Shown here piece by piece: positions 1-64,000 of a DNA stretch of 64,000 nt. The translations under genes were made by a program, and so were the position numbers. Origin of the DNA: Tubulanus polymorphus (taxonomy: Eukaryota; Animalia; Nemertea); the NCBI RefSeq assembly GCF_964204645.1, contig NC_134027.1:14788485-14852484 (forward strand). Reading direction: 5' to 3'. The first letter of the stretch is position 1; the number at the start of each line of letters is the position of its first letter. The notes under the pieces were generated by a model. The model had not been told where the DNA came from. It saw only the letters and a list, made by a program, of their open reading frames with translations, and made no database searches.

Positions 1-165
1 AACACCCCTAGATTATTAATTACTTTACTAGGTAGAATCTCATCATCATCAATTTGCAAAACAATATCACTCGGTAATTTCTTGCGAGCTTGAGGGGACG
101 CCAGTACAGCAAAGTGAGTTTTATCGCCATTTGCCTTAAGTTTTTAAGGAGAAACAAGTAAAGCG

Positions 166-934
166 GGGTCTACTGTACATCAGCTGTTGACTTATTTCTC
201 TCTGGTTGAATAAAGTTATTACTGAAATAGCGTTCGTTTTATTCTATGTTTTAAAATTGTGTCGTTTGCTATTCTGCTACAAATTTCACAGTTGAAGTTC
301 ACTGGTGGCATCTGATTGCGTGAAATATAATCACTGCTATAAAAAGTCTTTTCTCGGTATCTGTATGTCCATCTAAGCAACTTGGTCTACGATTCCTCCA
401 TTTATAGATAGTCTAAAAATAAGAATTGATACATTTTTCTTACAGATGGTTTGTCATTTCTTTAAAAAACCTCCGGTCTCCAACAGAGAATATCACAGTC
501 GTCCATAGTCATGCGTGACATGTTGACAAAAGAGAAGTGGCAATCATAATCATATTTTATATACATTTGAAATGTTTAAATAAGATTTTTTTCGTCTTGT
601 AGAAGTCAACCACATTCTTGGAATATTCACAAAGTGTTTAAAAGTGGCTTGTACGGTTGTGAATGGGTTTTCATAGGTTTTCATACTCCTCACATACTGT
701 TTTATGCATGTCTCTATAACTAAATTAGGTAGAGACTAAAGCACGGTTCAGGACTCGGCAGCGTCCCCGCTCCTGAAAAAAAGTTCAAAACGTGTATTGT
801 CGGTTCCTAGCACGATTTCAGCGATTTTCGGGAATTCCCAGAAATTTCAGTGTTTTTCGGGAATTCCTTGAAATTTCAGCGTTCTTTTTTCAGCGTTTCA
901 GTGATTCAGCTTTTTTAGCGAAGTTCAGGAACCG
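166..934. mobile_element. Right part and right TIR of a non-autonomous TIR DNA transposon, same family as 53146-55513
   Basis: Colinear similarity to ~54285-55513, ending in the same terminus ...AAGTTCAGGAACCG; left end not identified (may lie outside the window). Confidence 0.8.
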
Positions 935-1039
935 CTTGTTCATGCTTTGTAAATACTACTTGTAAATACCACTCTATACATCTCGACCCAAAATGGTGTA
1001 ATTGGTACAATAAAGACTTTTTGCATTGAAATTGAAATT

Positions 1040-1730
1040 GAGATGCGGCAACACGTCAAAGGCCGTCTTGTCGTGAGGTGAAATAAACAACCAATATGGT
1101 TCGTCTTGGGAAACCAAACGATGCAAAGCCAAACAAACATTCACCAGCCGGACTCAGTGATACCAACGCTGGCATCGCCCTCTGTGTGTGCGGATGTTTT
1201 GTTTTTTGCATGCGTTCATTTGACCGGTTGATCTACGCATATCATTGGATCTTGCATTCAGAAAAATCGTTCTGTTTTTGTTTTTAAATTAAGCAGCAAC
1301 AGGGCATAACAGTTCACGCAAAAAACCACAGTCAGTCGAGATTACCCTAACAGTTTTACATCGTTGATACGAATCTTGCGTAGGCGAAAGTGCAGAAATT
1401 GTTGTATTAAATGAATTCCAAAGCTTGATTGATATAGATATCCAAGCTGGCACATGATGGAAACCATCAGAATAAACTAGCAGAAAGAACAGAATTGCAT
1501 TAATGAGGTTTAACCATGCAAATAGCCTAGGCTCGTTCGGCAGAAAAATGAAATTTTCAGCATAAATGGAAATCGTACTAACACAAATTGACCTCAAGTC
1601 TGTGGTCCTCCCAATCAACATCGTCATAAAACGTTTGCCGGTAGATGTAATACATCATGTAGATGTTATACACTTAATACCTTACCACAGTGTAATCTAC
1701 CAATGCTTCAAGGCCCATGGGCCTCTTGTA
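1040..1730 (+). mobile_element. Partial copy of the Helentron-like non-autonomous element at 33222-35381
   Basis: Similar to ~34770-35381; same 3' end CAATGCTTCAAGGCCCATGGGCCTCTTGT. Confidence 0.7.
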
Positions 1731-3757
1731 ATTCGAAAAGTTATTGTTAAATTCACTTCATGGGTGGCTAAGTTTCTCGTAACTCACCTGCTCTGCTACC
1801 AGTGAATCAATTACAAGCAAACGAGTACTGTATTTCCTGTCATTCTGTGTGTGGAATATATGCCTTGGGTTGTTCGGATAATGACAGGAAATATCTTATA
1901 GCATTAGATCTTTGAATTAAGGAAATGTCGATGGATGTATAGTATGAGAATTCTATTTGTGATGTGAAAAAGTCATAGCGCCAAATACTGTACACTTCAG
2001 CAAGATGATTTAGAATATTGCATTATTCAGATGTGAGTGAACGACCCTCGGATGTGGCTGTTGTTTAATACAACTATAATGACAAACCAAGTTCAAAAGA
2101 TTCGAATGTGTGTCCGATAAGGGGGTTTAGGTAGTTTTCTAATGGCTTTACACCATGCTGTAAATACACTGTTGATATTAGGGTTAGAGTAATCTCACAA
2201 AGTACAACCATACAATGACATACTATATGTTTTAGTGCAATCTCAAATCAAAGCTAAGCAGAGAAAAATCATAGGAAACTCGATCAACATGCATTAGAAA
2301 AATTATTACCACCATCAGCATAATAATGAATCGTATCACTACTCGCTTCAGACAATAATAATGATAATAATAATAATAATAAACATTTATAAGGCCCCTG
2401 TTTCTTAAAAGATAAGTTCACTGGCGCACTGCAATGGTTCATAGTCACTAAGGATAGGCACGTTGAAAGAGTAGATGTTTTAGTGAACGTTTAAACTGGT
2501 TGACATCGTGAATATTACGCAGGTGGTTATCAATGTTATTCCAAAGGGAAGCAGCAACTACAGTAAATGAACGTCCACCAAAAGTACTTGTAATGGGCTG
2601 GAGACAGTAAATTTTGAGATTATGATCTTAGTGCACGAACTGGATTGTACTGAACGAGTAGATCTCTCAAGTAGACTGGAGCCAACAAGTGGAGGCACTT
2701 AAAAACAAGGAGAATAACTTTGAACTCTATGTGCTGTTTCACAGGCAACCAGTGAAGGGACTTAAGCACAGGTGTTATATGCTCATATTTCTTTGTTTTG
2801 GTGACAATACGAGCGGCACGGTTCTGTATTAATTGCAGTCTGTAAAGAGAAGAAAAAGACGATCCTGTCAAGCATGCGTTACAGTAGTCAATCCTCGACA
2901 AAACTAGGGACTGCATCAACAGTTTCGCAGCCGCATCTGACAAGTAGTCCCGGATGCTACCTATCGCCCTAAGATAATAGGACGTAGTACAGACAACACA
3001 GACAACACAAGTCGTCAACACGAATACTACGTATGTTGATTGAACGCAGTATATGCATTGTTCCAAACAACATTGCCTCGAACTTATCCACATTGCACAT
3101 CAACTTATTGTCAATAAGCCACTTGTTGACTTGAGAACATGTAAGCTCGATAACATTAACTTGTCTACAAATGTCCAATGATTTGCTTTTGATTGCCATA
3201 TATGACCATCGTCCGCAAAACCATGACGTGAAACTTTGCTATCCTCAAATAACTGTACTAAGGGCAATATAAAAATGAGGAACAATAGTGGGCCAATCAC
3301 GGAGCCTTGGGGTACACCATACTCAATTTTGCAGAAATCAGAGTAATGTCCGTTGATAACGACACGATGCGTTCGATTCTCAAGATACGATATTAACCAC
3401 TGTAGTGCTGAACCACGAATACCGAGCACTACCTGAAGTCGATTTACAAGGATGAGATGGTCCACAGTATCGAAGCCAGCACTCAGGTCTAAAGGGACAA
3501 GTATCGCAGCACCATCAGCGTCAACCATGTTACGAATGTCACTTTTAACCTTGACAAGAGCTGTCTCGGTGCTGTGACAGGTTTAATACGCAGACTGGTA
3601 AATATCATGTAAATTGTTAGCATCCATATGAGCGGTTATACGAGCAGCTACAACACGCTCCAGTACCTTGGAGATAAACGGGAGGTTACTGACTGGACGG
3701 TAGTTTTTGAGAACGGAAGTATCTAAGCTCTGTTTTTTAATGAGCGGGGTTGTCAAC

Positions 3758-5069
3758 CGGTGTTGTCATATCGCGGAAAGACGGAATCGCGGAATCTTCC
3801 AAAAACGCGGAATTTCTTCATTTTTACTTTAAATAGTAAACGGGTTTTCCCACGGGGATACCCACTGTCGGACAGGGCACCGGACCGATCGATGCAACGA
3901 GTTAGGTTCGAATCCCATTATTTGCAGGCAATTTTATATGGAATTATTATATTACGATACCGTTGACTGGGCCAAATTCGGTTTTCGTATCTAGTCGACT
4001 AGTGGTCAGAACTAATAACCGAATGCGCTTGATTTTCGAACTATTTCCGGAATATAGTTCTGACTATCGGACATTCGGTTTCGTTTAGTTCGACTAACTA
4101 TACTCGACTAACTCAGATAACCGAAGGTGGCCCTGGCTGCCACCTGTAGAAGAAGTCAGAATCAAGTGGGGTGAAAGAGACCAGGCACCTAATGTCTATT
4201 TCTACTAGGCAAACTTCAGTTATCGAAGTTCATCGACTTTTTGAGAACTTCAGAAACGAATATTATCAGATAAATATTGGGCACGTTCGCGGTGTCGGAC
4301 CGTAGTTGTAGATGGTTGCAAACATGAAATCCTACGACCAAACAAGTACCGGTTCAAATTCCTTTATAAATTATAATTTTACGGCCGTCCAGTACCGGTA
4401 CCAATAAGATTCTTTTGATCCAAATAATCAGCATAGGGACATATATGTTATAGCAGTCACAAAGTAAACATTGAAAAAACGAAACCATTTTATAATCTTT
4501 CATATCATTTAATTCTAAAAGATAAACCACATTCGCTTATAACAACAATGTAGACACACAACACGCATTAACAATCCTAAGCCAGAATGAAATATACATA
4601 ATGTCTATTTATTTTCGTCTGACATCGATCCAGTTCCACAGTTGTGAGTTAACTCTCAGTTTCTTAGAATCAATTCATTTCCAATGTTTTAAATCCAGAG
4701 ACCAGAGTCAAATCTAAACTCGGAAATGAGTCCTGGAGAATGACCCATGGTGTCACCACAAATCCTACGTTTACGTACCATCGATCTGTATTCCTTCAGT
4801 TAATGCAGCGATACTCTGTATCACTGAATTCGCAAAGCACGTATTGCCTAGGTTCTCCATTATTTGGAACAGTATCGTTAAGTTGTTGACTGGCGATAAA
4901 ATAAATTATCAAATACTAATTCCCGGTGTTGAAAACCTGGGTCCGGTGCCCTGTCCGACAGTGGGTATCCCCGTGGGAAAACCCCGTTTACTATTTATAG
5001 TAAAAATGAAGAAATTCCGCGTTTTTGGAAAATTCCGCGATTCCGTCTTTCCGCGATATGACAACACCG
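3758..5069. mobile_element. Non-autonomous TIR DNA transposon with ~130-bp TIRs and 9-bp TSD (Mutator-like)
   Basis: TIRs CGGTGTTGTCATATCGCGGAAAGACGG.../...CCGTCTTTCCGCGATATGACAACACCG; flanks GTTGTCAAC/GTTATCAAC; removing it restores the LINE frame MKTALIT-PLIKKQSLD. Confidence 0.88.
3970..4132. mobile_element. Harbinger/Tourist-like MITE nested in 3758-5069
   Basis: Termini GGCCAAATTCGGTT / AACCGAAGGTGGCC with CTG on both sides; partial copy at ~41000-41060. Confidence 0.65.
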
Positions 5070-6959
5070 GTTATCAACGCAGTCTTCATAGACACGGGAA
5101 CGTATCCTTCCAACAACGATCTGTTAATAATGTCCATATAGAGAGGAATGACAGCACGTATGATGGCTTTCAGCATCCAAGTAGGCAAAGCAACAAGCTC
5201 ACATGACTTACATGGCGATTTCCCTATTATTGATATAAGCTCTTTCTCCAAGACTGGCTCAAATTCCGCTAGCTCACAATCTCCGAAATGCATCGTTTCA
5301 GGACCCAAACACGAGTCTGGGAAAGATAGTCTAATCCTCTCAATTTTGTCTAATCCTCTCAATTTTGTCAGCAAAGAAAGTTGCAAATCTATTTGCAAGT
5401 TCTTCCCAATCATCACTATCTGGCAGCTTTCTACTAACATCTTTCAGAAGAAGTTCATCAAACACTTTCTGCATAGCTTTTCCATCCGAACCTGCATCAC
5501 TAATCCTGGTATTGTAGTACTGCCTCTTGGAATGCTTTATAAGATTATTATAATGTAATTTGGCAGTATGGAAAATTTCGTAGTGAATTGTTTTGTACGA
5601 TCTGTTACCAGCAGCTTGCGAACTGGTGCATGCTTGTCGATAATGCTTCGGATAGCATTGTCATAGTACTGAACTTGCATGGTGAGGTCAGTGCCATCAG
5701 CAGGAGGTAAAACTAAATAAACGTCCTCCTTGACCCTGTCAAGATCAACAGTCTTCAGTTTTCGGACTGATATTTCTCTCTTCGTTGATGACGGTTTTCG
5801 CATTGGAATCATACAAACAATGAGGTGATGGTCAGCGACCATATCCCCTCTGCATATCCCCTTGATAGTACTACTATTCCCAAAGGTTATAACAGCATCC
5901 AGGGTATGTCCGGATTTGTGGGTCGGAAATGTTACTAATTGCTTAAGCCCAAAAGATTCCAATAGCTCAATGAATTTGATCGTGTCCGCTGAATCATGTT
6001 TTTCAAAGTGAAAGTTTACATCACTGACTATGATGAGTTCGCCTGCGTGTGATACTAGATCAACTAGAGTTGGTGTGAATTCCTCAATGGACACTGTAAA
6101 CTTGTTTTTCCTAGATGGTGGTGGTCTGTAGACATTGACTAAATTCACAATACGTGAACCAAATGAAAATTTAATCAGACATGCATCACAGGAAGTCTCA
6201 GATATGCAATTAGCTTTCTGCTTAACAGCGAGAGACTTTTTAAGCAAAAATCCGACTCCATCATATCCTAGATTTCCACTACGTGGGAAGTTGATGAACT
6301 CAAAACCTGGAGCATTCAGAGCATTCACATAACGATTGTCTTTCTCAGATGATGTTAACCATGTTTCATTTAAGCCCAGAATGTCAAGGTCGTAGTCTTC
6401 CACTTCAATTAGAATTTGGTCATATTTATTTGTAACAGACTGACAGTTTAGAACACCAAGCGTTAATCCTCTAGAACTAAGTCCCCAACTAGTTCCAGGG
6501 CCACGCTTGTTGGGCCTCGTTGAAGTTTGTTTATAAATATTTAGCTCTCTCAGTTTGTATTCAAGACTGGGGTCAACTGGTGCGGAGTGATTTCTATAGT
6601 CCAATAAGTCAATCACTGAATATGAATGCATTATCACCAGCCATACAATTGTGAACAGCTGATATATCCACCAATGCATGAGTATTGTAGTACTAGTAAT
6701 TTCTCATTGAAAATCCATGTTTGAATGTCAAATTCCACAAAAACACCAGAAAGCAGATATCAATCATCAGAAGAAAGTCATGTAGATAATAACCATGCAT
6801 TCACAAAACAACACCACAACAATGCTAGTGACTACTACAAGTAGCTCCTAAGAAAATTAGCTACTGTTGAGGAGAAAGTAGGAGCAGCACTCCAGCGCTA
6901 CACTACTGCCCTCTACACGACAAGGCTGGTGAAAAGTGCTCAAATCTTACGGAAGAGGA

Positions 6960-8000
6960 ATAGCCCTAGGATTTCAGAGATAACAATCCCCGGTGTAGAA
7001 CATATCGTAATTAGTCATAGAATCTTTCAAGCGGTGGGTATGTAGATAATTTACCCTGCTAAAATTGGTAAAATTGCTAAAATTGGTCTTCTCCAATGAC
7101 AATGTCATTAACGTTTAAATTATTAGCTGCTTCGATTACACATTGTAAAATGTTATTAAACTTGAAAATATTATTCAGGTCGTGTTCCCTGTCACAAGGT
7201 ATATACATGCCAGCCAGCAACATTTGAAAATTGTTAAAGCAGATTAGGACTATACATGCTCTCGTGGAATTAAGATCAATTTTCACGATTTCACAATTAC
7301 AGTTCGTCGACCAATAAAGGAGCGCCCACCATAAGGCCTGCCATGTATTTCATCATTAGACATACTAGAGATACTATGTGACTGAGCGTTTTCCAATTCA
7401 TTATCAAAAATTTGTAAAAGTCCCTGACCTAGCCAGTGCTCTTGGATTAAGAGCAGATCACAATCATTGTTTAGCTGTCTTATATAATCTAATTATCAGA
7501 ATTGAATCATTGTATATTGTATGAGGTGATTTTCAACGAGTTAAGCATGACATAAAGAAAGAAGCAGTAAAGAAAGCTATAAATATCCATCATTATTAAT
7601 CGTGTGTTATGCGTTTGAAATGGTATTGTCGTATCTTCACTCCGTTAGGCCAGGGATTCACATCAAATAGATTGTTGAATTGAAATTTAGAAACCCAATA
7701 GAAACCCTGAATTACTTAAATGTAGCCTCAACATGACAGACGGCTTCTGCCTGAACGTTTTTCTATAAACAAATAAAAATCTGAGAGGCTCCGGTGCTCC
7801 AAGTGGTGTTGTTAGCATTATTTTCCATCAGGGCAACCTTTATCGTCGTATCAAGAGGCATGACTATACACTGAGTTTTTACTGGGCATTCGAAATATTT
7901 CTGGTTCTATTTTCTTATCGGAATTTTAAAAATTCTTAGCGTTATCGGTAACTTGCGTTTATGTTTCAATTGCCTTGGAAAATAAAAGGCAAGCGACTGC
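6960..8000 (-). mobile_element. Degenerate 5' fragment of another LINE (ORF1 end and start of APE domain)
   Basis: GRPYGG and YIPCD motifs at ~7190-7345; WPNGVKIRQY ORF1-type C-terminus at ~7625-7655. Confidence 0.55.
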
Positions 8001-8228
8001 AGTTCGAAGTCGCGTTGTAAATCCAGCAAAAAGCACCATTTCTAGCCATTGTGGTGCGACCTTCACGCGTCGAAAAGTCAACGTTGTAGTCAACACCGGT
8101 CAATATAATGCGGGAACTGCGCTCCTAGCAATTACAGGATAGCATTGTGTAGAACTAGAAGTTTAGTGCGTAGACTTGGGCACACACCAGATTTGCAAGA
8201 GTAATATCACGGAATTATAAAATACCAA

Positions 8229-10400
8229 TTGGAAATAGAATTCATAGAAAAAAGTTCCCGATCCATACATGATCAGTGGAAAGAGCATTATATTCCACAT
8301 CACGCGGTCTTGAGACAGTCGGCAAGGACTCCAATTCGTATCGTATTTGACTCTAGCTGCCGGCAGTCTGAAGATTCGCTTAGTTTGAACGATTGTCTGG
8401 AATCGGGTCCTGCACTGTTGACCGATATAAGTTCTATTATCATGAGATTCCGCATAACCGATTTAGAGAATTCTTTTTTACATGCCGGTCTACATCCTGA
8501 TGATCGCGATGGAACCCGGTTCTTTTGGTTAAGAGACCCCACGAACCAAGATTTAAAGGTGTGTTATTTGGTGCATCGTGGTTCCCTTTCATGCTAAACA
8601 GGACACTACTTTTCTTATTTGACTCACACTGATGGGTTATTTTTTATCAGATAGCACGTGATTATTACATGGATAATTTAGTTACAAGTCTCAACAATGA
8701 GTGAGATTTAGCATTATTTTACAAATCATGCAGATCTCTAAGAGCTGATGCTAATTTTAACTTCATAAGTCGGACATCTAATTCTCAGGTACTTAAACAA
8801 TTAGCAACGCGCGACGAGATTTGTGACGATTCTAAACTCGTTAAGGTTTTAGGGTTGATATGGAACCCCGAATCTGATACTCTGAGTTTTCCTGACCGTC
8901 GTATTTCTAACGATTGTCCACGAAACGCCATATCTTGCAAAGGTCAACTTCAATTTTTGATCCCCTCGGCGTTATTTCGCCAATTACTGTTCGTTCAAAA
9001 ATATTGTTGCAAAAGCTATGGAAAAAATAACTTCGAATGGGATGAAAATTTCTCATCTGATCTTTGCCAGGTATGGGATTCAATAACCAAATCTAAACAT
9101 AGCATTAGAAATGCAGTTTTCTCAAGGCTGTTTTTACAAGGCGACTGGGTGGATATCTTATCTCAACCAGAGTTGCAAGACGCAAGCATCCAAGCTTACG
9201 GTGTTTCAGCTTATTTAGTAAGCGGGTCTTAAACTGCTTTTGTAATGACCAAATCTCGCGTAGCGCCCGTTAGAGAATTTACTATACCAAAACTTGAATT
9301 GTTAGCGGCGATTATTGGCGCAAGATGAGCGAGCCATACTAAGTCGTCTATCGAAGCGGCAATACATCGACACGTCAAATTGAATATGTGGTCGCATAGC
9401 CAAATCGTTTTGGGTTGGCTTAAGTCCAGTGATCAGAAATCCATTTTCATTAAGAATCGTTGTGAAGGAATTAGGCATTTAACTGGGATAGAGTCGTGGA
9501 AGTTTTGTCCATCGTTGGATAATCCGGCGGATCTTACGACCAGAGGGATATCTCTCCCAAACTCAAAATTTGGTGATTTATGGCTCATGGGTCCTTCTAT
9601 TTACACGGAATCTTATATTTCATAGACATAACGACATATTCATCTTCGTCAAATTTACTGAATGTTACCGCTTACGCACTGAGATTTGTACACAATCTAA
9701 AATCTAGAAATGATGGCCGTTTGTTAGGTAGTTTAACTCCATCGGAAATTGTGTCCGCTGAATCATTTTGGATTAGATATGCCCAAAGGAAGTTCTTTCC
9801 TGACGTTCTAGCTAATTCGAAAACACCTCGTAAGAGAATGCAGATTATAACTCAGTTACAATTATCTCTAGATTCAAAAGGCATTGTTAGGTGTAAAGGG
9901 GGAATCCCGAATTCAGATTTGGACTATGAAAGTAAACATCCAGTTCTGATTCTAAAGAATTCCAATCTTGCTCGTTTGATTGTATAACAGGCTCATATCA
10001 GTGTACACCATTTTGGTGTTAGTTATACTGTAGCTAAAATCCGCGAAAGATTCTGGATTCCTCAAATAGGCGAGTACGTAAAATCGTGTATTCGCGGATG
10101 CATTGTATGTAAAAGGATCAGGGGTCGGTCTTTTAAACTGCATAGCTGTCCACCATTACCATCGCGTTGAGGGCTAGAAAGTCCACCTTTCTCCGTGGTT
10201 TGGATTAGTGCGGTCCATTCATTATCAATGATTGTAAAAAGTGTTTTTTACGTACACAGTGACCCGAGCGGTACATTTAGAATTGGTACCCTCTTAATCT
10301 TCAGACGATTTCTTCGTGTATTTAGACCAGCCAAGGAGACTTATTTCTGACAACGCTTCAACCTTTATCGAAGCTAACAATGACTTAAAAGGCATTATCA
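8229..10400 (+). mobile_element. BEL/Pao LTR retrotransposon pol fragment (RT, RNase H, integrase), degenerate
   Basis: YIPHHAV, RIVFDSS, SLNDCLESGP, DASIQAYG, KSRVAP, NPADLTTRG, HPVLI; many stops and frameshifts. Confidence 0.9.
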
Positions 10401-10429
10401 TCCGAGAGAGGTAATTATGGGTATAGAGA

Positions 10430-10550
10430 GGAAATTAGGACTGCAACTTAGAAGTGTCTTTCCCGAGGACACTACGGTTATGTACGGGGTTCGAAACCAT
10501 GACCTAGCCTTCCCAGAGTCGAACTCTCTGACCACTCGCCCACGCCGCCC
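10430..10550 (-). mobile_element. tRNA-derived SINE fragment
   Basis: Minus strand GGCGGCGTGGGCGAGTGG (A box)...GGTTTCGAACCCC (B box), followed by core-like AGTGTCCTCGGGAAAGACACTT. Confidence 0.6.
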
Positions 10551-11155
10551 GGTCCTGCCTATTTTTGCGTTCTTCGGTCCGAGTCAATTAACATTTGAAT
10601 GACTACATCGATTTATGATACCAGTACCGAAGCATCAGGACCCAAGGGCCGCTTGTCATTCTACTTTTCAACTTCGTGAATTTGCTCTGGACTGGGGGCT
10701 GGGGGCATTTCTGACACTCGAAATTGTTTACTTTGTCGTTATTGTCGTATTTCTGTATAACGTAAGCAAAATCTTTTAACAGTTCAAACGTGGGCTTTAA
10801 TCTACAATGTATATCCTAAGCTTCCTTGAATGTGCTCTGTTGTAATCGCCATTATCTTATTATTATTTCACGTAATGTATATGCCTAGGGTAGGTACATG
10901 CCTCCGTATACCCAGTGGCAGAAATCGTGAAATAGTGAGCATATTTCATTCTTTATTTCAATCAGGAAGTGCTCAGTTCACTTCAAAATGTTCAGGGGAG
11001 GAAACTGTGGTGTTTCGTACCTGTGGCGCTCGCCGATGGCAACTGAGTCGTAATTACGAGCAAAACGCGAATTTATTTTACGTCTAACCCTCCCCCGCCT
11101 GATACTTCGTTCCTACGGTACTGAAAAGTAAGTATTTGTAATTGATCAATTATAG

Positions 11156-11290
11156 TCTCGGAGAACAAGGTGTTATGTCACCCGGCATCAGTTGATTCAT
11201 TGTCAACAAGTGCTGGGACCGAAGACCATGTCAGTATGGGAGGATTTGCAGCGAGAAAAGCCCTAACAGTTGTTGAGCATGTAGAGCAAG
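11156..11290 (+). CDS. HAL: Histidine ammonia-lyase, internal coding exon
   Basis: AG/GT-bounded exon encoding (V)[44 protein letters not shown](V), the EDHVSMG region of histidases. Confidence 0.95.
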
Positions 11291-11360
11291 GTAAGAAACA
11301 TGATTTGGGATTGAGAATATGGCTATAACCATGTGTTTGAAATTGATTTTTTATGTTTAG

Positions 11361-11469
11361 TATTAGCTATAGAATTATTGTGCGCATGTCAAGCAATTGA
11401 GTTTTTACGCCCGTTGAAGACAACTGCGCCCCTAGAGGAAGTCTACAAACTTGTCAGATCAGTAGCTGA
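11361..11469 (+). CDS. HAL: Histidine ammonia-lyase, internal coding exon
   Basis: AG/GT-bounded, phase-compatible; (V)[35 protein letters not shown](E). Confidence 0.95.
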
Positions 11470-11539
11470 GTAGGTACTAAAATCGTGGAATTTGTGGCAT
11501 GTTTATGAATTGGTCATTTATATTATGCTTTGCATTTAG

Positions 11540-11609
11540 GGCGTGGGATAAGGACAGGTTTATGGCTCCAGACATTGATGCAGTTACAGAACTCATTCGA
11601 GGAGAAAAG
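11540..11609 (+). CDS. HAL: Histidine ammonia-lyase, penultimate coding exon
   Basis: AG/GT-bounded 70-nt exon; AWDKDRFMAPDIDAVTELIRGEK. Confidence 0.93.
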
Positions 11610-13885
11610 GTAAAAAACTGGTTTGTGTACGGTAAAAAAGGGAATTCGATTACCTAGTTTTGAACACCAACCAATGAATGATCGTCATTATTACGTTTGC
11701 GAGATATAAGGAGTTAAGGACTCTTAATCGAAGTAATGATCGTAGATCGTAGTCTGAGCCACGCTTAACATATAATCTTTATCTATACTTAATGTATTTT
11801 GTCAAAAGAATTTATCCAAACGACCGTCGTGAGATAGAATTGCAAATATGTAACCACCGCGATCTCATGTCTACCACTTTAATTCCCGTTAAGTTCGAAC
11901 CCAATTAAATGAAACAAGAAACGAAGTTCTTGATATGGACTCTCCTAAATTTACATGATGGTTTATGTTTAATCCCGTATCAAAATTAAACGTCAGTAAA
12001 CCTACTTTAGAGTTTAAGCATAAATAATTCATAATGATTCTCATTATCGGCCGACTCCTTATTGAGATTTAAGCCCACAGCACACGGCATAACAAAAAAC
12101 ATCGAAATTCAATGTCATCCACTGCCCATGTTATGCCAAATTTACTGCTTATTGCAGCGACATTTTAAGAAATGCCCTTTTCTATTGACACAATCTCCAC
12201 GAAGCCCTGAAGTATTAACACACATGGTGATTCATCATGAATATACATGGTAGTGGGTATCCCCAATCACTCAAATAGACAATCTCTCAACGTGCATGGC
12301 GTGAAACTGGATGCTGAACGATTTTAAGTTATTGCGTAAGCTACACTGTGAAGTTTGTTAGACAATCTATTTTTTTAAATTGAACACTTTCCAAGATTCA
12401 CTGCCTCCTTTCCCAAATCCACTGTCTTTTTTAAAATTCACTGCTTTTCACGGCCGTGAATCATTTTTTCAATTCACTGTTGTTCACTGATACTCCGCGT
12501 GGATCAGTGATACAGTGAATCATTTTGCAGTTTCCAAGGAAAGTTTAACTAGGCAACATGCGTTGCGCGCTTTTCTTGTACATGCACATTGTAGTTCCAA
12601 CAACAAATAAATAACTAAATTAAGAAATAAGCCACATTTAAGAAATAAGCAACGTATTCAGATGAAATTCAATAGGGTTAGAGATTGCATTACGGCATTG
12701 AATGTTTAGAAAGTTGCGGAGAGAAGCTAAGCCTTGCTCGGAAGTTAATTTGTATCAAATGATACAAGTTTCATACAACATGGATGTGATAGCAAAATGG
12801 ACTAAAGTCCATAAAAATGAACAACGAAAAGGCATTCCGACATCCGCCCAAATGGCTTGTAATTTATTTTTCTATAAACCGAGAACTAAATTTGAGCCGG
12901 CCGATTTTTAATTAACCGGGTATGTTCCCGGGTTAGCACCCGGCCGGTTATTAGAAACAAGGTATTTGGTTTTGGCCTTACGTACAAATACAAACAAACT
13001 GACGGATAAACACAACCTTTAGGCGGAGGTAATCAGTACACGTCGTGAAGGGCAATAAGAAAAGTTGCTTTCGTAATTCTTACTACTAGTACGTTCTTGT
13101 CTGACGGCTTTAACGTAACCCCCACGCATACGGAAACAACATTAAGAACATTTCTAAATACTACGAACATTTTCAAATACTACGAAAATCTAGCTGTGGA
13201 TCAATACTTACGTAGGTTAACACAAATGACGCCAATTGAAATGTATTTAAAACTTGATAAATCCGCGAAGTTAACTATCACGCTAGATAGGAGGACGACT
13301 CATGGAAACTGATGTTGTAGATGTTTAATATATCTAAGTTAATGAGTCAATCGAGCGTTTATAACAAATGATTTAGTTTACGCTAGCGTCAAAATGTAAG
13401 ATATCATTAATGTTACGGTACTGACTAATCTATTAGGGTATTGACAACAAGTTGGTACTGGCAGAAAGTTATTATGATGGAAACTTTAATTCAAACAATA
13501 TAACCAAAAACATGATAATTTGTTTTATCAGAAGCCATTTTATATACGCTACTGATCTATAAAGATGCAACCATTCTTGTAGACCTTGTAACTCGTTTAA
13601 ACCATTTTAACTCCCAACTGCATTGAATGTGTAAACATATAACAAAGCACTTATTTTGTTAACAAAAGGCACATATACCTCTGTTTTTAAACATTTTCCT
13701 TAACACCATTTCATAAAACATCATTATTAATATAATTTAATTCCGTTGAAAATTCAAATCAATAAAACAACATTTTCTAAGGTAGTAATAAACTTTAAAA
13801 GAAATATCAAACTGACGTTCTTTCATACGCAATCCAATATTATCTAACCTATCTTATGTTATCTATTCATTATTGTCAAGACTGG

Positions 13886-15790
13886 TCAATATTCATAACC
13901 ATTTATTACATTAGATTCGAACTGGTTCACACTGTGCATTAATGTTCTTGGATTCATTGCACCCATACTCCATAGCACTTCATAATGTCGTTCCAAATTA
14001 TCGGTTCCACTTAGAAATGACTCTCTGTGACATGCTCTGGTGGGGGAATGAGGATGGGGGATGACTACACAATACTTTCCAACCATATCATGATCAAATA
14101 CATGTATTGGTTTCAACTCCGAATGATGGTGTTTCCCATCTTCCTCCACTTTGAATAGCGATTTATCATTCCTGCAGGACTGCGTTAGTGGCGAAGTGGA
14201 TGATGCACTTTCTGAAGCAGCTTCGATTGGACATCTTGATTATAATGATTAAATATTTGATGTACCGTAATTCATATATCTTAAATACAATCTTGATTTT
14301 GAAATAAGCGTACCTTTGCTGTACATGAGCTTGAACATTTTCCCTGAGAAATGGTGAAGATTTGCAAAGTGTAGAGTTACAGAAACATATCAACTGTCGG
14401 CAAGCCACTTTGCCTTTTTTCAAACTCACAAGTTGATGAAACGCCACAGTTCCCGGAATTGATCTCAGAAAACATTTATCAAGATACTGGTCAATACATT
14501 TCACATCATACTCCATTATATAGAAAAGATTTATGTTCGTATTCTGCGACAAGATCTCGAATAATTCAGAACTGCTCGGAACATCTTTACCCTCATTAAC
14601 CAGACGATTTGCCGTTCGCTTGACGTTCGCCGTTCGCTTCCCAGATGCCATCAGCAGCACCTTTTACGTGACTTGCTTCCAAGAATGACCAGTTTACTAA
14701 CTTCATGTTTCATTCGTACGGCAATGTACACAGAAGAAAGAAATTCGATTTGCATCGGTATTGCGTCACTGGGCCATTAGATACGTATCAACTGTCGGAT
14801 ATAATTTCTTCATGTGTTCGATAACCGGTTTTATGTGCGCCCATATGGCAGATGCATCGTGTCTTTTACAGTCGGATATTGATGCAAAGCTGAAATGGTC
14901 ATGATGAGTATATAACATTCCCGTTTGTAAGGTAACTTGCAAGTTTGAGGGAACTTTGTATCGCTTTGTGAGGCCATAATTAAGGTCATAATTCTCACTG
15001 AAATCTATGTGAAACATGGCTTCATTTGCAGCTAGATTCCACTTTTTGTCTGTCAGAACTTCGTACTGATGTCGAATATTGTAGACGTGTCCACAAAGTT
15101 TGCGAAGGTTTTCCTCGTATAAATCCACGAACTTATCAACAGTTCCTTCAGTTCTTGATTTAACAGTCTTTCTTGTTTTTTCGGTTTCTCCTACCTTGTT
15201 GTACTCATGTTCCACCACTTTCCATTCATACCACCATGTATCGTCATTTTCGATGAATTTCGTGAATTGAGGACGAAAGTCCCTGCAAATACTGCATTCA
15301 CGGTACATACAACTGTAATTACTAACCGAGCAACATATCGTTTCCTTCATAATTTCTGGATTTCGTTCTGGTATGATTTACAGTGAATATAATCACTCAG
15401 CCATTAGTTCTGTATTCTCGTGTATCCTACACATATATGTTTCCCGATATCTAGTGGTTGGTTCTATGACACAAAACGGTTTCTGACCGACGAAGAAAGA
15501 ATTTGAAATTCGGTGGTCTGGATTTTCAAATGCAAACTATCGATGAAGGTTGACCAATGAATCGCAATGTAGCCGTTTTTGCGTTATTCCCTTTTTCTGG
15601 GTTAAGGTGTCTCTTTTTCCTGGTCGCATTGATGAAATATAATCTCGAAGATAGAATTCTCTAATTCTTGTCATGAGAGTATCCGAGTATCGGTCACAAC
15701 GTCTTTTTCTTTGAAGGTGTTGTGGTGGCTGACTGTATCCCTCTTCCTTAGGTGGCGGTGAAGACAGGCAGACAGACGTCATCTCTGGTC
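13886..15790 (-). mobile_element. Degenerate DDD transposase, Sola2-like DNA transposon
   Basis: HIDFSENY, QVTLQTG, HDASAIWAH, frameshifted SDG..QYR.K.NF and EASH..G..DG...VKR motifs; probable N-terminus (MPPKPLSNKDRQKR) at ~19060-19167 beyond the BEL insertion; superfamily assigned from remembered motifs. Confidence 0.65.
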
Positions 15791-15989
15791 GTTGATATAC
15801 GTAGAACTGATTTTATTACTGAATAGTCAGACTTTTATAAGCCAAGCTATGAATTGTACAGTTACCAATTGATGTACACTACTGAATTCGAATACATTTA
15901 ATCCTGAAAACTTTGAATAACCACTGAGAATTTCTCGTTTGGTCGCAAAATTAGATGAAAATTTCAATTTTGTTGAGAAACTCAAACAA

Positions 15990-18900
15990 TCAGTGATACA
16001 ATTCCAAAGAAGTCTTAAAATCTTGACTTAATTGATCTAAGACATTCTCAGATCTTGCAAGTTCATGGGTGGAAGCGCAATTCGTAGCCCACGAACGAAG
16101 ATTGAACTTGGCGTTAGACATAATATCGCGACTCTCGTAGAAGTAATGATCCTTCTGATCCGAGGTGGAAAGAGAAATACCAAAATTGTCCACGTATACG
16201 TTCTTGAGCATTTGATTGGCTACAATTGTTTTGTATTGTGACAAATGTTTGATAACAGTAGAGCTCAGACCACTATTCCAAAATCTTCTATATCCTATAG
16301 TAAAAACAAGAAATTCGAGAGTTAAGTTCATATATAAGCGCGTAAATTCAGGGGAAATCCTGCTTATGGCTCATAGGCCAGCATCTTAGCTACGCATTGA
16401 AGTGGTTTTCGCCCCACATACCCAACCTAACTTTTGAAATAATCAAACCTTTAGAAAGGAGGGGTATCCCAGTACAGGTATGCCAGTACATCCGAGCCAA
16501 ATATCTAAGGGAATCCTCCACCGTGTTTGGTACCCTTACTCCAAGCAAAAAAAGTCCAGGGAATCCCTTATTTCATCATCAAGCTGTCTCTCAGGATCAA
16601 TGGATTTCATACATATAACCGAAATTCGTTACCTATCCCATTTGCAGAAATTATGGCAACATTTATGGGGGACCTCTTCTTCACTCTAGGTACTATTTTT
16701 GGGGTCCGGCCCTACGCATCCTTGAGCTACTAACCTAATTGTGGTCTGATGCCAGTAGTATTCAAGATGAAAAGAGACGATGAACTACCAAATAATACTA
16801 CTCTAAACCTATAATGGACAAAACTGCTCTCAGCATCAGATGCATCACTTAACCATAGAAAACGCGTGTAATTTTTATCTACATCCGCAAGCGATGTTGG
16901 AGAAACGGTTTCTCTAGATCTGAAGTAGCTGCATATTCGAATAGCCTAAACCGAATAAGAATGGAGATGATATCTTGCTGCAATGCAGGACCCGGCTCTA
17001 AACAATCGTTTAAGCTACATTCTATAGTGCATTCGCGGCAACTACAGTCATAAACAATGCGCACGTAGTCGACTCGCGGAAAACCGGGTGATGTGGTATA
17101 TAGTGCGCGGATGAGTGATCATTGCCCTCTTCGAGCGGTACCAACTCAATAAAACCACGTAATTCTTGATCCAATATCAAATCAGAGTATAAACTGAATA
17201 AATGTGGATCTTTGGCTAATTTACGTGCAGTAGCACGAGTACGAGCAGAACAAACTGCGTTATTCGATGGCAGAGTACCAAAATTGTCCTTCCATGGGAG
17301 TGGTGCTATGTACCGACCTTCTTCATCCCTAGTTATTGTGCTGTTATATCTATGCAGGAATTCAGAATCAGGACCGCCTGACAATTTAGATCTGCCTCAC
17401 CAGAAATTCTTCAATTCTAGGTCTGCCTTAGAATGACTTTTAACAATAGTAAGCATAGATGACGCAGAACAATCACGACGGGAATCTGAAAGATCACAAA
17501 CTGGACCGGAGAGAACATACCCAACTTTAGTTTTGACTGCAACAGGGTCTAAATCAGCCAATCCCCAAATGAACGCCCCCTGCTTTGAATTGATAATACT
17601 GGTCAGCTCCAATAAAGATCTGAATATCAAAATCTCCTTCCGATGAGCACAGGTGACTAGCGAAATTCAACCCAGCAAAAGTGGTACAATTTAGGACATC
17701 TTCCAACGATGGCACAATCAAAGATGTTGTGATTTTTGGTATCACAATTAGATCGACTAATACCGACTCCGATGGATCGATGCACTGAACGGAGAGTCGC
17801 ACTACGTCGCATGCCCGACATTCGACAAACTGCGCACCGAACCCTGACAAATCGACAATTTCGCGCCGTATAGGCTGCAACTCAAGTAACTCTGTTAACA
17901 GTTCGGTTATAAAAGATCGTTGAGCCCCATCATCAAAAACAATATTAGCGAGCGTACTTGTATTTTGATTATCTATGTCAAAAACCTTAACGAGGGCAGT
18001 TTTTAAAAGTACACTGTTTCGCGTATTTGTTGGTATTTTGTTTACCCTGATTTACTTGATCGCGCGGACGGACGTGTCTTGGCTGCGTATCAAAAATCTT
18101 ATCCACTCAACCAGCTGACTCTGAAATTTGCAAATTTCGAGAATTAGTATTTGAACTGGTACTGAAATGTCCAGGACATATGCTGCTATGGTGTTTACGT
18201 TTACATAACTTGCATGAGAATTTAGAACTGCACTCAGAAACACGATGTGGCCCTAAACAATTGTAACATAGTCTATGACTTTTTGAATGAAAGCAACACG
18301 TTGATCACGTGTGACAATTTGAGTACACTTATTCGTAAAATTTAATTTCGGCTTACAGTACGTACACATCCTTGATGAACCTGCAGGTATAGAACTGGAA
18401 GCTTTATTATTACTATTCGTCAACAATGCAATGGCTGCTGATTCTGATTCTTTTACAGTCGCATCTAATACTTCTAACTCATGACCGAGAAATTCTCGAA
18501 TTTCTAACAAAGTGGATTTTCGATTACCATTAAATCTGACTATGCTCGCCCTGATTTCAGACGGAAATTTGTTCCAAAGTATAGAAACAAGCATATCGTT
18601 AGAAGGTATAGAATCAGACTGTGTGGAATTTTGCAATGACTCCAAAGATCTTATGTGACTCTCAACATGATCCCTGAATTTTCTCATCGAAATTGAATTA
18701 TATTTTTGGGTAGGTTCTGCCATTAAAACCTGCATATGAGCATCTTGAACTTTGTCTTTGGCCGTAGCGAGAAATTAAAATGCCAATAGCTTGCTGATAG
18801 TTCTTATCACATAAAGTAAACCCTTCGATGCATGCTAACGCAGGTCCGGTCTGGAGGGATCGCAATACTGGAATTTATGCACGGTCGGAATCTGCGAATT

Positions 18901-19060
18901 ATGAATCACTGACGAAAAAGCATCCCAAAATGACAACCATTGCAGAAACAACCATTGCAGAAAATTCCCATCGAATTTGGATAGTGCCAGTTTAGGGGGA
19001 TTCGCGCTCTGTGAACGTTCGGTCCTGGTGGTGGGAAACTATTGCGTCCTTGCGGCGTTG
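15990..19060 (-). mobile_element. BEL/Pao LTR retrotransposon fragment (gag, aspartic protease, RT), degenerate
   Basis: Gag LPKFDG-type region and CxxC; protease VFDDGAQRSF at ~17910-17940; IFIGAD; LPWK, YIPHHPV, RIVYDCS, LNDCLEPGP, NVYVDN, FNLRSWATN. Confidence 0.88.
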
Positions 19061-20372
19061 GTATCTCTGTCTTTCTCTTACAATCTTTGATAGGCATCAG
19101 AGTCAACTTTTATTTTTCCAATCATCTTTTCTGCCGGTCTTTGTTAGACAATGGCTTTGGTGGCATGCTGTCAGTCTGTAAAAAGATTTGAGACAACAGA
19201 TATTGACAAAAATTGAAATTAAAGTGAGCTACTTGAGATAGTTGTTCGGTTAATGTCTAGCTCCCTCAATCCGTAGGCCCATCCCGAAATTCTCAAGTGT
19301 AAAGGCTGACTAACAGGGTAATTCGATAAGTTGGCAATTTTCATCATAAACAAGTCAATTTCAAAATTTAGAGTTACGCTAGGCAATTTTGTTGCCGATT
19401 TAACTCGCCTGTTTTGTCAGAAATCATCATTAAACCGGTTGTTTTATACATTGTTAATCTTTGATGGCTAAAAATCGATAAGATTCATATTATGGCCTAT
19501 AAATTGTATAAACTTCTATTAGACATGATCGTTGGTCTCAGATATTGTTAGATGTACGTAGTTTTTGACATTAGGATTACTTCCGATGACCCAGCAGTAG
19601 TATCATTGCCAGTAGGGATGCCTCGTTATCACACGTACCACTCATGCTGCCACGTTGTTCGATCATACGATTAAAAGATTAAATTCATTTGGCCAACCGC
19701 GATTTTTATTTTGGCACACGAAAGACAGCTGGAATATAATTGTGTGGAATCGCCGGTGAAACATGCTAGATTTCGGTGATTTTGGTTGCAAAGTCGGCTA
19801 GCGAAAATCACCAGCCATCGATCGGCACGTGTAGAAAACGAACTTTTCTGTGTTAATCACGTTCAGCAACAAAAATCACTTGATGATTCCCTGGCGTTAG
19901 TCAGTACCATAACGGAATGTTAGTCCCGTAACACATATTTCCGTTACGGGATTGACGTTATGGTATTTACCAAGATGCATTGTTTTTATTGATTTTTAAG
20001 TATGGGCATGGTCACCATCGGCACTGTATATAGCACGAGTGAAGGTTCACCGGAATTGGTCTGTACTCGAATGCAATTTTTTGAATACATTTTATGTTGA
20101 TGATGAACTATGCGTTATGGTACTGATTTTGTATAAACGTACTTATTGACATTGAACCACGAAAAGCAATAAATTAGTCAAAACATACCTCAGAACCTTC
20201 AGTGAAGGCATTTAAAAATGGCGGGTTGTCTGCATGAAGTGATCATGTGACATAATCTTGTCATATCATTCGCGACTGCTAGGTGTCAGGCCGATGAAAC
20301 AATGCGTTATGGTGAGGAGAGAATCCCACAATGATAATAAAAAGTCCGAAAATGAAACTTCGAGATAGTAGT

Positions 20373-20419
20373 TTATTTCAACGTTTCGACTATATCCTAA
20401 TAGTCACCTTCAGGAATAA
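20373..20419 (-). ncRNA. Hammerhead ribozyme copy with core variant CTGAAGG
   Basis: Reverse complement of 22403-22449 with one A>G change in the core. Confidence 0.7.
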
Positions 20420-22402
20420 TGAGATACTACAGAAATTATGAGATATATATACAATCCAGAGACAAAGAGACTAATTCAAGTAATCAGAGATGATACAAAC
20501 TAAAGGAAAATTAACGTAGAAACAGTTACACGCTAAAATAGATTAAAGGGAAGCAAACTAAGGGGTAATTACAAACAACAATAGTGAGTATAAATATAAA
20601 TGAAACTTAAAGTCAGTAGTAAAAAGAAAGACAAACTAGGGGGCACTTAAATTTAAAACAAAGGTGAATACAAGTAAAGTCAAGGACGAAATTGATGAGA
20701 GAACAAATAACAAATAATCAAAGGGGAAATCAAGTGTTGAGTTTAACCAGTTTACAGAGGAATTTTGATATAAGTTTATTATGGGGTGAAAAACCATTGT
20801 TAAGGTTTACAACGTTGTTCGAATTTTCAATAATTAATGCAGATTCCAAAATATGTCTTCTAGTTTTATCGCTGCAAGGGTAAATTAATTCAGCATTAGC
20901 AAAATCAAAATTGTGTGAAGTCTGAAAAACATGACTAGCAACTCCGCTTTCAGGTTTAAAGTTTTTTACATCTAATTTATGCTCTTTTATGCGTTGATTA
21001 AGGTTCGGACCTGTTTCTCCTATATATACTTTGTCGCAAACTTTACAAGGTATTTTATAAATTCCACAGTTTAGGGATTCGGTTTTCGGTTTGTTATTAA
21101 TCAATATGTTACTAAGTTTATTATTGTATTTAAAGATAGTTGTGTGTTTAGTGACCGAAGAGAAACTTTAGAATTCTCGAGGAAAGGTACATACGGTACA
21201 ATGATAGGCTGTTTATCGGTAGCCAACGTAGGAGTTCTAAGGTTGTTATTTCTAAAATGCGTAGTACGAGCTTTAAGTTGAGCTTTTTTCAATAGGAAAT
21301 CGGGGTAGGCAAGTTTTTTGAGAGATTGGTTAATATGTTGAATTTCAATGGGTAGAAATGAGGGGTCGCAAATTCTCAAAGCGCGAAGAAATAATCCTTG
21401 AGCTAAACCGAGTTTAATATCCGGAGAAGTAAAAGAGAAGTAATGGAGGTAGGATTCAGCGTTGGTAGGTTTCCTATAAACCGCGAATTTCAAAAAGGAT
21501 CCACAGTTAAAAATCAAAACATCCAGAAAAGGTATTTTACTATTAGATTCCCATTCATACGCCAGAGACGGGTAAAGGGAGTTTAAATATATAAGAAAGT
21601 TATCAACATTGAAGTCAAAGGGAAATTCGCGGTTTATAGGAAACCTACCAACGCTGAATCCGGATTCAGCGCTTTAAGAATTTGCGACCCCTCATTTCTA
21701 CCCGATGAAATTCAACATATTAACCAATCTCTCAAAAAACTTGCCTAAAACTGTGGAATTTATAAAATACCTTGTAAAGTTTGCGACAAAGTATATATAG
21801 GAGAAACAGGTCCGAACCTTAATCAACGCATAAAAGAGCATAAATTAGATGTAAAAAACTTTAAACCTGAAAGCGGAGTTGCTAGTCATGTTTTTCAGAC
21901 TTCACACAATTTTGATTTTGCTAATGCTGAATTAATTTACCCTTGCAGCGATAAAACTAGAAGACATATTTTGGAATCTGCATTAATTATTGAAAATTCG
22001 AACAACGTTGTAAACATTAACAATGGTTTTTCACCCCATAATAATAAACTTATATCAAAATTCCTCTGTGAACTGGTTAAACTCAACACTTGGTTTCCCC
22101 TTTGATTATTTGTTATTTGTTCTCTCATCAATTTCGTCTCTGACTTTGCTTGTATTCACCTTTGTTTTAATTTAAGTGCCCCCTAGTTTGTCTTTCTTTT
22201 TACTACTGACTTTAAGTTTCATTTATATTTATACTCACTATTGTTGTTTGTAATTACCCCTTAGTTTGCTTCCCTTTAATCTATTTTAGCGTGTAACTGT
22301 TTCCACGTTAATTTTCCTTTAGTTTGTATCATCTCTGATTACTTGAATTAGTCTCTTTGTCTCTGGATTGTATATATATCTCATAATTTCTGTAGTATCT
22401 CA

Positions 22403-22449
22403 TTATTCCTGAAGATGACTATTAGGATATAGTCGAAACGTTGAAATAA
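22403..22449 (+). ncRNA. Minimal type I hammerhead ribozyme in Penelope pLTR
   Basis: TTATTC-CTGAAGA-T-GACTAT-TAGGAT-ATAGTC-GAAA-CGTT-GAAATAA: CUGANGA and GAAA cores, stem II, palindromic AACGTT stem III. Confidence 0.8.
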
Positions 22450-23143
22450 ACTACTATCTCGAAGTTTCATTTTCGGACTTTTTATTAACATTGTGGGATT
22501 CTCTCCTCATCGCGTCAACACGGATATAGTGTTCTACCAATCGTGATAATGCGTTATGGTACTGGGAGACTGGCAAAAAGTGTTACATTTTTCAATTAAC
22601 TGAACATGTATAATGGTTTATTATCGCATACTGATCACTTTAGTTAATTCTTATTCACGCATTTCACCGAGAATTTTTTTTCTAATGTAGAAATACTTTT
22701 TTTTTCTTTAGAAAATCATGTTCTATAGTGGAGACAGCTACAAATTTGTATTTTCAGAATTTTTAATTGATAAACAATAGTTTATTTTCATTTTCAACAA
22801 ATCTAGATTTTTTTTTTCATTTCATTTTCCATATTTAAACTAGAAAAACGATGGAGACATGAAAACACCACATTATAGCAAAACAAGCCAAATACGAAAC
22901 GAAACACATTCCCCATTCCTCTTCCGCCAACCAAGGAATAGTAGTAGATATTGCCGCTCTCGAGAACGTCGTAAGAGAACGAAATTAAGAGGCCAAATTA
23001 AATACGGCTGCCTCTTACGACTTTAACGTCTCCAACCTGTTTATGTTTTCTTCGGAAATTGATATCCATTTGGATATGACAATGTATATAAACATTTTTG
23101 ACAATTCTTGGGAGAGTAAATGTGATTTTATTTATCTTTCTAG

Positions 23144-23305
23144 ATTTGGCTAGCAGTGAAACCTTACATGGATAATTATTACAGTAAACAGGATTTTGAG
23201 ACTCCAGTTTTTTCGCCTACATCGTCATTTCTTGGCCAGCCACCGGCACCGAAGCGGCGCAGAATGTCCCGTGCTCAAACGGCTTCTGCAGAAAAAAAGA
23301 CATGA
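23144..23305 (+). CDS. HAL: Histidine ammonia-lyase, last coding exon
   Basis: Polypyrimidine tract + TAG acceptor, phase 0 matching the previous donor; IWLAVKPYMDNYYSKQDFETPVFSPTSSFLGQPPAPKRRRMSRAQTASAEKKT*, resembling the W..A.PY...Y...SPT C-terminus of animal HAL. Confidence 0.85.
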   Translation: MWLAVKPYMDNYYSKQDFETPVFSPTSSFLGQPPAPKRRRMSRAQTASAEKKT

Positions 23306-23925
23306 AATGTACAAATTATAAATAAGGTTATATAAAAATGATTTTCGTCTCATCGGCAACTAGTATTTCAATGTTATTTTTCATACTTGCTATCAAGAGT
23401 CGTATTTGACAAGTTGGACAAAATGGGCAGTGGCCCTACGGCATTGGTACGACAATTCGGAGACGCCACCCAACTTGAGTTACGAGAATTCCCCTATTTA
23501 AATATCGTTAAAATGCACGCAGTTCATGAAGGATCATTTATACAATTATAACAGAAGACAGGCACAGGTTTGTTTGGTAGAATTTGTAATTAATTGTAAT
23601 TTTTTTGTGACCTGAAAATACTAAGCAGCAAACTATTCTCGCTGGGCGTATAAGTGGAGGTCAATATTTGTGGTGGTAAAATCCGGAGTTTAAAACGGTC
23701 CATTTTACACTACCGGTATGTTTCTTAGCTTTGGTGCCCCTGCGCTGGAAGAAGTTGTAAGACTTTCATTATTCTGCCACTTTGTGATTGGTGATGAATT
23801 TCGTTTAAATATTGCTCATAATGCACATAAATTTTTCAGAATAAAATATTTTCCCTACCTACCTGTAAATTTTTGACATGGACTGTAAATCCAAAAATTT
23901 TTGGAAAAGATAAGATACAACATAA

Positions 23926-25732
23926 ATCACGATTGGTAGAACACTATATCCGTGTTGACGCGATGAGGAGAGAATCCCACAATGATAATAAAAAGTCCGA
24001 AAATGAAACTTCGAGATAGTAGTTTATTTCAACGTTTCGACTATATCCTAATAGTCATCTTCAGGAATAATGAGATACTACAGAAATTATGAGATATATA
24101 TATACAATCCAGAGACAAAGAGACTAATTCAAGTAATCAGAGATGATACAAACTAAAGGAAAATTAACGTAGAAACAGTTACACGCTGAAATAGATAAAG
24201 TCAGTAGTAAAAAGAAAGACAAACTAGGGGGCACTTAAATTAAAACAAAGGTGAATACAAGTTAAGTCAGAGGCGAAATTGATGAGAGAACAAATAACAA
24301 ATAATCAAAGGGGAAATCAAGTGTTGAGTTTAACCAGTTTACAGAGGAATTTTGATATAAGTTTATTATGGGGTGAAAAACCATTGTTAAGGTTTACAAC
24401 GTTGTTCGAATTTTCAATAATTAATGCAGATTCCAAAATATGTCTTCTAGTTTTATCGCTGCAAGGGTAAATTAATTCAGCATTAGCAAAATCAAAATTG
24501 TGTGAAGTCTGAAAAACATGACTAGCAACTCCGCTTTCAGGTTTAAAGTTTTTTTACATCTAATTTATGCTCTTTTATGCGTTGATTAAGATTCCGACCT
24601 GTTTCTCCTATATATACTTTGTCGCAAACTTTACAAGGTATTTTATAAATTCCACAGTTTAGGGATTCGGTTTTCGGTTTGTTATTAATCAATATGTTAC
24701 TAAGTTTATTATTGTATTTAAAGATAAGTTGTTTATTTAGTGACCGAAGAGAAACTTTAGAATTCTCGAGGAAAGGTACATACGGTACAATGATAGGCTG
24801 TTTATCGGTAGCCAACGTAGGAGTTCTAAGGTTGTTATTTCTAAAATGCGTAGTACGAGCTTTAAGTAGAGCTTTTTTCAATAGGAAATCGGGGTAGGCA
24901 AGTTTTTTGAGAGATTGGTTAATATGGTGAATTTCATCGGGTAGAAATGAGGGGTCGCAAATTCTCAAAGCGCGAAGAAATAATCCTTGAGCTAAACCGA
25001 GTTTAATATCCGGAGAAGTAAAAGAGAAGTAATGGAGGTAGGATTCAGCGTTGGTAGGTTTCCTATAAACCGCGAATTTCAAAAAGGATCCACAGTTAAA
25101 AATCAAAACATCCAGAAAAGGTATTTTTCTATTAGATTCCCATTCATACGTAAAAGCCAGAGACGGGTAAAGGGAGTTTAAATATATAAGAAAGTTATCA
25201 ACATTGAAGTCAAAGGGAACCAAAGCCAGAACATCGTCAACATATCTGAGCCAGATTTTAGGGTGAATATCAGTGTAAAGAGGCAATATTTCAGATTCAA
25301 CATGTTCTAGGAATAAATTAGCTAGAATAGGACTAAGAGGATTTCCCATAGCGATACCGAATGTCTGTTCGTAAAAACAATTGTTGAATTCAAAAAAGGA
25401 ATCCGTCGTACAAATAGAGATAAGGTCGATGATACAATCCGTAGGAATGCCGAAGTTAATGTTAAGTGATGGTAATCTGCGTTTTAAGAAATCAAGAGTA
25501 GGTCCAAGAGGAACATTGGTAAAAAGGGAAGTAACATCAAATGATATAAATTTGTCGTTGCCAGGGATAATATTCTTAATACGTTCAAGTAAGTGTTGAT
25601 TATGGCGAAGGTGCGACGGAGAGAACGAACCGAGCACCGGAGATAACTGTTTCGCGAGAAATACAACATAAATGATGCGAGAAATCCCCCAATAAGCTCA
25701 GCCAAAACGAGAAACTTGAATAGAAGAGTAAT
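23926..25732 (-). mobile_element. Penelope-like element, 5'-truncated (RT + GIY-YIG + pLTR)
   Basis: ORF 24543-25637: SFDVTSLFTNVP, GIAMGNPLSP, LRYVDD, FLDV, VYRKPT, GIY..C..C..YIGETG; pLTR same as 20314-20730. Confidence 0.93.
24024..24070 (-). ncRNA. Hammerhead ribozyme copy in second Penelope element
   Basis: Reverse complement of 22403-22449. Confidence 0.8.
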
Positions 25733-25936
25733 AGTAATTGGGAATTGTGGCTTTCATACCATAGGACGAGAGTACGAGACACCTCTCATCACCACTAGTA
25801 ATTTCTTTCCCTAATAAATGGGAGATAGAAAAGCATTCTTAGCAACAATAGATAACAGAATAAAACCAGCAAAAAAACAATTTGAAATAAAAAAGAAATT
25901 GAACATAAAATATTGAGAATCCGAAATGACTTATCT

Positions 25937-26985
25937 AAGGGTCCTGCTTAAGTACGAAACTACGAAATTACGAAATATGGAGCGAAATTAAGAAACGAAA
26001 CGAAATTACGAAATGGAAATTTTTTTGCCAGTAGTGCTAAAATACGAACCGAAATACGAAACGAAATGGTCACATTTCAAACACACGCCCATACCATGGT
26101 CAAAGCTCGTTATAACGCTACGGGACTGTAAAAATCTCGGCGGTGCATGTAAATGATCTTTTGAAAGTACCATATTCAAGAATTTATTTTCTTATACTGG
26201 AGGGTTTTAAGAACGTCTACATTAGTAGAAACTTGTAGGATGTTCTCAAAACCAAATAATGAATACGCTGCGCCATTTCCACGAAAAAAATCAGGACCAA
26301 AATAATTATACGAGAGATGTGATGATACGACTAATTCGATGACGACTTATGCGGGGTTGACTGTAGCAGAAAGGAAAGGCAAGCGCTTCACGCGACACCG
26401 AGCTCGTAACCGCGAGAGGATTATCCCGTTCTTGGACACGGGCCGACATAACTGAACCTGTCTAGCATCGATCATTTAGCTCAGAAAAAATTAATGTACA
26501 GGGTAGATTAGCGGCCGGTCGGGTCAACTTTTAAGCTCCTCAGCAGAGGTATCAATTTTTTAGCCTAAACACTGCAGGATATATTTTAAGGCACACTTCG
26601 TTCTCTAACCCGTAATTTATCAATCGCTACCTTCCAGTTGTATTTGAGCATGCGCAGATCATTCTCCCTGATGGCACCGCTAAACTCAGTCGCGGCACGG
26701 AACCCTGCCACACTAGACCGGGTGCGCATGTTTAAGCCAGCTCCACGAATCCGCTGCTATAGCGCAAAAAATTACGAAATTTTCGTTTCATATTACATTT
26801 TATACTTTAGCAGGACCCGCGAAAAAATGACCATTTCGTTTCGTAGTTTAGCATATCGTATAGTATTTCGTTTCGTACTTAAGCATTTCTTAATTTCGTT
26901 TTGCATTTCGTAATTTCGTTTCATATTTCGTAATTTCGTTGCATATTTCTTAATTTCGTAGTTTCGTACTTTAGAAGTACCCCTT
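25937..26985. mobile_element. Non-autonomous TIR element with (ACGAAA)-rich subterminal repeats and 4-bp TSD
   Basis: AAGGGTCCTGCTTAAGTACGAAAC.../...GTTTCGTACTTTAGAAGTACCCCTT; ATCT on both sides; empty site resembles 60711-60740. Confidence 0.7.
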
Positions 26986-27280
26986 ATCTCAGCAATTTGA
27001 TTGATCGAGTCGCTGACGAGAACGGACGATTGCTCTGTGATACACATATACAGTGAGTGCGCGCAACAACAGCTGCGCGTGGATAGATCGATACAGCGAG
27101 TCGCTACCGAGAACGGTTATTAACCCGTGTGCTATTACTGTAGTACAGTGATTGCGTGTCAGCTGTGCTCGGATAGATAGATGCTGTGAGGCTTGGGTGA
27201 GAACGGTTGATTGTGTGCATGTTATATACAAGGGGAAGTAATCCCCACTCATCACCACAAGTAATTTTGTTTTCTTATAA

Positions 27281-29925
27281 ATGGGAGAGAGTGAACAACA
27301 CACAAAACAAATTGATGTTAATGAAAATCAATATTATTGCACATATTGTAAAAAATACGTCGATAAATCTAATAAAACACGACATGAAAAAACTGCAAAT
27401 CATATAAAAATGTTATAGATTTTGAAACACCAGAAAATTCCTATGAAAGAAAAGAACAATTAGAAAATATGAATGTGGATGAAATAAAATGTGAAGTTTG
27501 TAATGAATTTATAGTAAAAGGAATTATAAAAGACATATCAAATCACAAAAACACCATCAAAATTTGAGTAATAATGTTTTAGGAATAGATTATTTCGATG
27601 ATAAACCTCAACAAGTAAAAAAATAAACTTCAAAAACTAAATCCATTTCAAATAAACCTTACATGGAAAATGTTAGAAATTATATCGATTCACTAGAAAT
27701 AAAAGATACAATTGAAATTTTCAGAAACATTACATAGTGAAATTGGTCCCGCGGCTATTATATTTAGATTTTTTAAAGGTACAAAATAATAGAAAAAATA
27801 CTAGATTTGATAACAGATGTTGAATATCCAAAAATTAGTATCTCTGGAAAAGTAAGTTTTATAAAGTCAGAAGATGAAATGAATTATAATATTCAAACAC
27901 TCTCTGAAGAAATAATTTCAAAAACACAAATAAAAGAGAAGTTAGAAAAAATATTTAATGAATTTAAACGTCATATTGAAGAGAGATATTTTGAGGGTTC
28001 TGGTTTAACATTGAATGAAATTTTTATAGATTTAAATGTTTATATACAAAAATGAATAAAACATCAAAAAGTAAAACAATGTTAAAAGATTCAAACTTTA
28101 CAACAGAAAAGGATATTAAAGCATCAAGTTATATCAAATTACCATTTACAACAAAAGCAGTAATAAATGTTCAAAATGAAGATAATAAATGTTTTCTATG
28201 GTCAATTATTAGTTGCTTACACCCAACAGAAGATATAACGCATAGTTTTAGAATAACAGATTACCGGAAATATGAAACATTATATAAAATTGATCAATAT
28301 CCAGTAACTATAAAAATGATTCCTAAAATAGAAAAAGTTAATAATTTAAAAATAAATGTATTCGAATTAATGCAATTACCAAAGACAAAAGGTGAAAATA
28401 TTAGAGATTAAACATTAGAAGCTTTATATTTAACAGAATATTATGATGATGAAAATGCTATAGATTTGTTATATTACAAAAAAAGATGAAAATGAACATT
28501 ATATGTGGTTAAAACAAATTGATTTATTCTTTAGAACAGAAAGTGATCATCATCGTAAAATTTATCTATGTAGAAAATGTTTATCTAAATTTATGAATAC
28601 ATTATTAAAACATAAAGAATTATGTGATAATAACGATTTTTGTAAATTAATAATGCCAACAAAAAAAGATTGTAAGTTGAAATTTACTAATCATAAATTT
28701 AAAAATATTGTTCCATTCGTAATTTATGGGGATTTTGAATCGTTGAATAAAGAATTAACTGATCAAGATAGAAAAGAAATATATAACAAAAAGCAATTTT
28801 TAAAATCAATGGATAAAGGAAATGAATTAAATGAAGACATAAATCAAGACCCACCAATCATAAACACAATTTAAAAAGTTCATCAAATAGCTGCTGCTTA
28901 TGGAATTTACATGAAATCAAATTATCCCGAATTATATGAAAGTCAATATATTTCTTTTAGTGGTGAAAATGTAGTTAATGATTTTTGTAATAAAATGATT
29001 GAATTAGAAAGTGATTTTGCAGAATTATTAAACAAAAATAAAAGAAAAGTTATGACAAAAGAAGTTGAAATTGATTTTAATTATGCAACTCATTGTTGTT
29101 ATTGTGAAAAACGTTTTTATTCATTGTTAGAGATCATGATCATTTAAATTCAAAATACCGCGGAGCTGCTCATGAAGATTGTAATTTACAAGCTAAGAAA
29201 GTTAATTTCGTACCAATATTATTTCATAATTTATCAGGCTATGATACCCATCTATTTATAAAACATCTATTTATAAAACAATTATCGGGAAAATTTGGCG
29301 CAATTAATCAAGAAATAGAAGAGTATAATGCTATGAATGGCGCAAATGTAAGCAAATATGATTTTAAACTATTAGCTAAAACATCAGAAAATTATATTTC
29401 ATTTCAATTTGGTTGCATTAGATTTTTAGATTCTTATAGATTTTTAGCAAGTTCATTAGATAATTTAGCAAAAAGTTTAGTTGATAATGATTTTATAATC
29501 ACTCGACATTATTACCCAAATGAACAAGATTTTAAATTATTGAGATATAAAGCAGCAATTCCTTATTCATTTTATAAAACACGATGATTTTAATGTAACA
29601 GAATTATTAAAAGAACAATTTTATGATCAATTAAAAGAGGAGTATGTGAAAGACGAAGTTTTTAATAGAATATTGAATATATGGAATCATTTTAAGATAA
29701 AAAATCATGGTGAATTAGTAGATTTATATTTGAAATCAGATGTTATGGTATTGGCTGACATATTTGAAAAATTTAGAGAAGTTAATTTGAATCATTTTAA
29801 TGTTGATCCTTGTTATTGCTACTCTAGTCCTGGTTTAACCTGGCAATGTGGTTTAAAATATACAAATGTGGAATTAGATTTATTAAAAGAACTAAACAAG
29901 GTTTTATTATTTGAAAAATTATTTA
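27281..29925 (+). pseudogene. polB: Polinton protein-primed DNA polymerase B, 5' two-thirds (copy B), frameshifted and truncated
   Basis: C2H2 fingers, NEDNKCFLWSI, VIYGDFES, CCYC..RDHDH..YRGAAH..CNL, FHNLSGYD, RFLDSYRF, YLKSDV; highly similar to 37660-41472; preceded by TIR segment 27015-27260. Confidence 0.9.
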
Positions 29926-30446
29926 AAACCAGGATTATATAATTTAGATACATTAGCCCAAGAAATTAATAAAAAAGCTCGAGCTAAATTAGGAAGTGAT
30001 TCCGGATTTAACATTAGATTTTCAAAAAGTGATAGTTCTAATGAAATAAAGATTAGGTTAGCCCATGTTGAACAATTTAAATTTACAGTAAGAAAACCTT
30101 TAGCTAAACTGTTAGGAATTAACCCAGATATTGTTACAGTAAACGCATAAGGTAGATCAAACTTAATACCTTAGACACATTTCTATATTTATTGTAATTT
30201 AATTGATTCTACAAAAACATTTGAAGCAACTAAAGAAACAATTTGTAATTCTGGTGTATTAAATATTTTACCATTAAAAAATGTTAGACAATTTGGAACA
30301 CAAATTAATTATTATTTTTCAGAATGCGGATTTAAACCTTGTATTCCACATTTTAATAATTTTAAATTAGAAATAAGAAATCATAATGGTTACTTAATTG
30401 ATTTAAATAATTTTCCCGTAGTTTATGAATTAGTTATAAGATGTAG
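29925..30446 (+). pseudogene. Probable Polinton minor capsid (penton-like) protein, 3' part
   Basis: KPGLYNL..L...IN; frameshifted YIYCNLIDS, LNILP, LEIRNHNGYLIDLNNFPVVYELVIR pattern; position among Polinton genes. Confidence 0.5.
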
Positions 30447-30469
30447 AGAGTAATTTTTTGACTATATAA

Positions 30470-31560
30470 ATGAATATAACTGTTGGACCGAGTATATGTT
30501 TTGGATTTGATTTTAAACGTGAGAAAGAAATGAAATTTAACATTAATGATGTAATAACTCATATTAAAAATATTGTATTTACTAATGAAACAACATTTGA
30601 TTACGAAACAACAATAGATAAAGAATTGTAGAAAAGATTACTGATTTAATTAAAGAATCTTTAAGATTTTATGAATTAGATGAAGATTTTATCATTAATG
30701 ATATTAAAAAAATAATAACTGAAATATATGAAAATGAAACTAATAATATTATAAATGTTGAAATAATTATAACTAAATATTTTGAAGATAAGTGATTTTT
30801 TTTCTAAATAAATGGCGGATCAGAAGTGGATAATAACTGGTTCATATAATGGAGCATTATCATCAGTGGGAACTGTTGGTTATACAATGGTATTTAAAAA
30901 AATATTTAAAATGGGAAGTATTAATGTTGATAAATTTGACATCAATGATATTTTGAAATTAACATTAGCAGTAACTTTATCTAATTTAACAATTGATTAT
31001 TTGGAAAAACAAAAATAAATTCCTCCTATATAAATGCGTAATTTTTTTACTAGATAAATGGCATCTGCAATTATATAACTATTCTAGGATCAGCAATTGT
31101 TAATGCTTTAGCATTTACTGGTGGTGGCTATTTATTTAAGCATATTGATAAAAATAGTTCATTAGCAGAACAAAGAAGACATAACTTAGCATTAGAGAAA
31201 TACAATAAAGCTGTAGAAGAATACAGAGAAAAGAGACAAAATTACATGGATAACATTAATAAAGAATTATATAATCAGAAAATTACACGTAGAGATTTTA
31301 AATCAGTCGATGACGCTATGAGTTTATATAACGCAGTAACAAATAAAGAAAAATTACATCTATATAAACCTAAATTATCAGATTATTATACACCAAGTAG
31401 TGAACAACAAAAATATGAAATAATTTGGATTTTAGGTGGAACAGTTATTGTATTATTTGTTGCTCATAAATTTACTAATTAGTAGTTTCTTTTCTAAATA
31501 AATGGATGATAAAGTTGATAATATTGATATTATTCCTCATGATATCAATAAAACTAAATT
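30470..31560 (+). pseudogene. Cluster of small Polinton accessory ORFs (starts 30470, 30812, 31058, 31502)
   Basis: AT-rich, tightly packed ORFs each starting at TAAATG; the 31058 ORF has hydrophobic GSAIVNALAFTGGGYLF plus coiled-coil EQRRHNLALEKY. Confidence 0.6.
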
Positions 31561-31904
31561 AAAAATATAGCTGCAAAGCAGCGATAACGGGTTTTCTGCA
31601 CAGTCTTAGAATCCTGTTCAACGGTGGATTTCGACACAGCATTTGATAAGGCACAACATCAGCCATTACTAAACAGGCTATTAGGAAACAGTATCAATGA
31701 TAGGTCGCTCAAATGGCTAAGCAGTTATCTCTGAACGAAAACTTGTAGCCGAAATCAACGGAACGCCTCCTCTTGGAATAAGTCGGTCTAACTAGTGGAG
31801 TCACGCAGGGTAGTATCCTAAGTTGTCTTCTGTTTAATGTCCTGACAAATGACATACACAGTAATCCAAAATATACCAGACCGAGTAAATTTCCAAAACG
31901 ACCT

Positions 31905-32378
31905 TAATTCAGTTTTCGGTTTGTTATTGATCAATATGTTACTAAGTTTGTTATTGTATTTAAAGATAAGTTGTTTATTTAGTGACCGAAGAGAAACTTT
32001 AGAATTCTCGAGGAAAGGTACATACGGTACAATGATAGGCTGTTTATCGGTAGCCAAGTTAGGAGTTCTAAGGTTGTTATTTCTAAAATGCGTAGTACGA
32101 GCTTTAAGGAGAGCTTTTTTCAATATGAAATTGGGGTAGACAAGTTTTTTGAGAGGTAGGTTAATATGTTGAATTTCATCGGGTAGGAATGAGGGGTCGA
32201 AAATTCTCAAAGCGCAAAGAAATAATCCTTGAGCTAAACCGAGTTTAATATCTGGAGAAGTAAAAGAGAAGTAATGGAGGTAGGATTCAGCGTTGGTAGG
32301 TTTCCTATAAACCGCGAATTTCCTTTCTGGATGTTTTGATTTTTAACTGTGGATCCTTTTTGAAATTCGCGGTTTATA
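31905..32378 (-). mobile_element. Penelope fragment with short internal inversion, next to a short LINE RT remnant (~31600-31900)
   Basis: Near-identical to ~24660-25125; adjacent DFDTAFDK..H..LL..L and GVTQGSILS-like remnants. Confidence 0.8.
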
Positions 32379-32388
32379 TATATATAAA

Positions 32389-33148
32389 TTGATTATTACA
32401 ACAAGTAATTCAAATCTACATAGTAAAACAATAAAACATAAAGAAAACGTAAGAAAATACCAAGAACTTAATGAAGATCTATTGCCAAGATATGATCGAA
32501 AAAAATGCCCACAATGTATTTATGTGTACTTAAGACAAGAAGATACTGTGATATTTTGTAATGAATGTGGATGGCAAAGAAATTTATGGGGTGATGAAAA
32601 AACTAGAGATATTTTTATGAAACCAAAGTTAAAATATCTAGATGAAATTTATAAGATATTTTCTATGGAAGATCATACACCAGAATATAAGCAATGGCTT
32701 GAAAAATGAAAATGATAGAAAATAAAAATGGTGAAAGATATATTAAAAACGATTATTCCATCTACTTGTAACACAAAAGAAAAGAAAATCTATTTATATT
32801 TATTATTTAACGATTATTATAAAAAACCTAAATTAACAAAAGAAGATATGGAAAATATAAAATAAACATTCATAAACATATTAAAATATTATGTGGATAA
32901 TATAATAACAGATTCAATAAATTATGAATTCTGTTTAAATAAGATTGTAAATTTTTTAAACATCGATATTATAATTCGATTTGATGAATTAACGAACAAA
33001 AAGAAACAAAGAGAGCTAGATGTAATGTGGAATAATATAGAACTTTATTTAAATGAGAAAAAATGAAATGGAAGAACCTAAACAATTAAATGAAAATGAA
33101 GAAGCCAATAGTGATTTCGAGTATGATGATATTGATTTTCTTTTTTAA
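32389..33148 (+). CDS. Small Polinton accessory ORFs, first with a CxxC...CxxC zinc ribbon
   Basis: CPQC...CNEC in ORF 32389-32709; AT-rich, convergent with the pPolB stop. Confidence 0.45.
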
Positions 33149-33221
33149 TGGCCATAAGGTAATGTTTTTATTCCATCACCCAAAATATATCTATTATCAT
33201 CGAACGGATTTAAACTAGTTT

Positions 33222-35381
33222 TTAGCATTGGTTGACGTCTATGACGTCATGCCAATGCTAATAAAATGGATCGAAAATAGTAGTACGAAAAATAGCGCCG
33301 ACTCTTCTCATTTTCATAGCAACTTCAAATTGTCACTCCGTTCACGTAAAACATTAGAAACAGCTGGAAATGACTAAAAAAATGTTTCAATTATTCCCCA
33401 CAACATAGCGTCGCCAGATTTCTGATTTAATGGTCCAAAAAATTATTCGATCGCATTTTTCTCGTTCATTATCTGGTAGATGAGAGCGGGTTAAACAATG
33501 GCGTAGCGATATGTCCACGTTGACATTGGCAGTAAAGAATGGGGAACAGCCTCTGCTGAATAGAAAAACATAAAATTATATACCTCTGGTTTATAAATAT
33601 CACAGTGTTTGGATATTACTGTTATTCCAACTATCAGTATCCATGGGATTATTTTGGATTCATTCTCAGCGTCAGAATACGTATTTCTAGAACAGTGGAA
33701 CGGCAGCCTACTCGTGACTGAAACCCGTATGGGATCGTGCGGGAACGCCTTTACTAAAGTTAAAACCATTTCATGATGACACGAAACATCAAACGGTAAA
33801 CGGTAGGCTACCACCATGATACGATATCACCAATAAAGACAGATCATTTTATTCAATTTTACCAGAGTTGTTTATTGGAGGAAAATATCATTGTTAAGTA
33901 CACCGAGAACAACCATGTTGTATCATCAATCAGTTGACTGACATTGTAAAATTCGATTCGGCTATATTCTAATATAAGTTTTCACTTTAGGACACCTAGT
34001 TAGTTACCTAATCGTTGGTAGTAAGCTTTTTATAATCGGATGGATAAAATGTGAATAAGTGTTGATTTCTTAGTTTTTTTCAATTTCGTCGTTTTGCTTT
34101 GTTAGTTTGTGCTGTTGTCCTGGCCTCAGTCCACAGGTGCCAGCACCTCCAGTAATTTTCAAAATGGCAGCTGTTGACTCGACGGAAATTTACTCTCACT
34201 TTACGGCCGATTTGCACATGGATTAAGTTCGTCAGGTGAGGTGTTATAGGTATCAGACAAACTACGAATCTGTTGTGCGTGTGTTGATTACAACAAAAAT
34301 TAGACGGATATCTTAAGAGACAATGCCAGGCAAATTACTCGTCAGTCAAATTGGCTGACGAAGATTTCATTGAAAAATGACCTTCCCATTCCTGACTGTG
34401 GTTTGTGAAAATATCCGATCGTGAAACTAAACCACAGACAGCTTACTGACTATAGGACACCCTACCCGCCTGCTGCGCACTCATAAGGCGGTAGCACCCT
34501 CTTACACACTCGGCAGAGATTCGCTTTGTAATGCGCGCCGGGAAAAAATACCTTTTATTATCTTTTCCATGCGTTAAACAACAGTGATTGAATTTACGCG
34601 TTGTTTGTCGTAAATTGCAATATTGCGATGGTTATTTGCCGTTGCTGTAGTTTTTTGGAATTGAATCGAGCGGCCTCGGTAGCTCAGTGAGATAAGGCGT
34701 GATGCTGTTGAATCCACTATCAATGCTGAGTTACAAGTGGGTTCGAGTCCTGCTGGCTGCGAACAGTGTGCAGGCAACACACCAAAGGCCGTACCGTCGT
34801 GAGAAATGAACAATCCAATAGGAATAGTCTTGGGAAACCAAGATCCAAACGACGTAGGTAAAGCCAAACAAACAAAAAGACAAACAAACAATCATCAGCC
34901 GGCCTCAGTGACACCAATGCCGGCATCGCTCTCTGCGACGTTTTGCATGCGTACATGCATCAGAGCTTGGAGCTCTAAGATCAGAGGGTCTTGCAATTGC
35001 ATTCAGAAAAATCGTTCTTTTTTTGTTTTCATCATTCAGTGGGGCCTAACAGTTCATGCGTAAAAATGGGGTTTTGTATCCAAATCTTGATTGATATAAA
35101 TATCTTGGCTGGGACATGACGGAAAACATCAAAATAAACTAGTTTCGTCTTTTTAACAGAATTGCATTAAAGATGTTTAACAGTACAAATAACCTAGGCT
35201 AAATCGTTCGGCAGAAAATAAATTCATTTTCAGGAATAAAATCGTACTCGACGAATATACCTTTAAGTCTGTGGTCCTCCCAATCGACATCGTCATAGAA
35301 GATTTGCCGGCAGATGTAAAACATTATAACCACTTAATACCACAGTATCTATCAATGCTTCAAGGCCCATGGGCCTCTTGT
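33222..35381 (+). mobile_element. Helentron-type non-autonomous element (HINE) in pPolB C-terminus
   Basis: 5' palindrome TTAGCATTGG...CCAATGCTAA; 3' subTIR CAATGCT + hairpin AGGCCCATGGGCCT; inserted in a T-run without TSD; removal restores EVE-K-TSLNP. Confidence 0.8.
34671..34760 (+). mobile_element. tRNA-derived SINE head inside the Helentron-type element
   Basis: GGCCTCGGTAGCTCAGTG (A box)...GGGTTCGAGTCC (B box); spacing too long for a canonical tRNA. Confidence 0.6.
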
Positions 35382-35750
35382 TTCAACTTCATTAATGTAC
35401 ATCTCGTGATCTTCTGATCTTAAACAATTCATTTTATGTTTCATTACAATTGAGTTATATCAACACTTTATATAATCTTGAAATTCTATGTGTTTATCAA
35501 CCACATGTTTTGTTATTCCTTATAACTTTTTAGCTTCATGATCTTTTGTTCTATAACTATACATTTTACTTCTTATCCCACCAAATTCATCGCCCCCTAA
35601 TTCATCTTTAAATTTACCAGGAATTTTTTTATTATCATTGCTAAATAGTTCATGATCTTTTAGATAATTGCTAAAGTCAAAATGATGTTTTAATGTTTTA
35701 AAGTCTTTTGTTATGTCATTTGTCTTGATTTTTAGTATGTAACTGTCAGT

Positions 35751-36784
35751 ATTCTTTAGGATTAATGGAAATCCACAATTAAATGTACCATCTTCAGTTG
35801 TTAAATCATAAACATATTCTGTAGGATTGGAGTTCATTTTCTACATGCGTTAATTGAAATACATTTGGTTTATCCTTTCTAATATTAACTAACATATTAA
35901 ATCCTAATGAATTGCATAATATTTTTAATCCTAAAATAGCAACTTTTCCTTTTTGTGTCAAAGATATAGTTTTCTGTTTTGTATAGTTGTTTGAACCATC
36001 TGCAGCAAAGAATCCAATGAAGAACCATTTTCTTAAATTATCTTTTGCATTTAATACATAATCTGGTACTATCTTTTCTTCAGTTGAAGCATTGCTTTTA
36101 ACTATTGCATGAATATAGAATTCATCATTATATTTAATTGCAAAATCTTTAGGATTATTTACATGTATTCTATAAACTGCTGATGATTTCAAAACATCTA
36201 TGATTTTAAATGTTTTATTCGGGTAAACTTCTTTACAGTATTTCTTTATTCTTTCTAATAATTTCAAATCTTGATTGCATAAACACCAACAATATTGAGT
36301 TTGATTAACATACTTATACACACCTGCTGAACCATCACCCATGAAAAATCCTTTAATATAATATTCCTTTTCTTCTAATGTTTCAGGTTCTCTATTATGA
36401 ATATTATACATTATTTCATCAAATGACATATGATTCATCTTTTGGAAAAATATTTTATGTAATAATTCATCTCCAATTTTTATATCAGTTGGTTTTATTT
36501 CATCACCAATTTGTTTAATTAAACTATGATCTTCAGTAACATCAACGAATCCTAATTTAGTTCTAACTCTATAGATTTTCTTATTTGTTTTATGCCTAAT
36601 GATATTCTTTAATTTTTTTCCATCCATTTCTTGTCCAAACATCCATTAATCCATTTATTTGTATTAGGTCTTTTTCACCATATGAAATATAAAGTTCATT
36701 TTGTTTTGGAATTATTTCTGAAATTCTTCTAATTAATATTTGGTTATTGTATTTTAATAATATTGGGGTATCAGCTGTTACAGA
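35751..36784 (-). mobile_element. Intein with LAGLIDADG homing endonuclease in pPolB motif C
   Basis: Block A SVTADTPILL after YFD; block B VDVTEDHSL; blocks C/E IKGFFMGDGS and FIGFFAADGS; block F YVYDLTTEDGTF; block G LILKN then +1 Thr (TDS); two frameshifts (~36615, ~35835). Confidence 0.93.
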
Positions 36785-39700
36785 ATCAAAATATAATATT
36801 TCAATATGTTTTTCCCCAAAGAGTGGTTGTAAAACATTATAATAAAAATCATACATTAATAATTTTGATATTTCTAAAACAGTTGAACCAATGAATATAG
36901 GTTTATTAAATTTCATTGACGTTCTTTTTAATTTTACTGCTGTTAAATAATCTTGAAATCTTTCATTTCCTTAATGTCTAGGACTTGATTGTAAATGTCT
37001 CAATCGTTCAGAATTATTTACTAATTCAATATCATTTCTATTTCTAATATTTTCACATGTTTTTCCATTAAAACTATTATTCATTAATTTGAAGAAATCT
37101 TTTTCAAAATCTGTTATTGAAATGGTCCTCTGTTGAGTATTAAAATCTATATATTTTTCTAACCACTTCGATTGATTAGATTCAATATATCTATGTACTT
37201 TCTTTAATTTCATTCCTTGTTTTAGATAAAATTTTAACAATCTATAATGAACAATATAATTGTATCTATTATTTTGAGTAAGTATTAATTTTGCTGTAAA
37301 AACATGATCTTTCGGTTTTATTTTCTTCTGGTATTCACTTAAATAACTATCATCTACGGCTTAATGTTCTGGGCAATATGGTTAGTTTCTTGTTATCTTT
37401 TTGTTATCAGGATATTCTAAATCAACTACAAACAAATAACCAATTGGTGCTTCATCTTCTAAACTCATAATTGCGCTTTCCCAATTAGTTTTATCATCAT
37501 TTTCAACTTCTGTTAATATAAAACTTTTGTATGGTTGAGGTTGCATCATTGCCCAACCATATACATTATTTGCGTCAATATATAATAATTTATATTCATC
37601 ATTTGCTTTAAAATACCTATCTCCCATAACACCACTAATTCCACCTCTAATTGATTTTTCAAATAATAAAACCATGTCTGGTTCTTTTAATAAATCTAAT
37701 TCTACATTTGTATATTTTAAACCACATTGCCAGGTTAAACCAGGACTTGAATAACAATAACAGGGATCAACATTAAAATGATTCAAATTAACTTCTCTAA
37801 ATTTTTCAAATATATCAGCCAATATCATAACATCTGATTTTAAATCTACAAATTCACCATGATTTTTTATCTTAAAATGATTCCAAAAATCTAATGATCT
37901 ATTAAACACTTCATCTTTCACATACTCCTCTTTTAATTGATCATAAAATTGTTCTTTTAATAATTCGGTTACATAAAAATCATCATGTGTTTTATAAAAT
38001 GAATAAGGAATTGCATCTTTAAATCTCAATAACTTAAAATCTTTTTCATTTGGATAATAATGTCGAGTTATTATAAAATCATTATCAACTAAACTTTTTG
38101 CTATATTATCTAATGAACTTGCTAAAAATCTATAAGAATCTAAAAATCTAATGCAACCGAATTGAAATGAAATATAATTTTCCGATGTCTTAGCTAATAG
38201 TTTAAAATTATATTTTCTTACATTTGCACCATTTATAGCATTATATTCTTCTATTTCTTGATTAATTGCGCCCAATTTTCCTGATAATTGTTTTATAAAT
38301 AGATGGGTATCATAGCCTGATAAATTATGAAATAATATTGGTACGAAATTAACTTTCTTAGCTTGTAAATCGCAATCTTCATGAGCAGCTCCGCGATATT
38401 TTGAATTTAAATGATCGTGATCTCTAACTTTTTTTATTAAATGAATAAAAACGTTTTTTTACGGTAACAACAATGAGTTGCATAATTAAAATCAATTTCA
38501 TCTTCTTTTGTAACAACTGTTCTTTTATTTTCGTTTAATAATTTTGCAAAATCATTTTCTATTTCAATTATCTTATTACAAAATTCTTTTACTACATATT
38601 CACCTCTAAAAGAAATATATTGACTTTCATATAATTCAGGATAATTTGATTTTATATAAATTCCATAAGCAGCAGCTCTTTGATGAACATTTTTAATTGT
38701 ATTTATAATTGGTGGGTCTTGAATTATGTCTTCATTTAATTCATTTCCTTTGTCCATTGATTTTAGAAATTTCTTTTTGTTATATATTTCTTTTCTATCT
38801 TGATCAGTTAATTCTTTGTGCAACGATTCAAAATCCCCATAAATTACAAATGGTACTATATTTTTAAATTTATGATTAATAAATTTCAACTTACAATCTT
38901 TTTTTGTTGGCATTATTAATTTGCAAAAATCTTTATTATCACATAATTCTTTATGTTTTAGTATTTTCAGTTCTAAATTTAGATAAACATTTTCTACATA
39001 AATATATTTTATGACTGTTAAAATCACTTTCTGTTCTAAAGAATAATTCTATTTGTTTTAACCACATATAATGTTCATTTTCATCTTCTTTAAAGTATAA
39101 TAATCCTAAAACATTTTCATCATCATAATATTCTGTTAAATATAAAGCTTAAATATAAAGCTTCTAATGTACAATGTTTAATATTTTCACCTTTCGTCTC
39201 TGGTAATTGCATCAATTCGAATACATTCATTTTTAAATTATTAACTTTTTCTACGTTAGGAATCATTTTTATAGTTACTGGATATTGATCAATTTTATAT
39301 AATGTTTCATATTTCCGGTAATTTGTTATTCTACAAACATTTTCCTGAGTTGGGTGTAAACAACTAATAATTGACCATAGAAAACATTTATTATCTTCAT
39401 TTTGAACATTTATTACTGCTTCTGTTGTAAATAGTAATTTAATGTAAGATGATGATGCTTTAATATCCTTTTCTGTTGTAAAGTTTGAATCATCATTGCT
39501 TTACTTTTTGATGCTTTATTCCTTTTTGTATTATAAACATTTAAATCTAAAAATATAATTTCATTCAATGTTAAACCAGACCCCTCAAAATATCTTCAAT
39601 CTGTCTTTTGAATTCATTAAATATTTTTTCAAATTTCTCTTTTATTTGTGTTTTTGAAATTATTTCTTCTTTGTTTGAATATCATAATCCATTTTTACTT

Positions 39701-40143
39701 CTGATTTCTGATTTTCTTCTGAAAACTTACTTTTCCAGAAATATTAATTTTTGGATATTCAACATCTGTTACAAAATCTAGTATTTTACCATGATTTCAA
39801 TAAATTTACTATAATCTTCTATTGTTGCTCCTTTAAAAAATCTAAATATAATAGCTGCAGGCCCAATTTTACTACGTAATGTTTCTAAAATTTCAATTGT
39901 ATCTTTTATTTCTAGTAAATCGATATAATTTCTAACATTTTCCATATAAGGTTTATTTGAAATAGATTTAGTTTTTGAAACTGGTTTTTTTACTTGTTGA
40001 GGTTTATCATCAAAATAATCTGTTCCTAAAACATTATTACTTAAATTTTGTTTGTGTTTTTGCGAATCGAGATGTCTTTTATAATTCCTTTTTGCTATAA
40101 ATTCATTACAAACTTCACATTTTATTTCATCCACATTCATATT

Positions 40144-41287
40144 TAGGGTTTCTGCTGCCTCGGCAGAAACCCTATTGGATTCCTGCTGATTATTATTTTA
40201 ACATATTTTCCACTGAGTTTCGTCACATAAAAATCATCTTCTATTAGATTTGACTACTAACAACTTTGAAACGAAATGTTAAACTCTGATAATAATTTGA
40301 CAGTCTCTTGCTGCGCGTAGTTTCTATGGATGTACTGTGCTTCCTATTTTAAACTTGAAGTTACTTAAAGATTACACCGGTGGAAATAGCAATCATCAAT
40401 CATGGCGCGCACACTGGCGCGAATCTGAAAGTTTGTGACGTCATTTCATAAATAAATAAAGAAGGAATGCTCCGAGAATATCCAAATCGCAGGTAACTGT
40501 AAATAACTGGGGTTCGACCATTCACAACTTAAAAATGTACTTCCTTGTTTGTGAAGTAAGTTTATTCATGCTGTTATTAAAAGCAGTTCCTTTTAAACCT
40601 TCTATAATAGTATAGTTTCTCAATTGAATTGAATTGGTCTAAAGTCAGTTTAAACATCACATACATTACAAACTGGAGGTCCCTTGTACATGTACATCAC
40701 ATCGCGACGCAGCGGCGATGGTAATGTCATAGAAGAACAAAGTGAGTTGAAAATACCTACCCACAGCACCGATAAAGAATGATTGCTAGCCAGAGACCAG
40801 TGACAGTTAGTTAAGGGAATGATGGTACCGTTCGTGATTATGTTTTTATAATGGTTATTGGACGTCAATTTCATATGTGAATTGTAGTCCCCATCTGATC
40901 GCTTGACTTGTCAGACTGACTTGTCACTCCTCTACTAATAGTAACACTATACGGCCTTCCCTCCCGCATAGTTTACCCTATAGGCCAAATTTGTGCTTTG
41001 GGCCAAATTCGGTTTTCTTATCTAGTCGACTTTTTTTCGGAACTAATAATAACTGAATATGCGCTTAAACTGTCACTGTTATTTCCCCGAAAACCTGGCA
41101 CATTAGTACTTTGCGCGTAGTAGCACATTTGGGTCAACATATCCATGTTGTGAGTTGACCCATAGGTGGCACTCTTTCAAAAAAACGGAATGTAACGAAC
41201 TGATTTCGGGTGAAATCTTTGCTCGCATCCCTGAACGACATTGTATCCAGAAAGGCAGAAACCCGTTATCGCTGCTTGCAGCTATAT
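40144..41287 (+). mobile_element. Second Helentron-type element in pPolB N-terminus
   Basis: 5' palindrome AGGGTTTCTGC-TGCCTCG-GCAGAAACCCT; 3' subTIR GCAGAAACCC + hairpin GCTGCTTGCAGC; T-run target; empty site seen in copy B at ~27460-27480; related 3' end at ~31565-31600 (-). Confidence 0.8.
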
Positions 41288-41550
41288 TTTCTAATTGTTC
41301 TTTTCTTTCATTGGAATTTTCTGGAGTTTCAAAATCTATAACATTTTTTTAATGATTTGCAGTTTTTTCATGCCGAGATTTATCAGATTTATCAATGTAT
41401 TTTTTACAATATGTACAATAATATTGATTTTCATTAACATCATTTTTTTCTGTCTGGTACTCACTGTCCCATTTATTAGGGAAAAAAATTACTTGTGGTG
41501 ATGAGTGGTGTGTCGTCCTCTGATCTGAAAACGCCATATTCCAATTACTA

Positions 41551-42944
41551 ATGTTCTATCAAGTGAGGGTGCCCCTGCAAGACAGGGACTGTCTACGCTT
41601 TTTGTTTTGGCCGAACGGCGACGTGACTAAACCACCCGCATGTTACCGAATGACCGTGCATCTGTTCGGGGCCGTGTCATCTCCGAGTTGTGCGAACGTT
41701 ACCCTGAGACGTACAGCCACCGACAATATAGACTTTTTGACAAGGAAGTGATTGACACAATTTCACACAATTTTTACGTCGACGACTGCCTCAAGTGTCC
41801 CGAGGTGCCGTCTGAATCCGCAAAGGTGGCCTCCGATCTTAGAGCCCTGTGTGCTTGCGGCGGGTTCAAGCTCACGCAGTGGTCATCGAATGACACTTCA
41901 ACCATCGACCAATTCCCGATGGAAGACAGAGCACACGAGTCGTATGCGGTCAGCTTAGATGATCACAGCACTCCACCGTTAAGCAGAACCTTAGGCGTCA
42001 TATGGTCGCCAACTGATGACCAATTTAGCTTCCGTGCGCAGGCGACAGATAAGCCTGTAACGCACCGAATCATGCTGTCGTTCGTAAGCTCGATGTTCGA
42101 CCCGATGGGTTTCGTAGCTCCCGTAATCCTCCCAGGAAAAATCATCCTGCAAAAGCATTGCGCGCTCAAGTTGGATTGGGATCAAGTAATCCCCGATTCA
42201 ATGCGCGTACTCTGTGAAGACTGGCTTCGAGATTTGAACTAGCTGATTACCGTTTCGATTCGCAGAAGAAAGAAACCCTTCTAGCTTTGCGGCTTATCGA
42301 AAATGTCCATAGAGCGATCGGTCATCTCGGGACAGAAGCAAATCTGTGCGAACTCCGGAAGCAGGGTCTATGGCTTGTCCAAGGCCAGTAGGCAGATAAA
42401 GCGTTTCGTTCATCACTGTGTTGTTTGTAGGAAAAATCAAGGGCGTGTTTTGGAGCAAAAAATGGTCGGTCTGCCTCCCCCCCAACAGGCTGAAACCTGA
42501 GAAGCCTCTTTTTACACGTACTGGGGCCGACTACTTTGGTCCGTTCCAAATCAAAGTCGGCAGGAGTCTCGTTAAGCGATACGGTGTTATCTTTACGTGT
42601 TTGGCATCAGCCATCCATCTCGAGTGCGCTCATAGTCTCGATACGTCCTCGTGTATTAATGCTTTGCGTCGGTTTTTCGCACGACGAGGAAACGTGCGAT
42701 ACGTTAGATCGGACAATGGAACGAACCTATAGTCGGTGCCGAGCGAGAGCTAAAAGAGGCATTAGAGCATCAGGATCACAAGCTTATGCAAGATACCCTT
42801 AACGACCGCGGTATAGAGTGGGAGTTCAACCCACCACTGGCTTCCCACTATGGTGGCGTGTGGGACCGTCTCATTCGTTCCGTTGGAAAGGTGCTGTACT
42901 CGCTAGTAAAGAAGCAAGCGCACATGCTCACCGATGCGTCTTTT
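41551..42944 (+). mobile_element. BEL/Pao element A, pol fragment (RT to integrase), left part
   Basis: [62 protein letters not shown]. Confidence 0.9.
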
Positions 42945-43035
42945 ATTATTATTATTGTTGTTATCGTTATCGTTATCGTTATCGTTATCGTTATTGTTGT
43001 TATTATTATTATCATTATTATTATTATTATTATTA
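42941..43035. repeat. Compound microsatellite (ATT)n/(ATCGTT)n, 3' tail of the adjacent LINE
   Basis: Direct reading; lies at the 3' end of the minus-strand LINE. Confidence 0.9.
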
Positions 43036-44133
43036 ATGTATTTATAGTGCCTGTATCCACAAAAAAATGTGATCAAAGACACTTTTGTACCAGTCATGAA
43101 AATAGATGCGTTTTCAGACGTCGCCTGAAAATCGCTTAGCTGTCAGATGCTCTAATAGAAATAGGGAGCTTATTCCACATACGTGGAGCAGCACATGAAA
43201 AAGAGCGATCTCCAAACGACGTCAGTCTGCTTCTAGGTTGGGACAAAAGGAGTTCTCCAGAAGATCTTAATGAACGACTTGGTGTATAAAGTTGAACTAG
43301 TTGTTGTAGGTAGGTTGGAGCTAGGCCATGAACACACTTGTATGTTAAAACGAGCACCTTAAATTGGATTCTTTTCTCAACTGGAAGCCAATGAAGGCTT
43401 TTCAAAACTGGGGAAATATGGTCATCTCTTGGAGTGTCAGTCACAAGGCGGGCAGCATTATTTTGAACTCTTTGTTAAAGGGAAAGTGTGGTTTGCGGAA
43501 TACCAATGAGTAGAGCATTGAGCCCATCCAGCCTAGAAGTAACTAATGCATTTATAAGAGTAAGTGCAGCATCAGTTGTAATGTACCTCCGGATGAGCCC
43601 AATGTTCCTCAAATGAAAGTAGCAAGATTTACAAATATTTCTGATTATCCATAGACATGTGCTCATCAAAATAACCACCTAGATTTCTTACGACACTACT
43701 CCTTTGAATCATGTGACCACCAACATTTACAGCTGTTGGCAGGGCAGAAAAGTTCTGTTGACGAGAATGGATGATCAGAAATTCAGTCTTGTGTCATCAT
43801 TAAGTTTTAAGAAATTTCTAGCCATCCACTCTCGAACCTCTGCAATACAAGTCTCAAGTTTAGAGATTGCATCTACGCTATCAGCAGGATGGAAACAAAT
43901 GTAGAGCTGGCTGTCATCAGCCAAAAAGTGGTAACAGATACCATGTTTACGAATTATTTCGCCTAGTGGGCTCATATAGATTGAAAACAGCAAAGGGCCT
44001 AAGAGAGAACCCTGCGGTACACCAGTACCAAGCCTACAAGGGGAAGACATGTGACCATCAACACAAACGCATTGAGTTCTATTGTCCAAGTAGGACCTAA
44101 ACCAATTAAGTGCGCTGCCTTCTAACCCAACAC
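43036..44133 (-). mobile_element. CR1/L2-group LINE, 3' part
   Basis: GVPQGSLLGP, LADDSQLY, HISPVLKSLHWLPV, GDRSFS.AAP..WN; continues at 51834. Confidence 0.9.
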
Positions 44134-47100
44134 TGTCGGTGACGCCATTCAGTTTGACACAATTCTTTCTCTAGTTTATAGTTTGAACCGCTCTTATCAG
44201 TACACTTTCATTCAGGCATTACGGTAATTCGACTCTCTTTAGATAAACGACTATTTCCAGGCATCACCCACGTCTCTCTTTCCTCTGCGCATGCGTATAT
44301 AATATAACCTTATAGTTTTAGTAAAATATATTCAGTTAGTCATATGGAAATTCATGAGTTAGATCTTATCAATCGATAGTCGCCACTCGGACGGCCAGAG
44401 TCGACGACATTGGTGCCGTGACCAGGATACTATTCATCATCATCAATACACAACGCAATGCATTAATGAATAAAAAAGTCAACTAACTCAAACGAAGTCA
44501 AAAGTTAAGAAAATTCAATTCATCATGACGAAGATCGAACAACTCATCAGAAAAAGAGAATCAACCATCGACGCATTTCATGCGGAATACTCTGTTATTC
44601 TGCAAATAATGCAGCAGACAACGGTAACCGAAGACCAGGGAACTGAGCTCGAAGCTCGCCTGGAAGAATTACAAGACGCACACGAAACACGGGAAAACGT
44701 TTCTAATCAAATCCAAGAGATGATTAGAAATGACGACGACTATAACTAGGGGTCCAGGGACACCATGCCCACTTGGGAAGTGGTTCCAAATGCTCAACAA
44801 TCTAACAATTTGCAATATTCAACGCCCCCTGGTGACCATATACAAAAACCAATGAACTTGAAACTCACCACAATCATAGAACATGTCAGCAGCTACGATT
44901 TTGTAATTGATTGTGATAACAAAATATGCCTCGTTACCAATTTAATATGGAAATACTAAGTTATTCTACTATTTGACGCCTCCTGGTGACCATATTCAAA
45001 ACCCAATGACCTTGAAACTTACCACAATCATAGAACATGTCATGAACTACAACTTTGCAATTGATCATGGTAACAAAATATGCCTAGGTACCAATATAAT
45101 AAGGAAATATTAAGTTACTCTACTATTCAACGCCCCCTGGTGACCATATAGAATAACTAATGTCCTTAAAACTCCCAACAATCATAGATGATGTCATGAG
45201 CTACAACTTTCCAATTGATTGTGGTTACAAAATATGCATAGGTACGAATATAAAATAGAAATGCTAAGATATTGCATTATTCAACGCCCCTTGGTGGCCT
45301 TATACAAAATCAAAGGATCTTGAAACTCACCACAATCATAGAACACGTTATGAGCTACAGTTTTCTAACTGATTGTGGTAACAAAATACGCTAGGTATCA
45401 ATATAATGTGGAAAAACTTTTTCCCAATTACAAATGAGTACTGGTGACACCAAGATGGCCGCCAATTGCGTCATAATTGGCTGATGAAAAATACCGGTCT
45501 CAGGTATAAAACATCCCTTTCCAAAGAATACCCATCACAAGTTGTAATGAGAAATGGTAAACCAGTAGGAAGCTACAGGACTCAGAATTCGGGCCAAAAT
45601 TAACATTTTTGGGCACTAAAAAGGTCATAGGACGGCCATCTTGAGTCCGATCGACCCAATTTTTGTTATGCTGTTGGGCCCTGGGGGGATTCACATATAT
45701 CCGAAAGATCAAGGTAATTGATCAAAGCGTCTTCAAAATTTCCCTCAAAAAGTTCAAAAATATGTAAAATGTGCTGATTTTGGCGAACAACAATGGCTGC
45801 CAGTCAGCCATCTTGAATCTGACAGGGCCAGTTTTTGGGCTGAAGATGTGTCTAGGGTAGATACATGTGTAACCCAAATATCAAGAAATTACCTAGAAGC
45901 GTCTTCAAAACTTCCCAAAATAACTGGATTCCGTCTAAAGTCCCAAGTGGGCTAAAAACGAAACGAAAACATCAAACGCAAGACGATCAGAAGAACGAGT
46001 TAAACTTCTGAAAACCAAACGATATATTGAAAACCACACGAAGTCTAAACGACCCGAAACATCAACTGTCCGGATAACAGACGACAATGATCATCATCAA
46101 TTTACGGCGAGATTACCTAAATTGAAACTGCCTGTATTCGACGGAACTTATACCCAGTGGACAGCGTTCTGGGAAACGATTGAATGCGACGTCATCGCAG
46201 CAAAATTCAGCGATATAACAAAATTCAACTATATCGTCGGTCAGCTTCGGGGAAGCGCCCTCGAAGCAGTTAAGGGACTATTCGCATCCGGCTCGAATCT
46301 CGAGACATTGACATCAATTCTGAAAGATCGTTTCGGACAAAATCGTAAAATTGTTCGAGCGCATATTCAGGAAATCTATGATATTTCATCAACAACTTCG
46401 AACTATTCAGGGCTGTCACAATTTCTAAATAAGATCAACGCGAATATAAGATCATTAAAACATCTGGGCGTTGACGTTAACGCGTGTGCACCATTCATCA
46501 TAACATCGTTAGAGAAAAAACTAGAAAAAATGGGCACATGCGGTCAAAAAGATAACTTTGATCTGGATAAATTCATTAACACATACGAAGAGTGTCTCGA
46601 CAATCTGGGTGAAAATGTAAGTGAAAAATCTCTACAGTACCAACATCAGTATCGAAATTCGAGAACCGGTACTGGGACATCATTGGTATCCGTCACTAAA
46701 CAGACACAGTTGAAATGCACATTTTGTGACGGCGAACACTACCCAACAAACTGTCAACTACCAATCGAAGAGCGTCTTCAAAGGGTAATCGAAAGACGAT
46801 TATGTCGAAACTGTCTCAAACCAAATCATCAAGCAAAGGACTGTCAAAACCGCAATCGCTGTAAAATATGCAAGAAGACACATCACACGTCAATTCACCG
46901 AGATCAACATCAACAAACTGTCTCCGGATGTACATTCGGTCATGCGCAGGATAACATCGTTCAAACATCGGATATAAATAATGTCAAATCATGCGAGGAT
47001 ATGAATTTCAGTATCGATTTCGGAAAATACGCATTGGATACTACCAACATGGTTAGTAATCAAAATCATGATTATCAAAATGAGGTTGTGTTGCTGCAAA

Positions 47101-50100
47101 CGGGGCAGGTGAGTATTGAATATCACAATCACACTTTGGAAGCCAATACTCAGCTCGACAATTGTTCCTCTATGTCATACATTCGCTCCGCTGTTGCCAA
47201 AGCTCTCAAATTGGTACCGTCGTACCAACTATCGAAAAAGGTAAATGGTTTCGGTGGTCATTCTACGAAACGCGTATTTGATATGGCACCCATAGGCATT
47301 AGAACGTCTGATGGCGTTAAATTCATCGACGTAGCTGTCACTGATGAGATAATTCGTCCCATCAATCGATACGGTTGGGCTGATTGTCTAAAATACGAAC
47401 AAATCTCAAATGCAAACCTCGCAGATAACTTTAAATCCGAGGTATTCGTGGTCGATTTATTAATCGGTACTGCCCATCATCATCTATTCTTAAAGAACAA
47501 TCTGGAGGACGTACCGGACGGTCCCCAGTTACAACACACGAATCTCGGTAGTTTCGTTTTCGGGCCCTTACACGGGTTGTTAACCCCTATTGATACAAAT
47601 AGGTCTAGTACAAATGCATACACGGTAAGTACCCTTACAGACTCATCAATTAACAATCGGGAACTGTTGGATGACCAAAGCATAGGAGACTATCTACACC
47701 AAAACATAGCTGAGTTTCCCGGGGATAACACTTTCGATCGAGAAAGTTTCATAACGCAGTATCAAGGTAAGATAGAGTATAAACATGGGTGTTACTGGGC
47801 CCCACTCCCATGGAAACATGAACATGATGAGCTGGGTACCAATCTGGAACAATGCCGGGCTAGATTGTTTCAGATCACCAATCGTCCCCAAAGAACCAAT
47901 CGACTTGAACAGTACATAAAAGTAATGGAAGAACATCGCAACCGAGGTACAGTATCTGAATTACCAAACCCTGATTCTGTCAAGGAAGGGGATTGTTACT
48001 ACTTGCCACATTTCCCTGTACTAAAGGAGAGTAACGCAACCCCTTAACGGATTGTCTTTGCGGCTAACGCAGGCTCCCCATCATTAAACGACTGTCTGTA
48101 TGAGGGTCCAAATATGCTCATTGATCTACCTACCCTCATAATGAAATTCAGAATTGGTAGAATTGGTTTGTCGGCAGACATAGCTAAGGCATTTCTATCA
48201 GTTAAAGTACAGGAAGGCGACAGGAGGTATGTACGATTTCTCTGGTACAAGGACAATAACCCAAACAATCCGATCGTCCCTTACCAACACAATACCGTTA
48301 TTTTCGGTTCTACTGCTAGCCCGTTCATGCTAGCGGCATTGTTGAATAAACATTTGCAACTGAGCGATTCTTGGATCGCAGCGGATATGATCAACAGATT
48401 TTACGTTGATAATCTACTCACGAGTGTGATGTCAGAGGTCGATGCTCTGTCATATTATCAATCATCGAACAAAATTCTCAACGACGCAGGTTTCCACTTA
48501 CGTCAGTGGGCCTCGAACTCAAAACAGGTAAGCGATGCAGCGAAAATCGATGAAATTCAGTACCCCACAGAAGAGGTGTCAGTTCTAGGAATGAGCTGGA
48601 ATACTAGAACTGACCTCATTTAGTTATCTCAGGCTCAGTTGGTTACAACAACAACAAAAACTAAACGGTCTGTAGTTTCGCAAACAGCCTCGGTTTATGA
48701 CCCACTTGGCTTAGCTGGCCCAGTTATCGTATTAGCTAAGATATTTATCAACAAACTGTGGCTGACTGGAAAGAACTGGGATGACAGGTTATCAACAGAA
48801 GAAACGGGTGAGTGGGATGTTATAAGGTCAAATTTACGACAGACGAATGAAATCATAGTGCCGCGTTGGCTTGGTATGGACACCAATCAGAAGGTACATT
48901 TCATGGTATTCTCCGATGCTGCTCCGATTGTAGCCATCGGCTGTGTGGTTTATGCAAAACAAGGTGGAAATGTACAGATTATAGGTTCTAAAAACTAAGT
49001 CGTGTCCAAAAACAAATCCGGATGGACTGTTCCAAAGTTGGAGCTCGAAGCGATGACTATGGCTGTCAAATATGTAAACACAGTCATAGACGCATATTCA
49101 TCACAATTCAAAACAATTGAGGTAAGATATTTTACCGATTCAACTATAGCTCTGTGTTGGCTGAAATCAAACAAGGATTTGACCCAATTTGTAAAGAATC
49201 GAGTCGAAAAGATCAAGAATGGGAGCCTTGTGGATCGCTGGACGCATGTGGCTTCAGAACACAATCCGGCTGACATCATTTCTAGAGGCATGTCCTTTGA
49301 CAATCTTAGAAAATCTATGTGGTTCACAGGCCCTCAGTGGATGCTAGCCTCTTCGGCCCCTCCCGTTGCTAATGAGGATATCGGGGTCACAATCCTCGCA
49401 GCAGCAGCAGAATACGAAAATGAATTCATCACTCGAGAAACGCAAGATTCCGACAAACAAGGTATTCACAACATTATTGATGTCAACGAATTCACTGATT
49501 GGACCAAGCTCATAAAGGTTATAGCGTTGGTCAAGCGAGCCTTTAAAAAAGGGCTAACACACAAACGATGTCAATTGTCTGCTGCTGACATGTACTCAGC
49601 TGAAATGAAACTGATACTTAGCCACCAACGTAGAACATACCCTGATGTTTTCAGATACATAAAAACAAACAAAGCTAAGTGCCCTGCTCTTGTTAGGTAG
49701 TTAGGTATCGAAAAAGACAAACATGGTGGTTACCTTCGTTGTGTAGGTCGACTTAAGAATGCGAAACAGGTAAACCCTCTTCTCATTTCACACAACTCAT
49801 ACCTAGCTACGCTCATCATACGCAAATCTCACGAAAATGTCCTACACTACGGTGTTGGTATGACAATATGCGATATTCGGAAGCGATATTGGATCTCGGC
49901 GGTCAGATTCGTAGCCAAGAAAGTTCTCCATCGATGCGTAACATGCAAAAAGCTGTACGGTAAGCCCTATACCGCCCCTGACCCCCCACCTCTTCCGGAC
50001 TTCAGGTTGACCAATTTCAGGCCTTTCTCCGCCACTGCCGTGGATTTCACTGGCCATTTGAATGTCCGGAAAGGGGTTACAGAGGTAGGTAAATGTTACA

Positions 50101-51833
50101 TATGTTCGTACACGTGTTGTACAACCCGTGCGGTGCATTTAGAAGTGGTTAACGACCTGTCCGTAGATTCTTACATACGCTCGTTTCGACGTTTTTGTAC
50201 GGCCTATTTGACTCCAAATATACTCTACAGCGATAATGCGCAAACCTTCGTCGCGGGGGAGGCCGAAATAAAGCGTTTATTTGAAATCGCAAATTCGTCT
50301 CAATCGCAAAACCATTATGCTGAAAAGCGTGTTGCCTTCAAGTATGCTCCCGTCCAAGCCCCTTGGATGGCGGGAGTTCACGAGCGGTGCGTAGGTACGA
50401 TAAAACGAGCTGTTAAGAAAACGCTTAAGAAAGCTCTCGTTACAATTGAAGAATTATAAACGCGTGTTAAAGAAATTCAGGCTATAGTAAATAATAGGCC
50501 CCTAACTTACGTCGAAGAAAAAATTGACGAGCTAAAACCAGTCACTCCTAATTCGTTAATCTATGGACGTGACGTCGAGTTGATACCTAACGAAGAAATC
50601 GGGGAATCTGAAATATTTGATGCGGATTATTTGAACAACACGAGCATAACGTTGCAAAAGATGGCCTTTTATATAGCCAAGCTCATTACTGATTTCCAAA
50701 ACCGCTTTAAATCTGGGTACCTAGCTGTACTCCGCGAACGACATAGAACTGAAATTAAAAAGTGACATCACAAAAAGGCCACAATAAAAAACGGAGATAT
50801 GGTAGTGATTAACGACAAAGCCACTTCTCGTCACAAATGGAAACTCGGAATTATTACCGAAACCCTCGAAAGTAGTGACGGCGGTATCCGCGGCTAGGGT
50901 CAAAACCATCAACGGAACAACTTGTCGAGCAGTGTCAAAATTATATCCACTTGAATTTAGTGTAGATATGATTGTGAAACAAAACAATCAGCAGCTGACA
51001 AACCCAAACCATTAAAAAGACCCTGTCGTGAAGCAGCACACAAAGCTCGAGCTAAGATTGCTCAACTGGCGACTGATAGTGATCATGATTCGGATTCGAC
51101 TTAGTTGGGAATTTACATTCGAACGTGTTTAAGTTTACATAAAAATTCTCATGTTGAAAATTGTGTGCATCTCGTTCAATCTCGCATATATTTTAGTTTA
51201 GCGTAGATTAGTATTAGATTAAATAGTTTGTTATATGTTACATGTTCAAATGAAAGTGTATCGGTGATTACATATTCGTGGATTATTTCAACGCGCACAG
51301 CCATGACCGATGGAATGGAACACAGTGACCTACAACCGTGGATAACTCATGTCACCGGATGATATAAACATATAACATATAACATATAACATAAACATAT
51401 AAGTAATTTTAATCACGCCAGTAACTGTTTACGCGTTTACACATGGAACTTTAATTGTGCAACTACAAATTGCATATGCGGATATTATAAAAAGACACTA
51501 GAACTGCGCTGCGACTATTTCATATCTTGTACCTATCTTCCGGCGGGGGAGGATGTCGGTGACGCCATTCAGTTTGACACAATTCTTTCTCTAGTTTATA
51601 GTTTGAACCGCTCAAAGTATCAGTACACTTTCATTCAGGCATTACGGTAATTCGACTCTCTTTAGATAAACGACTATTTCCAGGCATCACCCACGTCTCT
51701 CTTTCCTCTGCGCATGCGTATATAATCATAACCTTATAGTTTTAGTAAAATATATTCAGTTAGTCATATGGAAATTCATGAGTAAGATCTTATCAATCGA
51801 TAGTCGCCACTCGGACGGCCAGAGTCGACGACA
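44134..51833 (+). mobile_element. Full-length BEL/Pao LTR retrotransposon B
   Basis: LTRs 44134-44409 and 51554-51833 (TG...CA, nearly identical); TSD AACAC; PBS TGGTGCCGTGACCAGGAT (tRNA-His-like) at 44411; PPT GGCGGGGGAGGA; gag-PR-RT-RH-IN in one frame with in-frame stops. Confidence 0.96.
44744..45956 (-). mobile_element. Helentron-type element with internal ~154-bp tandem repeats, inserted in gag of BEL element B
   Basis: subTIR GCCCACTTGGGA / TCCCAAGTGGGC; four units starting ~44818, 44972, 45126, 45280; A/T-run target. Confidence 0.7.
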
Positions 51834-53072
51834 AACACAGTCTTTTAGTCGATTAAGAAGAACTTCATGATTGACAGTATCAAATGCTGCTGATAAATCG
51901 AGCAGCACCAATCCAACTACCTGCTTCTTGTCAACGGCACACAGAATGTCGTTTTGCACCCAAACTAAGGCTGTTTCGGTGCTATGCCCAGCTCTGTAGG
52001 CTGGTTGTAGGCACTCATAGATGCCGTTATCTGACATATGATGGCGAAGTCTCTTCGCAACTACCTTCTCTAAAATCTTGGATAAGAAACCAAGGTTAGA
52101 CACAGGCCGATAGTTATCTAAAACATGGCGGTCCAACGTCGGTTTCTTAAGAAGCGGGGTATCAATGCCTTTTTGAATTCTGTGGGAACAGTACCACTTG
52201 CCAAGGAATCATTGACAATGTTACAGACTACTGGAGCTATACATGGTAGAACACTAAAATTTTTAAGTAAATGAGTCGGTATAGGGTCTAACATACAAGT
52301 TTTAGATGGCGAACACATAATTAACCGTTGTATTTCACTAACAGATGCCAGATCAAGAACAGACAGCCTGCAAGCACTGCTTGTATTGCATGGAATTTCA
52401 GTTGATAGTGACACACCAGCCAAGGCGGCATTTACATTAGATATATTTTCGCTGAAAAAAGTAGCAAATCTATTTGCAAGCTGTTGCTCTGAGCCAGCAG
52501 CATAATCCGGAAGGTTTCGACCTGATTTGTTATTATTTAACAGAGAGTTTGTGATTGTAAAGAGACTTTGTTGATCCCTGCCAGCTTCCGCAATTTTTAC
52601 ATTATAATAGTCGCGCTTGGCCGCCTCAATACAATGAACCACATTCAAATGTTTAGCCTTGTAAACCTGTCGGTTAACTTCAAGTTTACTAACACGCCAA
52701 CATCTTTCTGCTTTTCGTCTTTCCAGTCATGCATGATGCACACTCACATTGTACCAAGGCACTCTATCCCGAACACTAATAGCCTTAGTTTTCAGAGGGG
52801 CATGCTTGTTTAATAACATTTTCAATTCTGAATCATAAGAAGCTGCATTATGTGTGTCAGCTGTTGCGAACACCCTTTCAATATCTGCACTCAGTGAGTG
52901 ACAGTCAATAGATCTAAGTTTCCTGCATTCAATTTTTCTGCGACATTGTTTGTGGGTGCATTTATCCGGGATGACAAACCATATGGGGCAATGATCTGAA
53001 AAGGTAAAAGCATCACCGCAAATGTTGCCTGCCAAGGTAATGTCCGATGACCTAGTAATAATATGATCAAGA
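51834..53072 (-). mobile_element. CR1/L2-group LINE, 5' continuation of 43036-44133, 5'-truncated within APE
   Basis: SDH, KHAPLK, LDPIPT, NYRPVSNL, HSTETAL, LDLSAAFDTV; joins across the AACAC TSD; GTCTTTT at both outer junctions. Confidence 0.9.
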
Positions 53073-53145
53073 GTCTTTTGTTACATTGTTACAATAACCG
53101 CCCTATCACGAGGGTTTCGCGCGATCCGAATGACCTGGAAGCACT

Positions 53146-55513
53146 CGGTTCCTGAACTTCGCTGAAAAAGCTGAAACACTGAAAAGCTGAAACGCTGAAA
53201 TAAAAACCCTGAAATTTCAGGGAATTTCCGAAAAACGCCGAAATTTCAGGGAATTCCCGAAAAACGCTGAAATCGTGCTAGGTACCGACAATACACGTTT
53301 TGAAATGTTTTCCGGGCCGGTGTCCGCTGACGAGTCCTGAACCGTGTTTTATGCTCCACCTTCGGTTACAGAAACATGCCTTAAGGTCGTCGTCATGATC
53401 GACTTGATCGATTGCGGATTGCGTGGATTGTTAGATGTGTTTTTTTGCCATAGTTTTATGTGCATATACCGGTACGATCTAACAATGAAGTTATCACTTC
53501 ATTTGAATAAATTCTTAATCACAGTAATATTAATTCACAATATTTTTTCTTATGTTTGGTGATTTCTTGCAACTTATCATTGCCAAGTCTCATACAAGTA
53601 GTAGCTGAATGAAAGTACAGTTAGGCTGAACCTGATAACCCAAATTAAGTGCTAGCATGGAACTAATGATTATCTTGATTCTATTTTCGGTGTCATTGAA
53701 ATTCGTTAATAAAGGTTCAACCGTCATAGTATACTGTACTTAGCATTGCTACAATTGGGTGCCATATTTCTACAATTTCTACAAGGAGGAAGGAATCTTT
53801 AAGTGTCTTTGTTCCCGGGTAGGGTACGGGGTAAAACCTGGTTTACTTTCTCTTTCGACTTGCCGGAGACTACTATCTGCAATGTATTGCATGCTTTGAT
53901 GTGTCTGGCCTATAGGAGTCGAACGATATTTTTTTCCCATACACAGGCTTGGCTTTAGTGTAGATGAAGGCTAGGCACTGCACATTGTGGATTGACTGGA
54001 ACTCTTAACTCACAAAATTAAACGAGTCAACAAGAAAGATCCAATAATTGGACATTTGTCTAACTATATTATTTAACAGCTTGAAATAATACATAACACA
54101 TTCTGCAAGAGTATACAAAGGAAATCAGTTCTTACATTATATCAGAATCAATAGTTCGCTTAACTCTGGCTAGAATTCTGGTTCCATTGCTTCATATTCT
54201 AATGAAATCCACTAGTATACCTTAGAATATCGCTTAGCTTAAGACTAAAAATTTGGTACCAGGAAACAGGGAAGAAAAGTGGGTGTACTGTACATCCGCA
54301 ATTGACTTATTTCTCTCTGGTTGAATCAAGTTATTATTGAAATAGCATTCGAATAGCCATTTTATTTTTAAAAATTGTGTCGTTCAGCTATCCTGCTGCA
54401 AATTTCGCAGTTTAAGTTTACTGGTGCCATCTGATTTCTCAGTATCTCAAAGAATTTGCACATTCTAAGCCTGAATCTAAAAATAGAAAAAGGTGCATTT
54501 TAGTCGGATATAAATGAATAGTGGCTAATACACCCTGGACTATATAGCCTATGGGGTGGGCCTAGTTTGAAAGCACTGAGGTCCGAGAGAACAGCACTTA
54601 GTAAATAAATACTGAAATTAAACTTACAAAACACCCAGTACTTGAGATGATGTACTTGACAAGAAGTGTCACCAGCTAAGCAAATCAACTTTGTCTATGA
54701 CTCCTCCTTTTATAGATTCAGTAGTAGTCTAAAAATAAGAATCGGTACATTTTTCTAACAGTTGGTATGTCATTTCTTCAAAAAAACTAATTATTATCAC
54801 GCCACAGCAAATAAATTATTCACAGTTGTTGAATGGTTAGCCCGATTTAGATTAATTGGTTGACGCTAATCAGTATGACCCATACGTAGGGGCCTACTGC
54901 ATGCCATTGGCGTCAATCCATTCCATTCCATTCCACAGTGAATTAAAAAGAAATTTAGTTAGATCCCTTTTGTCCAAAAGCTGCATCATTTATATAACTA
55001 GCTGTCAAATTTAATTTACCTCCTTCAGAGAATACCATAGTCCGTCGCCCATCAACGTGTTGACAAAAGAAAAGTTGCTCCATGTTTTATACATGAACGT
55101 TCAAATAAGATATTTTGCGTCTTGCAGGGAATATTGAGCATAGTGTTGGCTTGCACGGTTTGTGAATGGGTTTTCCTCATTATGCTGCCTGTATGCATTA
55201 AAAATCCGGATTTCAAGCGAATTAATTTGTCCAACAAGTGGCTGGCCTTCTAGAAGTATACTCCACACATACTGTCCATGCGTGTCTCTGTAACCGAAGG
55301 TAGAGACTAAAACACGGTTCAGGACTCGGCAGCGGACACCGGCCCGGAAAATATTTCAAAACGTGTATTGTTGGTACCTAGCACGATTTCAGCGTTTTTC
55401 GGGAATTCCCTGAAATTTCGGCGTTTTTCGGAAATTCCCTGAAATTTCAGCGTTTTTATTTCAGCGTTTCAGCGTTTCAGTGATTCAGCTTTTTCAGCGA
55501 AGTTCAGGAACCG
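53146..55513. mobile_element. Non-autonomous Mutator-like element with ~230-bp TIRs and perfect 9-bp TSD
   Basis: TIRs CGGTTCCTGAACTTCGCTG.../...CAGCGAAGTTCAGGAACCG; TSD GGAAGCACT at 53137-53145 and 55514-55522; removal restores BEL RPITRVSRDPNDLEALTPNHLL. Confidence 0.92.
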
Positions 55514-56368
55514 GGAAGCACTGACCCCAAATCACTTGTTGTGCGGTCGACCTGGCGAGTATCTCCCGCCTGGGGTGTTCTTTAAATCGGATAATTTTCC
55601 GAAGAGATACTGGCGTCAGGTGCAGTATTTAGCGGACGTGTTCTGGAGTAGATGGCTGCACGAGTATCTCCCGTTGTTACAAGCGTGTCAGAAGTGGTTA
55701 CTGAAACGTCGAAGCACGACTGTCGGTGACATTGTGTTGCTCGTGGATAACTCGACGTCGAACAGGGAAGAGTCATAGCCGTAAAGCTAGATTCGAAAGG
55801 GTTCGTGCGATCTGTAACCGTGAAGACCGCCACAAATGAATTCAACCGATCCGTTGATAAGCTCGTCCTTATCTTAGAAGCCGACTAACGACAGTTGGTT
55901 TTTTCCGTCGTCGACTGATGAACTTTGTATGAGTTATCAATTGTATTGTATGAGTATATTTTTATCGGTAAGCTTGCTTTAGGAAAATTGTATTAAGTGT
56001 ATTCCAATTTTTAGGGCCGGTGTAAAAGTTTTACCCGCTATTTTTGTCCGGTTTTTATTTGTCCGGTTCCGGGTCTAGTCCGGACCCATTGTTTTGGGTT
56101 AGTTCCAGAGTTTGCACCTGCGCGTTGGCGTTTTTTCCACCCACCGGAAGTATCGGTTTTCCTCGGCCGTTCAGTTCGTAGTTCAGGTTTTCGTGTGGCC
56201 TCAACATTTTGTTAGTTTTAGTTTTGTATTTGTTTATATGTGGCTGGCTTTTACTACCGGATAATTAGTTATGGGCCTCAAGCCGTGTATTTTACACAAC
56301 GTTTTTGTAAGTCATTTTGGCTCGTTTGTTGCCATGTGCGTAGGTGGCTGCACCAACTGGTTTCCCAT
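55514..56368 (+). mobile_element. BEL/Pao element A, integrase C-terminus and probable 3' LTR
   Basis: LTPNHLL, WRQVQYLADVFWSRWLHEYL, VGDIVL; purine-rich tract then TGTAAAAG at 56021; LTR end approximate. Confidence 0.8.
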
Positions 56369-58194
56369 GTCTTCATTCCTAGATATTAACAACATTATTA
56401 GTGAAGCTCAGGCTGGTTTTAGATCTAAATACTCAACTATCGATCATATTTACACCCTAAAAACCATCGTCGAGTTGTATCTTTGTCAAGGAAGAAGACT
56501 TTTCTGAGCCTTTGTCGACTTCAAGAAAGCTTTTGATTCGGTTTGTAGGGTTACTTTATGGAAGAAACTCATAGCTAATTGTATAACGGGTAATTTTTTG
56601 AATGTAGTAAAAAGTATGTATGACTCCGTCAAATCATGTGTTAGGTCTAAGGGTAATACATCGCATTATTTCGCAGCTGATCGTGGTTTAAGACAAGGCG
56701 AAAACCTGTCACCTATTATTTTTTCTTTATTTTTGAATGATATTGAGGAATTTTTTATTAACTGTGGTAACTCAACTTTATCGTTTATGGAACACCTGAA
56801 CTCGGGGTGTAATCAGGATCTTGATGCTTTACTGAATTTATTTATTATCCTATATGCGGATGACACGGTCATTCTTGCCGAGGATGAGAGATCACTACAG
56901 TTACACTTAGATACATTATTTGAGTATTGCACAGGCAACGGCCTCACTGTAAATTTCGATAAAACAAAAATATTAGTTTTTGCGCGAAGTAGATCTAGAA
57001 TTAAGCAAATTCCGAAATTTATGTTTGGCAACAAAGAATTGGAGATAGTTGAAGATTATTTGTAGCTCGGAGTTAAATTTAACTGGAACGGTAGTTTTGT
57101 TAAAGCAAGAAAATATCTTTACGATAAAGCTATGAGAGCTATGTTTTCAATTATTCAAAAGGGTAGGCGCCTGAAACTTCCAATCGACGTAATGTTCAAA
57201 TTATTCGATATGTGCGTTGCCCCTGTTGCCATATTTGGTTGCGAGGTATGGGGATACGAAAATTTGGACTTATTAGAAAATATTCATTGTCTTTTTTGCA
57301 AGATTTTAATGAAGGTAACAAAGTATTCTCATAATTTACCGGTGTTAGCAGAGTTAGGGCGTTATCCTTTGTTCATTAAAGTAAAGCGTGGAATGATTAA
57401 TTTTTGGTTCAAAACCGTATCTGGCAAACAATCTAAGCTTAATGCAATACTCTATCGAATTTCCCGTAATCTGTATCTAAATGACAAATATACTAGTCCT
57501 TGGCTTTTCAGTATAAAACAAACTTTTAATGACTGCGGCCTGTCCTATGTATGGATACAACAATACATATATGCAAAGTTCTAGCGCGTTCTCAAAATAT
57601 GTAAGACAAATACTACGCGACCAGTATGCACAAGAGACCATTTTCAAAATCAATAATAATCCGTTATATATGAATTTCAGGGAATACAAAAACGATATTA
57701 AGTTTGAGAATTATATCAACCAACTAGATGATAATTTTGTGTTTAGTTTTTTTCAGTTTAGAATAGGATCCCACCTATTACCTGTACATAGATTCCCTAA
57801 TCTCCATCTACCTAGAAACGAAAGAATGTGCCCAATCTGCAATGTTTTTGGGGATGAATTACATTATCTCTTTGATTGTAAGATTCTTACCGAACTTCGC
57901 AATACCATTCCGAATTTAGAAACATTTAGAAACTTTGATATATTAAAAAATCCAAATTTTCAATTAGCACAATTTATAAAAGATGGTTCAGATGTATATA
58001 GATCCCTCCTGTAGTCTGTCAATTGTAAAAAGTACACTGTATTTGTATATATTGTAAATACTCTTGTTATGTTTTTAAAATATTTTTTATTTTTCTCTCG
58101 ATATGTAAATATGGGTAAACAAAATCATTTTTTTTCCTCCACGTTCCATGAAAATGGTTGGAGAGTAATAAAATTATCTTATCTTATCTTATCT
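56369..58194 (+). mobile_element. Non-LTR retrotransposon 3' half (RTEX-like), degenerate
   Basis: QAGFR, FVDFKKAFDSV, GLRQGENLSP, YADD, ELGRYP, C-terminal CPIC..GDELH..C; AATAAA + (TTATC)n tail. Confidence 0.85.
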
Positions 58195-59177
58195 AGCATG
58201 TATACTGTATTTTGTTCTTGTAGTCAATCCCTTATTGGTGTACATGGATCTAACAACGTTCGAATCGCCAAACTTTTCTTGTGTTCGCGTTACTTTATTT
58301 GTCGTATTTGTTCTCGTGGTTTTTAGACAGTTTTCACCTGAGTCGAGGATCAGACTTGTAGCTTTCCGACGGCCTTTGACACTATATCTAATGCCATAGA
58401 ACCAAAATCAGCGCAAAGTCAGCGACTTATGATAACAATTAACAGTCTATTATTATCATGTGAGTTATCATTGATGTCAACCGAAATCAGTTTTTATATA
58501 TTTATACTTGATACCAGCTGGGGGTCATTTTTGTAAACTGCAATAAAATTTGAAATCACCAGTAAATTCATTTTTTCACAAAAAAGTTAAACTCAAATAT
58601 TTGGTGTAATGGCCATTGGTTACTTCATGCTTTCAATGAGGACAACAATTCAAACTTAACTGATTTAAGCTTACTTCGTGAAACCGAGCCCAGGGCTGCT
58701 ATTTTGTTACCTTCATGGCAAAAGGTAACGGAGATGTGGAACAGTAGAGCTTATACTCGTCCGTGCCCATGTATACATGTCGCATACATGTAGTTTGAGA
58801 CCAAGAAAAATACTCCGACTTATAAGGCCAACTTTGATTAAGCAACCGTGTTCTGAAAACTTCTTCATTCCTACGTGGATTATTATATTAACATCTACAA
58901 ATGATTAAAAGATAATTCGGAAATAATTCGGGTTTATTTTTCTATTCTAATACTCTTATCGCAACTAAAGGACTGATGATTGCGGTTTCATCGATTTACA
59001 AGTTAGGAACAGGAGTCGGTATCGGGAAGAAATCAACGTGATTATACTGATTTCTTATTGGGACCAATTGAAAGTCACAGAAGCGAGGTTCCGACTTAGA
59101 AAAGACCATAGGCTACATTCGAAATTTCTTTAAAAAATCATATCACCCCTGCTGTCAATTTCTGGGTGGTATACCCA

Positions 59178-59474
59178 CTGTCCCATGGACACCATGTTCC
59201 GGTCTCGACCCTTCAAATGTCCCTCTACTCTCTACAAAGTCCCGTGGACACCATGTTCCCGTCTCGACCCTTCAAACCTGTCTCTACTCTCTAGACAGTC
59301 CCATTAACACCGCGTTCCCGTCTCGACCCTTCGAACCTGTCTCGACTCACTGTCCCGTGGACACTATGTTCCCGTTCCAACCCTTCAAACCTGTCTCCAC
59401 TGTCCCGTGGACACCATCTTCCCATCTCAACTCTCCACATCTGTCTCTACGCTCTACAAAGTCCCGTGGACACT
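59178..59474 (+). repeat. Minisatellite, ~50-59-bp unit, 5-6 degenerate copies
   Basis: GTCCCGTGGACACCATGTTCCCGTCTCGACCCTTCAAACCTGTCTCTACTC repeated in tandem. Confidence 0.85.
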
Positions 59475-60344
59475 AATGTGGCGGAAATTTGTTTCACTTT
59501 GTTTTGCTCCTTTTATCTTCCAGCTGCAGAGTCCTCCCCAGTTTTTCTTCGTGATCGGAGACGGTGAAATTTTTATTAAATGTTTGTAAGATGTAAAATA
59601 AAACTTTATCACATGTTTGGGAATCTGAGATAAGAATGTAAAATGCTATGGACTTCGGTCTTGTAGATTAAAAGCGATTTTTGTTTCTATCGTAATGAAT
59701 CATTTTATGATTTAGTAGAATTCTAAAAACTGTACTTGAAGACCTTCCCTATGTGCACGGGTCACTCCCGTGTTGTATTTTTCGAGTTCATGCGCCTCAA
59801 TCGATATTCCCGTGCTTAGATCGATATTTCTATGCTGTGCCCTGTGCCCGAGATGGCGCCACTAAACGGTTCTTAATTATATTGTGTGCTCGGGGTGATT
59901 TCTTTGCCAAAATTAGATTGGGTTACGTCATAACCTGGGCTCTATAAAAGGCAAAAATGTGCTTTATTAATTAGTCTCGGTGCATTTTTTAGGTGTGCTA
60001 GTTAGCGTCAGTAATTAGAAGATGGCGTTTTCATACCAGAGGTCGAGAGGTCGAGACACCACTCATCACAGCTAGGCTCTAGTGAGAACGGACGATTGCT
60101 CTGTGATACACATATACAGTGAGTGCGCGTAACAACAACTGCGCGTGGATAGATCGATACAGTGAGTCGCTACTGAGAACGGTTATTAACGCGTGTGCTA
60201 TTACTGTAGTAGTACAGTGATTGCGTGTCAACTGTGCTCGGATAAATAGATGCTGTGAGGCTTGGGTGAGAACGGTTAATAGCGTGCTTGTTATATACAA
60301 GGGGAAGTAATCCCCACTCATCACCACTTTTTTTTTGCTCATAA

Positions 60345-60671
60345 ATGGGAGATATAAAAGCATTCTTAGCAACAATAAATAACAGAATAAAACCAGCAAA
60401 AAAACAATTTGAAATAAAAAAGTTAGTTGATGTTACAAAAGAAATTGAACATAAAATATTGAAATTAGAAAAGATAAAAACTAAATATAGAGAGAAAGTA
60501 TCAGCTAATTTAAGCTACTGCAATGTTAGTACATCGCGAGAATTTAAAGTATTTTTACCTGATAAATGGGTTTCATTGAGTACAGATGAATTAAAAGGTT
60601 TAGAAGGATTTAAAATAATCTATCATGGAAAAAATGAAGATGGGCATCATGATTTAGAAGTTGTTGACTAA
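60345..60671 (+). CDS. Polinton terminal small ORF, unknown function
   Basis: Intact 108-aa ORF; deleted paralogue at 25818-25920. Confidence 0.6.
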   Translation: MGDIKAFLATINNRIKPAKKQFEIKKLVDVTKEIEHKILKLEKIKTKYREKVSANLSYCNVSTSREFKVFLPDKWVSLSTDELKGLEGFKIIYHGKNEDGHHDLEVVD

Positions 60672-60779
60672 ATAATTAAGAAATAAAATAATAAAAAAAT
60701 GAATATCAAGAATCCGAAATGACTTATCTGGACAATTTAATTGCTCCGCATAGATAGACAAAAGTAGTGAGATATTCAA

Positions 60780-61160
60780 TTAATTTAAAAAATTATTTTT
60801 TTGCTTTTTTTCTAAAATATTAATCCATTTTTTTATTATCAATTTTGGAATTTCAGACGTATTTTCATTTTTGATAGCAGTTGTTTCAGAATTATTAGTA
60901 TCATGAATTTTATTTGATTTCTTATACCAATTACACCCAATCAACATGAATACAATTACAAATCCAACTGTAAAATATAGACATTTATCAAATATTCTAT
61001 CATTAGAAGGAGTAGAAATAACAATATTTTCACCATTTTTATTACTTATTTTTTCTTTTACAGCTTTTTTATATTCTTGTGATTTAATTCCTAATTGCCG
61101 AGACCATTCAATTTGTTTCTGTGATCTCGGTTTTTTCTTCACTTCTTCCACCTCGCTCAT
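60780..61160 (-). CDS. Polinton accessory ORF with one predicted transmembrane segment
   Basis: KKPRSQKQIEWSRQLG motif, hydrophobic LYFTVGFVIVFMLIG; TAAATG start. Confidence 0.55.
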   Translation of the reverse strand: MSEVEEVKKKPRSQKQIEWSRQLGIKSQEYKKAVKEKISNKNGENIVISTPSNDRIFDKCLYFTVGFVIVFMLIGCNWYKKSNKIHDTNNSETTAIKNENTSEIPKLIIKKWINILEKKQKNNFLN

Positions 61161-61698
61161 TTATTATAGAAATATTTTTACTTTCAATATTTGAAAATGT
61201 TATAACCCCAGTTGATAATAATGTCATAAATCCGCCTAATTGAAATGATAAATATCCAATCCATTTATTTAATTCAGTCATAACTGAATAATCATTTTTC
61301 AAATCGGAATATAATCTATTTTCATCTTCAATTGGTAGTATATAATTACATAATTTACTATAACCTTTTACTACATTTTCTGATATCGCGTCATTAATTC
61401 TAGCTGTTCTCGCGGCTTCATAAATCTTAAATAATCTAATAATTTCATCTGATTTCATTGTATCTAATTCATTATAAGTTAAATTTTTACCGATAAAATT
61501 TTTACATTTTCCAGATGCTATTAATATTTCTAATTGATGTTTACAATAAAGATAATATTCATAATTATTATTTGTTGTAACATTATTTAAAGCACCATCA
61601 TCTGGAGTTAATTTTGTTTCTGTTATTCCTAAATCATCTAAAGTTTTTTCAATTGGAACATCACCGTTTTTAGATTTTATTTTCTTTTCACCTCCCAT
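61108..61698 (-). CDS. Polinton accessory ORF, unknown function
   Basis: Intact 196-aa ORF with TAAATG start, cotranscribed orientation with the ATPase. Confidence 0.6.
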   Translation of the reverse strand: MGGEKKIKSKNGDVPIEKTLDDLGITETKLTPDDGALNNVTTNNNYEYYLYCKHQLEILIASGKCKNFIGKNLTYNELDTMKSDEIIRLFKIYEAARTARINDAISENVVKGYSKLCNYILPIEDENRLYSDLKNDYSVMTELNKWIGYLSFQLGGFMTLLSTGVITFSNIESKNISIINERGGRSEEKTEITETN

Positions 61699-61869
61699 TT
61701 ATATAACAAAAAAATTAGTTGTGATGTTGCAACTAGAATTTAACTAGAATGTAACTAAAAATCAACTAGATTAACAAACTAGTTGAATTATTATTGTTTT
61801 TATTTATTTTTTGTTAAATCTAGTTGACTAAATATGTAACTAAATATGTAATAGATTAACAAGCTAGTT

Positions 61870-62484
61870 GAATCTAAATAAATTCATATTTAAATGGGTG
61901 TTGTAATCTAAATAGTAATTTTGATCTTTTATTATTTTTCAATTTATCCATATATTCATTATGTAAATCATGCGGAATAATATCATTTTCCTCAAGTGCA
62001 TTTTTCATAGATTTTCTATCTTTATTGTAGAATAAAACTAAAAATCTAATGTTTTCTAAAAAAAATCTTTAACAATTGAATTATATTTTTGATTTAAAAC
62101 CCATGTTGTTATCCCGAAATGTCTACCAGAAAAAGCTAAATAACATAACTCACTCTCTCTAATTTTTGAATCATGTAAATTTGCGCAATCATCTATGATA
62201 AATAATGTATTTGATCCTTTATAAATATCAATTGCTATTTTTATACAATTATCTAAATTTTCTTTTACTGTTTTATGATCTAATATAATAAATTTATTAT
62301 TTCTAGTAATATTTCTGTCATAAGTTTGATTTAATTCATATGTTGGACAAAATAATACTATATTATCAAAATAGTTTTTATAAACAGTTTCTAATAAATT
62401 TAATATAAAATAAGTTTTTCCACAATTTGTTACGCCAGAAATTAACATATTATGAGGCTCAAATATAAATAATTCCTTATTCAT
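61870..62484 (-). pseudogene. Polinton A32/FtsK-like packaging ATPase (frameshift at ~62060)
   Basis: Walker A GVTNCGKT, Walker B FIIDD, GRHFGI..WVLNQ; continuation RENIRFLVLF in another frame. Confidence 0.9.
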
Positions 62485-63612
62485 TTATATATTTTTAATT
62501 TTACTTGATAATATCCATTCATTGAATTTATCTGGCCATCCAACCCATTTTACTAAAGAATATTTTTTTCTTTTAACAGTTTTTGTTTTTAATACTTTTT
62601 CAATTTTATATTCTTGTTCTAGATTTTCAGTAGTTAAACTTAATTCTTCTTCGTAAAAGTAGCCATCAACTTCTTCACCATCTAAATCTTCTAATTTATA
62701 GACATATGGTTTTGTTGTTATTACCTTTTTTATTTTATATATTTCCCTAGTAAAATTTCGATCGTATCCTTTGTCAAATATCTTTTTATACTTAGAAATT
62801 CTAACATTTTGACCAACTTTAAATTTAGGTTCACCAAAATCATCTACAAGAAATGCTCCATATAAATTATTCCAAACAATTTCAGCATTTTCAGGTTTTC
62901 TAGCATCAATAGGTTTCATTCCAATAGAAGAATGATAAGAATTATTATATCCTTCTATCAATTTTGGTAAAACATCAATCCATTTAAAAGTATTATTTGC
63001 TGTAAAATATTTCCACATTCTTGTTCTTATTGTTCTATTAAATCGTTCAACAACTGCTGCTTTTTTATCCGATTTTGTTGAAAAATATTTAATATTATGA
63101 ATGTCTAAGAGTTCATGAACAAGTGAATTATCAAATTCTTTTCCATCATCCAATTGTATTTTTTCTGGTTTTATTTTATCATCCGAAAGAAATTTTCTTT
63201 AAACATTTGATGTTTGTGCAGCATCTTTTCTGTAAAGTGGGAAACTCCATACATAACGACTAAAAATATCAATTATATTCAATATCCACCAATAATCATC
63301 ATTATCTTTCTTAACATTATTCATATCAATTAAATCTCTTTGCCACTGTTGATCTACATAACTTACCATAGTTTTACGAGTTTTATATTTTCTAACATTT
63401 TTTTTATGTGTTGTATATGTTGGTTGTTCTAACATAAATTCATTTATATCTTTATATTTAACTAAATTTTGTGGGATTATCTTATCTAATTTATCTTGTT
63501 TTACTTGACGCCATATATTTTTGGTAGAAGAATAAGCAACCGAACTCTCAGGGTTGTAATATTAATTTCTTAAATATTGTTCTTTAGTATTAGGAGTTTT
63601 TTTACCGCCCAT
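62485..63612 (-). pseudogene. Polinton retroviral-like integrase with C-terminal chromodomain
   Basis: WQ.DLIDM, IDIFSRY, DDGKEF, ERFNRT, YNNSYHSSIGMKP, chromodomain YKIEKVL..LVKWVGWPDKFNEWI; stop/frameshift in 5' part. Confidence 0.92.
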
Positions 63613-63663
63613 TTATATATCGTTAGTTTTAACTTTATATTTCTAATATTGAATACTATCTAA

Positions 63664-64000
63664 TTATGAATTTACAATATTTAATTGTGCGTCAGATATA
63701 ATATAAATGTGCATTTTGAAATTCAAGCTTCCTTTTTTCTTTTTCATGAATAATTGTATTCCATCTTTAGTGTTCTGTAGCTTTTTCCCAGAACCATGTA
63801 ATGAATTATCCTCTGTAGTTCTAAAATCTAACCATAATGCATATTTATTACCAGTATAATAATCAATTTGATTAATATTACAATTTTCAGATGATTTTAC
63901 TTTTTCATTCATAAAATGTTTTCTAATTTCTGGCCATTGATCTATCATTCTCATTCCTTGACAAAATATTTTATTTGCTATTCCTTCAATAGTTATTTCT
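63664..64000 (-). CDS. Probable Polinton major capsid protein C-terminus
   Basis: KYALWLDFRTTEDNSLHGSG...GIQL...YIISDAQLNI; directly upstream of the integrase; assignment from remembered motif. Confidence 0.65.
   Translation of the reverse strand, partial: EITIEGIANKIFCQGMRMIDQWPEIRKHFMNEKVKSSENCNINQIDYYTGNKYALWLDFRTTEDNSLHGSGKKLQNTKDGIQLFMKKKKGSLNFKMHIYIISDAQLNIVNS

Follow-up and report, generated by a model that had tools for sequence, protein, structure and literature searches.

Inteins in the family B DNA polymerases (PolB) of Nucleocytoviricota, that of mimivirus among them, occupy position III of archaeal PolB within the sequence YGD|TDS (the bar marks the insertion point), and the accessible text of the same source also mentions an intein in an insect iridovirus (Ogata 2005, PMC549080). 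In the available portions of the respective sources, reviews hold that metazoan genomes lack inteins (PMC8529194), a survey of eukaryotic inteins gives viral inteins only from large DNA viruses (PMC5784728), and viral-like DNA polymerase inteins are described on nuclear scaffolds of Klebsormidium, Tetrabaena and a labyrinthulid (PMC10710043), the available text of the last containing no mention of polinton, Maverick, metazoa or animal. Inserts with HNH and VSR nucleases have been reported in the protein-primed family B polymerases (pPolB) of Polintons (Jeong 2023, 10.1101/2023.08.22.554363; Krupovic 2024, PMC11071308). In their accessible text, Krupovic 2024 offers the one-sentence suggestion that intein invasions gave rise to such inserts, and Jeong 2023 mentions neither intein, homing nor LAGLIDADG; inteins also go unmentioned in the accessible part of PMC8502044.

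The insert analysed here resembles the mimivirus-type PolB inteins in its motif C site, its Ser1, terminal Asn and Thr+1, its block B Thr and His, its LAGLIDADG motifs and its length of ~350 aa. Unlike that type, the host is a PF03175 protein-primed polymerase of an integrating element rather than a PF00136 polymerase, the Polinton sites read YFD, YMD, YSD or ASD rather than YGD, and the element is located in chromosomal DNA. As in the algal and protist cases of PMC10710043, so far as its accessible text describes them, an intein was brought into a eukaryotic nuclear genome within a viral polymerase gene; the carrier differs here in being a multicopy Polinton for which full and empty alleles both exist. 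With the HNH and VSR inserts, as described in the open text, it shares a nuclease domain within a Polinton polymerase, and it differs from them in having a full Hint domain, splice junctions and a LAGLIDADG enzyme that interrupts the catalytic motif. The original prediction knew of no earlier intein in a Polinton pPolB, and none in a Polinton or adintovirus polymerase was found described in the literature surveyed (subscription journals, Repbase and supplements lay outside its scope), two partial precedents apart; the supplements of Jeong 2023 and Starrett 2021 could contain such sequences unremarked. The Polinton polymerase inteins are apparently an undescribed family, a familiar type of element found in a new type of host.

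The insert and its decayed host gene

The window, i.e. the whole stretch of 64,000 nucleotides that was analysed, carries an insert of 1,034 nt (Table 1) that three-frame translation of 35300-37000 (-) distributes over three reading frames, and which is therefore broken twice, at about 36.6 kb and about 35.83 kb. The translation reads EILYFD|SVTADTPILL at the N-terminal junction (36784) and YVYDLTTEDGTFNCGFPLILKN|TDSYIL at the C-terminal junction (end at 35751), polymerase motif C resuming at GFPLILKN|TDSYIL. The class 1 intein residues Ser1, block B TxxH, block F Asp, terminal Asn and Thr+1 are all present, and the penultimate residue is Lys, as in mimivirus, whereas it is His in the related proteins P0002, P0016 and P0022. 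The unbroken middle ORF of 279 aa matches Pfam LAGLIDADG_3 above the cut-off (E 1.8e-8) and Intein_splicing below it (E 1.4e-4), and splicing models (Pfam, TIGR01445) applied to the intein pieces of the window likewise score below cut-off. The ORF upstream matches PF03175 pPolB (E 1e-11), which identifies the host as a protein-primed family B polymerase. P0200, the closest insert-free polymerase, reads EIMYFD|TDSYIL and in a tblastn alignment matches the two flanks of the insert in the window (69% and 75%), leaving out precisely the insert itself; because this alignment stops at 36782 and resumes at 35753, the insert corresponds exactly to the intein. Sequence comparison thus confirms, as originally predicted, that motif C of a protein-primed Polinton polymerase is interrupted at YFD|TDS by a LAGLIDADG intein, and the same data bear out the blocks A, B (TEDH), F and G, the two LAGLIDADG motifs and the restoration of YFDTDS upon excision. 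A chance motif match was considered as a reading of the insert and rejected. A group I intron with a LAGLIDADG ORF was likewise discarded, Hint blocks being present and the insert of the relatives being in frame with both exteins.

Table 1. Features of the window that concern the intein, its host gene and the neighbouring Polinton pieces.
Feature	Coordinates	Strand	Basis
Intein coding sequence (Hint splicing domain and LAGLIDADG endonuclease), two breaks	35751..36784	-	Three-frame translation, Pfam, tblastn
Block A SVTADTPILL, Ser1 nucleophile	36755..36784	-	Same block in Polinton and giant-virus relatives
Block B TEDH (VDVTEDH)	36526..36537	-	Translation, alignment
First LAGLIDADG motif IKGFFMGDGS	36328..36357	-	Translation, alignment
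Second LAGLIDADG motif FIGFFAADGS	35992..36021	-	Translation, Pfam, alignment
Blocks F and G, Lys-Asn end before Thr+1 of TDS	35751..35816	-	Translation
Decayed Polinton pPolB gene hosting the intein	33145..41472	-	PF03175; tblastn of P0200 and P0001; self-comparison; start motif
Pieces of this pPolB gene	41472-41284, 40144-35382, 33234-33145	-	tblastn, self-comparison
Foreign 2.1-kb insertion, 40% GC, splitting the pPolB C-terminus	33236..35381	.	End matches repeat at window 1047-1729
Foreign 1.1-kb insertion, 39% GC, splitting the pPolB N-terminus	40145..41283	.	Self-comparison, GC
AT-rich Polinton-type ORFs converging on pPolB, with a Penelope piece inside	29930..33140	+	ORFs, Pfam
Second, inverted pPolB copy, 88% identical, ending before motif C	27245..29925	+	Self-comparison, tblastn
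Third Polinton piece: A32 ATPase and integrase-chromodomain	60084..64000	-	Pfam; 92% end segment shared with 27018-27288

The host gene is itself heavily damaged. Its aligned pieces on the two sides of the intein contain 3 and 2 in-frame stops, further frameshifts lie upstream of the intein, and the last codons are found only past the 2.1-kb insertion. The stops, the frameshifts, the insertions and the repeat shared with 1047-1729 together indicate that this pPolB is integrated and decaying among host repeats. The window copy of the intein is thus a dead fossil, with frameshifts, stops and two insertions of host DNA in the polymerase gene. The original prediction of a probably dead copy with two frameshifts holds as regards its death and the two breaks in the insert, but damage to the host gene extends far beyond two frameshifts.

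The intein-bearing Polinton copy is rearranged. The integrase-chromodomain and A32 ATPase genes sit in the separate piece at 60-64 kb, which is linked to the pPolB copies by the shared end segment, and the second pPolB copy, since it ends before motif C, is unusable as an empty allele. The two pPolB copies stand face to face over 27245-41500, a 14-kb inverted arrangement with a shared Polinton gene block between them that may represent a duplication or the fusion of two insertions. The capsid-like ORFs of the window gave no Pfam match; those at 63667-63999 (-) and 29932-30450 (+) resemble, in their motifs, the ends of Polinton major and minor capsid proteins. The ORF at 31054-31479 matches only unnamed protein clusters, and the ORF at 32347-33063 (+) is weakly VLTF3-like (Pox_VLTF3, E 9e-4, below cut-off). 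The Polinton ORF starts at 25812, 30806, 31052, 31496 and 60560 (+) and at 41478, 61270 and 61166 (-) have in common a T-rich stretch ahead of TAAATG. TAAATG is the core of poxvirus late promoters, and the VLTF3-like ORF and these starts offer a lead towards giant-virus-like late transcription. Among the repeats, Penelope-type RT-GIY-YIG copies occur in direct and inverted orientation at 20313-25700 and 31600-32380, one of them within the Polinton block. BEL/Pao elements are found at 44195-51833, 8705-9232, 18256-18774 and 41631-42239, that at 44.2-51.8 kb being bounded at both ends by near-identical direct repeats that are likely LTRs.

Intact relatives, full and empty alleles, and the predicted cleavage site

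An intact intein at the same site of a Polinton polymerase is found in P0001, with 62% identity to the middle ORF of the window. Among the best 120 of the 428 matches of the long-protein search, 7 are Polinton-type polymerases with an insert, 112 are PF00136 family B polymerases, including that with the mimivirus intein (P0064, 41% identity), and 1 is an ADP-ribosylglycohydrolase. Further Polinton-type pieces make up 10 of 18 short matches, and a profile search, in which at least 150 proteins were listed, added P0189, P0198 and many insert-free pPolBs. P0001, P0139, P0141 and P0144 read in frame across one junction or both. The clearest pair of alleles is that of P0124 (full) and P0127 (empty), in which 571 of 574 and 171 of 174 residues are identical on the two flanks of an exact 339-aa insert; exact removal of the insert restores the host motif both here and in P0001. 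Intein-plus and intein-minus alleles as well as intact copies, to which the original prediction had looked for support, are therefore available; what goes beyond it is that the family spans several Polinton lineages and includes full and empty alleles in pairs. P0124 and P0127 belong to the P0005 cluster of 121 members, and the P0140 cluster has 55 members, of which the 15 listed, many of them partial, lie on contigs of 19-825 kb; both clusters look like multicopy endogenous families. P0007, a polymerase of a distant type whose extein has no significant match to the other exteins over the 260 residues upstream, carries an in-frame intein at the same site.

Several relatives are unusual in their setting. 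P0016 (MBV2113503.1) is filed as a Candidatus Thiodiazotropha protein and is a Polinton-type polymerase with an intein; its source is what the submitters name a Thiodiazotropha symbiont bin from the clam Ctena, and it is probably co-binned host DNA. The site of P0001 reads IIYGD, the giant-virus form, YGD occurring in 0 of 55 empty pPolB sites, and this flank was possibly carried over from the donor. P0068 and P0138 bear an intein of the same family in an ADP-ribosylglycohydrolase at the non-allelic site GGD|TDT, from which it follows that this family is able to enter unrelated genes that offer a similar site. The PF00136-type polymerases P0179-P0184, P0187, P0190 and P0192 contain two or three related inteins at motif B (SAN|S) and motif C sites. 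In single-protein scans of viral contigs for relatives, none of the pattern matches was confirmed (0 of 57 and 0 of 2). The scans based on alignments retained 80, 26 and 80 loci, and none of the full inteins extracted from these was Polinton-type by its junction motif; a protein search restricted to 2964-5000 aa, an uninformative range, returned no relative.

The AlphaFold model of P0140, built from a 61-row alignment, has a pLDDT of 91.6. Its best matches among solved folds are the TliVMA intein-endonuclease (7qsu, E 4e-17; also 7qss), PI-PfuI (1dq3), PI-SceI (1vde) and I-DmoI, and its best named viral matches are phycodnavirus, Pandoravirus and Megavirus polymerases; TliVMA, PI-PfuI and PI-SceI share only 11-19% sequence identity with P0140 and are located in archaeal or fungal cellular genes. 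Pfam Intein_splicing passes the cut-off for P0002, as does TIGR01445 for P0140, P0005 and P0016. The model thus gives this intact relative a predicted Hint fold with a LAGLIDADG domain. Of the two domains expected, LAGLIDADG is above cut-off in the window itself; Hint falls below it there and is matched through the fold of P0140. The two LAGLIDADG Asp residues are retained, as are blocks A, B, F and G, in 6 of 6 intact Polinton inteins that were aligned. Among the pairs listed, the splicing parts of these inteins are 44-88% identical and their endonuclease parts 42-87%. The endonuclease is conserved to roughly the same degree as the splicing domain and hence is not decaying.

At the DNA level, the core TA-x4-GA-x|AC-x-GA is common to the window site and 168 of 168 pol-c sites from fetched loci. 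The window has T,T where 99% of these sites have G,G, there being no Gly codon, so that the endonuclease must tolerate this change or have an altered specificity. The form xTD is found at 0 of 12 intein-bearing sites versus 35 of 55 empty sites, a comparison that is confounded by kinship.

Reads of four runs of organism A were compared with the window at 82% likeness. Organism A contains only 23% of the sampled words and thus may be a relative rather than the species of the window; most of its reads are 90-99% or less alike to the window and therefore stem from related copies. In run X5, of which 12% was read, the intein interior was covered ~223-fold and the upstream extein ~414-fold (ratio 0.54), and at the first break of the window intein 143 of 207 reads were without the frame of this copy. 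The N-terminal junction is bridged by contigs from runs X1, X2 and X3, and among the joints listed the intein was skipped by only 5 raw reads and 3 X1 contigs, one of them exactly at the site.

Probable origin and spread of the Polinton inteins

For the intein tree, 294 full inteins were extracted, 3 were dropped, and the remaining 291 were reduced by identity to 93, to which the middle ORF of the window was added. In the resulting 94-row tree the 8 Polinton rows are united in a single clade (100/100), nested within one of PF00136-type inteins (98/94) and away from an archaeal outgroup whose long branches were flagged, and a 34-row mixture-model tree without archaeal rows recovers the same clade (100/100) within PF00136-type inteins (98/97). 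The affinity to pol-c and giant-virus inteins that had been proposed from the sequence is therefore upheld by the trees and by insertion at D|TDS. Many rows near the Polinton clade match IMG/VR giant-virus bins, and one of them, P0017, has a weak Pol-delta-type zinc finger; neither tree supports a single giant-virus lineage as the sister of the Polinton clade. The archaeal- and bacterial-bin contigs L081, L082, L084 and L085 carry polymerase inteins that group with the viral ones, and their bin assignment may be mis-binning or real. From these topologies, the Polinton inteins were likely gained once from a giant-virus-type family B polymerase.

The extein tree comprises 67 upstream exteins, 12 full and 55 empty, and its bootstrap values are not fully settled. 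Intein state changes 7 times on it, and P0200, the extein nearest to that of the window (74%), is empty. The intein of P0007 belongs to the Polinton intein clade, and nested and sister placements are not distinguished (AU p 0.47). Under either placement, its very distant extein and shared intein clade point to transfer between Polinton groups.

The reading that best accommodates these observations, and in which our confidence is considerable, is that the window carries a decayed homing-endonuclease intein whose clade was probably acquired once from a giant-virus-type PolB and then passed between Polintons by homing. An intact element would produce its polymerase as a precursor containing the intein, which would be excised by the standard route through Ser1, the block B Thr and His, the block F Asp, the terminal Asn and Thr+1; the exteins would be rejoined at D|TDS, and only the spliced polymerase would be functional. 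Once released, the endonuclease would cleave Polinton copies whose site is empty, and these would then be converted through repair templated by a full copy. The original transfer would require giant-virus and Polinton genomes in one cell. Co-infection is a plausible route because a Polinton-like virus that depends on a giant virus is known (PMC10120064, the accessible text of which does not mention an intein). Splicing, cutting, homing, and the direction and route of transfer are in each case inferred.

It is unlikely that the intein was instead gained once in an old Polinton lineage, inherited vertically and repeatedly lost with precision, homing now being rare or absent. All 11 Beta-type intein-bearing exteins do fall within one clade of 26 (99/96; the label Beta is our assignment from a weak PF03175 score and the definitions in the accessible text of PMC8502044), and among Beta-type elements the intein and extein trees are broadly congruent, which also fits such a history. 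However, endonuclease motifs that are intact in 6 of 6 inteins and conserved like the splicing domain would be unexpected without homing, and both the P0007 polymerase, with an intein of the same clade, and the almost identical full and empty alleles P0124 and P0127 argue against descent and loss.

The intein would be just as real, in a different host, if the window came from another repeat-rich eukaryote and not an animal, which we consider quite improbable. No host gene was found in the window, most relatives of its intein derive from metagenome assemblies, and Beta-like polymerases occur outside animals as well according to the open text of PMC8502044. Against this, Pao peptidase, DUF1759 or DUF5641 matches occur at several places in the window together with Penelope-type RT-GIY-YIG and LINE pieces, the available text of PMC3118150 treats BEL/Pao as a metazoan class, and P0016 comes from a clam symbiont bin; the BEL/Pao, Penelope-type and LINE neighbours make an animal host highly probable. 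It is scarcely credible that the insert stems from giant-virus contamination or a chimeric assembly, or that it is an intron removed at the RNA level and carrying an endonuclease ORF. The nearest non-Polinton relatives of the insert are indeed giant-virus polymerase inteins, but both flanks are pPolB and not PF00136, the GC content of the intein (25%) equals that of the exteins (24-26%), the pPolB gene is interrupted by host repeats and continues past them, and relatives span one or both junctions in one frame, and on these points a contaminant contig is rejected. The contigs of three runs that span the N-terminal junction and the presence of Hint blocks and fold speak in the same direction.

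Implications for Polintons and their hosts

The Polinton intein family, with its full and empty alleles, limits the rule that metazoans lack inteins to cellular genes. Because the intein splits motif C, polymerases that carry it may be mis-annotated, as with P0016, which is filed as bacterial. The family offers a natural system in which splicing and homing could be tested in animal cells. As a molecular record of encounters between Polintons and giant viruses, it also bears on whether the Polintons of animals act as viruses. More broadly, the sequence comparisons lean somewhat towards the view that giant-virus-derived inteins colonised invertebrate Polintons, splice in animal cells and home between copies and distant Polinton groups. 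If this is true, Polintons would have shared cells with giant viruses and would have been mobile as viruses.
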